A stretch of 64,000 nt of DNA from Schmidtea polychroa. Its lineage: Eukaryota. This document shows positions 1-64,000 of the stretch, one piece after another. Each line of letters begins with the position of its first letter. The stretch's first letter is position 1. The DNA lies in NCBI GenBank assembly GCA_044892525.1, contig CM097885.1, positions 233,740,001-233,804,000 of the forward strand. Reading direction: 5' to 3'. The notes beneath the pieces are model-generated. The model saw nothing but the letters and a program-made list of their open reading frames with translations, had not been told where the DNA came from and ran no database searches. A program made the translations under genes and the position numbers.

Positions 1-2991
1 TAAAAAAATATATTTTTCTAATGCACCGTGGAAAATGTATCTTCAAAGTTGATATTGATTATTAATCTCCAATATTTTTAAAAAGTATAGACGTAGAACA
101 TTTTACAGTAAATTTCTTTTCATTTAGCCATATTGACCTGCAACTGTCAAGGACTTTGGAACTTATGATTTAGTAAATAAACTCGAAAAAATGTAAATGT
201 GATTTTGGGAAAACTAAAATAAACAAACTGTGACTGACATCGGCAGTTTTTAGTAGTGTTTATTACTATAAATATAAAATGCAAATATAAAAACTTATAA
301 TAAGAAACCTTTGACAAAAATATTTTTTTTATTTCACAATATGTAATTTTAGCTGTAAATGTAATAGTAATATTTAGGTGAATTACCTGAATGTTAAATG
401 TTTAAAAATAGAAATTCCTAAGTGTTTTTCATGGCTAAATATAATTAATATTTTTAATGTTAAACTAATGGAAATCTTTTAACTTTCTTAAATTTCACTT
501 TCGTTTGAAATCAACTCAAAAAATTGGATTATATCAGAGCTTTTACTGATGAATATCTAAACTTGTGACAGAAAATTTGTCTGTCAATGATTTCCAATTT
601 GTTATCAATGACAATTATATCTCATTTCTAAATAATCTTGAAAATTGAATTTATTACATTCTGTTTAATAGTCAGAAACTGTCCTCGTCGTTTTCCAATG
701 ATTTAGCATAATAATTTGAACTTGTTCTGAATTTTTATAATGAGTTGTTCGGTAAATTTGAGTAGCGCAGTTTCATTATTTTTTGAATATCAAAGAAAAT
801 AAAAGTTGAAATTTAATAAGATAAATAATTAGAATAAATAGATTTATCGATAGCTCATTTATTTTATTTATTTAACATTAATTATAAAGAAAAAAGAAAA
901 AAAAGAAATAAAGAATTACAAATCCATTTTTTTGATTATAAAACATAATAACTAAAGTTAGAAGGAAACAAACAAATAAACTGCAAATTTGTAATATTGT
1001 CATTAAAAAATATTTGACCAAATTTTATCCAGGTGTTTGTTTAAATGTGATTTTTAACAATAATACTATAAGGTTGATAGATATAAATATTATTCAAAAA
1101 TAGCAGTGTTTACTCGTTACAAATAAAAAATGTATATTATTATTTGTGATTGTATTGAAATGGTATATATTCAATTAATTATTTCATATGTACCGTACAT
1201 TATAGGCATTATATAAAAATAATACAGTTTCGTTAAATGAAAAATATACACATCCATATTCTTGAATTATGTTTAGACAAACACATTTTTTTTATTTTCT
1301 GTACAAACAATATTTGAATAATAATTTTTAATTTTCAAATTAATTTACAAGAATTCATTTTAAAATATATTTCATATTCACTCGACTTTGGATGTATAGA
1401 GCTTCTTAATCTTTTTTTTATTCTGGCAATTTATAATATGAGTTTAGGTTATTACTTTAAATATTTGAAAACAATAATTTGGAAAATTTATAGATAAACA
1501 AATAATAAAATGTATAAAAGAAATGTAGAGATGCAATTATTATCAGATGGTATATGTAAAATACAAAGAGAATATTTCCTAAATCAACGTTTGTAATTTA
1601 TTCACTATTTTGTGAAGTAATAATTTATTGTTGATATTTTATTATTATTATTACTATGAATTCTTTTATTGTTGTTATAAGATTAAGTAATTTAAACAAT
1701 TAAATGATAATTTAAGCCTTTTGCTGCATATATTTAATTAAATGGAAAAGTTTTTGACAATACGGTAGTCCTTCACNNNNNNNNNNNNNNNNNNNNNNNN
1801 NNNNNNNNNNNNNNNNNNNNNNNNNNNNNNNNNNNNNNNNNNNNNNNNNNNNNNNNNNNNNNNNNNNNNNNNNNNNNNNNNNNNNNNNNNNNNNNNNNNN
1901 NNNNNNNNNNNNNNNNNNNNNNNNNNNNNNNNNNNNNNNNNNNNNNNNNNNCATCATCATAAAATGAAAACAAATCCTATTTTTAGTAATTCTTAATTTG
2001 TTAGTTTGTTCTAAATTACATTGAAAATTTTGACATTTATAGGTAATTCATTCAACAATACATTCAAAAACTCCTTTTAATTATATATTTTTATTAACTT
2101 TAATGATTATTATTTTCATAATAACTTTAATTTTTATTATTGTTATTAAAGTTAGCAAGTTACATATATGTACTTAGTAAGACTTAATGTCATTGTTTCT
2201 AATAAAAGGTTTTTCTTATTTTAATTATTATCAATTAACAGTGAAAATTAGATTAATTATTGTCCATTAATATTTAACGAAATAATTGCTAGGAAAGGTT
2301 TTACTTATTAACTTAAAATCATATTTGTCAAATTTAAACTACGAATTGTTTCACATTTTAGAATTATTTTTTACATGTAAATTTCAAGAATTTTTGAAGT
2401 AATAATGTGATTCCCAAGCTTTAATATCAATTCATAATAATATGATTTTTAGTAAATTTAAAATATTTCATAGCGAAAATTGTAAAAAAAAGTAATATCT
2501 ATTTAAAACTAAAAATATGATTAAAATTACAATATAAAATTACAACGTAAAAGCCAACATATTTTCTTATTAATATAATATGGCTTTTTATCTGAACAAT
2601 CTTAATTGAATGATATTCTCCAATGGGAATTGATGCAGAAATTTATATTAAAAAGGTTTTGAAGACAATAATTAAACAAAATAACAAAATAGTGTGTAAC
2701 TCGAGGAATAAAATCAATTAAATCAAAAATAGACTTCTGGCCATTAATTATTTATTTATTAAAATTTTAAGAAAATTGATTTATGTATTATTGTAATGGC
2801 AATAGTAATGTTTCATATCCCAGCAAATGATCAGTAATACATTTAATATTATAAATGAAAAGAAAAAAACATTTTTCTTCTTGTAATTTTTGTTTTAATT
2901 ACATTTCTTTATTCAAAATTTAAGTAATAAATAATATACTTTGTCATTAAAAAGATTTAATACGTATTTCCTAATTTATTTGTTCAACTGC

Positions 2992-3030
<39 letters not shown>

Positions 3031-5099
3031 GGGGGGGGAGGGGGTTATTCGTTTCCCATAGATAAATTTAAAATAAGTAAATTACAGGAAAGTGTGTCGA
3101 TTCAAGAGCCCTTTTAAAACAATATTTAAGAAGTATGAGAAATTCAAAATTAAAGTTTTTGTCACCAAAACAATAAATTCAGTTACATTAATTTGAATTT
3201 AGTATATTTGGCATTTATATTTACTTTTATTCTATAAAAATATACTTTTCTTTAATTAATAAAAATGCGTAAATATGAAAGACGAAAAATTAATAAACAG
3301 TTTAACCTAATTTGTAAATTGCATAAATAAAAAAAGATCTCTATTAAAATAAAATTATAATCTTAATTAAAAATATTATTAAAAAAAATAATAATAAAGA
3401 AGTGTGGGCTTATTAAAACAAAAAATAATTATCTGAAATTAATATTTGACATAAACCTTTTATAGAGATGTTTTAGAAATATTGGCAATAATTTTGAGGA
3501 AAGATTTTAATTTGTATATTAAAGGAATTAAAATTAAAGAATTTATTATTTTTAAAAAGGGAATAAATGAAAATAAAATATTTTCAGAAAGTAAATATTA
3601 TTATTGAACTAAATTGTAATTTAATTTTAAGTTGATTAATTAAATTTGTACGTAGTCAACTAGATTACACAAAACTTGCACCAATGGAATTAAATTTCTA
3701 ATTAGAATTAAATTTTTGATTTATTATTTCTCAATGGAAAATTTAATAAAAATCTGATTTTATTAAAATTAACCTAATGATTATTAAATGTTTTTGAAGT
3801 TTAATTATTTTCTTAATTATGAAAATACTTTACATGACAAATATTAATCAGAATAAGAAGTAAGCACTGAAAATTATCAAACAATATGCTAATAAAAAAT
3901 GAAAAAGATCAAATAGACTAAAACCCAATAGTAAAGCTTTGTAATGACAAATTTGTGGAAGGAACATGAATCTGAATCAAGACTGATTAAATATCTTACC
4001 GAATTCGAACATTTCAAAGCAATGGATAAAATATGGGTAGAAAAACGTGATTGAAAATAATATGAAGTATGCAGTCCTATTAATTGGGAAATTCTAAATT
4101 CAAAAAACTAGTTCAAAATTTGTCAGACAGTGATTTTTACCGCAAATTATGTTTTGTAATATATTTCATCGTTTTAAACTTGACTAAACTTCATTTGATA
4201 AAGTCTAAAAAACAACTTAGAAAAATGTTATAATGCAGAAAGGTTCTATGAAAACAAAAGTAAATATATTTTCAGAAAGTATTTATTGAGATAACAAAAT
4301 ATAAATGATTTCCTTTAAAAATAATGAAAAAAAGAAGTGATTGAAACAAAACCTTAGTAAACAGGCCATTAAAGCAATGAAATATTAATGAAATGGTGAG
4401 AAAATGTTTTGTAAAATTATAAATTATAATTATTTATACATTTGAATTTATTTCTTATAGTATATTATTTATATATCGATATATTTACTGATTCATAGTC
4501 AAATTTTTAAGAAATACAATGAAAAAGAAATGAAAAAGAAAACCACAAAATCATTTTTCACGATGATAAGGATACGTATAAGTTATATATTATATGGAAT
4601 TATTATTACAAAAATAATTTAAACATATTGGCTGTAGACGAATTGTCGTGACACCTAACTAATCACATGTAATTTTGAAATGTAAATTAATAATAGTTTA
4701 AAAAGAAATACTTGTCCAAATTAAGCAAATTTAGTAGAAATCGATAGAGTAAAGTCAATTTTTCAATAACATTAAATGAAACAACACGTTACCTATTAAA
4801 ATTAAAATATATAATCAGATTGTAATTATATGTTATTATTAAACATTCTAATAGAAAATAAATAAAGTTTATTAAAATTAGTTTAAAAATTCTTTTTTTT
4901 GAAGATCAAATATTACTACATTGTTCATGGCAAAATATTTGCACAGAATGGATTATTTTCATTTCACAAAGCTGTAAATATATGAGATTTGCCATGCAAT
5001 TTGGTTTCCTTGATCTCCTATAAAAATTAAGTTTTTTATTTCAACAATATTTGCATTATTAATCTTGAATGTACTAAAATATATCAGCAATTCTTATCA

Positions 5100-5626
5100 C
5101 TAGGATTCCAATAGCCATTATTAGAAATTGTCATAGTCAGAGCTAGATATGCAACAATCAAAATTTCCATTATCTATTCTGTACGTAACATTAACTAGAA
5201 CCTTGAGGCCTTAATGATTTATTTACTGTCCAGCTAATATATAAAAAGAAACAAACAAAGATGAATAACAATATAAACAACGTATATATAGAGATTCTCC
5301 ATAATCCCTAAATTTAAACATAAAACCCTCTAACTGTAAAGATTTTAATTTCTTAAAATGAATATGTAAATTGGTTTTATGTAGACACGTTTGCTAATAG
5401 AAATGAATGTCAAATGTCCAACAATTTGTTTAAATTCCCTTTTGTTTGAATCAACATGCTATCATTTATAAAAACATTCTAAAACTTACAATTGGAAATG
5501 GGCTAACGCCAGTGGTAGGATCTAGAAAGTGCAAAAAAGGATTTTCTTGGGAAACGTGTTTTTAAATGTAAATGTGTTAAATACCATAAACATAAATATA
5601 CATATAGAACCAACCAATGGTTAGGA
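5100..5626 (-). CDS. Candidate multi-pass membrane-protein exons
   Basis: Phase-compatible chain 5626-5585, 5521-5490, 5458-5387, 5307-5282 gives LTIGWFYMYIYVYDPTTGVSPFPIHVDSNKREFKQIVGHLTFISISKRGLWRISIY. Continuing to IMEILIVAYLALTM needs a 7-nt microexon. Confidence 0.3.
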
Positions 5627-6742
5627 CTAATGTAGATAAATTCGATATTCAAAAGTAAACATTCAGTCCAACTAAATGGTCATTAATTAATGTTCATTAT
5701 GAAAATATAATATTTTTAAATTTTTATGCTAACATAGTACAACAAAATATAAAAAATATAGATTCGTTATTATAGGTGGAAGATATATTTTTCAATAAAT
5801 TCAAGTTTAAAATTAAAATGTTGTTTGTTCAAACCAATCAGTAAATTTAATTTTAGAATGAAAATTGTTTTTATTCCGAGTAGTGCTTTAAACTCCATGC
5901 AGAAGAAATCAAAATTAATGAGAAATATTTAGATACAAATATCATGTAATATAGAGTAAAGAAAATTGTCGGAAGCTTTTATAAAAGTATTTTACAATAA
6001 AAACACAAAAAAATATTTGTTTTCAAATTTATAATAAATTAAATCTATATAAAAGTTAAAAATACAAATTTATCGGATCATCCTGTTTTTTATTTTAAAT
6101 ACCATAATAAAACTGTCTAGGAGATAATTTTCAAATCTATTGTTTGTTAAATGATAACTTTATGTCTTAAAGAAATGGAAATCTTCTTTGTTTAATTAGA
6201 TTGACGTAATATTTAAATGTTGTAAATGAAGGTCAGATGAATCAAGAAAATGTAAATCAAATTTATTTAGAACAACAGGGAGGTTGATGATGTTTAAGCT
6301 TTAAACTGATGTTTGAAATATAGAGAATAAATTGAACAAATCTTCATGAAAACATGACTTTACAAAGATAATAAATTAAACATTATAATGAAAAATAAAA
6401 GATCTAATATACTACATACAAAAATGTGTTGTCTTCACTAGATCTGCGAAATATTTTGTAACTGTTATAAATCAATGTATTAATTATTATAAATTATTAT
6501 AAGAGTCACTAAAATTACTAACTCTGTCATAAATTTTTATCACTTAATTTACTTAGTTGGTTTCTTAATTTTATTTAATTTGCAATTAATTATAATGTTT
6601 ATGTAATATATTAAATATAAAATATGTGTAATTTTAATATATATGTAATTTCAAGAATACAATTAAAGAAAGTGCATTCTTATCAAAGAGACGAGTCCAG
6701 CATCGAAGAGGAGCAACCAGTAACCAGCGATAAGAAAAAACA

Positions 6743-6849
6743 ATGAGTAATCATCTTCAATCATCACCAAACCTTCGTCGACAAAACAACAGCAAACGAA
6801 TGAATCCAAAGCTAATAAAATTGAAGCCTTTTATTTTTTTATTTATCAA
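6743..6849 (+). CDS. Candidate first coding exon of an unidentified gene
   Basis: GC-richer island; MSNHLQSSPNLRRQNNSKRMNPKLIKLKPFIFLFI followed by the strong donor AA|GTAAGT. Confidence 0.25.
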
Positions 6850-9800
6850 GTAAGTAAAATAAAGACTAAAATATTAAAAATTAAGTGGACACTTATACTT
6901 CATTAATTTAAGAGATCAAAATATTGTAAAATATGTCATTTCATATATTTTATAATCAGCTATTCAAGAAGTTAATAAATCTTAAAATTAACTCAGATTT
7001 AAAAAATGAAATTAATTTTAAAAATATTATTTGAAAATTTAAATTAAAATAATAAAATTAATAATAATTATAGATTCATGCCTAAAATATATTTACATTC
7101 ATGAAAGTGAAAATTCTTTAAAATATAACAACAAAATATAATTGATATTGAATATTATTTATTATGATATTTGTTTTAATATTAATTACAAAATGTAAAT
7201 TATTATGTATTTTATTCATTTTTTAATTATTTTTGAATAATATCTTTTTAAATACCCAGAAAACTATTTAGGATTTTATTATGTCAGAGTCAATATATCA
7301 AATTATTATTTTAAAACAATCGATTTTATTTAAAAGATAAAATTAAAATAATTAAAAAAAATTGTCAGCATTAAAAGAATATATTTTCAAAATCGAATTT
7401 TGCAGTTTCGATTGCGAAAAAAATCCCATTTACATTATTGACATAGATTTTTATTTAATTTGTTTTTGGTAATTATTTCTCAAATTCTTTGGCATAACAC
7501 CAAATGAAAATTTCTGCTCAAATAAAATGAAGTAGAATTTTATTATGTTTTTATTATTGTCAATTATTTAAGTATAATGATATTTTTTCACTTGAGTTTC
7601 AATAGTGAAAATTACTCATTTGCATTTCAAACAACGAACTAACATTTTCTTGTTCGTTCCAATTTATTAATAGTAAATGATTATTATTAGTAATTATTAT
7701 TTTATCATTATTATTTTATTAATTGGTCTCTATATTATACTAAAATTAAATTAATTCTCTTTCAAAATATAAAATATAAATATTAATTTAATAAAAGAGT
7801 TTTAAACTTTTTCATTTTAAGACATATTGAACAAAATTCAAAAATTGACACAATATACCATGAACTTTATAGGAATAAAAAAAATAAAAATATTAATCAC
7901 TTTATTTATATATGTTTGTAGAAAGATTCACTTCATGAAAATGAATAATATCCTGAGTCACCCAGGAAAATGGAGTACGCCACTCACTTTCCCTTACTAC
8001 ATTTCATCAAAATCAAAACTGTTTAGAAATTTAATTTCTATTTGTTTTTTTATTAAAGATTTATGAATCTTAAAGATTTTATTTCTAAGTACAAAAATAT
8101 TTTGGAATCTTAAATGACAAAAATTAATCAAAATACCTCTGCAAGTTCAGAAATATTTTGGCTGTTATTGGATTAATTTGATGGAGAAAATTGCAAAATA
8201 TTTTTCAATAATAAAATATTGAAAATTAATGTTGAAATGATTTTATATGATTTTATTGTTTAGCCTAAAAACTTGTAGGACGTCGGCGGAAAACGAATAA
8301 CTTTGGAATAAAATTGGAATAATTGTATAAATGAAAAATTGAAAAAAATATATTTGTTTCAATGTTAAATTTTATTTGCAAAATTCAAAATCTTTTTTTA
8401 TGGATTCATATGTTAGAAATGAAGAATATTCAACTATTAAAATGTAAAGGTTTGATAGAAACAAATAAAATAAGAATTTCAATTTGTTTCAGGTAAGATT
8501 ATAAGGAGGAAAAGGCAAGTCATTTTATTTGTTCAAAAGGTGTCCGATTTCATTTTCATGCTGGCTTTATTCCTTTTATTAAATTTTCATAAACAATGTT
8601 TTCTAAGCACAAGAATATTTCGAAATAATAATTATAACTGTAAATGTCAACCCCTTTAAATCTTTTCCCATGTTGTTTTTTTAAATTTAATCTAAATTTT
8701 TATAATTCTAATTTCAAAATTCCGTAATAAATAATGAAAAAGTAAAAGTATCGTATAGAAATATTTAATTAAACTTTAGGTTGATTTACTTTTAGCATTT
8801 TTTGTATAATTTCTATTTTTATTGAACATTTTATTTATTTTCTTCTCTCTGTTTTTTACTAAAATATTATCTTTTTGGCCCAAAACTGGTTTCACCATTT
8901 TTACCACTACGAATTAAGCAAATTAATTAAAACTATTTTAATTTGCTAATAAACAGGACATAATAAACAGGTTTTCCCGCTATTTTATACGAATTCCGTG
9001 TAGAATTTTACAAATAATTTTATTACCCTTATTGTTAGGGTCCTTAAAGTACTACACGAATTTCAACACGAATTGTAACACCAATACAATAACAATTTCG
9101 AATATTGCAAATGACGGTGACATTCAGTACAATGAATAAAAGCATACCTTGTCAAGCTACTTTATGATTGAAAGAATGAAAAAATAATAATAAGAATTTC
9201 CAGTTAAACAATATGATTTATTCATCATTAAAGCGCATAGTTAATACATTTTAACAAGTGAAAATAAAGAAATCATTTAGAAATTATTATTGCAAAAATA
9301 ATTTATTAATATTAACTTATATTCTAAATATATTTTTTCCGTTATAACTTTATATTCCAAATTATTATTCATATATATTTATTTGATGTGCAAAATTCTT
9401 AAGTGAAATAGAATGTTGTATCATGTCTGCCACCAAATCCGTAGCCTCCATTACTACTTACTAAAAGTGAGTAACTGAAATATGTTTTATCCTAATATCG
9501 CGCAAAAGGATTTTAAAAAACTATTTTTTATAATATTGATTTTTTATAATTTGCGAAATATTTTATCAAATTTTGAAATATTCTTTGCGTGAATGGTAAT
9601 AATCTTAGAATTATATATTATATATTCATCGAAACTTACATTTAAGTGAAATTTTAGAATGAAAATTTATTTTAAAATCTTGTTAAATTTGGAATCAGTG
9701 TGTTTGGAAAGACTTAATTACATTGGTCAATCAGTATTGGATTATATATAAACTTAGAATTTATCAGCTGCAGAAATTTACAAAAATATCGTAACTAATT

Positions 9801-11477
9801 TAACTGTGGAATTAACGTTATTGTTAGTTACACGGACTTTTTATTTTAAGTAAAAATTACTAACTTGACAGGCTTTTAGAAGTATTGAAATACTCCTTTT
9901 ATGCAAGGAAATTGGATTCTGTCATTGGCAAGTTCAAAGACGAGAGTAAAGAAAGGAGAGGGTCTAATTTAGATTTAGTAGTTATAATCTTTTTGGGAAT
10001 AAGAACAATAAAAATGAAACAAAGGATAACATTGAAGAGTACTAATACAAAACAACGGATACAAATAATCGAATGCTTACAACTTGTTTACAGTAAAAAA
10101 TAATAAAAACCGCATTAACGATTGCCGACAAAAGAAAATGTATAATACTTAATAAATGTTTAGCATATGATTATTATAGGAGAAGTGCAAAGTTTTAAAG
10201 GTGAAAAGGTTAAATTATCAAAATCCAGAGTTAGATTCCAGTTGTTATCAAGATTTCTCAGACGATTATATTCTGATATAGACCTTTTTATGTTCAATAA
10301 ATTTTATTTTAATATAATTTGGTTGATTAAGGTTTCTAAAAATCTAAATGAACCATAATAAAAAAGTGACTTCATTCAAGGAAAGATTTTTACCCGAACC
10401 ATATTTAGATAAATTATTTCAAAACTTTTATCAAATTCATGTCAAAATAAAACGCTTTAAAATATCTGTGAAATCTGTATTTAAATAAAACACCTTTATA
10501 AAATTACTCCGTATGGTAACAGATATAAAATATATTAGCTACTTACGTTTAGTGAGTCATAAAGGGGATATGTATTTGGAGGCAGATAAGACAACATAAT
10601 ACTAAGTAAATTGGTAGTTGGATTATTTTTTACTGTTTCTTGGACGGAAAAAGAGCTTTTCCCGAAAGAGTTTGCTTTGTCAAACTTGAATAGATGTGAA
10701 AATGTAATAACAAAGACTTTTTTTATTAGAAAATTTAACTTTTTATAATTCTTACATATTCATGACATTTAATAGGCAAAGAATAACATGCAAAATTCAA
10801 TTCTTTTTCAATTCCCTTAATTTCATAAACTCAAAATGTCAAATGATAGACTTTAACATAAATGCAATGAATCTATAGGCCATTCGTAAATTAAAATTTT
10901 GTCGGCAATGTTAAAAGTATTACTTTCTTCAATAAACTGTGTCAATTAATTAATTACAACGATAGATAATAAATGAAATAAAAAATGACATATAAAGAGA
11001 CAAAAGACATCAAAATTTTAATCACAAACAATAACTCCAAGCAACTAAAACCATTTCATTACTAAGAAGTCAGCATCAATCACAACAAATCAAGATTTTA
11101 TTTATTCTTTCATTAGGAATGGCCGAAGAAATGCGAATTAAAATAAAATAATAATGTTATAAAATAAAAAAATACTAATATTAAAATTATAATATTATTA
11201 NNNNNNNNNNNNNNNNNNNNNNNNNNNNNNNNNNNNNNNNNNNNNNNNNNNNNNNNNNNNNNNNNNNNNNNNNNNNNNNNNNNNNNNNNNNNNNNNNNNN
11301 NNNNNNNNNNNNNNNNNNNNNNNNNNNNNNNAACAGCATTATTTAAATGTTAAACAAGTAAATAATAATATAAGCCTTGATAATATAAGTATATATTTAA
11401 TAAAATGAAATAAGTTTCGATTTTAACAATAAATGTATATTTCACAGCAAAAGGCCTATATTATCCTTTACTTGTTT

Positions 11478-11479
11478 AA

Positions 11480-11545
<66 letters not shown>

Positions 11546-11550
11546 TATTA
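11478..11550. repeat. (TTA)n microsatellite; another at ~47955-48028
   Basis: Direct inspection. Confidence 0.95.
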
Positions 11551-14500
11551 TAAATATAAATAAAATAACTAATAAAAGCTGATTTGTAGAAAACATTATA
11601 TAAGTCATTTTAACAACAATTATTTAGATATTAAAAGATTTTCTATAAAAATTACAAGTTTTAAAGTAAAATAATAATAACAAAAATTAAACGTAGCAAA
11701 GCAGATTTGTGAATGAATAACTAAAAATTAAAACATCCTTCATTAAATAATTAATTATACGTAGTAAAACTAAAATAAATTATTCAGGGATATCTCAATG
11801 AAACTGCAAAATCTAATCACTTCATACCGAACAACTGTACGATTCCCGATAGAGATATACACATTTTATTATGTCGGGAAAAAATTAAATCAAACTTTCT
11901 CTAGAGACTTGAAATTTTAAATTTTCCTAATATATAAATCATACTTGAGAAAAGAATATTAATAAAATTTTATTTAAAAGGTGAATTTTAATTTAGAAAA
12001 AAAAGAATTAATATGAAATATTGTAATTCGATATTAAAATTCTTTTATAAAAAGCAGTTTTTGNNNNNNNNNNNNNNNNNNNNNNNNNNNNNNNNNNNNN
12101 NNNNNNNNNNNNNNNNNNNNNNNNNNNNNNNNNNNNNNNNNNNNNNNNNNNNNNNNNNNNNNNNNNNNNNNNNNNNNNNNNNNNNNNNNNNNNNNNNNNN
12201 NNNNNNNNNNNNNNNNNNNNNNNNNNNNNNNNNNNNNNNNNNNNNNNNNNNNNNNNNNNNNNNNNNNNNNNNNNNNNNNNNNNNNNNNNNNNNNNNNNNN
12301 NNNNNNNNNNNNNNNNNNNNNNNNNNNNNNNNNNNNNNNNNNNNNNNNNNNNNNNNNNNNNNNNNNNNNNNNNNNNNNNNNNNNNNNNNNNNNNNNNNNN
12401 NNNNNAATAAGCCCATTTAAAATCACAAGTTAAAGTTGGAGTCTCAAATTTAAACATGTTAGAAAATAGATTTGGTTGAAAATCATAATATTTTTATTAA
12501 AAATATGGCAAAAATAAAAGACAAATTGATGAATATTGTTCGCAAAATGATCTGGAAATGTATAAAATAATTAAAGGTACCATAAATATTACATTCAAAA
12601 GAAAAGAGTGGGTACAATCTAACTTACTAAAGGGCCAATAATTAAATATTTATAAAAATTTATCCACGAGTTCTTAACATGACATAATTAATGAAACACG
12701 TTTTTATTCAACTTTATAAATAAGTGTTAAAATTGTGTATATTTTTGTCTATGTCGACATGTCACCAGAAATTGTTAATACTCACTATTTTTCGAATTAC
12801 TGTGGGGCTCCCTTCATGGATTTCTCGCAATATGTAATACCAGCGGATAATCTATATGTAAACAAAAAACCATGAAAACCAATACTTTATTTACTTAAAA
12901 ATAATGACCGAAGATTGTCAAGTTTGTTTTTCAAATTATTCCTCCTTTCTCTAAGTGGTTTTTATTTATTACGGCATCCAAAAAACCGTCACATTATTGA
13001 TATTTTTCTCACAATGAAAATTTGAAAAATTACATTCAGAAATTCATTTACAGTAATTTTTTCAGTTTCTATGAAAATCCTTCTTTTGATCTGGTAGGAC
13101 TTATGTAATTCATACTTTATAATAACACCTTATAATTTGCTCAATTATTTTATGTCAAATTATTATTTATTAATTATTTATTATTATTGTATTGATTTCT
13201 TCTTTTATTTTTGTTATATAAAGAGCTTATGGTGTTGTAAATAATTTATACATGGAGAGGTTTAAATACTTTTTGTCTTATAGATGTGCTCCAGCTAAAC
13301 GAATTTGAGTCAAATCAGAAATATTGAAAATATTAACACATTTATCTGTTGTGACAGTTTTATATTAATTAGATTATGTTTTCTTAATGGTAGTCACAGT
13401 ATATTGTTGATTCAAAGAATATTTTTCCAAAGAAGTTTCTTTACAATGCACTTTGCCAAACATAAATTTCCCTCGTGTTCATTGGTCTTTCATGAAACAT
13501 GTGCCTTTTCACAAATTTTAAAAACGACTGTTTTGGTTTTTAAATGAAAATAATCTTGATTAGAAAAAATTCTTTTTATCATTGTTTAATATAGGATAAT
13601 AATAGGATACCGTCTTTCCGCATATTTATTTAAATTTGGGATAAACCTTTGGTGTTATTCAATAAAAAGGATGCAATATAATGATACGATTTCCCAAAAT
13701 GTAACGATATCGTTAGTTGGATAAGATTTTGAATCATGTTATGATTGAAACTTTTTCCAAAATGTGTACGGTTCTTAGTTAAATAAAACAAAAATATAGT
13801 TACAAAAACTGATTATAAATTAATCGTCAACCTAGAAATTTTTTTTAAAGCAAATATGCATATATTAATCAAGATTCAACAGACAAGGTTAACAATAAAT
13901 CTGAAACTGAGACGTGTAGAAATTTGACTGAAATTGACTGTAATTATCGTACTAATTGCTTTTTAACAATATTATTTTTTAATGGTAAATTTCTCATAAT
14001 TTTTATTTCCTTATTATTGTCATATATATATAAGAAAAAAAGTTTTTTACATGTTAATGATGGGAGCCAAATTTAAAGACTTTATTTAAATAATTTCTTT
14101 TGAAATGTCGTATTTGTTAGTGAAATACTGGTGAATACTGGTGGCGAAAGCAATAATCGAAATCTTCTAAAGGTTTCATGTGTCTTTTCACGTTATCCTT
14201 AGTATTGCGTCTACCACATAAAAGTATATTTGGAAGTACTTTTCATCTATATTTTTTCATTTTAAATTTAAACATTAAAATCAGGTGATATTAAAATTGA
14301 TAATTTAGAAAATATATTAAGAAATGGAAAATGTCTTGAAAATTTTAAAAAATTACTTTCATATAAATATTTTACATTGAATATGACTAAAAATGTTAAA
14401 AATAAACATTTATTACATTTCCATAGAAATTCATGCTTGAAATATAAATAAAATAATAATAAATATTAATGAATAATCTGTGTATTTGAACATTTTAATT

Positions 14501-15077
14501 TAATTAATCTTTAGGCTACTCAAGATTAAGATTTGATATTATTAAAGTCGAATCATTTGCAGCAACCAAATAGATTTACAGAGGAAATTGTTGAAATTTT
14601 ACAGACAATTTTTGAGATTTTGCACGCAAACCTAATTTGAAATTAAAATCACGAAATCAGTGATATTTCTTCACTCACTAACAATTGGTAAAAGTTTTCA
14701 ATGTAATAAAGAAAAGAAGCGATTTCCAGATTTTGTTAAATATAAATTTAATTGAAACCAATTAATGTATCAAAAATCATTGGATACTTTTATTTAATTA
14801 AAATGATTAAAGAAATTTCCTTAATAACATTGATTAAATTCTCAATTCTGAATTGAATAAATAATTTAACTAATAATTTACAATTAATTTATGTATTTAA
14901 TTATATGAATCTTAAAAGAAGAAATAAAGACTGTTTAATAATACAAAGTCTGGTAAATTTTATGACATAAGAGTTCACGTAAGAGTTCTCTTTAGGATAG
15001 AAGACTATTGTGTAATAATGAACATGAAATATGAGACATGTTTCAGACATTCAATAACATACATATAAGAATCAAAC

Positions 15078-17039
15078 CATTCACTATCATTATTAATTGG
15101 GTAATTAAATTATTAGATTACTTATAGCCCCGCTTTAAAATGCTTTGGTGGTTTAATATTCCGAATGATCGTAGAACCTAAATTATCTAACATGTCATAA
15201 CTGTTTTCATGTATTTTCTGTGTTATTTCCATGGGATCTCTGTATCGATTATCATCTTCATTTCGTAAATCTATTTTAACTAACACTTTATCTTAAATGT
15301 TGAAAGTTCTATGAATTCGTTTTTTAATTTCAGTAACGGTTAGTGTTATTAGGGTCTTTAATTTCTTGCATTACTTGCTCTGCTTTCTATTGATATTTGT
15401 GATATATTCCAGTATGTTTTTATTTGATATTATGTCTCGTTGTACGAAACAACGTTTGTTTATGCCTTTGCCAAATATAATTTCTACTGGGGAATGTTAG
15501 TCTTCTGAACTGTCTTCTGAATTTAATAATCTAAAGTCTAAACACATTCGAATATCATTTGTATTTTTTTCGCAACACAGACAATCGGGGAATTTCAAGG
15601 AGATTCACATTTCCTTATAATCCCATTATTATCGAAGTTTTTCTTTAAGTTCATTCTCGTAATATATGGATTGTCTTCTTGGTTTAATCATTACTGGATT
15701 ACAATTTGTTTTTATTTTATGATTTAAAATATCTGGGTAGCCTATGTCCCATTTATTCAACATAAATATATTTGAAAAGCTCTTTATTATATAAGTTAGC
15801 TCATGTACCAGCGAAATACCTTTCATTTCTATCAATCCTTTTATTTCCATTCTAATAATGGCCTTCTAAGTTTAGTAACCAGTTATTATTTCTAATGGTA
15901 CCAGCATTATTATATTTATGTAATTCCATTTATTTGATATTCATTTCGTTTAATATATCCATGCCTAAATATTTTCTGCGTAAATTTCATTTGCAATTAT
16001 AATCAGTTTTTCATATTTAATTTCAATATTTCAAAAAAACAACTTATATCTAATTCTCATTAGCATAACTTATCTTTTTCTTATTTCCATTCTTGATGGT
16101 AATTTTTATTAGTTCAGCTACTCTTTTACTTAAAACACTAATTTTAGCCCCTGTAGCTAATAAGCAATTGAATTCTATATAATTCATTTTAATCTTAAAA
16201 AATGACCTACCATCATAATTATCATAATTATTTAAATTTAAATAATAATCATTAAAATCCTTAAAATTATTTTTAAATTCATTATATTATTATTTTCATT
16301 CATTCCAAATATTTCATCATTCTTTATGTTCATACATTCCAAATCATCAATATTTATATATGCAAATTCATTAAAATTATTTTTATTAAACAAACATTCA
16401 AAATCATTTAAAAGATTCATTCAAACATTTCTTATCACATGCATGCTTTAACAGGCTCATATTAGATTTATCATTAATTACTTTTGATTGAGAGCTCCTA
16501 TCACGTCCCTTTTGAATAAAGCTTGATAGTTTTCTGACTCGTCATTAAATCGATCCTGCATTAGAAAGTTCCATCATCCAAAGATCATTGTGTTGATTTT
16601 AAAAATTTCTTTCTTTATTGAAATTTCTAAAGTTCTCACTGTCTCTGTTATTTTTGGGTCTCTGAAATATATTTACTTGGTTTTATCCAGCATGTCTGTC
16701 AAAACATTGAAATTGTAAATGTCAGTTTCCATTGCAATGGGAACATTTAATATTTGGACATTCTCGTTTGATATGACCATCTTCTTTGCAGCCATAACAT
16801 TGAATTTGTCTTTAAAATAGATTGGGTCTACTGAAAATTTCATTTTTTCTGTTTTGGAAATTATTATCCTTATACAAAAGTTTTGACTTTATTGGGTTGT
16901 AAATATTATGAGCCACTTCTACATAGCTCATTTTATTCATTGCAGCTACATTTTCATTGAGCTTCGATTCTTCCACTTTTTCCACACACACATTCACGAT
17001 AATTATTAATTATGTAATTTAATTATTAGATTACTTATA
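15078..17039 (-). mobile_element. Internally deleted Ty3/Gypsy LTR retrotransposon
   Basis: Gag knuckles CYGCKEDGHIKREC and CSHCNGN*HLQFQC (about 16690-16815). Protease-like CLLATGAKISV (about 16150). RT start DIGYPDILNHKIKT..PRR and IRMCLDFRLLN, then a jump to integrase tail SPVEIIFGK..RYRDP..IRNIK. 49-bp direct repeats at 15078-15126 and 16991-17039, with a purine tract next to the lower one. Confidence 0.8.
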
Positions 17040-18959
17040 AAGACTAATTGTAAAATATCAATTAATTTTTGTGTTTGTTTTATTAAATCAGATTTAGATG
17101 TTTTGGATCATCCTTTGAATTAAAAAAATGAAAAATAATAAAATTTTATTAATAAGATATAAAATAAATTAATTATCAAATAACTTAATAAATATTAATA
17201 TTTTAAAATTTATTTATATTTTGCAATATAAATTAACAAAGATACATTTAAAAATTATATTTAAAATCAAAGTTTAATTAAATTTAAGACTGCATTGAAA
17301 AAATCTGCTCTGTTATTAAAATAATAACAAAATTCACTAAGAAAATCCTGTCTTTTTTTCTGTTAAAATACCATTCCTTCGTTTTATTTCAAACTTTAAT
17401 TCATTGTGGAATGATTCGATAGGTTGAGTGTTAATTCCATTCTTTTTATTTATAAAGTCATACTTGTGGCAAACTGTTATTACTTTTTATTTATTTTCGG
17501 GGGTTAAATTAAAAGGATGATTATTATGGGGGTTAAATTAAAAGGTTGATCCGATGTTTTTAAACAAAATTTTAATTGAATAGAAAATAAAAATACTGAT
17601 TATAATTTATTACTTTTTACAATTAAAAAACAAAACGAAAAAATATAAACTCTTATTTAGAGACTATTTGGAGTTAAATCTTTCTCGATGAGTGATAAAA
17701 TTAATAAAAATCTTTATCCAATATGGAATTGTAGTCAAAAAAGATCTTGTTAATAATCAAACTTTATTTCCTCTTTTTGGTATATTTTTCATTTCAAATA
17801 GCAACTGCAATGTTCATCTTGTTAATTTGTATTGTTGTCTCTCCTTCGCAATAAAAAATATAGAATAATAAGTTTAAGAAATAAGATTTAAAGTAATAAG
17901 ATGTATGCTGAAGAAAATATGTCAGATTATTTGAACATGAAGTATTTTTATTTTTGTATGTTTACTATATTTTATTATTGAAGAAAATGGTTTTGTATTA
18001 TTTTTTATCGTTGCTATACATACGCGGAGAGCATTCATCTCGTGTATATACAGCCACCCCAACTGTTTCAGGGCAGTTATTACTGGTAACTAAACTGGGC
18101 ATAAATATTTCCTTGGTATAATACGCCTCTATATTAATAATAAAACATAACAGCGGCTATCGAAATATAATTGACATTAAGTTGAAAATTAACCTAAATT
18201 AAGTGGAAAAGTCCTGGTGCAAAACGTAGATTTAATTTGTAAAATTTCACGGTAAAAATGTCAGTTTCTATATTTTTAAAATATTCTATAATTAAAAAAG
18301 TGAATAATAGTGAAGAATATTAATTGAAAAATTATATGTTATAGATATGGGAGGACCTTTGATTACCTCTATTACTACTGATTAAAATGTATATACCGTT
18401 TTCAAATTGAATCTGATATAAGTAGGCAATGTGTACACTACATTTACATGACATATTTTTGTGGTTGGTAATTTTAATTCAAAATAGCATAATAATTTTA
18501 AAGTGTTATATGCTCATTTGTAAGTTTAAATGGTTTGAATATATCTAATTATGTTTAATGTCCGTTTAATTGTATATTACTAATAATTATGTATATAATA
18601 ATTATACATATATATATTAAATTTAATACAAATTACTATAATGTACAAATCATGCGTAATATCTACTATTTAAGTTTTTAAAATTATAAGTTGTTATAAA
18701 ATTGCTCAATGTCATTATGGACAAAATTTGGAGGACTTGCCAAAGTTTGGTTATTATTGATAGTTATATTTATTAGATCAAAAAATGTTTAATAATCCAT
18801 TTTTTGGAAACTATAATATATTTAGAAAATGAACTTTTGAAATTAGCTATTTTAATTTAAATAAAATAATTTTATTTTATAAATAATACGATTTTAATAA
18901 GTTTCAATCATTTAACATCAAAATAACAATATGAAAATTTTACTGTCGGGTAACAACTA

Positions 18960-20281
18960 ATTCAAAAAAGCATGAAGGATAACCACCTGTTTCAGACACA
19001 ACTTTTATCAAGTGTAAGTCAGCTACATTACGTATTAAAATTGAGATTATTTAATTTATATTTGAAAATAATTCTATTGGAATATTATTTTAACAATTTC
19101 AAAAATGTTGAAAATCGAATTATGTAAATAATATTTAGATCTAAGAAACTTTATGACGATGGAAGAGTTATTTTTGTTAATGAAGGAGGTCATCGCTTAG
19201 CAGAATGCCATAATTTATATAATGTATTTATAAAATACGGATTTTACAGATAATTGTTAAAAGAACAAAATTAAGAAAACAATATCTTGAGATAACAATT
19301 TCTATTTTCTATATTTGTACTTTTTACCAATATCCAAAATTTTCTTTCAGATGAAGGCAGTAATAAATGCAAAAATAAAGAAATAAGATAATAATGACAT
19401 GTAATTGTTAAAAAATACCAGTTTTTGAAAATGTCAATTTGTGATTGAAGATGATAGCTAATGTCAATTAATAAAATTATAATTTTATAATAAGAGTTCT
19501 TCATATAATTTTTCGGTTTGTCTGGTTGCATTCTTTCGTGACTGTAGTCATTAAATAGTCTGTTTAATTCATCATTGAATTCAGATAAAGAAATTATTCA
19601 GAAATATTTATTTATCGGGTAAAATTTTGATAGGTTTTCAATTTATAAATTTAGACAAATCTTTGATTTTAATTAAATCACTTTTTATCGTGGTTTTGTT
19701 TAAATTAATAATATTTTTGTGTAAATTATAAAAATATAATACGAAATAAGATTTTCCTAATAATTTTTAACTAAAAATTATAATAATTTTGAAAATTGGT
19801 AAAGAATATTTTATTTATCTTATGAATTGACCTCTGATCTTTTTTTAATTCAATAATTTTCATATTGTTTGCACACTTGATAAAGGCTGTGCCGAAAATA
19901 TTATGTACATTATATATTAAGTCTTGATTTATAGTTTTACAAATATTAATATTAAAATTATTTTTATTCATAAAAGATTCTAAATTTTTGAAGAAATGTT
20001 GTTTTCATATTTCCATTAATTCAAAAGTCAGAGTCAAAAGCTATATATTGAAATCAAAAACGAAGTAATATCTGATATTAATAAATTAATTTTATTATTT
20101 ACTAAGAAATTCGTTGATAATTGAATATTAATTGCTTGTAATTATGATTTAATAATCAAAACATTATATAACACCTTTCCCAATAACTATCAAATTAATA
20201 ATTTTACAAATTTTTCTATGATCGTTAATATTAATCAGAACTTAATTAACTAATTTAATAATCCAACAATAATTATTAAAT

Positions 20282-20315
<34 letters not shown>

Positions 20316-23300
20316 AGAAACGCCAACTCAATAAATTCAACATAAACGCGATATATTTCAATTGTACAACAATCTTCGTCAGGCCGCAATCTGGATAATC
20401 AATAATAAGACATAAAATATGCAATATCTAAACAAATTAACTAATAATAATCATCTCCAAACTGTATCAAAAATTTTAAAAATTTTAAAAAAAATATTTC
20501 AAAAAAAAATATTTTAAAAAACCAAACCATATTTTACATAGCCCCACAAACATATTATTTTAAAATTAAATTTTAATTTAATAACATTTAACATTCAACA
20601 TAAAATTAACAAATTTAAAAAAAATTACATAGTTTACAAAACACAAACATAATTATACCACAAACACAACTCCCAACCTTCATCCTTCAATTACTTAAAC
20701 ACATTCAAAATCTCCGTGGAACGGGCAACTTGATCATTTATTTTTGGATTTAAATATCTAATCAACAATGCCTCACAAGTTACTCGTTCCCAATAATTAC
20801 TTAAACCTTTTGAAAAAATTTTAAAATCAGAGATACCTATTCTTTTACTGACACATTTCCTAACATGATTACTAATATTAGTCAATCCTTTTGGTCGACA
20901 GTGTTCAAGAACTCGGGTGCAGAGATGACGGGCAGTCTCTCCAATGTATGTGGCATTACACCCATTACATGAAAATTGATACACGAGCTCAGAACACAAA
21001 CCAATTGGCGTTGGACATTTACTAGTAAACATACTGCTAACTTTGCAAGAAGTGGAAACAATCCTGAATTGATCCTTGTCTACATATTTGAGAATTTTAT
21101 GTTTAAATTCTCTGAAACCCTCAGAATAAGGCAATACTAACACATATTTCGGCTCCATGCGATTGGATCGATTCTTGTCACTTTCCGAATTTAACATAGT
21201 ACTTNNNNNNNNNNNNNNNNNNNNNNNNNNNNNNNNNNNNNNNNNNNNNNNNNNNNNNNNNNNNNNNNNNNNNNNNNNNNNNNNNNNNNNNNNNNNNNNN
21301 NNNNNNNNNNNNNNNNNNNNNNNNNNNNNNNNNNNNNNNNNNNNNNNNNNNNNNNNNNNCTTATCGAAATACAAATCAAATAACAATTTGATACATTTTT
21401 GCGAATTTATTTAATGATATGTCTATACTGCAATAATGAGTATCAACCACTTTTAAAATTCAGTAATTTGATAACTATCTTCTTAAATGTTTAAAAATTA
21501 TTATAAAATAATCGAAATTTTTAATTTTTCCAAAAATAAAAAAATATTTAAAATTCATTTAAATTTAAAATAAATCATTAAAAGTATCAAATTTTGTTCT
21601 TTGTGAATTGACAAATATTAGTTTTTGTCACTGAAGTAAGAATTTATGAATTTTTTCTAGATAACTCTTACTTTGTTATATATTTGTTCATTAATATTGA
21701 ATGCAGAGATTTTTAATTAAATTATTCGTAGACTAAATATAATATTAAAATGTATAACTTTTGGACAAAAATGTAAGTTTTAAACTTTCGAAAACATTAA
21801 TTTGGACATGTCAAAAGGTAGAGAGTTTGGAAAAGGTCATATGTTTAATAAAGATTAATAGACTATAAAGTAGAATAACCTAGCATTAATATTTGTAATA
21901 ATTGCGAAAGTTTGTTTTACTTTGCCAAACTGATAAAATTATTTATAATATTATCTTAAGTCTTATAAAACTTTTCTCGTTAATTGTAATTAACTTTTAC
22001 TACCGGATTTTAATTATTCACACTACAATTATGTACTTTGTACAACATATTATAAATTGAACTTTTTTGAAGTATACTAGTTGGACACATCACTGAAATT
22101 CAAGTGTTTTTTTAAAATTATTATTACTAAATTTGTTTATATTTCATATGAGCTATTTTTTAATTTTTAATTTGATAAAAATTATATTTTAACTTTTTTA
22201 TTTTTTTATTATTTTTATTTAAATTTGTTTAAATGTGACATTTGATGGTTATCAATTAACATGATGTACTCTCAATAACTTGTGATAAAACTTATATAAT
22301 TTACAACTGTAATTATATTTTAATTTCAGCTGTTGAAAATTTATATCTGGAAATGAACAAGCATGATTACCTATTATTCGTAGATTTGACATTTATCCCC
22401 AGGGATTTAATATTAAGTAATTTATCATTGAAACATTTAACTACATTTTTTCAGTCTGAATTAGTAATTTCCATTTATCTATACAATCTTACTAATTACA
22501 GATTAATTTTCGCTATATTTCAAACTAATTCTAAATTATTTCTCTGGAAGGAAAAGAAAATTTCAAACATCGGTTTTTCTGAAAAAGCGAAAAAAATTAA
22601 GTTTAGAAATTTTTACAAGTTAACTTAAATTTCTGAGATTGCTATAATATTTTATAAATATTATTGACATTTATAAACATAATTAATAAATTATATTATA
22701 AATAATGGATTAAATTTAATAATTTCGATTAGATAAAAATTTATTAAAATTTATTAATATTTATTTATTTAAGTTTCCTCAAAGAAGTGCCAGATTTCAT
22801 TTATTCAAACAAAAACCAATTATCTAAATAAGTAATTCTAAATTTTGATACTGAATATTCACATAAATTTATTTACATAATGATTATAATAATTAATTGA
22901 ATATGAAAAATTCAATTACATTATATATTTTGGTAAATCAACAAAGTTAATGCAATATAAACTAAAAATGATTTATTTTTCAATGTCATAAAAATCCAGA
23001 TGATTGACGTTTAACCACAGAGCTGTTTTGATGTTCAAATGCTTGCTGGAGTTTATTTTTCTATTCATTTTCTGCCTTTACATTTGTTTAAATTTGATTA
23101 AATAAAATTTTAAGTCAAAATTAAGTTAATTATAAAATTTATAAATTATTCAAATTTATTCAAATTAAAAGTATTCAAATCAATTTCTTTTTTTACTAAA
23201 AATGATTTAATAACTCTTTAAAAATAATTTAAACTTAACATTCTGTATTTTAATTTTTATTCCAAAAAGCTCAAAAACTTTTGAATGACTTAAAATAATT

Positions 23301-26300
23301 TAATTTTAATTACATTTTTCGTTTAATTTAATACATATTTGGCGTAAAAACCTATGTTTCTTATTTACTTGTTTAACATTTAATTTATGTTGGTACTAAG
23401 AAACCATCNNNNNNNNNNNNNNNNNNNNNNNNNNNNNNNNNNNNNNNNNNNNNNNNNNNNNNNNNNNNNNNNNNNNNNNNNNNNNNNNNNNNNNNNNNNN
23501 NNNNNNNNNNNNNNNNNNNNNNNNNNNNNNNNNNNNNNNNNNNNNNNTATATCATTAGTTTTCTTCCGATTAATTTTATTTCAATGGGAATAGTAAAACT
23601 AATTAAAAATTGATTTTTAATTAATATCTTGTACCCATGGTTAACCATTGAGCATAGCTGGCAAACGAAAATTACGAAATTATTTCCGGATTACGACAGC
23701 AATTTGACAAATTTTATCAGTCATTTTATATTTTATTTAATATGCCAAATGAGTATCAATAGTATCAATAGTATCAATACAACAATAAATATTTTTTGAT
23801 TATTTTTAATTTTAAAAAATGAATTGAAGTAGAAAATTCATGAACAACTACCAAAAACAATTCATTTAAGAAACGAAAAAGTCGAAAGATTTATCTATTT
23901 ACATTTTGTCTTTTATTTACCAAAGTATATTTCTATTTAAAAAATCAATACTTAATATGAAAAGACAGTAATATATTTACCATCACATATTTTGTTTTAG
24001 ATGAAAATTTCAGTAAATTTTCAAAAATTGTTAAAATTTCATGTGAACTTAAGAATAATATAATATAGCACAGGAAATTCGGGATTATAAGAATAAAGAA
24101 GGCGATTCAAGACTATATTTTCAAAATATATATTTTTATTCAAATAACTTTGGATTAATTTCGATTAATAGAAATAAAGTTTGGCTATTAAAAACTTATT
24201 CTTGAATATTTTATTTGTAAAGATTGCGCAGACATTTCATTTACATTCATACGTGGTTGACCCACCCAAAACAATTTTGAGAATTGACGTGTTATCTTAA
24301 TTAATATAAGTCTGGCGCTATACAATATATAAATTATTAATAAAACTACCAAATTATCAAAGATAACACGACGTGCTATGCACATCACATCGACATTTAT
24401 TACAGATAGCAGGCAACATACATAGTCAATCATCTACTCGCAAATGATTAATCTATTTTAGAAGTAAAATAATTAAAATTATTTTTTGGTTTTTAAAACT
24501 TTTCAATTATTTAATAGATTATGTATATACAATAATGGCAAAGTGTACCAAGAAACATAACTCTAACAAAATACAATGTTAGAGTAATTAAAAAAATTTT
24601 CTAATTAAATTATTATAAAAAAAACACAAATTTCGATATTTAATAAATTTATCTAAACAATGCAAAGCAATATTTCAACGTGAACCAGACGACATCATAA
24701 ATCTTTAAATACCAAAAAAAAATTTCTTTCAAATTGACTCAAATGTTAATTTTCAGTTTTTTTAAATTATTTATTAAATTGTTTTTTCAAAACTTACTCT
24801 TACGTTAAATAAAATGTTGACTGGCAGATCACATTCGATCAAAATTGATCCTCAAGATAAAGACAAATTGCTAAGTGGATCAACAAAATTATTTATTTAT
24901 ATTTCTCCAAAAAAAAAGAAATCTTTAATCTACAGACTAGATTAGTGATATGTGGAATGTTTATTGTATTAATAAATCAATTACGAAAAGTAAATATTGA
25001 TGAAAAATAATTTGGAATCAATTAAATCAGGTCTGAGCTCGATAAATTGCCAAAATTAATTTTTACAGTGTAAATTTCAATTGAATTTAAAATAATTTAA
25101 ATACAATTTTTAACTAAAAATATTTCTATTCTAACGGTATTTTTGATTCATCGTGGTTTTTCCAGTGCAAGAAAAATACATGCTAAGATTATTAAGTGTT
25201 TCAATTTATACACAATTTGCAAATTCATTCTAATATAAACAAAAAGATATATATATATATGCATGTGCAAGTATATATTAAACCTAAAAACGACAAAAAA
25301 AACATCAATTTTACAAATGAGCACATAATTTTGAGTTAATTCTGCATTGATGTAATAAAATGTCACACGAGCGTTTACTTGTAGTAAATTTTATTTAATA
25401 TGTTTATGAAATATTTTAGGATTTTTTGTTTTTGTTTAACCGGTTTATCCAGAATTTATTATTAAGTAAAAAGTCAAATAATTACCAACTCTAGGTTTGT
25501 ATCATATATTTATCCTCATCCGACAACAACTTAATGTCAAGTAATTTTGAAATAATAAAATTCTTTGAGGCTTTCAATATAATTCAAAATTAAGAATTTT
25601 GACTCGCCAAATGTGGATCTTTAATGGATCGAAGAAAAGAATTAGTACAAGCTTTTCTGTCTTGTTTTTAGATAGTCCATGAAGATTCATGTTATGAATC
25701 AAAATAATATCTATAAAGTCTAAAACTATCGTTCTATAAAAAGGAAATGCAGATAACTTAAACAAATGTTTATTGTATTCATTCGCATGTTGATAAAAAT
25801 ATGAAATAAATATATGCTTAGCTTATCATTTCGAAAAAAAATCCTCACTCACTCCTTGTCTGATATATACCTTACTATTTTTTGATTTTCTGTAAACTTA
25901 TCTTAAAAATCTTTATTTTTTTCTATGAACGTTAAATATTTATTTTCAATGGTCATTTTATTTATACTTCTGTCCAAAGTTTCAGTACTGATTACTTATA
26001 ATATTTGTTAATTTTCTCGGTCTCCTTTGATCTGTTTTCCGATGACATTTTATTTATTTTCATTTTGACAAAAGGTCAAATATTTTTTTTATTATCATAC
26101 TCAGCCTAAATTTTCAGATTTGCCTTTATGAAGTGTTATTAAATAATATTATTAAATATTTTCTGACATAACTGTATTACATAGAGGAAAATATTTTGGA
26201 TCGAGTTATATTGAAACTAGCAGAAATATGTTTAGAAGTTATCAAACATGTTCAATCGAATAAAAACAACGTAATTATGCAATTTCAATATGAAGAATAA

Positions 26301-28754
26301 TTAGTTTATTTAAGTTTCAGTAGTAACAAATATTAAATCTGACTTTCCATGTTTTGCATCGTATAACAAAGACTGAAAAAACTGAAAACTTTATTGACAA
26401 ATAACAATTTCTTTACAAATTCAATTCAACATTAAATACACTTTGTCACCCTGTTAAATAAAATTATACTGGCACATAAAAAGTTCTTTTCATTCTCTTC
26501 GAACCTCAACCAAAAATGGTAATCCGAATAGAAATATTTTGGATTTATATGATAATAATTCATCAATTTAATTGCTTTTTTCGAAAAGACAGACAAATAG
26601 CAATTTTAAATTTAATTATCCATCGAGTACTTTGTATTTTACTTTAACCTCTCCCTGGTACCTCATAAATTCAAAATTATTTTATTTGTCTTCAACTTTC
26701 AATTTGCCAGTGATTTTCAATTTCTTCGCTCGAAATCTAAAGATTTTTATACTTAATGAATTTTTAATTAATTTTTAATTAGTATTTTGTACATTTATAT
26801 ATAATCCCAAAAATAAATTCGTAATTAATATTTTGGTGGACCTATAAAATTAATTTTATTTATGGATGTCAGTTGTGCAAATTATATATCTTTTGTCAAA
26901 AAGATTCATGATATTCATTGTAAACATTTTATTAAAAGATATTTAATGAAAATTACTCTTGGTGAGCAGACCTCTGATGAATCGGCCTGTGACAAAAACA
27001 AAATTAAAAATCTGGTTCAACTTCATTTAATAAAATTTAAAAATTAATTTTTCATTTTATTTGGCCACACAATTTCGTAAATACTAATCTAGGTAAACAT
27101 ATCGAGGGAAGTTATAGGCTATTTCTAATATTTATAATTCTACTTTAAAATATTGAGAAAAATTAATTTTAACACAGATTTTCGACACCTTTATCATGTA
27201 TTTGGTAACTGCAAAAATGTCACATTTTAAATCGTTGATATGCTGGATGAATGAAATAATTACCGGAATCTTTTATAAGCAAACAATTTGTTCATTAAAT
27301 TTACGTCCCATATTTAGTGCTATTAATTTTCACTATCCTAACAAAAGTGAAGTTATGTAATTAGTTAAAAGTATGTTAAATTCTTTATTAATAAAAGGAT
27401 TTCCAAAATTATAAAAAACGAAACACTGAAGTGGACCGTGATTATAAAAATATTAAGAATCACTGCGTTAGACTATGTTGTGATGTTTAATATTCATTTT
27501 TGTTTAATTTTTCACATGCATCTGAATGTATGTCTGAATGTATGTCCGAGTACAATATACATTTTTTGCTAATAACAGGTTTAATTTGGAAATGGTGTAT
27601 TACTGTAATACTATTAAATGTGTTTGATTGAATCTCACTGAAATTCAGATTTCATTTGTTACGGATATTATAAATATGTTTGTTTAATCTTTAAAACTTA
27701 AAGGACAAAAACTTAAAGAAATATAAAACACGGTTACTGTTAGTAAAATACATTTAAATTTTTTAATGAAGTATGAAATCCGAGCTTGTCATTGATTTAT
27801 AAAAAGTATTTGATTAGTTTTATATAATCTCTTTTTATACTATTTTATATTTTTTTATTTAGAAGAAAACTTTCTCTTGCTAAATATTATTATTATTTGA
27901 ATAACGTATTAATAAATCTAAGAAAAAATTAACTTAATAATACACATCGGATGTATTTCTTCGTGACTTTTAATTAAAAATATCGGTATATTTACAGCTT
28001 TTTAAAATTAAATAAAGTTTATAGTTTCCTATTGATAAATATATTTCTTCATTAATGAAAAGTTATGATTTGATTTTTTTCGGTGACTTTTTCAAAATAC
28101 TTTATTCATTTTAATAATTGTTTCTTACTTCTTACATTAATTATTGAAAAAAAGTATTTGTAAATTTTTGTTAAATACAATACGATTAAATACAATTAAA
28201 TACAAACGAAAACTAAAAACGAATAAATTAAATATAATTTATATTTTCATTTTTTTATCAATTATTGTTTTCTATAATTTGATAGATAGTCCTCATTAAT
28301 TATAAGTTTTTCTATAGTCAATTAAAGCACTTTGTGCTAAGCAATTTTGTTTTTAAATAATTATTTAAATATTGTTCGAAAAAAAGAAAGGGAATTTTTA
28401 AAAACAAAACTTAGAGAACCGTGTTATTTGAGAGTTGACTGTATATAATTTCATGTTTCTTAATTCCTTCTTTATCTATATTATTTTATAACAATTATTT
28501 AAAATATTATTAGGCCCATTATTTACTTCTGATAAAGATCATTAAATCGAATTATGAAAAGCCTTGAGTATGGAACATAGATCCGATTTAGAGTTATGCT
28601 TCATTTCGAAGTCAAAATAATTCAAAAGCTTGTTTATAGTATAACTTATAATCTGTATCATAATTATAAATTATAATATTGGCGTGTTGCAACATTCCCA
28701 ATTTCACTTTTTTAATATATTTATAAAGATTACTTTGGAAACTAATGTAGTTGC

Positions 28755-28818
<64 letters not shown>

Positions 28819-31800
28819 GATGAGTGCCCCATTGAAAATTTAAACAATTTGACATTTATTTAAATTTAAAGATTATTAGAAGTTGAAATCAATATGGCAA
28901 AAAATGATAGTTAAATGTGAGTAATAAAAGAGATAAATAAAAGTTTTCAATTTGTCATTTATGACGAAAATAATTTTATTATTTTTCATAAATGAAAATT
29001 CTTTTTGATGTTATATATACCCGAAAGATATAATGTACAAGATTTAAAATAGTAAAGAAAATATCATTTACTTTAAATTAATGAAATTCTGAATTTTCGG
29101 TAATTATTTAAATTAATTATTAATAATTTATATTTGAGAAATAATCATTTTTAAGGTCAATTAATAGTTATAGTTGTTTATATAGTCATAATTATATTTG
29201 GTTATCTTTAAAAATCATTCTTAATAATCCATAGAGAATTCATCACTAGAATTCATACTCTTCCATAAACAATAAAATTTGGTGTCGAATATCGAGAAAA
29301 TGGATAAATAAACTGTATACTTGATTAATTCAGAAATTTTTCCCACTAATATTTTTGAATTCTTACAATTAAATGTATTATTATTATAATTAAATGTATT
29401 ATTATTATAATTATTATAATTATCATAATAATTATAATTATTAATATTATTATTATTATTAATATTATTGTTGTTATTATTATTAAATGATGATTTATTG
29501 GTAGTAGAAATAGTTAGATGTTAAAGAAGTAAATAAAGAAGTGAATACATTGCACGTGATGCAGTACACAACATTTATTCGGAAGCATATTTTCTATGGT
29601 GTCTAGCAGTTTTTTTATACAAGTGTTTTGTTTTTTGGTGCTGATTACCAGAGCTTCTCTAGATGTTTAGGAATTGGTTGCTAAGTGAATTGAAAGGCAT
29701 TGTCCATAAGTTCTTTCATCTCTTTAAAGTCATCGATGTCGGTGATGAATGGAATATTCAGATAAGAATAATTCTTTCTTTTTTGTGTTGTATCTTTTTG
29801 GATATGAATTCATTCTTTCAATGTCCTTTTTGTAATACCGGTTTTTGTATAGGACTTTGTTGAATTTTAATTGCTGTTTAAAGCTCTCTCCTTTAGAACT
29901 TCGATTGTTTATCATTTGTTTCTTGTTCCTTATGACATTTACTTTTATTAAGTATGGAAGTGTAAATTTTTGTTGCATAAATATTTTTTTATTGTTAATA
30001 TGATTATTTCTTATTATGTAATATGGGCATACTTTTATTTTAAAAATAATTTCGTTTAATTTTAGTTATTTTAATTTGCATACCTGCCGTATCATACAAT
30101 ATAGAACCCCTTTTATTTTATTTTACTTGATAATATGATAACATGTAAAATTTATATAATATGATTAGTTTGTTGGGGATCATACTAAAAGGTTCATTTT
30201 AAGAAAACTTGGAAATTGGAAAATTTAAAAATTAACACAAATAAAGTTTTCAAAAATCCTTTAAAATATATTCAATTTATTTTTATAAAAATTAATTTAA
30301 TTTAAACAAAACTCAATATTGAGCAAAGCAAGTTATCACTGTAAATTTATTGATAAAATGTCTGCAATCAATAACTAATATGGAATTTTCTTGAAAACCT
30401 CTTCAAATAAACTTTCGTATTTTCGAGTACACAATATCTGAAATATTATGATCAAATTTTATGGCTAATCTTTTTCTTCTCTGAAACGAATTGAGAATTA
30501 TATTTTAATAATTGTTTTTTTATATTAAAATTCATACTTTCTACAAATAATAGGCNNNNNNNNNNNNNNNNNNNNNNNNNNNNNNNNNNNNNNNNNNNNN
30601 NNNNNNNNNNNNNNNNNNNNNNNNNNNNNNNNNNNNNNNNNNNNNNNNNNNNNNNNNNNNNNNNNNNNNNNNNNNNNNNNNNNNNNNNNNNNNNNNNNNN
30701 NNNNNNNNNNNNNNNNNNNNNNNNNNNNNNNNNNNNNNNNNNNNNNNNNNNNNNNNNNNNNNNNNNNNNNNNNNNNNNNNNNNNNNNNNNNNNNNNNNNN
30801 NNNNNNNNNNNNNNNNNNNNNNNNNNNNNNNNNNNNNNNNNNNNNNNNNNNNNNNNNNNNNNNNNNNNNNNNNNNNNNNNNNNNNNNNNNNNNNNNNNNN
30901 NNNNNNNNNNNNNNNNCTGTGAATAAGATTTTTGAAAGACTTCTTTGTCGAATATTCAAATTTCTAATTGCAACACCCAATATTAGGCAATTATATGCGC
31001 AAGCAAAATTTGTACACAAAATTGTACACAAATTGCATTATCTAGGTTCAAATGTCACTTATTATCTATATTACTCTCAAGTATGAGGTTAAAAATAAGA
31101 CATAATATTAAGTTCTGGGTAGTATAATGCTTTAGTTGACTATATCCTAAAGGAACTAAATATACTAAACTCCTCAATTTTCATTATCCTACTGGTAATT
31201 GTTTTGATAGATATTGTTGGTCCACATTAGTGCGATTGCATAATTCCATTTCTATCATTGACTGTAAGACTCATTGCTTGGAGGTTATTCGGCGGTGTAC
31301 TATTCCTGCTAAGACTATAGCCAATTTTCTAGTTCAGAATTGGATTTATCCATACATCGTTCCAAAAGTCATACTCGGTGAACAGGGAACACAATTAAAA
31401 TCATAGTTTTTTCAATCTCTCACTGACAAAATTGATAATAAAAATCTACGATCAACTCCATACCATCTACAGTCCACAGACTACTTGAAAGTTTTCACTA
31501 GCATTTCTTAGCATCTATTAACCAACAAAGTTGGACCAAAGTTTTATTTTTTGTAACTTTGATAAGGTGAATGTGGATTATGTTCATCACAATCTATTTT
31601 TATGGCATCTATATATTTACCTAACCAACTTCTAGATTTAAATTGTTCCCGTACTTAAAACGATCCTACCATTTCAAGAGATAATTTCTTTTCGATTGAC
31701 AGCAATCTTAAATTTTTTTGCAATCATTTTATATAAACAAAAAGTCACACTTTTACGAACGAAACATAACTGATTCTGACTTTTAACCGAGATATTCATT

Positions 31801-34800
31801 CTAGTCAATATATATCAAAGATAATGCCGTACATGTCATAATCGTTAGCTGGGAACGTGAAATAAATCTGTGTTGTTTGAAATCAGCATTCACTTTTTTG
31901 ATGAGTTTCAACAATAACACAAACTTTCCCACATCTGTCCTTACTATTAATATTGAAGATAAAACTAATAACGAAAAGATTTAACCAAAACAGTCCATAT
32001 CAAAAACTGAATCCAAATATAATGCCGTTTTGTTCATTGACGACCTAAACTTCAAAAAACAAGTAAGAATTCAAAAGAAACAAAAAATGTCACTTATCAT
32101 TACTAGGTTTATATTTGTAGTTTTAAATAAAGAATGAATGCTCCAACGAAGTTTGTACAAATATACTCAAACAAATTATTCACTTTCCTTTTGATCACTC
32201 TCTACTTAACATTGCAAGTACTACCTATAGTACTTTGTAAGAAAGTCTTTCCGATACTGCATTTCACCGAATGATTTTAAAATCGGATCCGAGAACCTGA
32301 CCACTCCATTTCTAAGCCACATCAAATATCACTGTTTGTCTCTCTTATAAATAAATTTGATATTTTGCAAATTAGGTATTTCTGAAACTCATTTCATCCA
32401 AATTGAGGTAAGCACAACGAAAATTTGCATAGCCATTTGACAGCGATAAGTTCGAACATTTTTAAAATAAAGTGTTTTTTTTAAGATTCTTTAGTTTATT
32501 TATTTAAATCCAATATTTTTATTTTTTAATATGGTTATTATTTCTTCAAAATCATTTTGTCACTGACTGATATATTATAAGGTGACCATGGTTAGAGTTT
32601 GTTATATTCTGCATTGAATCATCGCTGATAGCTACGCTAAATACCGATACTAGATGAAAAACTTGCAAACTTGTTTTGCAATCATGGCGTTTTTAGAATA
32701 AATTTTAAATAATCTTGAAATAAAAAAAACGTGTGCTTCCATCAAATCTAGTTTGTATAAGAGGCAAAGGTAGTCATATCATAAACATTTTTGAAACAAA
32801 AGCATAATCAATTCGATATAAAAACAAAAGATGATGTGTAAGATCTTTTATTTAAATTTTTCATTTTTTCTTTAATTTTATGATGCAATTATCATTTTTT
32901 TTCTTGATTTATTCAGTTAGACGGATTTTTAATTTTTTTTCTAAATTTTTCAAACTAATTGTTTCTTAATTTTCAGAACTTAAATTTTGCTCAATAAAAT
33001 ACCTATAATTTAATGCATATAAATCTTTTTGGAATCTCATTTGTACAAAACTTATCCCAAGACTACTAAATCATTCAAAAACAAAATGAAAATGGTTAGA
33101 TTGAATTGGTTTGGAAAAGCATATTAAATAAATCAGATTTATATTTGTATTTTTTGATAAATTTTTATAACTAATCCTCTTACAAGTTAGTTTTCTATTA
33201 TTGACTTTGAATTCTTTACTATTTATTTATTTATTCTCCTATATTTATTGCAGAAATATTAGTTTACAACCCTATAAATCTCTCGTGAAAAATTTTGTAA
33301 TTTAAACAAATTAATTTAGAGAATAAATTTTATTTTAACTAAATGTATTATAAATATTTGTCATTCCTGATGATTTAAAAAAATTATCTAAACAATAAGA
33401 AATCATCTAAAATTTGTAAATAAATTCGTCAATTAAAACAATTTACAAATAAAATCAAACTTTCATTAGTATTTAGTTTGAAGTTTGTTTGATCATAACT
33501 TTTATTCGGTTAAATTAAGTTAGAAACATTTTAATAAATTAAAGAAAAATGTTCCCTAAGAAAATAGAATTTGAAAAATATTTAAGATTGATTTAACGAA
33601 ATCTGACAGCTGAATTCATTTACAACTGTAATTAAGTAATGCAAAATATTCTACTTCTCTTAATGATTTCAAAAATTAGTAAATAAATGATAAATATCAA
33701 TAAAACTAAACCAGATTGAAACCATGTCATCTGCGCGGACGTCAATTGCGCGGACGTCAATTGCGCGGACGTCAATTGCGCGGACGTCAATTGCGCGGGT
33801 CNNNNNNNNNNNNNNNNNNNNNNNNNNNNNNNNNNNNNNNNNNNNNNNNNNNNNNNNNNNNNNNNNNNNNNNNNNNNNNNNNNNNNNNNNNNNNNNNNNN
33901 NNNNNNNNNNNNNNNNNNNNNNNNNNNNNNNNNNNNNNNNNNNNNNNNNNNNNNNNNNNNNNNNNNNNNNNNNNNNNNNNNNNNNNNNNNNNNNNNNNNN
34001 NNNNNNNNNNNNNACTCCGAGTCTATCCGACAAAATATTTTGTCCCCCTATGGGTAATGCTCACAAGGGTACTGCTCACGCTCAACAACTCACAAGGGTA
34101 TTATTAAACAATTGACTACCCGCGCAATTGCCTACCGCGCAGTTCGACCCGCGCAATTGGCGTCCGCGCAATTGACGTGCTACGACCAGATTTCTATTTA
34201 ATAAAAAATATTTTAAAAATACCCATAAAACCACATATTTGGAAATATTTAGCAAAAATAAAATGTTAATTATATCTATTTAAATAAAATCCGGAATTTA
34301 TTATGTAAATAAGTGTCTAAAAATTTCGTTTTAGACTATTTTAATTATTCATTAGTTCCAAAATAATTTTGAAAAGACCTTTAATATTATCTATTAAACA
34401 AATATTTTAGTAATTTCACTAAACATTTTAAAATTGTAAAAATACTATTGCAAAAGTACAAATTTAAATTAATGTTATCGATAATTTAAATACATTACAT
34501 ACATTTATTTGTATAATTTATATTATTTATTNNNNNNNNNNNNNNNNNNNNNNNNNNNNNNNNNNNNNNNNNNNNNNNNNNNNNNNNNNNNNNNNNNNNN
34601 NNNNNNNNNNNNNNNNNNNNNNNNNNNNNNNNNNNNNNNNNNNNNNNNNNNNNNNNNNNNNNNNNNAGTGCAAAATATTTAATTGAAATTAATTAAATAT
34701 AATTATTAGGACAACATTTAAATAATTTAAATAATTTTGAGATTTTATTACCACTTCATTACTAAATTATGATTCGCTAATAAAATATTCTAATTTCATT

Positions 34801-36353
34801 GGTGAATCAAAATTATGTCGTTAATTAAAGGAAAACCCATATTTTTTAAAAATATGGTTTAAATTAAGAAAAATATATGTATATATTGTTCTATTTATTT
34901 TCCGAATAAATTGAAAAAAATTAATTTTCATAAAATGTGAAATGAGAAAATGAAATTAAAGTGAAATAAATACTGTTCAAGATTTTTCTATTTACTGAAA
35001 CCCAGCTGATTAACTAAATGGGAAAGACGAGGAAAATTTTTGCGAATTGTTTAAATAATCTTCAAATTAAAAATAAACTTCAATAGATGGGAACTGTGAG
35101 GGAATTTTATCATAAACATTTTGTATTAATCAACAGTCATTTTATTATTACTTACGATAAATTCAATAACATGACTTTACCATATGCAAACGTAAATAAA
35201 ATTCCAGCTGTTTTATTGTGCTTTAAGAAAAGTTGCTTTCTTTTATTGAGAAAAGAAACATAAAATAATTACATTTTATTTTATTTAGTTTTGGTGTTCA
35301 ATGAGATTTCTTCATTCCTTAGTAATGTCATATTTTTATTATTAATTTGAATTTAATATGCTTGACATATAGTAAATTTTATCCTAAAATATATATTCAT
35401 AAGAAAAATGTTATATTAACATATCTACTCAACTTAATTTAAATAAAATATATTTATTTAAAATTGATGAATTACAAATTTATTTAATTCATTCAATAAA
35501 ATATTATGTTTATGACACTGTCTTTATCGAAACAAATTTTTAAATCGAAATGTAACTTAATATAATTTAATTTTTAATAATTAAAATTAATACATACCAA
35601 TATTTAGTAGTTAAAAAATATTCATACATCTTCGCGCATATGTTTGAAATTATAGTGATAATTATCTATGATTTTACTGTAGTAAAACAAAATCTAAATT
35701 TTTAAAATTATTTTAAAATAATATTAGAAAAGCAATTCAAGTATTATTTTATTTTTATTAATGTAAATAAAAATTATTTTAGTAAATTTCAATCTTTTCA
35801 TAAAAATTATATATTATATAAATTTCGTTGAAAATTGAATATCTTTTTTTACTGGTAATTTTAATTATCACTGAATTATACAAAATTAATCGTTATTCAA
35901 ATTCATTGTTTTAGAATTAAAAATTGAATTAATTTTTAAAATATTTATTTTATAAATTTATAATTCAAAAAATGACTTTTATTTTCAACTGTTAGAGAAA
36001 TAACTAAAATATAATATTTTACCGAAAATTATTTTTAAAATATTAGGGTGTCAAGCATGAGTACAAATATTTTAAACAAATATAAATTACCTCTGAGAAA
36101 ATTAGGAATTTAAAAATATCTGATTACACCTATATCTTGATTGTGTTTAAAATTAGTTAGTAAACAGGTAATTTTGATATAAGTACTGACTGATTTATCT
36201 TTCAATCTCCCACTAGAATATTGTGTTTTAAAATTTTATCTCATAAACCGAAAATTAAATTAAAGCATAAGGTTCATAGTCCAACTTTTCCAAAAGAATT
36301 TGAAAACTTACAATTGTATCTAGATTTTAATCGGAGAAAATTTTTTTGTGAAG
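18960..36353 (+). CDS. Candidate multi-exon gene, tentatively a divergent DOCK-family GEF; structure incomplete
   Basis: AG/GT-bounded open exons: 19139-19188 (LRNFMTMEELFLLMKE), 19250 onward (IIVKRTKLRK), 19585-19618 (IKKLFRNIYLS), ~20030-20068 (QKLYIEIKNE), 22330 onward (AVENLYLEM..LFVDL..RDLI), 26185-26270 (EENILDRVILKLAEICLEV), 27178 onward (IFDTFIMYLVTAKMSHFKSL), 33254-33296, 36208-36353. Weak but collinear resemblance to DOCK1/2/5 motifs from memory. Confidence 0.3.
20345..20392 (-). ncRNA. Slightly degenerate minimal hammerhead ribozyme in the 3' pseudo-LTR region of a Penelope-like element
   Basis: Minus strand: GCGGC-CTGACGA-AGATTG-ttgta-CAATT-GAAA-TATA-TC-GCG. Palindromic ATATAT stem III; stem I imperfect. 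About 300 nt downstream of a GIY-YIG ORF on the same strand. Confidence 0.6.
20691..21204 (-). mobile_element. Penelope-like retroelement 3' end (RT thumb plus GIY-YIG endonuclease), 5' truncated or masked
   Basis: LPYSEG...[30 protein letters not shown]...ERVTCEALLIRYLNPKINDQ: GIY-YIG signature of the PLE type. Confidence 0.9.
28759..28814. repeat. (TA)n microsatellite; others at ~2994-3023 and ~48290-48350
   Basis: Direct inspection. Confidence 0.95.
29530..29980 (-). mobile_element. Decayed Penelope-like element fragment of a different family
   Basis: KVLYKNRYYKKDIER (similar to KNGYP), IPFITD (similar to IPYI) and VYCITCN across frames. Confidence 0.45.
31130..31520 (+). mobile_element. 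Ty3/Gypsy integrase remnant
   Basis: DIVGP..IID..TIANFLVQNWIYPYIVPKVILGEQGTQLKS*FFQSL..RSTPYHLQS..LESFH, with stops and frameshifts. Confidence 0.8.
33718..34184. mobile_element. Foldback-like non-autonomous DNA element with inverted subterminal 15-bp tandem arrays
   Basis: Left array (GTCAATTGCGCGGAC)n at 33725-33801; inverted degenerate array at about 34110-34180. 8-bp direct repeat ACCAGATT on both flanks. Centre masked. Confidence 0.75.
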
Positions 36354-36479
36354 GTAATTTGATTTTATAAATTGTGTATACTGGCCCGCTGACCACTCTC
36401 AGTTAGGGCTGAAATACTCCATTCCCCCAAATTATCACTCGTGTTGCGATCTCACGAAATAAGTTTTCGCATGTTTAGG

Positions 36480-37628
36480 TGATGAGTTATCGTGTATTTA
36501 TTGATTTTTAACTGCTTAAATGTGCAAAAGTGCAATTTCTGGTTATAGTCCACGATATTTTTGATTTTTAGACTAAAGTCCAAAGCATTCAAATATTTTT
36601 CACCATGAAAATTAAAATTATTGATTTTTAAGTCCAAAATGTGCAATGTAACTTTCATTATGGTCAGAGATGTTTTTTTCATTATTCTTAATATAGAAAC
36701 TATATTTTGTCCTGTATCCCATACGACAAAATATTTTCTTTGGCAGCAAACAAGGTTTTTTACAAAAATCAAAAAGTTTCTTTTTGATACTCATTTTGCG
36801 TTTTTAAGGAATCTTTATGGGAACATTAAGAACGCGACATTATTTGTCTTAATAATTTTGTATTTTAACATTTTAAACATCGTTGTTGGAAGAGTTAATA
36901 TCCAGTCTTTTCTTTGCCTCGTTTCTTAACTAATCTATCCACTTTTCTTCTGCTTCCTCTTCAGTTTTAATGGCTAATCTTACTATTTCACAACAGTTCC
37001 CCGGATTTCCTTTCTGCTTTGTCTTGTAAGCACAACGTTATCAGATCTATTACTACTTCCTTTAACAATTCTTGGATTAAATCCGCCCTAATTATGCAAG
37101 TTACACTCAGCTTTGGTATTACTGCTAAGTAAGTATAGATTTCGTTGTTCTGATATTTTAACGTTGTCCACCATCTTCCCACTACATCGAACATTTCTTT
37201 ACTACAGGCGATGATGTGTATGCTGAGTCTAAATTTCTTGGACGGTAGCATATTCATCATCAGATGTAGAATCCCAGATAGGAGGCAATTCATAAGTCCA
37301 CTGAAGAACCTCTAGTGGTGAGGCAAATTCACAAGGAAAGATACTTTTTGCCCTCACAATTAAACCATCGAAAACCGAAGAAGTTAAAGGTAAACCTGAA
37401 AGAGTTTTAACCGCTTCAGCGAACGATGAATTAACAAATTGTATCCTGTCAAGAAAACGAACAGACAATTTTTAAATATTAACAATAAGAGATATGAATT
37501 TTTCCATAGTGGTTCGAATGATATTAAATTTTCAATATGGAAAATCATTTAAACCATACTTCAAAATATGGTTGAGATCATACCCCTTCAAATTTCTGAA
37601 AGGCAATAGGTAACTGTATCTGAATTCG
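36480..37628 (-). mobile_element. Polinton/Maverick-type family B DNA polymerase remnant
   Basis: LPIAF..KGYDLNHIL..TTMEKFISL..VRFLDRIQFVNSSFAEAVKTL..KSIFPCE..LPPI: resembles the HNLxGYD / EKYISF / LRFIDSFQF / KGIFPYEY / LPP series of Polinton PolB. Contains stops. Confidence 0.75.
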
Positions 37629-38792
37629 NNNNNNNNNNNNNNNNNNNNNNNNNNNNNNNNNNNNNNNNNNNNNNNNNNNNNNNNNNNNNNNNNNNNNNNN
37701 NNNNNNNNNNNNNNNNNNNNNNNNNNNNNNNNNNNNNNNNNNNNNNNNNNNNNNNNNNNNNNNNNNNNNNNNNNNNNNNNNNNNNNNNNNNNNNNNNNNN
37801 NNNNNNNNNNNNNNNNNNNNNNNNNNNNNNNNNNNNNNNNNNNNNNNNNNNNNNNNNNNNNNNNNNNNTTTAGATTATTATCACAACTAAAATGATATTA
37901 AATTTGAAACTCAGTAAGTAGGGAAAAATTAAAAATTTAACAATCAAAATTATACATAAAACTAAGTATAACCCGTCAAAATGACGGAATCATGTTATCA
38001 ATCCAAATGCATAATTCTCCATAGATTTATTTGTATGTCCAAAAAAAGATAGATAACAGTCAAATAGAATTAATGGTTCAAATTGGACAAATTATGCATC
38101 ATTCGATAGAGGAAAGTCGATTTTCAAATAACATTAAAATAAAAATGCCATGTTGTCGATCAAAATTAAAAGTTATTATAAAATTTGCCATTTGGTGATT
38201 TTAATTAAGCGTTATTCCATAATCACTCATTCACATACACACATATATCAAGCTCGTACAATCTATGAATATGGGAAAAATATTTTCATAAAAAATATGG
38301 TTTAAATTAAGTTCAAAATTGAAAAACTAAAAAGAAAAAAATGAATATTACAAATAGCTCGGCATATAACATGAAATAATTATAAAATAAAAAGTAACCA
38401 TTTTGAAAATAATATTCAATCAATATAATTCAACAGCTCAATTGTTATCAAATGTACTAGACTAATTTAAAATATATTGCAAAAAATGGTGTTCATTTAT
38501 TTATATGAAAAAATACCATTGTTATTAAATAGTTTATCAAAATTATATTATAACAGTAAGATTTAATTGTCAAAAAAATTGTAAATGATAAAATATAATT
38601 GGCTGCAAATAAAATTCTTAATCATTAAAACAATGTTTGATGAACCATGGAAATATACAAAATATTATTAATAAGAATTAAAATTTTATAAGAAATTAAA
38701 TTGATATATTAATGTGTATATACTTGTTAAATAACTGTATTATTCATATTTTGCACAAATGCTGAAACAATTTGATAATGAAAATCACTAAC

Positions 38793-41700
38793 CAAAGTTA
38801 TAAAGATTATCGAAAGTCGATGACATCCGTATAATTTCATAATACAAATCGTCATACACCAAAGGACTGTGCAAAAATGTGTCTCCGTACGTAATGAATA
38901 AATTAAATATTATCACTATCTGAAAAAATAATAAATAATTATAATTATTAAACAATATAATTATTAAATAAATAAATAATGAAAATATTATCATATAAAT
39001 TACTATGTGAAAAAAATAGAAAACAATAATTTTATAATAAAAAATTAACATTGAGACATTTTTCACAACAATTAAAAATAAATTATAAAACTTTTTATAA
39101 ATTATTACGAAAAAATGATAGACGTGTAACTTTAATGTAACTACAAAATTGGTATTTCTCTCTGAAATTATAAATTTTAATCATGAGATTGTAATCGGGA
39201 ATTTAATAAATTGACCTTTGGGAAATGTTATTTCCAGTCTCCAGTTATATGATGTCAAAATATTTTATTTTGAGAGTCATGAATTATGGTTTTATGTGGG
39301 TTTCTTTCATTGTTCTCCACCATAACATTGTAATAATATTTCCAATAACTTTAAATTGTGTCATTCTTCTATAGCGATTTTAACTAATCACGAGAAATGC
39401 CATATGGAGTTATTGTTTGAGATTCGACCAAATAAAGTCCTCGGGATATGGTATACAACAGGGATGGCAAAACTTTCAAGTCTCGTGGGTGACTTTTGAC
39501 TTGTAAAGAAATTATTTTATATATCAAAAGAGTGATTTCAATTGTAATCTATTTATTTTATTTAAAAACAAGCAAGGAAGTAAAAATACATAAATGTAAT
39601 TTCTTTTTCCTGGGATATGAATTTTTTTGCGGGCGACTTACAATAGTTACGCGGTTAACGTCTTTGCCATCCGTGGTATACAAGGTATTGCAATGAGTAG
39701 ATTATATCTACCTAATAATATCAAAACTCTTGATCACGAATAGTAGTTCAGTAATGCATGTATAATTTCAATCTCAACCTATGTATTATAAAATACAAAA
39801 CTAATACCTAAATACCATAATCATAATGAAAAAACCCCACCAAAACTGGACAATATCAATTGATACATGAAAGTTCTGGTAACCATCCTATAACGCGGTA
39901 CACCAACAATGTGATCCAGAAAATCCGGGAATTCTTCAAACTTCATGTATATTTTGAATCAAATAATGCTATAGCAAGCCTGCTATGATAAATATAAATA
40001 AACTCTTTAATGTACTTTCTTTAACCATATACAGTACTTATATTGTATATAACTAATATTCACAGTTTGAAAATTGAAATAAATTGCAAACATCACAAAG
40101 TTTTACGCATGAAAATATCTATTTAATTTATGGTGGTATGAAATACTTAATCATTATTACCAGAAAAATGAAGCAGGAAAATTTCGACCCAATTTAAGAT
40201 GAAGGAAAAAAGGTAATCTTTACCCAATCAATATGAAGTGATGGATTCGATGAAATAATTGACATCCAAGAGTAAGTTGCTGAAGATGATATAAAAGAAA
40301 CAGATTTAATGATAATAATAACCGAAACATTATTGATTGAAGATTACTTTGAAGATATTTCCCAAAAAATTCACTTTAAAAAGTATTGGAAAGGTTTTGA
40401 TTTTAAAAAGCAGAAACTAAATGTTTAACTTTTGATTTTAATTTTTTTTATTCACAATAAATTAAAAGACAATATTATCGTCTAGAGAGAAAGTTTTTTC
40501 TTTTTTGAACACTACTCAAAGTTTTCGCAGAGTTAGTGTTTCCTAAAAACTGTGTTTACTAAGAACATATTTATTGAGTTGTTTCAGGGTTCCAGTACGT
40601 GTAATTAAACATAATATTCTCTATGATTTAAATATTAACAAGTCTTTAGAGATGAGATTAATATTTGCATAGCTACTAAAAGTATATTGCTTTAAGAGTA
40701 TAAATTAATAGCACTCGTGAAATGTTTCAACAGTCCTTGATTCACTTAATCAAATATCCAGCTTCTCATAAAAAAACCTTTTATATTTATTTTGAAACAT
40801 AAAAAAATGAATAATAGGAGAAATAATAATTTATGTGAACAAATATAAGAGCAACTTAGGTTACATTCATTCATATTTCAATAAATTATACATCTTGTTA
40901 GCGATTAATTAATATAATGAATTATGGTTTCTTTGTTGGCTAAATAATTTGAAACAATCAGTAAAATTAAATTTGCCATAAGCATACCATTTGTACGTCA
41001 CTCTCGCGTCATATGTTTTGGTTGGTTTTATTAACTACAATGCGCAGTTGCAAGTGTTGAAAGCTTGAAAATATTACAATAGATAAAAATTTTTTAAAAA
41101 TTCAAATTCTTTTAGAACTTGTTCATAAAGAAAACAAAAACAGCAATACAAACAAAATTAAATTTTTGAGATTGCATTGAATGTGTTAATTGACCCTAGC
41201 CGAACAATTGTGAAGCTGCTTGTTCAGTTATAGAAGCACTTTAGATAGTTTTGGATATATACGAATAGGTTCATTATATCCTTTACAGTTTATTTTTCAT
41301 GTGAATCTGACTTTATGCCACTCATGCACATCTATGAGTGCATAAAACGCGATATACTTTCTTTTTAAGACAGATTTAATTATTAAATGTTGTATCATTC
41401 AAAATACTATACTCATAAATCTTAAAAATATGAAAATTATCTCACTTTGTTCACTAGGTCGAAAACATTGCAATTCTGTGGTAAATCCTCGTAATTGTTT
41501 ATCAAATATCGTGTCAGAGTTATCAAGGCTAAATTGTATAAGAAAAAAATAATTAGATTTTTCATGTCATCAAATATATACAAAATAAATAATGATAAGA
41601 TTCAATTACAAAAATTCAAATAGCTTCTTAAGTTGGATGTAACCAAAGAGAATATTATAGGGAAATAACCCAAGGGAAAAAATTAACTAGCAATTTAGGT

Positions 41701-44700
41701 ACAGCCATTAAACTATGAATTTTTTTATATACCTTACTGTAAATGTTAAATATAATTCATTACATTTTTAATATATTTACTATTAATATTAGTATCATTT
41801 TCAGCTCCACTTCCATTATCTCAAATTTAATCTTAAATTATTTATAGTTGTAAAAATATCTCATTTAGAAAATAGTTATAAGAGAATATTTAACCTTCAT
41901 CTGAAATTTTTATATCATTGATGTCAACTTGTATTTATAACGAAATTTAAAAGAATCATCTTCTCTTACATCATGGTTTCTCAAAACGGGTTAGGCGTAC
42001 CAACTGGGATACGCGAGTTGCTGCAGCCAAAAATAATATACATATAATTTGACATGACGTGTAATGCTAATTGATGAAGTAATTTATTATTAATAGGTAG
42101 TACCTTCATTTGCATGCATGCTCAGTGAGCATTGCTCACTCTACGTTGTATTTTCTGTAAGCGTTCTCTTATTCACCCATGTGTGTGGGTGTTGCTGTGT
42201 ATGTCTGTAATTCAAAAACATTTCTTTTCTAGCCATTCAGAACCCACCACTCTTTCATCAGTCTTCTTTCAACCCCAACCCATAAGCTTTCCTCACCTGC
42301 TTACATTCCCAATAATTATCTTCGGCCTGTAGAAACATCTAGCATGCACATACTGCTTGTAACGCACACACACCTGACAACCGTTTGCAATGAATAAACG
42401 CATCTATAATCCAGGTTAGTGTATACAACCAATGATAGATGACGAATTATTTGTGATTAAATGGAGTTACTTTGTTTAACTATTTTTTAACTATTTTAGT
42501 CATTTTATAAATGGTTTTCAAGTAATTTGTTTAATCTAAAGTAAAGTTTAAGGGTTGGATTTTGATCCATATAGAAATGAGATCATTATTCAAGCTCTTA
42601 AATATTACTTTTTTTCAACATTTTCTATTATAACTTATCCAATTAATTTTTACAAGATTTTCAGACATTTATTAATAAAAATTTGGATTGATTTCGATAC
42701 AATGTTCTATCTCCAAAGAAATCTATTTTTACAATATTTATGGAAAAGACGATGAAGTGTTCAAAATAGCTTTTCAAACTTTTATAATCATCCTTTTTAG
42801 CTCACTTTCCAGAGCCTCATTGACTAAATCGAATTTCCATTCGAGGACATTAATTTTTAAATTTAGGTTAATAAAATTTACGATTTCCTAGTTTTTTAAC
42901 ATTGGACAGCAAAGTTGATAAAGAAATTTAGGACAATGTGAAATACTAAAAAATTATTAAATTTATTAAAAATTGAAGATAAATCTTACGAAATAATGTT
43001 ATGGTGCGTTTATTCATTACGATTCTATATATCGAAATTTCGCATGCATTTTTTACAATGTGTTGTCTTTGTGCGTGTCAGTTTAATTTTTTACCACTTC
43101 CTATATTAAGTGCGTTTATTCACTGCAACGCAAAAAATCAACACACGTAAGTTTGTGTATTTATATAATATAAACATATTGATTTTTTAACAGTATATAT
43201 GCGTTTATTAATTCCAAATGAGTGTATCTTCTTTAGGCCATATTTAACTGAAACATGTCTATCAAAAGAGCGCGTTACTGCTATTGTATTTTCTTTTTTC
43301 TCTCATTAGTTGAATTAGGCATTGCATATTATATTCCTCCTGTGATGTGAACCTACAGAACCCACAGATTTTCTGTGACCAAGCTAATAAGCAAGTGATG
43401 TGGAAAAAAAACTAAATAAAATTTGATATAATATTTTTATTCTTATTATTTTTATTAATANNNNNNNNNNNNNNNNNNNNNNNNNNNNNNNNNNNNNNNN
43501 NNNNNNNNNNNNNNNNNNNNNNNNNNNNNNNNNNNNNNNNNNNNNNNNNNNNNNNNNNNNNNNNNNNNNNNNNNNNNNNNNNNNNNNNNNNNNNNNNNNN
43601 NNNNNNNNNNNNNNNNNNNNNNNNNNNNNNNNNNNNNNNNNNNNNNNNNNNNNNNNNNNNNNNNNNNNNNNNNNNNNNNNNNNNNNNNNNNNNNNNNNNN
43701 NNNNNNNNNNNNNNNNNNNNNNNNNNNNNNNNNNNNNNTGTGATACCCAGTGCAAATCCCAATAGTAGACTAGTTTCGAGCTTTTGGCTCTCTCTTCACG
43801 CCAGGTAAGTATACAATATTGCTAATTCAACTTTGTTGCATACTTTCCCCGTACCAGGGAATTAATATTTAAATTTAATAGTTTTTAGTATTTCACATTG
43901 TCCTGAAATTTCTTTATCAACTTTGCTGTCCAATGTTTATGTTGGGGAAAAAACTAGGAAATCGTAAATTTTATTAACCTAAATTTAAAAATTAATGTCC
44001 TCGAATGGAAATTCGATTTAGTCAAAGAGGCTCTGGAAAGTGAGCTGAAAAAGATGATTATAAAAAGTTTGGAAAAAAAATTTCATCGTCTTTTCCATAA
44101 ATGTTGTAAAAGTAAATTTCTATGAAGATAAATAAATTAATTTAAAAATAAAATAAAAAAATGGATTTCATTTGATAGCAAAAACGGCAAAACAAATGGG
44201 TAGATAAGAATACACCGCCAGGACTCACATCTAAACCGAGCATTCATGGGAAAAAAGTTATGGTCACTGTATGATGAAATGCCAAATGTGTGATCCTCTA
44301 TTCCTTCAAGACCATTGCCATGAAATTGATGTCATGCATGCGAAACGTATGAAAAAACAACCAGCATTGGTCAATCGGCACGGCGCAATATTACTGCATG
44401 ATAACGCACTGTTGACAAATTAGCCTCACTACAATATGACGTTTGGCAACATCCCCAAATTCACCCGATATTTCTCCTGCCTATTATTACCTGTTTCGTA
44501 ATTATGAGTTATTTTTAAGAGAAAAAAAATATAACAACCAAGACGATGTAATAAAAGACTTTGAATTGTTTATTAATTCTAAAAACGAAGACTTTTTTCA
44601 AAAAGGCATAAACGACTTGCCCAATCGTTGACAGAAAGTTGTAGATGCTGATGGGAATTATTTCAATTGAATAAAATAAAAAATATGAAACATAGAGCTT

Positions 44701-47700
44701 TCTATTTTTTTATTTTTACTCATGCCTTCCAATCTAATATTTGAATTTTATTATTGAAAAATTAAATTTGAAATGTATTTTAAATTATTTAAATTTTTTT
44801 ATGAAACGGATCGAGTAAAAAACAAGAATGATGGAAGAAAAGAACAAGAAATATTAGTTAAATTTCGTAATGGATTGAAACATCATGTATTTCATTTGGT
44901 AAATAAACCTACTGTTCCTTGTACGAATCATGAATATCACTTGAATTTACAATCTGGATTAATTTATCATTCAATGATAGATTTAAAATAATTTTCTCAA
45001 AGAAAAAACTTTTCGAAATGCTTAGTAACACAATTCCAATCAATTCAAAAATCAAACAGTTTAAAATATGTCGACTTTTCAAAATTTTAAACAAAAAATA
45101 TATTTATAACAAATATTTAAAAAATATTAAACTATTTAATTGAACTATGTCACTCTTTGACATATGCGATCTGCAATTAATTAATTAATAATTTTTATTT
45201 AATTTTAATTATTATTTTTATCACTGGAGGGAACAGTAATAGTTAATTAGCAATTCTTGGTTTCCAAGTCCACAAGATTTAAAAACCGATGTTTATTCAA
45301 CCAAATCTCAATATTTAGTATACTTGCAAAAATCGGATAACTGATGTGAAAACTAGAATTTCTGAAAATCAGCTGGTAAAGTATTTATAGAACTACAGAA
45401 TACTACTCTACTTTGTATTACAGTGGCGTAACTAGTGTTTTCAGCGCCTAAAATATTTTCACCCCTTTAATTGCAATTTTTCAAAATTTTTTACATGCAA
45501 ATAATCAAAAGATCAAAGTAAATTTTATGACTCTGTTTTACAATTTATATTGAATTGAAAAAATTAAAGAAATTTAAATTTTACCAATAAATCCATTTTA
45601 AACTATATTTATTCTATAAATTTATAAACAATAAATTTATATACAATGTATTAGTAATGACAACCAACAGGTTGAAAATTAATAAGAACAACAGAAATGT
45701 CTTTCTTTTCCTTTTTACAGATTCTTTCTATCTCATGCAGTTACATAGCTACAGGTATTTTTAATTTTCACTAAATAGAAGGTTTTAATTCAAATAATAT
45801 CAAAATTTTATTTTAAATTGGAAAATTGTTTATATTACAAAAACGAAATGATTATGTAAAAATTCGATAAAATGGCAAGAAATAATTATATGGAAAAATA
45901 AATAGAATGTTTACATAGAGTAGAAAATGATAAATTTGCCTACTTGTCCAAAGAGGCTTCCAATCATATTTGATTCTCAATTTCTTATTTTTTTCATAAC
46001 AAACAAGTTTGTGAATGATACTTAAAGCAATACTAAATGAAAATAAAATAATTGAAAATATAAATTTTAACTTGAATAAATCTGCAGGAAGAGCTTTCAT
46101 TATATGACATGTCATGAATTCTTCTAAAACATCTANNNNNNNNNNNNNNNNNNNNNNNNNNNNNNNNNNNNNNNNNNNNNNNNNNNNNNNNNNNNNNNNN
46201 NNNNNNNNNNNNNNNNNNNNNNNNNNNNNNNNNNNNNNNNNNNNNNNNNNNNNNNNNNNNNNNNNTCTTTACTGATTCATAATCAATTTTTAAATAAATA
46301 CAGTGTCAATTGAAAAGAAATCAGATGTGAAAATCGAAAGTTATTATAATATTATTATTATTAGTTTTATTATTGTTATTATTAATATTAATATAATAAA
46401 ATAATATAATAATTATTATTAAAAATAACGTTAATAATTATTAATAAAAAAATAATAATATTATATAAAATATTTTTTAGTTTATTTAAAGTAGACCTTA
46501 TGTTGAATATCCGAAATTAAAAAAATTCGAGATGTAAAAAAGTTTTAAAAATATATAAATTTGAATATTAATATTAAAAAATAAAATTTTAAAAGCATTT
46601 TAAATTTTGTTAATTTTTTTTTAACGTATCGAGTAAAAGACAAGAATGAGGAAAGAAAAAACAAGAAATATTAGTTGAATTTCGTAATGGAGTGAAAAAT
46701 CATGTATTTTAGTTCGAAATATTTCATTTGGTAAATAAACACTGTGGAAATGGCTTACCTAGTTATTTATTTGAATTATATTAATAATAATAATGATTAT
46801 AAAATAATAGTTTTTGGGTAGCACCATAAATTATCTAATAATCGAAATTTGTTTTATCTAACATATAAAAAAAGTTTATCTTGTCATTTATTTGTTTAAT
46901 AAATAATTAATATAATTATAATAATAGATATTTTAATACATAATTATTATTTAAATAAATTAGAGATATATTCTTATGTTAACAAACAAACAAATTATAA
47001 AATAATGATTTAGTCGTAGCATTAATTAAATGTTAAACAATTAAATAATAAAATAAGATTTTTGCTGCAAAGTATGTATTAAACAAAACAATTTTATAAT
47101 GATAATTATTTTCATAATCGAAAATTATATCATTTCATTTAATATATTTTTTGCAGCAAAAACTTAGTTTATCATTTACTTGTTTAAATCAAACAAATTA
47201 AAATAAAATTCTCCTAGATTTAATTTTTGAAGTTTGTAAATTTCACTTTTTGTATTCATGTTTTAAATTATTTCCATAAAATTATTTGAATTTTGAATCT
47301 TAACAGTTTGTTTTAGAAAATTAGAAATGGCCCAAAAATAATTTAGAAGATTTATAAATAGATTTAGTATAAGAAATCTTGAAGTGTACGGAAAAGATTA
47401 TACCTGTCGTTTTAGTTTAATTTAAAACAATTTAAGTTAATTATTTTAAATTTTTTCGATCAATGAAAACATAAACATGTAAACTTATTTATAAAATAAC
47501 TTGTTATTTATAAATTTGCTAACATACCAATAACACCGCAAACCAATGGTCGAGTTGAATTGTTGTCTTCGTCTGGAACTATTTTCCTGTGTCTCATTGT
47601 CTAAGAACATATTTTCATAAATATTTCCAATGATAAATTTTACAATAAACACAAAATTCTAATAAAAATTTCTTTAAAAATGTAAGTAAATTGTAAAAAG

Positions 47701-47959
47701 AAGTGCTTTAATAAATTCCAAACATTTTAATTTAGGTATCTACTATATTATAATCACTTTTTTGTTGCTATCATAGATTTTATATTATAAAATTATAAAA
47801 TATTATAAAATTACATACATTCTGTTTTTGAAATTAAGCACCAAAATTTCGAATTTTCTTTATAATTGTTAACTATTTCTTGTTTAAAAATATTATTATT
47901 TATTAAAAAAAATCTCCGCTTTGGTTTCGTAGTTTGAGAAAATTCTGTATTTTATTATA

Positions 47960-48012
<53 letters not shown>

Positions 48013-48285
48013 CATTATTATTATTATAAACTATAATACAAACTTCTTGGGACAGTGCTTATACCAATTATGTTATCAATCAATAAAATGCATACTTTTC
48101 TGTGGATTGTGACTTTCAAATTCAAATGACTATCGTGTAGTGTATCAGCTATATTTTGATCCTATTATTATCCAAAAAGGCATTATTATTATTCTGATGA
48201 TGGAATGAATAAAGAAATTAACCTCTGTCAGCGATAACAATATCAGAAAGCACAATCGACAGTTATTGTAGAACGATGTTTCTGA

Positions 48286-48352
<67 letters not shown>

Positions 48353-51300
48353 AATAAATTACAAGTACAAAAAATAAAAAATGGTGAAAAATAGAAAAGT
48401 CAATAATAGTTGAACTGCTATGTCTTGTACTACAAAGTTTAATTGACAATGACTATTTTTTATAACAATTGTTGGTTTATGTTGAAATAATTAGTTAAAT
48501 AATCCGCTGGTTGTGACTGACACATGGAATTACTGACAGCCACTGGAATTTTTGGAATAAATTTTACTAGCAATATATTTTTATTAGAATTGGAGTCGAA
48601 GATAAGAGATTGATAAAATATTTTCTTAGTTTTATACAAGGAAATTATTAATATTTCACAAGTCAATATTATTAAGTAGATAAAAAAATCTAATTTTTAA
48701 TTTAAAATGTAATTTATTTGAAAATGGCTCCAGGAAAATAATTTATTAAATTAAAATTTCAATCAAAATATCAACTCATAAAAACAAGGTGAGTGAAATT
48801 ATTTTTTAAATCATCATCAAAATAAATTAATAATTCGTCCTTTTGCATCTGACGTTTAAATTTGAAACTATTATTTTGTCATATTTTGTAATTTTGTCAC
48901 ATTTCAGGGAAAGTTCAATTATAACTTAAACTCAAGAATAATATATATTAGGAAAATCAGTGTTATCAAATTACACCTTTATAAGAACATTTCATTTGTA
49001 ATAAATATCGCCATACATAAATGTTAAAGTTATATAATAGAAGAGAATATGGAAGAAATATATATCACTAAACAGTGAGTTAATGAGAAAATAATTTATC
49101 CTTCTCTACATATTTCTAACAAAGCCGGGTTTTAGTTCTGTAACTCCTGTAAGTCAATTAGATTCAGCATAAATCGTAACTTAGTTATATAAAATAAAAG
49201 TAGAAGGAAAACGCAATAAATAAATTCATGATTTTAAATAATGATGTAAACAAAAAGTGTATTAAAATTAAAATTTGCATTTCATAACTTGTAAAATTCC
49301 ATTTCCTGTACTTATATGCTCTTGAAGTTCATCATATACAAATTACAGATAATTGGAATAAATTATTTCATATATGACATACTTGTCAAAGAATACAAAG
49401 AAAAATCATGAAAAATTAACTAATTATTTTTAAAATAATATTACAATCAGCCAGTGAAAAATCATTATAAAATGATAGCACAAATTTTAGTAATAAAATA
49501 AAATTTTTAATATTCTCAATATAATCTTAAATAATATTTTATTGTGCCAAATAATTGCTAATTATCGAGTTTCCTTCAAATGTAGAGAAAAAATATTAAT
49601 CAACATTAATTTATTGTTTCTAATTTTTATATTATGACAATGCGTCAACATTCGATATAAAATTAGGTAAATATTCACTATGTTCGCTAAATTTCAAATA
49701 TTCACAATTTTCAAATAATGCAATTAAATGTTACAGAATTGTTATTGGGAAATGATCATTTGACATTTTTTATCAGAATAATTTTGGAAAAAATATATAC
49801 AAAATGTTTCCAGATCATTTTAAAATAAGTCGATAAATTACCTTTCAAATCTTGCATTATGATTGAACAATATTCAAGAAATACAACGACCATATTAATA
49901 GGATCCTCCTGAATGCCATTGGAATCAGGTGTCAATGTTTCAACATTAGAATCATCAAAATAATTATCATTATCTAGAACATTGCGAATGAAATTGACTG
50001 CAGAATTAAGCACAGGGTGGGAAGAAACCATGATATAGCTGAAGTGGACATTTAATTGTAGAAAATCAAAAAATGCCAAAAGAAAACATGAATCAGATCT
50101 AAAAATGAAAATGTTTATAGTAAAAACAATGAAGAAATGAAATCAAACATAGAAAACATGGTTTTTGAAACTCTAAATTTCACTCTCTTAATTTCAAGAT
50201 ATTTAAGATAATTACGTTATCTCTTTAATATGGAGTTAATGAATAGATAAGAATTTATATTGAAATAAGGAAATAACACTAGATTTGACTAGATCAATAT
50301 TTTTAATCAGATAGATCTGAAATTTTGATAGCATGTAGTGTTTTCGGCAACGAATGTACTTGCCAAATTTCAGCTCAATCCGATCAAAGAAAGTAGGTTT
50401 ATTTGGCCTCACAAAATTCGTGTGGCACATACAAACATGCAAACATCATCGAAATTAATATATCGTATTTTCCCGCAAATGGCCCGCATACGCAGATAAC
50501 CCGCACCCTCATATGCCCCTGGATTTTTAAGTTTTGTGTAAAAATTGACCAATATAGTAAAATAACCAAAACGTGTAAAAAGGGTTTGATATATCCCACG
50601 CCCTTATATATATATGGGTTATATGAGTTATATATATGTGGGTTATATGCGGGAAAATACGGTAGAGAGAGTAAAAATATTTAAAATTAAAAATTGTATT
50701 CATATTCATTTTATTTATAATTTATATTCATAATTTTATCTTATTAAATTGTCAAAATGTTCAAAGAAATTGGTAAGACCTCATGCCATTATTTAATTAT
50801 TTTTTGAAAACTCCAAAAAAGGTCTTCGACCATAATCGTCGACAAACTTGTACTGGTCACATCTTTTATTGTCATAATACATAATTTTATTAATTAAAAT
50901 TACCATATTAAAAGTCAATGCGGAAAATTCATGAATATTAAATAAATCGATATATTTACTGATTCATAGTCAAGCTTTTTAATAAATACAATGTCAATGG
51001 AAAAGAAATCAGTGGTGAAATTTGAAGTTAATATAATAAGTTAAATTAAATAATAGTAAATATGTGGCATTGCACTCATGACATAAATATTTATAACCAA
51101 GATCCGAAGACTATTTAAGTAGGATTTGAAATCCACTAACAAACACTAAGTTAAAAAAACAGAAATTAGAAACCACTTTACAATGAGGTGATAATGATCG
51201 ACCAAAGGAATCGATTAATATTAGTAAAAACAATTTTGTGAAAATGTTATTGAAATGCTGTTTGAATTTTTTTTGTGAATTTTGAAAGTTTTAAATTTTT

Positions 51301-54300
51301 ATAACTTTTATAATTTTTAAAGTTTGAATTGAGAAAAGAGAATTTAATGAACTTTTAGCAAAATTATATTTAAAAAAAATTAATGAATTAGTTTGTTTAA
51401 AAAAGAGCAATTTAGATTGATTCAGTTTGAATTAGATGGTGACAGTGCTATAAGTGTGAATTTGAAATAAATAATGATGTCATATTTTAGAAATTTAAAT
51501 TCTATCTAAAATTACCATATTAAAAGGCAATGCCGAAAATTCATGAATATCAAATACATCGAAATATTTCATAGTCAAGCTTTTTAATAAATAACATTTG
51601 TGTTATAAATTATTTTTAATTAATTTTCAGTTTGTTTAGGAATTTTATGAAATTTATTTTATAATTATTTTGATATAATGTAAGTCATATCAATTTTTAA
51701 TTATAATTAAATAATTAAACCAATCGCCAAAAATGTATTTTTCTAAAACAGAAATGCTAATGAATATTTCTTTAAAAATACATTTAAAAACATTTTCAGC
51801 GATCTTTTTTTCTCAAAATTGTCTAAAATAAAGCAATTATAGAAACTTATGTCAGCGGCACATTTCTATATATGGAAAGTTTGCATGTGTTTTTAGTATA
51901 TGTTATGTTTTTGTGCAGTATTTAATTTTTCTACCTCTTTTTAGATTTCTATAGTGTAAGATGTATCTCATTGCATTATCATTGCACTACTCATTAAACA
52001 TCAGCGTGGACTCAAGGTAAGTATGTATGTTTCTATGATGTAAAGCTATTGATTTTTATTGTCATGGATTTAATTAAATATCACTTGGCTATGACAAACA
52101 TTTATTATAGGTAGATTTTATTTATATTATTTATCCTTAAATCCATGTCCATTTAGCAATTATCAATTGCTTTCTGGTTTATTTGAAAACTTATTAGAAA
52201 TTATTATTTGTTTCATTATTATTTAGAATTTTATAATAAAGGAATAATTAATATCGAAATCCAAATGAGTATCATAATGATCGTATTTGAATTAGGATTT
52301 ATAAGTAGGTAGTTAGGGCATCGCCATAACAATTAGCCCCCCCCAGGGGAGGGTAAAATTGTTGAAACTTTTGATTACATTGTTGTGGGTAATTGTTGTG
52401 GTGATGCCCTAACTACCTACTTTTATAATTTGATTTTTTTTCCAAATACTGATAATATTGTTAAATATTAAATATAAATTACAATTTTACATGCTAATAT
52501 TGCAGGTTACTTCTGATTTGATGAGGAAATTACCAATCTAAACATTAAATTTATTAAGTTAATTTTTAAAAATAAAAGAATAAATAATAAAAATAATATT
52601 ATTAATAATTATTAATAATAGTTAATAACAATAATAATAATTAATATATAAATAAACAAATAACGTATATTTGTTTGTCATCAATCAATACAATTATATT
52701 TTTATCGATCTATATATAATTGCAATTCTAATATAAATAGACAAATAATTTTACTTCGGTGAATATTCACAGGTTGCAACTAATAATAATANNNNNNNNN
52801 NNNNNNNNNNNNNNNNNNNNNNNNNNNNNNNNNNNNNNNNNNNNNNNNNNNNNNNNNNNNNNNNNNNNNNNNNNNNNNNNNNNNNNNNNNNNNNNNNNNN
52901 NNNNNNNNNNNNNNNNNNNNNNNNNNNNNNNNNNNNNNNNNNNNNNNNNNNNNNATAATAATAAATACTAACCACAGATGTAATCGATGATATAACTCCT
53001 TTTGGCTTCCGAGAATCTTCTGTGCTTTTTCTAAAACATTTATTGACATTAGAATTTTTAATTTAGAAATTCTTTTTAAGATATTAGGAGGCGGAATATA
53101 TATTAATCGAATGATCTATCATAATAAGTATCCTCTGTATTTAAATAATATACATAAATGGTAGTGAAAATTATTATAATTTACATTTGGAGTGATTTAA
53201 ATGAAATTTGGTGAACATAACTTAAACTATTGCAAATTGGTGTCAATTATTTCATATTTAACCAAAAATAACCTCCAATAAATAAAAACAACTGATAATT
53301 ATTTGCTGTCGGCATATTAAGTAATGAATTCGACCAGTTATTCAAAAAGCAGCACATAAAGATTAATTAATAAATAAAAGATTTTACTTGATATATTCCA
53401 CAAACATCATAGAAATTAAATGAGATATTCCCTAAACAATGAATAAGCTCAATTACAATTAAAATGATAATAATAAGCTAAGTTTAATTTACAATTTTTT
53501 GGAGGAATAACTTTACTTACATTTAAAACGATGTTTTCTTCCAAAATGGACATTTTCAATCGATAGTAATTTGTCTAAAATAAGTTATTTTCAAAAATAT
53601 AATCTAGACAAAATGTTAGATTGATAAAATTTTTACAACTCATTTTTATTTCAGTATTAACCTTTATGCGTAAATGTGCGTTCTTGTGAATTATTATTAT
53701 CTTTCAATAACATCTATAATCTGACTTATTTTTATTCGCCAATGATTTGTTGTAAAATTTTATTTGGACACTTTCGCAGTCTTTCTTAATTTTGTAAAGA
53801 CGAATTAATTTCTGTAATTATCTTTAAAACATAAGCCACTGAATAAATTATTCATTTCTGGAAAAGTGAATATGGTAGATACAATCAGTAGAGTAACAAT
53901 ATTAATAAATTCAATACTATTGTTTTTACATTGTAAAATTAAATAAATTTAAAGAATTTCACTTAGTTTTCGATTACAGATTATTTTTAACTAACTACCA
54001 ACGGTGATAGAATTTGCGAGGTAATCACATTCTGCTTCCTACTAATAATCGAAAAAGAATTAAGCCCATAATGAACTGTTCTGATACAAACAAGATACAG
54101 GAAACATTAGAAAAATTGACTTCAAGGAACTCTTGGTCAATTCTGAGCTTAAAAATTAAAAATTGCTGTTTTTATTCAAAATTTCAAAGATTTACATTTC
54201 CTACCGATTATAGATTAATATTTTGCTCCCTATTCACCATGAATTTTATGCAAAGATTTTTCTGATACAGATCAAAAGTGAAGTTAAAGATTTTTAATGA

Positions 54301-57300
54301 TTATGCTGATTGTGATTTTTACGGTTTCGCTTTTTTTTTGAATAGATTGTTTTCGAAAACATGTTTTATAAAATTATTTAAAATAAATTATGTAAAATAT
54401 TCTAACATTATGTATTTATTCATTTTCAATCTGAATTTAGCACTGATACCTAACATTTGAGTTGATATAATTCTAAATTTAATTTCGCAGTAAATTCACT
54501 TTTAAATTTTGAATTACGCATTCACGCAATCAATATTGTGAATCAGTTCGAAACCTTTGAAGCATATTGTCTCATTGTACAGAACAATGAGGATATAAAT
54601 AGATTTTAAATACAGCAAAATTTTGATTTGTAANNNNNNNNNNNNNNNNNNNNNNNNNNNNNNNNNNNNNNNNNNNNNNNNNNNNNNNNNNNNNNNNNNN
54701 NNNNNNNNNNNNNNNNNNNNNNNNNNNNNNNNNNNNNNNNNNNNNNNNNNNNNNNNNNNNNNNNNNNNNNNNNNNNNNNNNNNNNNNNNNNNNNNNNNNN
54801 NNNNNNNNNNNNNNNNNNNNNNNNNNNNNNNNNNNCACTTGGAAGCAGTTTCTGTGTATAGACGGTGTCTCCAGAGGCGAATATGATTTTTCATACGCCA
54901 TGTTTACAAGTTTGCAGATATTTTTTCTGTTATTTAGCTAATTTGCAAGTGATGTGATTTCCAGTGTACCAGGGAATGTATGCAATAGAGTTGAATCAGC
55001 AATATTGTATACTTACCTGGCGCGAAGAGAAATCTTCGCGTCTCCTGCATAGTACTGATGAGAGCCAAAAGCTCGAAACTAGTCTACTATTGGGATTTGC
55101 ACTGGGTATCACAAATTGTTTATTATTATAGTGTGTGTGTGGAATTATTAAGCCAATTGAATTTAATAATTTCAATCTAATTACAAATTTATAATACCAA
55201 TTTTACCGTATAGCGATTATGCTGCATTAGAATCGTGCTCAAATATAGAGCTTCCATGCCGAGACAATTACGATATGAATAATCTGAGATTATGATAATA
55301 AGAGCTTCAAATATTTCATCTGTCAACATGTATTCGACAAATTTGTTTTCGTTTAATAAATTACAAGCCTGCAATAATAAATGAAATTTCCTAAACTTTA
55401 TTCCAATATAATGAAAATTATTTTTGTAATTGAATAACAAAATATTTTATTGCTCAAAATTAGATGTATTATTACAAGGTTTCAATTTTTATAATAATTT
55501 TCAACAGAATTTCTAAATAACATTGATCATTATTAATTTTGTAACGGCAAAGTAAATGGGGAAATGTAATATACTTGTGTCTATGGACAGATAAATTCTA
55601 CATGTGAAGTTATACTTAATAAAAATTAATTAATTTTAACCAATGTTAACCAATACAATTCAAAAGGTTTTATATTATATGGAAATTATTTGTTTATCCC
55701 ATTTCAGATGACACAAATTTTATAAACAAAATATTAAACCTCCCAGAGAAACTATGACATATGCGTAATGTATCAATATCAGTTAAATTTACCTCATAAA
55801 CAAAATTATTTTCATCAGCGAAGTTATCTTCATCTAAATGACAACCATTCTCAGCAAAAAATTCCTTGTATTCTACAGCATGTAAAATTTGCTTTTTGTA
55901 ATGTGTATCGCAAATATCAAGTTGCAGATCATAATTCAGACAAAGCTGATAAATTACAGGGTATTCCCGCTTATATTTGACCACAATTTTTACAAACATC
56001 AAAGGTGGACGAAAATTTTATGTCAAAACTTGATCTGTAACCAAAGAAACCAAGTTAGATGCCGAATGTGATTCAAACACTCTAACTAAACCAAGATTAA
56101 ATCGTACTTTCTTATCATAATCGTGTAAATTGATGTTTATGAACCTCTTCATACAAATGTTAGTTCATTCGTCCAATGTAATACTGAATCGTTTATTTTG
56201 TTTTAGTTTATCTTGATGCAGGATCATCATTTCTCTTTTTTCATAAAATCATTTTGGACATGCATCATAACACCGGATTCGTCCTTAGGTAAAGTATAAC
56301 CACATTTAAGAACTGATTCCCGAATAAATTTGGATCTAGTGATGGCTCTAATTAATATCCCATCAATGGCTGCTAGTTCAGACACAATATCTTCTAACGT
56401 TTTCTTCGCTGTTGTAGTGTAATCTAATATTGATGTTGTTTGTTTTTCTATTTCAAATTATCTGTATTTTCTTCTTTTATTACAGCAATTCCATGTTTAA
56501 CTTTTAAATGTTTAACCATTGATGATGTATAATGATTCGTATATAACAAAATAGTGCTGGATTTAGTACATTTGCTTGTTTTGAATTGCTAGTTGTTAGT
56601 TCCATGGTAAAACAATTCTAAAATAATAAGTAAGGCCATACTAATTTTAGAAGACTTTAATTTAAAATTTATAATCATTTATATTGAAGTAAATTTTGTT
56701 TAAACAAACTTTTGAAATTTATAGGTGAATTTTGATTATATTTTTGATTAACTTCATGGAAAGTACGCAATATGTTTATTAATAAGTCAAAAACTCCGGT
56801 CGAATTGTGTTCCAATATCGTTTATCAGTTTACATGTAATGGGTGTAATGCCACATACATTGGAGAGACTTCCCGTCATCTCTGTATTCGAGCTCGAGAA
56901 CATTGTAGACCGAAGGCCCATATTAGTGAGCACAATAAGCGTAAATCTATTAGGCTGTAAGATTAAAATAGGTATGTCTGATTTTAAAATTTTATTAAAA
57001 AATTCGATAATTATTGGGAACGTGTATTTGTGAGGCGTTATTGATAAAGTCATTGAATCCGAAAATTAATGTGCAGAATGCAGTGAATACTTGTGTTTTA
57101 AATGTTTTTAAATAATTTTTTTTGTATATTGTATGTATTTATTGTTGTGTGTTAAATTAAATAATTAATAAAATTTTTTAAATTATTAAATTAAATTGTG
57201 AATGATAAAAATTTAAAAATAATATATTAATTTAATTATAATTTTTAAAAATAATTAAATGTTTTTATTAAGTAAAAATTTTTTTTTATAAAATTAATTA

Positions 57301-58660
57301 ATTTGTTTTAAATCCTTAATTTTTATAGTTATTATATCCCATCTGATTATGACAGGAAAACATTCGAAACAGTCGTGAAAAGAATGTTTGATTGGCGTTA
57401 TCTTATAATTAAATCATTGTCATGTATGTTTAACTATATATTTTAAATAGTTTAAAAATTATTCGGTATGAGAAACTCTTCGAATCTTATTTGACAATAA
57501 AGTATTAGTATGCGGTATTTTGTGTGATAAGAGCACAATGTTGAACCGCAGTCTTCTTGATTCTTTTTATCGTTCTTTTTTAAATATATTATTGAAAAGT
57601 TAATATTTAGTTTTCTGCATGCTGCTACTCATTATTTATTACAATATTGTAATATTCTTTGTAAGGAATAAGAAATACAAATATTAGTCTGTGATAAATG
57701 ATATATTAATTTGAAGTTTTATACATGTTTTTATAAGCAAGTGACATCAAAATATATAAATCTAAATCNNNNNNNNNNNNNNNNNNNNNNNNNNNNNNNN
57801 NNNNNNNNNNNNNNNNNNNNNNNNNNNNNNNNNNNNNNNNNNNNNNNNNNNNNNNNNNNNNNNNNNNNNNNNNNNNNNNNNNNNNNNNNNNNNNNNNNNN
57901 NGATTATTATTATAACAAATAGTAATAATAATAGTAATAATATTAATAATAAATGGTAATAATAATAATGTCATGGTTTGATAAAAATCTATATTACTGA
58001 CCGAAGCAAGACTTAATAACAAATTGAGAACAATTGATTTCAATCTATTTGGAGTATTGGTAATCAAAATTTTATGAGCAATTGTAATGATATTCTGAAA
58101 CTTTAAATAAAAATTGCTTTCATAAGGAACGATTCTTACATGCATTGATTCATCTATAAAATCTTTGCCTACAAGAAGATCAATTAAATTTGAAGTTTGA
58201 CCAATGACGGATGTACTAGAAAATACTCCATTTACTAAACATATTATAGTTTGAGAAGCATTGGCTACACGAAAATAATGAGATTGTTTAAAAGCCTCAA
58301 TGCATTTAAGAAACAAACGGTTTATATGAGGCTGATTTACACTTTTTTAAATTAGGTTATTAATAGTAATTTACTTTTAAGCACATAATTTCATCTAGGG
58401 AATGCTTGTCAAATAATTGATTGAAAGCAACAATATTAACCTAAAAAATAAGTAAATTTATTTAATTATCACTTTTAAAAATTACTTTCAATAAAAAAAA
58501 TTCATCCCAGAATTCATCTTTACCTTCTGATATATCAACTCCCTATAATTAATTTTAAATTTCGTTATTTTGATTATATTAATACGTAAAAAAATTGCTC
58601 GTAAATTTTAACAACTTTTTCTTTGTACATGCTTTTAGTATTGCCTTTCACAGATCCCAT
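38793..58660 (-). CDS. ARMH3: Armadillo-like helical domain-containing protein 3 (C10orf76/UPF0668), multi-exon, 3' end not located
   Basis: Hand-spliced GT-AG exons, all phase-compatible: 58660-58586 ([25 protein letters not shown]), 58542-58486 ([10 protein letters not shown]), 58440-58375, 58331-58140 ([10 protein letters not shown]), 58094-58002 ([12 protein letters not shown]), 55368-55207 ([11 protein letters not shown]), 53574-53521, 53431-53388, 53030-52973, 52537-52491, 50098-49842 ([13 protein letters not shown]), 48281-48223 (CRLCFLILL), 48161-48096 ([10 protein letters not shown]), 47600-47528 (MRHRK..RPLVC), 46132-46072, 46032-45944 ([15 protein letters not shown]), 41528-41446, 38919-38793 ([28 protein letters not shown]). 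Motifs are collinear with ARMH3 as I recall it. Confidence 0.92.
39459..39675. mobile_element. hAT-type MITE, 217 bp
   Basis: TIRs CAGGGATGGCAAA / TTTGCCATCCGTG. Perfect 8-bp TSD GTATACAA at 39451-58 and 39676-83. Confidence 0.9.
42130..42400 (-). mobile_element. Possible LINE AP-endonuclease remnant
   Basis: GC-richer patch; [19 protein letters not shown] loosely resembles IIIGDFN..ITNT..HKWTW. Confidence 0.3.
42708..44130. repeat. Long inverted repeat, arms about 255 bp (42708-42965 and 43870-44130)
   Basis: 42820-42890 ATTGACTAAATCGAATTTCCATTCGAGGACATTAATTTTTAAATTTAGGTTAATAAAATTTACGATTTCCTAG is the near-exact reverse complement of 43953-44025. Confidence 0.9.
43739..43860 (-). mobile_element. 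Second copy of the U1-like/hammerhead element with a 31-nt deletion removing the ribozyme core
   Basis: Reverse complement reads ..AATATTGT-ATACTTACCTGGCGTGAAGAG|AGAGCCAAAAGCTCGAAACTAGTCTACTATTGGGATTTGCACTGGGTATCACA. It lacks the equivalent of 55030-55060. Confidence 0.85.
44190..44675 (+). mobile_element. mariner transposase C-terminal remnant
   Basis: [53 protein letters not shown]. Confidence 0.92.
44790..46745 (+). repeat. Pair of ~125-bp direct repeats (44790-44915 and 46612-46745)
   Basis: Shared ATCGAGTAAAA.ACAAGAATGA..AAGAAA..ACAAGAAATATTAGTT.AATTTCGTAATGGA.TGAAA.ATCATGTATTT. Confidence 0.8.
45421..45436 (+). mobile_element. Solo left TIR of the 59.2 kb hAT MITE family
   Basis: CAGTGGCGTAACTAGT identical to 59194-59209; no right end found. 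Confidence 0.6.
50463..50662. mobile_element. pogo/Tigger-like MITE, 200 bp
   Basis: TIRs (T/C)CGTATTTTCCCGCA / TGCGGGAAAATACGG, flanked by TA on both sides. Confidence 0.8.
50897..51595 (+). repeat. Dispersed AT-rich repeat family (copies at ~4474, ~46268, 50897-51010, 51510-51595)
   Basis: Shared motif ATCGATATATTTACTGATTCATAGTCAA..TTTTAATAAATACAATG. Confidence 0.7.
52305..52420. mobile_element. Small MITE with ~32-bp TIRs
   Basis: GTAGGTAGTTAGGGCATCGCCATAACAATTA / TAATTGTTGTGGTGATGCCCTAACTACCTAC. Flanks ATTTATAA and TTTTATAA (7/8 match). Confidence 0.75.
54958..55115 (+). mobile_element. Short retrozyme/SINE-like element: upstream block, U1-like 5' end, GAAA-tetraloop hairpin and hammerhead
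   Basis: ATACTTACCTGGCG at 55009. Hairpin CGCGAAGA-GAAA-TCTTCGCG at 55021-55040. Hammerhead downstream. Homologous copy at 43739-43860 on the minus strand. Confidence 0.7.
55046..55101 (+). ncRNA. Minimal type I hammerhead ribozyme, intact core
   Basis: Stem I ATAGTA (55049-54) pairs with TACTAT (55085-90), extended by TGCA/TGCA. Core CTGATGA 55055-61. Stem II GAGC-caaaa-GCTC. GAAA 55075-78. Two-bp stem III within palindrome ACTAGT. GTC cleavage triplet ends at 55084. Confidence 0.93.
55700..56570 (-). mobile_element. hAT transposase remnant (BED-finger end plus DDE start, internally deleted)
   Basis: [12 protein letters not shown]; [22 protein letters not shown]; [23 protein letters not shown]; EYPVIYQL near the 3' end. 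Confidence 0.72.
56760..57115 (+). mobile_element. Frameshifted Penelope-like GIY-YIG remnant, same family as the 20.7 kb copy
   Basis: [33 protein letters not shown], then frameshifts, ending ..[13 protein letters not shown]. Confidence 0.85.
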
Positions 58661-58932
58661 TGAAATTAAATAAAATTATAAGTACTGTAATTAAAAATAT
58701 TTTTTATATGTGTGCTGGGGTGTGATAAAATTGAATTAATGATAAAGTATATTTAAACAAAACAAAATTTAAGAATTTAGAGACTATTTGTCAAAATGAA
58801 ATTAAAGAAAATATTTCTAAAACAGTTTTGTTTTTGTATTATTTCAAGATGTGCGTATATATTTTGTATCTAAATTTAAATTAATATTGTTATGATGTAA
58901 ATTTTATTAATGATAAGATATAATCTCAAAAG

Positions 58933-59771
58933 GTAATTTCTTGCTTGCTAGTGTTATTCGTAATTCTTGCAATGATAGTGTTTTACTGCAAGTATTTAAC
59001 TTTGTCGTTTTACTTCTTTAAACAGGAGAATTCTGTAGCAAATCCTAATATACTCGTCTTGAATAGGTTCGATGGACAAACTGGGTATCATTTTTGTTAA
59101 TATCCATGATTATTTAATCGAAACATTGCTGTGGCTCTAGTTATGATGGCGTTCAGTGTTAATTTAATTTCGGTTGTTAGGGTTACAGAACACCAGTGGC
59201 GTAACTAGTGGACACAGGACCTTGCGTTGCGGGGGCCACCAGCTATAGGGGAGCCAAAATGATTACTATAAAAATATTTACAATCATTTTCTGAAACTTT
59301 TTTCAAGCAGTTATATTTGCCTACAAACATAAAACTATCATTGTATAGCGGCTGTTGTGAATAACTATGTATTAAACTTTACCCGAAAAATTTAAGTGGA
59401 AATATTTTACATTGCGCGGGGGGCCCAAATTTTGAAGTTCCGCCACTGCAGAACACCAAATTGCTATTAAATTATTATTATCAAATATTATACATATGGT
59501 AACTTCCCTTGGCAACATTCTTGGAACTGTATATTTCTTGAAAATAATGAGCAGGTGAGCTTTTTAAACAAAATTATTACTTACCATTTATAGATCTCAA
59601 TACGGCGACCACTCCTTTATCAGTTCCTATACACCAAGCGGATCAACTTGGTTTCCCCTTAGATATGTCCACCATCTTGCATTCAGTGCGACCAAACAGA
59701 GCATACTACATCCCATTCAGTCGAACCGCAGCACCTCAAATAACAAACAGACAAACAAAGTGCAATTTCAT
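58933..59771 (+). CDS. Candidate small membrane-protein gene between ARMH3 and the coiled-coil gene, interrupted by the hAT MITE
   Basis: Hydrophobic open frames; good intron CAG|GTGAGC..TTTATAG (59555-59593); GC-richer last exon. The frame runs through once the MITE and one TSD are removed. 5' structure unresolved. Confidence 0.3.
59194..59448. mobile_element. hAT-type MITE, 255 bp
   Basis: TIRs CAGTGGCGTAACT / AGTTCCGCCACTG. Perfect 8-bp TSD CAGAACAC at 59186-93 and 59449-56. Confidence 0.93.
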
Positions 59772-59850
59772 TGAAAACTATTATTGTATTTATATCAACA
59801 TTTCAAAAAAAGAACCAATACAATTTTCTACATATAATATAATAAACTCT

Positions 59851-62800
59851 TTAATTTCTTTTTATATTTGGCTCCAGATTTTCGTCGAATCCTTTCAGAA
59901 TAAATTCTCTAGTGCTTCTGTCGCATTTATTAACAAGCATTGTAATTGTCGCAAGCTTCCTTGATAGATTCAGATTCTCATTTCTCACTTCAAATAGATC
60001 ATCTTTCAACTTAGTCATCATTTTTATTTTCTGTTTATAATTTGCATGTCCGCATGAAGTGATCAATTCATCATTTTGCTGGGAACATAAAATAAGTAAA
60101 CTAATGGATTTTTCTGTAACAATTACCAATATTACTTCTTTTAATGCTTGGCGCTGTCCATTTGCCTCGGTTAAGTTCTTTGACAACTCATAGATGTAGT
60201 TATCTTTCACGCAAATTCTATAGATATATATTACTTGTTAATCATATAAACTAGAAGAGCATAGAAAACAACTCGTCATTTTTGTGCCGAGAAAACAATC
60301 TGTAATCTTCTATGTCTTTTTTATAAGATATAATCGCAGCTTCTAAACTTTTAATGTTATCCGAAAATTGCTCCTTTTATAATAAAGGTTAGATTATAAA
60401 TATATATTTATTGGGGAATTTAAATTTACTCTATAGATATTTCCGTTAAATTGAAAATGTTTTCAAGCATCGACTGAAATAAAAAGGAATGGCTCCATCA
60501 ATTTATAATATTTANNNNNNNNNNNNNNNNNNNNNNNNNNNNNNNNNNNNNNNNNNNNNNNNNNNNNNNNNNNNNNNNNNNNNNNNNNNNNNNNNNNNNN
60601 NNNNNNNNNNNNNNNNNNNNNNNNNNNNNNNNNNNNNNNNNNNNNNNNNNNNNNNNNNNNNNNNNNNNNNNNNNNNNNNNNNNNNNNNNNNNNNNNNNNN
60701 NNNNNNNNNNNNNNNNNNNNNNNNNNNNNNNNNNNNNNNNNNNNNNNNNNNNNNNAATAAAAATAATAATGATAATAATAATAATATTAATAAAGAATAA
60801 TAAAAATAATAATGATGATTAATAATAATAATATTAATAATAATAAATAATAAAAACNNNNNNNNNNNNNNNNNNNNNNNNNNNNNNNNNNNNNNNNNNN
60901 NNNNNNNNNNNNNNNNNNNNNNNNNNNNNNNNNNNNNNNNNNNNNNNNNNNNNNNNNNNNNNNNNNNNNNNNNNNNNNNNNNNNNNNNNNNNNNNNNNNN
61001 NNNNNNNNNNNNNNNNNNNNNNNNNNNNNAAAAATAATAATGATGTTTAATATANNNNNNNNNNNNNNNNNNNNNNNNNNNNNNNNNNNNNNNNNNNNNN
61101 NNNNNNNNNNNNNNNNNNNNNNNNNNNNNNNNNNNNNNNNNNNNNNNNNNNNNNNNNNNNNNNNNNNNNNNNNNNNNNNNNNNGAAAAAAAATATTAAAA
61201 TTAATAATATAATAACAGATCATAAATATTAATTTTATATTATTAATAAAAACAATAAAAATAAAAAAATATCAATAATAATAATAAATATGAATTTCAA
61301 ATTTATTATTAAAAACAATAATACATTTTATAATAATTAATAAGGTAATAATAGATAATAATCAAAATAATAAAATAACAATACTGTTACTTACTTTAAT
61401 TTCAGCATATTTTCCCTTTTCTCTTTGTAGTTCCTTTTCAAGTTGTTCACTAGTTGTCAATAATTCCTCTAGAAGTGAATTTCGTTCATTCCGATTTAAA
61501 TTCTTTTTGTTAATGGGACTCATCGCTCTTGTTGGTATTGGCATCATAGCATTTTGATTAGATTTGAAATTTTCCAATTCCTTATTAGTTTCATTCAATT
61601 CTGATTGCAATTTGCTAAACTCAATACGATAAGTCTCATTGAGCCCATCACTTATTTCACATTTTGCCATCAATTCCGTGATCTATAGAGATTATATTAT
61701 ACAATTGCCATTGAGAGGAAAATAAATTACTCTGTTATTATATTTCAAATTGATTTCATCCATTTTCTTATGATGCGACTATTCAATGTTTCTTTACTAC
61801 CTTTCAATTCTTCTATTTCGTTTTGAGCATTAATTAATCGTTTTTCTAAATCGAAAATCTGATCAACATATTCTGATTCGCTAGCCTAAAATTCCCGATA
61901 TAAAAAGTTATGATGGGAAAACAAAATAAAAAGATGCTAAACTTTAAGTTCCGAAATCAATTCATTGCTCTCCGACAGCTCTTCAATCAATTTGAACATT
62001 TCCTACAAATCGAAACCAAGAATTAAGCTGCTCATCGAACAAGAACAATATCCCTACTTCACTGTTGCATTTCATATCGTCATCCAAATCTTCCTTGGTT
62101 ATTACTGAAAAGCTTTGCTGAGATGAAGTTGAAACTGGACTCCGTAAAAATTCCCTCTCCAATAAATCCAATGAACTCTTAACGACTTCCAATTCATCTT
62201 TATAATAATCCTTTTCCAATAAAGCATCTTCCAGCTCCGATTTCAACTCAGACACCTGAATGCAATTATATCGACATGAATTCACATTTGATCACTATTC
62301 AAATCGTTATATACTTTTTCATTTAAATTATTGGATAATTTTTCTTTTTCTCCATTGATTTCTTTTAACTGAGTTTCTAATTTCTTTATCAAGTCGCGAC
62401 TTTCTCGCAATTCAAAATCAATACCATTATACTTTTCTTTCAGTGCTATATTTGGAAAATAAGTATAAAATAGATGTGTTACAGTGATTATACCGTTGAG
62501 ATTACATTCCAATGCTTCCTGGTCTTTGAGAGAAATTTTCAATTCGTTAATGTCCTTATAATAATGTCAGTAAATGTTTAGATAAAAGGAAAACTATAAA
62601 TTAACTTTTAAATGCTCCTTAACATTATATTCCAATAGACCAATCGTTTTTTGGTATAAGTTATTTTTCGTTTGTGCTTCTTTTAAATCATTATTTAACA
62701 TTTCAATTTCCTGCAATTTATAAATAGTTTACAGTGGGAATAGCAATAGAAATCTACAGATTCTGGCACGGATTTAAATTCATCAAACGAATCGCTCGTT

Positions 62801-63956
62801 TCACTGAGATCCGGTAAATCATTGGGTTTATTAGTATTATTATTATTATTTCTTAGGCCACGTTTCATATATTTCGATGATTTCAATGGATATGAAGGTT
62901 TGGATTTGATGTAATTGAATAGTGTTTGCCGGCGTCGGCTAGCGATATTTTCTTTTTCAATATCATAGTTTTTCAACATTGATTTCATTGAGGCAACTTC
63001 CGATTCTAATTGTCGACGTTCGTCTTTGTAGCTCATTTTAAGTGACATGAATTTCTTGTGCAACTGTTGAAATATATTATTCATTTATCGTTCAATCGCA
63101 ATTAAAATTGTATAAGCAATTGAAACAGATATTAATTATAAAATACAAATAATTGGCTATCAGTTGCTTTCAGACAATCGCGACCTCATTAGTATGGTTG
63201 CCAAGGGAATAATAATGTTCAGGTCAAGCGTAGTATCGAAACCCATGGAACACTAATGGGAACCTTCGACAAAAAACGTTTGAGAATCTTTTTATTTAAT
63301 GTTTAAAAATAATCAATATTAATTTCTTTGAATTATTAAGGAATCCATGGAAACCTTTATATGATTGTTCCATTGGTTATCAATGACTATTAAACAATCG
63401 CGACCTCATTAGTATGGTTGCCAAGGGAATAATAATGTTCAGGTCAAGAGTAATACCAAAAATCTGTGAAACACCAAGGGGAACCTTGGACTAAAAAAAA
63501 CGATTCATAATCCTTGTTTTAAATATTTTTTTAAATCAATATTAATTGCCCTGATCCCTGATTTTGATAGAGTTCATATATTTACCTGGCTTATTGTACT
63601 ATTGGCTTCTGTTAATTCTTCCTGGAGCTTTGATATTTCTAATTGGTTCGGGGTCGGAAATAAGGCTTGATTACTTAACTCGCCAGCTAAACAGAACATT
63701 ATCGATTATTGTGACTAAATATATAATTGTTATAATTATCACATTCTATAATGTCATTGAATTCCTTATAGAGAGAAGAAACTATAGACGCCTCTGGCAT
63801 GGTTAGAGATGAGATAGATCTCATTTCATGGAGTTCCAGCCGAAGGCTGCTGATTTCCGATTGGTAGGAGTCCATTTTGACCCGGTCTGTGTTAATGGTC
63901 ACTTCATTTTGCAGCTTGGATAGTAAGTTATCCAGTAAATCTTTAACGTTCTCTTC
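59851..63956 (-). CDS. Long coiled-coil protein, 3' portion of a multi-exon gene (5' end probably beyond the window)
   Basis: Exons 63956-63743, 63686-63586, 63063-62758, 62710-62606, 62554-62494, 62445-62315, 62255-62058, 62002-61943, 61885-61731, 61682-61395, 60373-60273, 60217-60136, 60078-59851 (TAA). All introns are GT-AG, mostly 47-59 nt. Phases match except exon 61885-61731 (155 nt, 1 nt short). Heptad-rich E/K/L sequence. Confidence 0.82.
63175..63500. repeat. Tandem duplication with 220-bp period inside an intron
   Basis: CAATCGCGACCTCATTAGTATGGTTGCCAAGGGAATAATAATGTTCAGGTCAAG is identical at 63175 and 63395, then diverges. Confidence 0.9.
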
Positions 63957-64000
63957 CTGCATAGTTTTAGATGAGAACTATTTCACACAATATCCCAATA

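What the first reader, a model, noticed from the sequence alone, without database searches (positions are those of the whole stretch)
54958..55115. U1 snRNA 5' end joined to an intact minimal hammerhead ribozyme in a dispersed short element
Seen: ATACTTACCTGGCG (55009) runs into a 10-bp GAAA-tetraloop hairpin and then a complete type I hammerhead (CTGATGA, GAAA, GTC cleavage triplet, two-bp stem III in palindrome ACTAGT). A second copy lies at 43739-43860. Known: U1 begins AUACUUACCUGG, and I recall GCG/GCGU following in insect U1, so the match extends past the 11 nt a splice donor would explain. Minimal palindromic-stem-III hammerheads are described in Penelope-like elements and metazoan retrozymes, where they work as dimers. 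Newt satellite 2 hammerheads use an snRNA-type promoter. Inference: a non-autonomous retrozyme/SINE that borrowed a U1 promoter and 5' end, probably mobilised by the PLEs in this window. Self-cleavage would release a defined ~76-nt RNA (55009-55084) carrying the splice-site-recognition sequence. I do not know of a described U1-head plus hammerhead element.
Basis: partly seen in the sequence, partly recalled or inferred. Interest (0 to 1): 0.9.

Follow-up and report, generated by a model that had tools for sequence, protein, structure and literature searches.

The report
Solo hammerhead repeat with U1-like motif
A 162-base repeat carrying a complete animal-type hammerhead ribozyme is really there, but it looks like a stray single unit of an already known kind of ribozyme-bearing retroelement, and its 13-base likeness to the start of U1 snRNA lies inside a hairpin in the middle of the unit, not at the head of a U1-derived RNA.

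Summary
The letters are as described. At 55009 a 13-14-nt match to the U1 5' end is followed by a GAAA hairpin. Next comes a complete type I hammerhead, with its first box at 55055-61, a 4-bp helix II, a palindromic helix III and cleavage after 55084. The ribozyme is beyond chance: Rfam HH9 gives E 0.0012 locally, though below the family threshold, and my descriptor hit 0 of 300 shuffles.

The second copy lies on the opposite strand and has one 31-nt deletion, so its ribozyme core is incomplete. Only two copies are visible, neither in tandem, and seven scans of three public contig collections plus one protein-collection search found no others.

The unit is about 162 nt (54952-55113). The U1-like stretch is internal (unit positions 58-71) and forms the 3' arm of a 19-bp imperfect palindrome. 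It matches U1 only 2 nt beyond what the complement of an ideal 5' splice site would give. Rfam U1 finds nothing in copy 1 and 9.4 bits in copy 2, against a threshold of 69.5.

The best reading is a solo unit of a retrozyme-like element that depends on Penelope-like elements. A U1-derived head, a borrowed U1 promoter and a released 76-nt RNA are not supported. The origin of the motif stays open.

The parts
54952..55113 (+). Repeat unit E, copy 1 (162 nt, GC 43% in flanks of 26%). The 5' limit is good to about 10 nt. The 3' limit is taken from the end of the outer stem and the end of readable homology.
   Evidence: The plus-strand RNA fold is -69.5 kcal/mol, z -8.8. The minus strand gives -52.1, z -5.3.
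54953..54973 (+). 5' arm of the outer stem. It pairs with 55098-55113 and so closes the whole unit.
   Evidence: The arm is not kept in copy 2, where all six changes break pairs.
54969..55020 (+). Hairpin A, an imperfect palindrome. The left arm (54969-54987) equals the reverse complement of the right arm (55003-55020) at 16 of 18 positions plus one indel.
   Evidence: nhmmer self-reverse match.
55009..55022 (+). U1-5'-end-like stretch. Thirteen bases are identical to the Rfam U1 consensus start. Its reverse complement is an ideal 5' splice site on the minus strand (exon end 55017, intron start 55016).
   Evidence: It is identical in both copies. In the fold, 9 of its first 12 bases are paired.
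55019..55042 (+). Hairpin B, 8-10 bp with a GAAA loop.
55043..55095 (+). Type I hammerhead ribozyme of canonical metazoan form: extended helix I, first box 55055-61, helix II/loop 2 at 55062-74, GAA 55075-77, palindromic helix III 55078-83, cleavage after 55084.
55098..55113 (+). 3' arm of the outer stem and the AC-rich 3' end of the unit, 29 nt after the cleavage site. It is followed by AT-rich DNA.
43739..43869 (-). Repeat unit E, copy 2. It is inverted relative to copy 1, has one internal 31-nt deletion (ribozyme core incomplete) and a diverged 5' end. Its 3' end abuts an N run, so what follows cannot be read.
54923..54956 (+). Segment X, directly upstream of copy 1. It is 82% identical to 43369-43402 on the same strand. 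It may be a PLE-type 'tail' or part of a longer unit.
43369..43402 (+). Second copy of segment X, about 330 nt from copy 2 on the far side of the N run.

Best explanation
E is a solo (single-unit) copy of a short non-autonomous retroelement of the hammerhead-bearing kind, that is, animal non-LTR retrozymes or derivatives of the terminal repeats of Penelope-like elements (PLEs).

Shown:
- It is a discrete unit of about 162 nt, present twice in opposite orientations.
- Its plus-strand RNA is predicted to fold into a closed four-branch structure: an outer stem, hairpin A, hairpin B and the hammerhead.
- The hammerhead is the canonical metazoan type I form.

Inferred:
- Family members are transcribed as multimers or read-through RNAs.
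- Two hammerheads pair through their six-base palindromes to cleave.
- A PLE reverse transcriptase/endonuclease copies the RNA into AT-rich DNA, starting at the AC-rich end of the outer stem.
- A lone genomic unit such as copy 1 is then an inert offspring. Copy 2 is a decayed one.

The U1-like 13-mer is one arm of the internal palindrome, hairpin A. It is not a U1-gene-derived head and does not mark a transcript start. Read on the other strand it is an ideal 5' splice site, and that or the palindrome itself is the likelier source of the resemblance.
For: Ribozyme:
- It is real and complete.
- A 6-bp helix I, a 4-bp helix II, a loop 2 like the Rfam HH9 consensus and a 2-bp helix III with a 2-nt palindromic loop match the 'canonical' metazoan form. 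That form is described for tandem repeats and retrozymes (PMC4209133, PMC7229834).
- The window's own PLE remnant and metagenomic PLE relatives carry the other, minimal form: a 6-bp helix II with a bulge and an AT-only palindrome.

Unit:
- Its length lies inside the reported ranges of 150-450 bp (PMC7229834) and 51-972 bp (bioRxiv 10.64898/2026.07.22.740005).
- The fold is extreme (z -8.8) and 17 kcal/mol better on the ribozyme strand, with 7 G-U pairs. This fits the 'highly self-paired' retrozyme RNAs.
- Dispersed monomers are reported as common offspring of retrozymes (bioRxiv 10.64898/2026.07.22.740005).
- PLE endonuclease remnants are in the same window.

Ends and divergence:
- The AC-rich 3' end sits at the tip of a stem and is joined to AT-rich DNA. 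This fits the rule found for an Anolis PLE: cleavage at an AT-rich site, then reverse transcription starting in an AC-rich stem-loop downstream of the hammerhead (PMC11167929).
- The two copies show 0 mismatches in 68 bases of the 3' part against 11 in 56 of the 5' part. This is as expected if the 3' end is what the enzyme recognises and 5' ends vary.

Against a U1 origin:
- The motif is at unit positions 58-71 and is paired in the fold.
- Rfam U1 gives nothing for copy 1 and 9.4 bits for copy 2.
- Real host donors in this window give the same kind of antisense match.
Against: - There are only two copies, one of them decayed, so there is no covariation test. The changes in copy 2 break the outer stem.
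- No tandem array is seen in readable sequence, and tandem arrays define retrozymes.
- No target-site duplication could be read.
- E has no sequence likeness to any PLE terminal region available to me.
- No further copy turned up in any searchable collection.
- A perfect 13-mer is very unlikely by chance in a 162-nt unit, so 'no meaning at all' is not a comfortable reading. My account leaves its origin open.
- The 3'-end rule rests on one junction.
Confidence: 0.55

Rival explanations
1. E is a SINE or retrozyme that took the promoter and 5' end of a U1 gene. Transcripts start at 55009, and self-cleavage after 55084 releases a 76-nt RNA headed by the splice-site-recognition sequence.
For: - The 13-mer is identical to the Rfam U1 start and far beyond chance for one unit.
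- It is kept without change in both copies.
- snRNA-headed SINEs exist (PMC4494074).
- The literature searches found no described element that combines a U1-like head with a hammerhead, so it would be new.
Against: - The motif is internal: about 40-57 nt upstream of it belong to the repeat.
- Nothing else in E resembles U1.
- The match goes only 2 nt past what a splice-donor complement explains.
- The motif is paired in both folds.
- snRNA promoters are external and would not be copied through RNA (PMC4494074).
- The stretch 41-61 nt upstream of 55009 is the least conserved part of the unit.
- A lone hammerhead with a loopless helix III is not expected to cleave well (PMC4209133, PMC7229834).
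Confidence: 0.07
2. The motif is the antisense of a real or captured splice donor. The minus strand of E carries an ideal 5' splice site, taken up from a host exon-intron junction or used when E is transcribed antisense. The U1 likeness is its mirror image.
For: - The reverse complement of 55009-55019 is the exact complement of the U1 5' end, which is an ideal donor.
- Two other near-matches in the window are the antisense of evident host donors. One bounds a clean exon of the minus-strand coiled-coil gene.
- Possible acceptors and an ATG-led open frame lie 80-115 nt downstream on the minus strand of copy 1.
- PLEs are known to keep introns and to carry host introns (PMC8557442).
Against: - The ribozyme, and the better fold, are on the other strand.
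- The downstream minus-strand sequence is not shared by copy 2, so any splicing there is local.
- No transcript data are available.
- This reading explains the origin of the motif, not what the element is, so it can coexist with the best explanation.
Confidence: 0.25
3. E is a fragment of a Penelope-type terminal repeat with a sense-strand mini-intron. The intron would run from a GT at 54978 to an AG at 55052 (75 nt) and end two bases before the first catalytic box. The U1-like stretch would then be its branch-site region, paired with the donor region in hairpin A.
For: - In Drosophila virilis Penelope a 75-bp intron lies in the terminal repeat, 46 bp after the transcript start (PMC2377424).
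- The 3' end of that intron maps to the 5' end of hammerhead helix I (PMC4209133).
- Here the candidate is also 75 nt. It has a pyrimidine-rich run before its AG and a branch-like stretch about 37 nt upstream of the AG.
- The GT-side hexamer is kept in copy 2.
Against: - The candidate donor is weak.
- A branch site needs about 5 bases and cannot explain 13 perfect ones.
- The equal length of 75 may be coincidence.
- I could not obtain the Drosophila sequence to compare.
- E's hammerhead is the canonical type, not the variant described for Penelope (PMC4209133).
- No PLE body adjoins either copy.
Confidence: 0.1
4. E is a small DNA transposon (MITE or foldback) whose ends are a 14-bp imperfect terminal inverted repeat. 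On this view the ribozyme motif is a passenger or a coincidence.
For: - Bases 54953-54966 and 55100-55113 are inverted repeats with 13 of 14 pairs.
- The whole unit is built of nested palindromes.
- Copy 2 lies at the inner edge of a 230-bp inverted repeat.
Against: - No target duplication is seen at copy 1.
- The 5' repeat arm is not kept in copy 2, although the 3' 54 bases are identical. That asymmetry is typical of retroelements.
- G-U pairs favour one RNA strand by 17 kcal/mol.
- A complete hammerhead is not expected by chance.
Confidence: 0.06

Closest known systems
Animal non-LTR retrozymes (short repeats with type I hammerheads, expressed as small circular and linear RNAs; PMC7229834; bioRxiv 10.64898/2026.07.22.740005)
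   Same: - Canonical type I hammerhead with a 6-bp helix I, a 4-bp helix II and a tiny palindromic helix III that needs a partner copy.
- Unit length within the reported range.
- A strongly self-paired predicted RNA.
- PLEs in the same genome.
- Dispersed monomers are described for these families.
   Different: - No tandem copy is visible at either locus.
- At 162 nt the unit is at the short end of the range.
- It carries an internal 13-nt identity to the U1 5' end, which the papers I read do not describe.
- Expression and circularity are untested.
Hammerheads in the terminal repeats (pLTRs) of Penelope-like elements (PMC4209133, PMC8557442, PMC11167929)
   Same: - A hammerhead with palindromic helix III next to the element boundary.
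- An AC-rich 3' end joined to AT-rich DNA.
- A possible 30-40-nt 'tail' (segment X).
- A possible 75-nt intron ending at helix I, as in D. virilis Penelope.
   Different: - No reverse transcriptase or endonuclease sequence adjoins either copy.
- The PLE remnants in the window and their metagenomic relatives carry the minimal hammerhead form, not this one.
- E has no sequence likeness to them.
SINEU, SINEs with U1- or U2-derived heads (PMC4494074)
   Same: It is a short non-coding retroelement containing sequence identical to part of U1.
   Different: - SINEU heads are long U1 or U2 segments placed at the 5' end and have poly(A) tails.
- Here only 13 nt match, they are internal, and there is no poly(A) tail.
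- SINEU elements have no ribozyme.
Newt satellite 2 and Schistosoma Sm-alpha hammerhead repeats (PMC6155905)
   Same: They are repeats with type I hammerheads that work best as dimers or with an extended helix I.
   Different: - Those are tandem satellites or SINE-like arrays.
I did not verify it in the papers read, and I could not test any promoter here.

Membership tests
Hammerhead ribozyme, type I | Complete catalytic core: both conserved boxes, the 15.1-16.1 pair and a non-G base at the cleavage site. | tested here: met
   all core positions are present in copy 1. Copy 2 lacks part of the core.
Hammerhead ribozyme, type I | Three helices around the core, with helix I open-ended. | tested here: met
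   Helix I has 6 bp plus an extension and helix II has 4 bp. Helix III is a six-base self-complementary run with no loop, so it can form fully only between two copies (read directly from the sequence).
Hammerhead ribozyme, type I | Rfam family score at or above the curated threshold. | tested here: not met
   HH9 scores 23.9 bits against a threshold of 52, and there is no hit in the threshold scan. The shortfall comes from the missing helix III loop and the outer part of helix I in that model.
Hammerhead ribozyme, type I | Self-cleavage. | not testable with these tools
   No RNA data are available.
Animal non-LTR retrozyme | Canonical type I hammerhead inside a short, non-coding repeat of moderate to low GC (150-450 bp). 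| tested here: met
   162 nt and 43% GC, with no meaningful open frame.
Animal non-LTR retrozyme | Head-to-tail tandem copies (dimers to multimers). | tested here: not met
   There is no tandem copy in readable sequence. The 3' side of copy 2 is an N run and cannot be judged. Monomer offspring are described for such families (bioRxiv 10.64898/2026.07.22.740005).
Animal non-LTR retrozyme | Expression as small, highly self-paired circular or linear RNAs. | tested here: inconclusive
   Only the fold could be tested: z -8.8 on the ribozyme strand. Expression could not be tested.
Penelope-like element terminal repeat | Lies at the end of, or next to, an RT plus GIY-YIG open frame on the same strand. 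| tested here: not met
   No RT or endonuclease similarity lies within 1.5 kb of either copy, even at E up to 5.
Penelope-like element terminal repeat | Sequence likeness to the terminal region of a PLE of the same genome. | tested here: not met
   Local alignment to the regions after the two endonuclease remnants and to four metagenomic PLE ends scores no better than shuffles. Full-length PLEs of this genome were not available.
U1 snRNA or U1-derived head (SINEU-like) | Similarity to U1 beyond the 5' single-stranded end (stem-loops, Sm site). | tested here: not met
   Rfam RF00003 gives no hit at E up to 10 in copy 1 and 9.4 bits against a threshold of 69.5 in copy 2. Only the first 13 bases and a 7-base loop-like run are aligned.
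U1 snRNA or U1-derived head (SINEU-like) | The snRNA-derived part forms the 5' end of the unit. | tested here: not met
   The motif occupies unit positions 58-71.
U1 snRNA or U1-derived head (SINEU-like) | Identity with the host's own U1 beyond position 11, and a shared upstream promoter. | not testable with these tools
   The host genome is not searchable here and there is no U1 gene in the window.
MITE / foldback DNA transposon | Terminal inverted repeats kept in all copies, plus target-site duplications. | tested here: not met
   The inverted ends are present in copy 1 only, and no duplication is seen.

The most novel reading that the evidence does not exclude
E may belong to a retrozyme-like family whose structured RNA carries a deliberate mimic of the U1 5' end, held in a hairpin against a splice-donor-like arm. 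Such an RNA could base-pair with 5' splice sites. Alternatively, its hairpin could imitate a U1:donor duplex and so engage splicing factors. On the antisense strand it could recruit U1 snRNP. That would link hammerhead retroelements to the splicing machinery in a way not described in the papers I searched.
Probability: 0.07. Interest if true: 0.75.

Novelty: new member of a known kind. Interest (0 to 1): 0.3.

Why it matters
If the ordinary reading holds, this adds one more species-specific family to the many hammerhead-bearing short retroelements of animals. It also gives a tidy example of a lone, probably inert, unit beside a decayed one.

The one feature worth keeping in view is the perfect 13-base U1-end / ideal-donor palindrome arm next to the ribozyme. 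PLEs are already known for keeping an intron that ends at the hammerhead. A family-wide look at this motif could therefore show whether splicing signals and ribozymes are coupled more generally in these elements.

Tried and rejected
Searches for further copies, all empty:
- A pattern joining the U1-like stretch with both hammerhead boxes, in metagenome and viral contigs.
- Exact 20-26-mers from the fully conserved 3' part and from the 5' block, in metagenome, genome and viral contigs.
- The stop-free translation of the unit used as a pseudo-protein against the large protein collection.

Organism identity:
- The HMMR-like exon found no relatives.
- Cluster look-ups of the nearest PLE proteins gave only unnamed metagenome contigs.
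- The host therefore stays unknown, and I could not compare E with its true U1 gene.

Links to PLEs:
- I tested whether copy 1 is the upstream terminal repeat of the plus-strand PLE remnant 1.6 kb downstream. I rejected this because there is no trace of reverse transcriptase between them.
- I tested whether E derives from the PLE family seen in the window. I rejected this because the hammerhead type differs and no alignment beats shuffles.

Other points:
- Sub-threshold Rfam U4 hits lie on the strand opposite the ribozyme in both copies (15.9 and 14.7 bits). I treated them as noise, because unrelated families score the same in the same 464 nt.
- Supplementary data of PMC4209133, which might hold the Drosophila hammerhead and intron sequence, are not held.
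- I did not fold a circular permutation or a dimer of the whole unit. The dimer co-fold of the ribozyme segment alone gave an extended duplex and added nothing.
Full report
**What is there.**
The plus strand at 54952-55113 reads as the finding says.
- A 14-mer at 55009-55022 matches the start of U1.
- A GAAA-capped hairpin follows.
- A complete type I hammerhead comes next. Its first box is at 55055-61. Helix II has 4 bp with a five-base loop. GAA is at 55075-77. Helix III is a six-base self-complementary run with no loop (55078-83). C17 is at 55084. Helix I has 6 bp and is extended by five more pairs past a one-base bulge.

**Is the ribozyme more than chance?**
- Rfam's HH9 model aligns it end to end at 23.9 bits, E 0.0012 for the 464 nt searched.
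- That is far below the curated 52 bits, and the whole-window threshold scan lists nothing.
- A descriptor of my own (core boxes plus helices) finds this site alone in 64 kb. It hit 1% of 300 shuffles in relaxed form and none in strict form.
- I take the ribozyme motif as real.

**The second copy.**
It exists but differs from the description. It lies on the minus strand (43739-43869) and has one 31-nt deletion within the hairpin/ribozyme part, so its core is incomplete. Its 3' end abuts an N run. These are the only two copies in the window, and neither is in tandem in readable sequence.

**Limits of the unit.**
- Relaxed alignment carries the homology from about 54952 to 55113.
- At locus 2 an unrelated 230-bp inverted repeat (42738-42965 / 43870-44100, 88% identical) starts right beside the 5' end of copy 2. 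This fixes that end to within about 10 nt.
- The U1-like stretch is therefore internal, at unit positions 58-71.
- The unit has 43% GC in flanks of 26%.

**Fold.**
- The plus-strand RNA folds to -69.5 kcal/mol (z -8.8). The minus strand gives -52.1 (z -5.3). The difference comes largely from 7 G-U pairs.
- The predicted structure has four branches: an outer stem joining the two ends, hairpin A, hairpin B and the hammerhead region.
- Hairpin A is an imperfect palindrome. Its left arm equals the reverse complement of the right arm at 16 of 18 positions plus one indel. The right arm is the U1-like stretch.
- Nine of the first twelve U1-like bases are paired.
- Copy 2 gives no covariation support. 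Its changes break the outer stem, and two of three changes in hairpin A keep a pair through a wobble.

**Is it U1?**
- The Rfam U1 consensus printed begins with the same 13 bases. After that the alignment collapses. Copy 2 scores 9.4 bits against a threshold of 69.5, and copy 1 gives no U1 hit at E up to 10.
- The complement of an ideal 5' splice site already accounts for 11 of the 13 bases. The extra two have a 1-in-16 chance.
- Two other near-matches to the 14-mer in the window are the antisense of evident host splice donors. One bounds a clean exon of the minus-strand coiled-coil gene.
- snRNA promoters lie upstream of the transcribed region, and no internal one is known (PMC4494074).
- The bases 41-61 nt upstream of 55009 are the least conserved part of the unit, with 7 mismatches in 19.
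- I conclude that a U1-derived head, a borrowed U1 promoter and a defined 76-nt RNA are not supported.
- Still, a perfect 13-mer is far too unlikely to be pure chance in one 162-nt unit. Its origin is open: an antisense ideal donor, a U1 mimic, or a by-product of the palindrome.

**What kind of element is it?**
- The hammerhead has the 'canonical' metazoan architecture: a 6-bp helix I, a 4-bp helix II and a 1-2-bp helix III with a tiny palindromic loop. This form is described for tandem repeats and non-LTR retrozymes (PMC4209133, PMC7229834).
- The window also holds two old fragments of Penelope-like elements (PLEs). They consist only of the GIY-YIG endonuclease part, at 20697-21197 (minus) and 56703-57112 (plus), and are about 74% identical to each other.
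  - The minus-strand fragment is open over the matched 165 codons.
  - The plus-strand fragment has six in-frame stops and at least one frameshift.
  - Neither has any detectable reverse-transcriptase part.
- About 310 nt after the minus-strand fragment lies a hammerhead of the other, 'minimal' PLE type, with a 6-bp helix II, a bulge and an AT-only palindrome. It resembles those I found beside related PLE genes on metagenomic contigs L004 and L007.
- E shows no sequence likeness to any of these regions.
- E is therefore not a piece of the PLEs visible here. It fits best as a solo unit of a retrozyme-like family. Such families are reported to derive from PLE terminal repeats and to leave dispersed monomers (bioRxiv 10.64898/2026.07.22.740005).

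**How it most likely works (inferred).**
- Family members are transcribed as multimers or read-through RNA.
- Two ribozymes pair through the six-base palindrome and cleave.
- A PLE enzyme copies the RNA into DNA.
- Three small observations fit the rule found for an Anolis PLE, namely cleavage of AT-rich DNA and reverse transcription starting in an AC-rich stem-loop downstream of the hammerhead (PMC11167929).
  - E ends in an AC-rich run at the tip of the outer stem, 29 nt after the cleavage site.
  - That end abuts AT-rich DNA.
  - The 3' 68 aligned bases are identical between the copies, while the 5' 56 differ at 11.
- Segment X is 34-45 nt long. It lies upstream of copy 1 and is repeated at 43369-43402. 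It has the size of the optional PLE 'tail' (PMC8557442), but this is a guess.

**Rivals.**
- A sense-strand 75-nt mini-intron (54978-55052) ending two bases before the first box would mirror D. virilis Penelope (PMC2377424, PMC4209133). It cannot explain 13 perfect bases, and I could not compare sequences.
- A MITE reading rests on the 14-bp inverted ends of copy 1 alone.

**Limits.**
- There are two copies and no transcript data.
- The host is unknown.
- No further copy was found in any collection I could scan.
- Literature searches found no element that combines a U1-like head with a hammerhead.

I did not look up window-encoded proteins in other assemblies, because the flanks returned would show the letters under the N runs.

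- In my private reasoning I twice wrote snRNA sequence from memory (U1 at the start, part of U4 later). I also wrote a few short textbook consensus motifs. I stopped each time and put none of them into a tool call, script, note or conclusion. The U1 and U4 comparisons rest only on Rfam's printed lines.
- One search printed, position by position, where copy 2 differs from copy 1, including the columns of its deletion. If the ribozyme counts as a gene of the element, those were slips. I repeat no such positions here and have deleted nothing.

**Verdict.**

Noticed in passing
window 20691-21386 (-) and 20350-20382 (-): A 5'-truncated remnant of a Penelope-like element. The GIY-YIG endonuclease frame is open over the matched part (Pfam E 0.0047; up to 64% identical to metagenomic PLE proteins). 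A minimal-type hammerhead (6-bp helix II with a bulge, AT-only palindrome, 2-bp helix I) follows about 310 nt later.
   Followed up: yes
window 56703-57112 (+), with a decayed hammerhead-like motif near 57343-57374: A second, older PLE endonuclease remnant, about 74% identical in DNA to the first. It has six in-frame stops and at least one frameshift, and no reverse-transcriptase part. The downstream hammerhead-like motif has a mutated first box and no clear helix II, so it may be chance.
   Followed up: partly
window 42738-42965 and 43870-44100: A 230-bp inverted repeat (88% identical) encloses about 900 nt. The enclosed stretch holds segment X, an N run and copy 2 of the hammerhead unit. It could be a foldback or TIR element, or an inverted PLE-style insertion.
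   Followed up: partly
window 54923-54956 and 43369-43402: A 34-45-nt segment is shared by both loci on the same strand, although the hammerhead unit is inverted at locus 2. It could be a PLE-type tail, a target preference, or part of a longer unit.
   Followed up: partly
window 59854-63700 (-): Exons of a coiled-coil host gene on the minus strand. The last open frame has a weak match to the C-terminal domain of the hyaluronan-mediated motility receptor (Pfam E 0.00016, below threshold). A clean internal exon with acceptor and donor lies near 63590-63690.
   Followed up: partly
window 52011-52024 (+ strand donor): An almost ideal splice donor on the plus strand follows a short GC-richer stretch. 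It is probably the end of an exon of an unidentified plus-strand gene.
   Followed up: no
window 54899-55029 (-) and 43792-43883 (+): Sub-threshold Rfam U4 matches (15.9 and 14.7 bits, threshold 46) lie on the strand opposite the ribozyme in both copies of the unit. Unrelated families score in the same range in the same stretch, so I treated them as noise.
   Followed up: partly
window 63152-63241 / 63372-63461; 44833-44902 / 46650-46719; 50895-50957 / 51507-51569: Three pairs of short direct repeats (63-90 nt, 86-92% identical) of unknown nature.
   Followed up: no
whole window: The DNA is very AT-rich (24% GC outside the N runs), with many (ATT)n and (AT)n runs and 17 N runs of 129-361 nt. 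One N run begins exactly at the 3' end of copy 2, so a tandem continuation there cannot be excluded.
   Followed up: no
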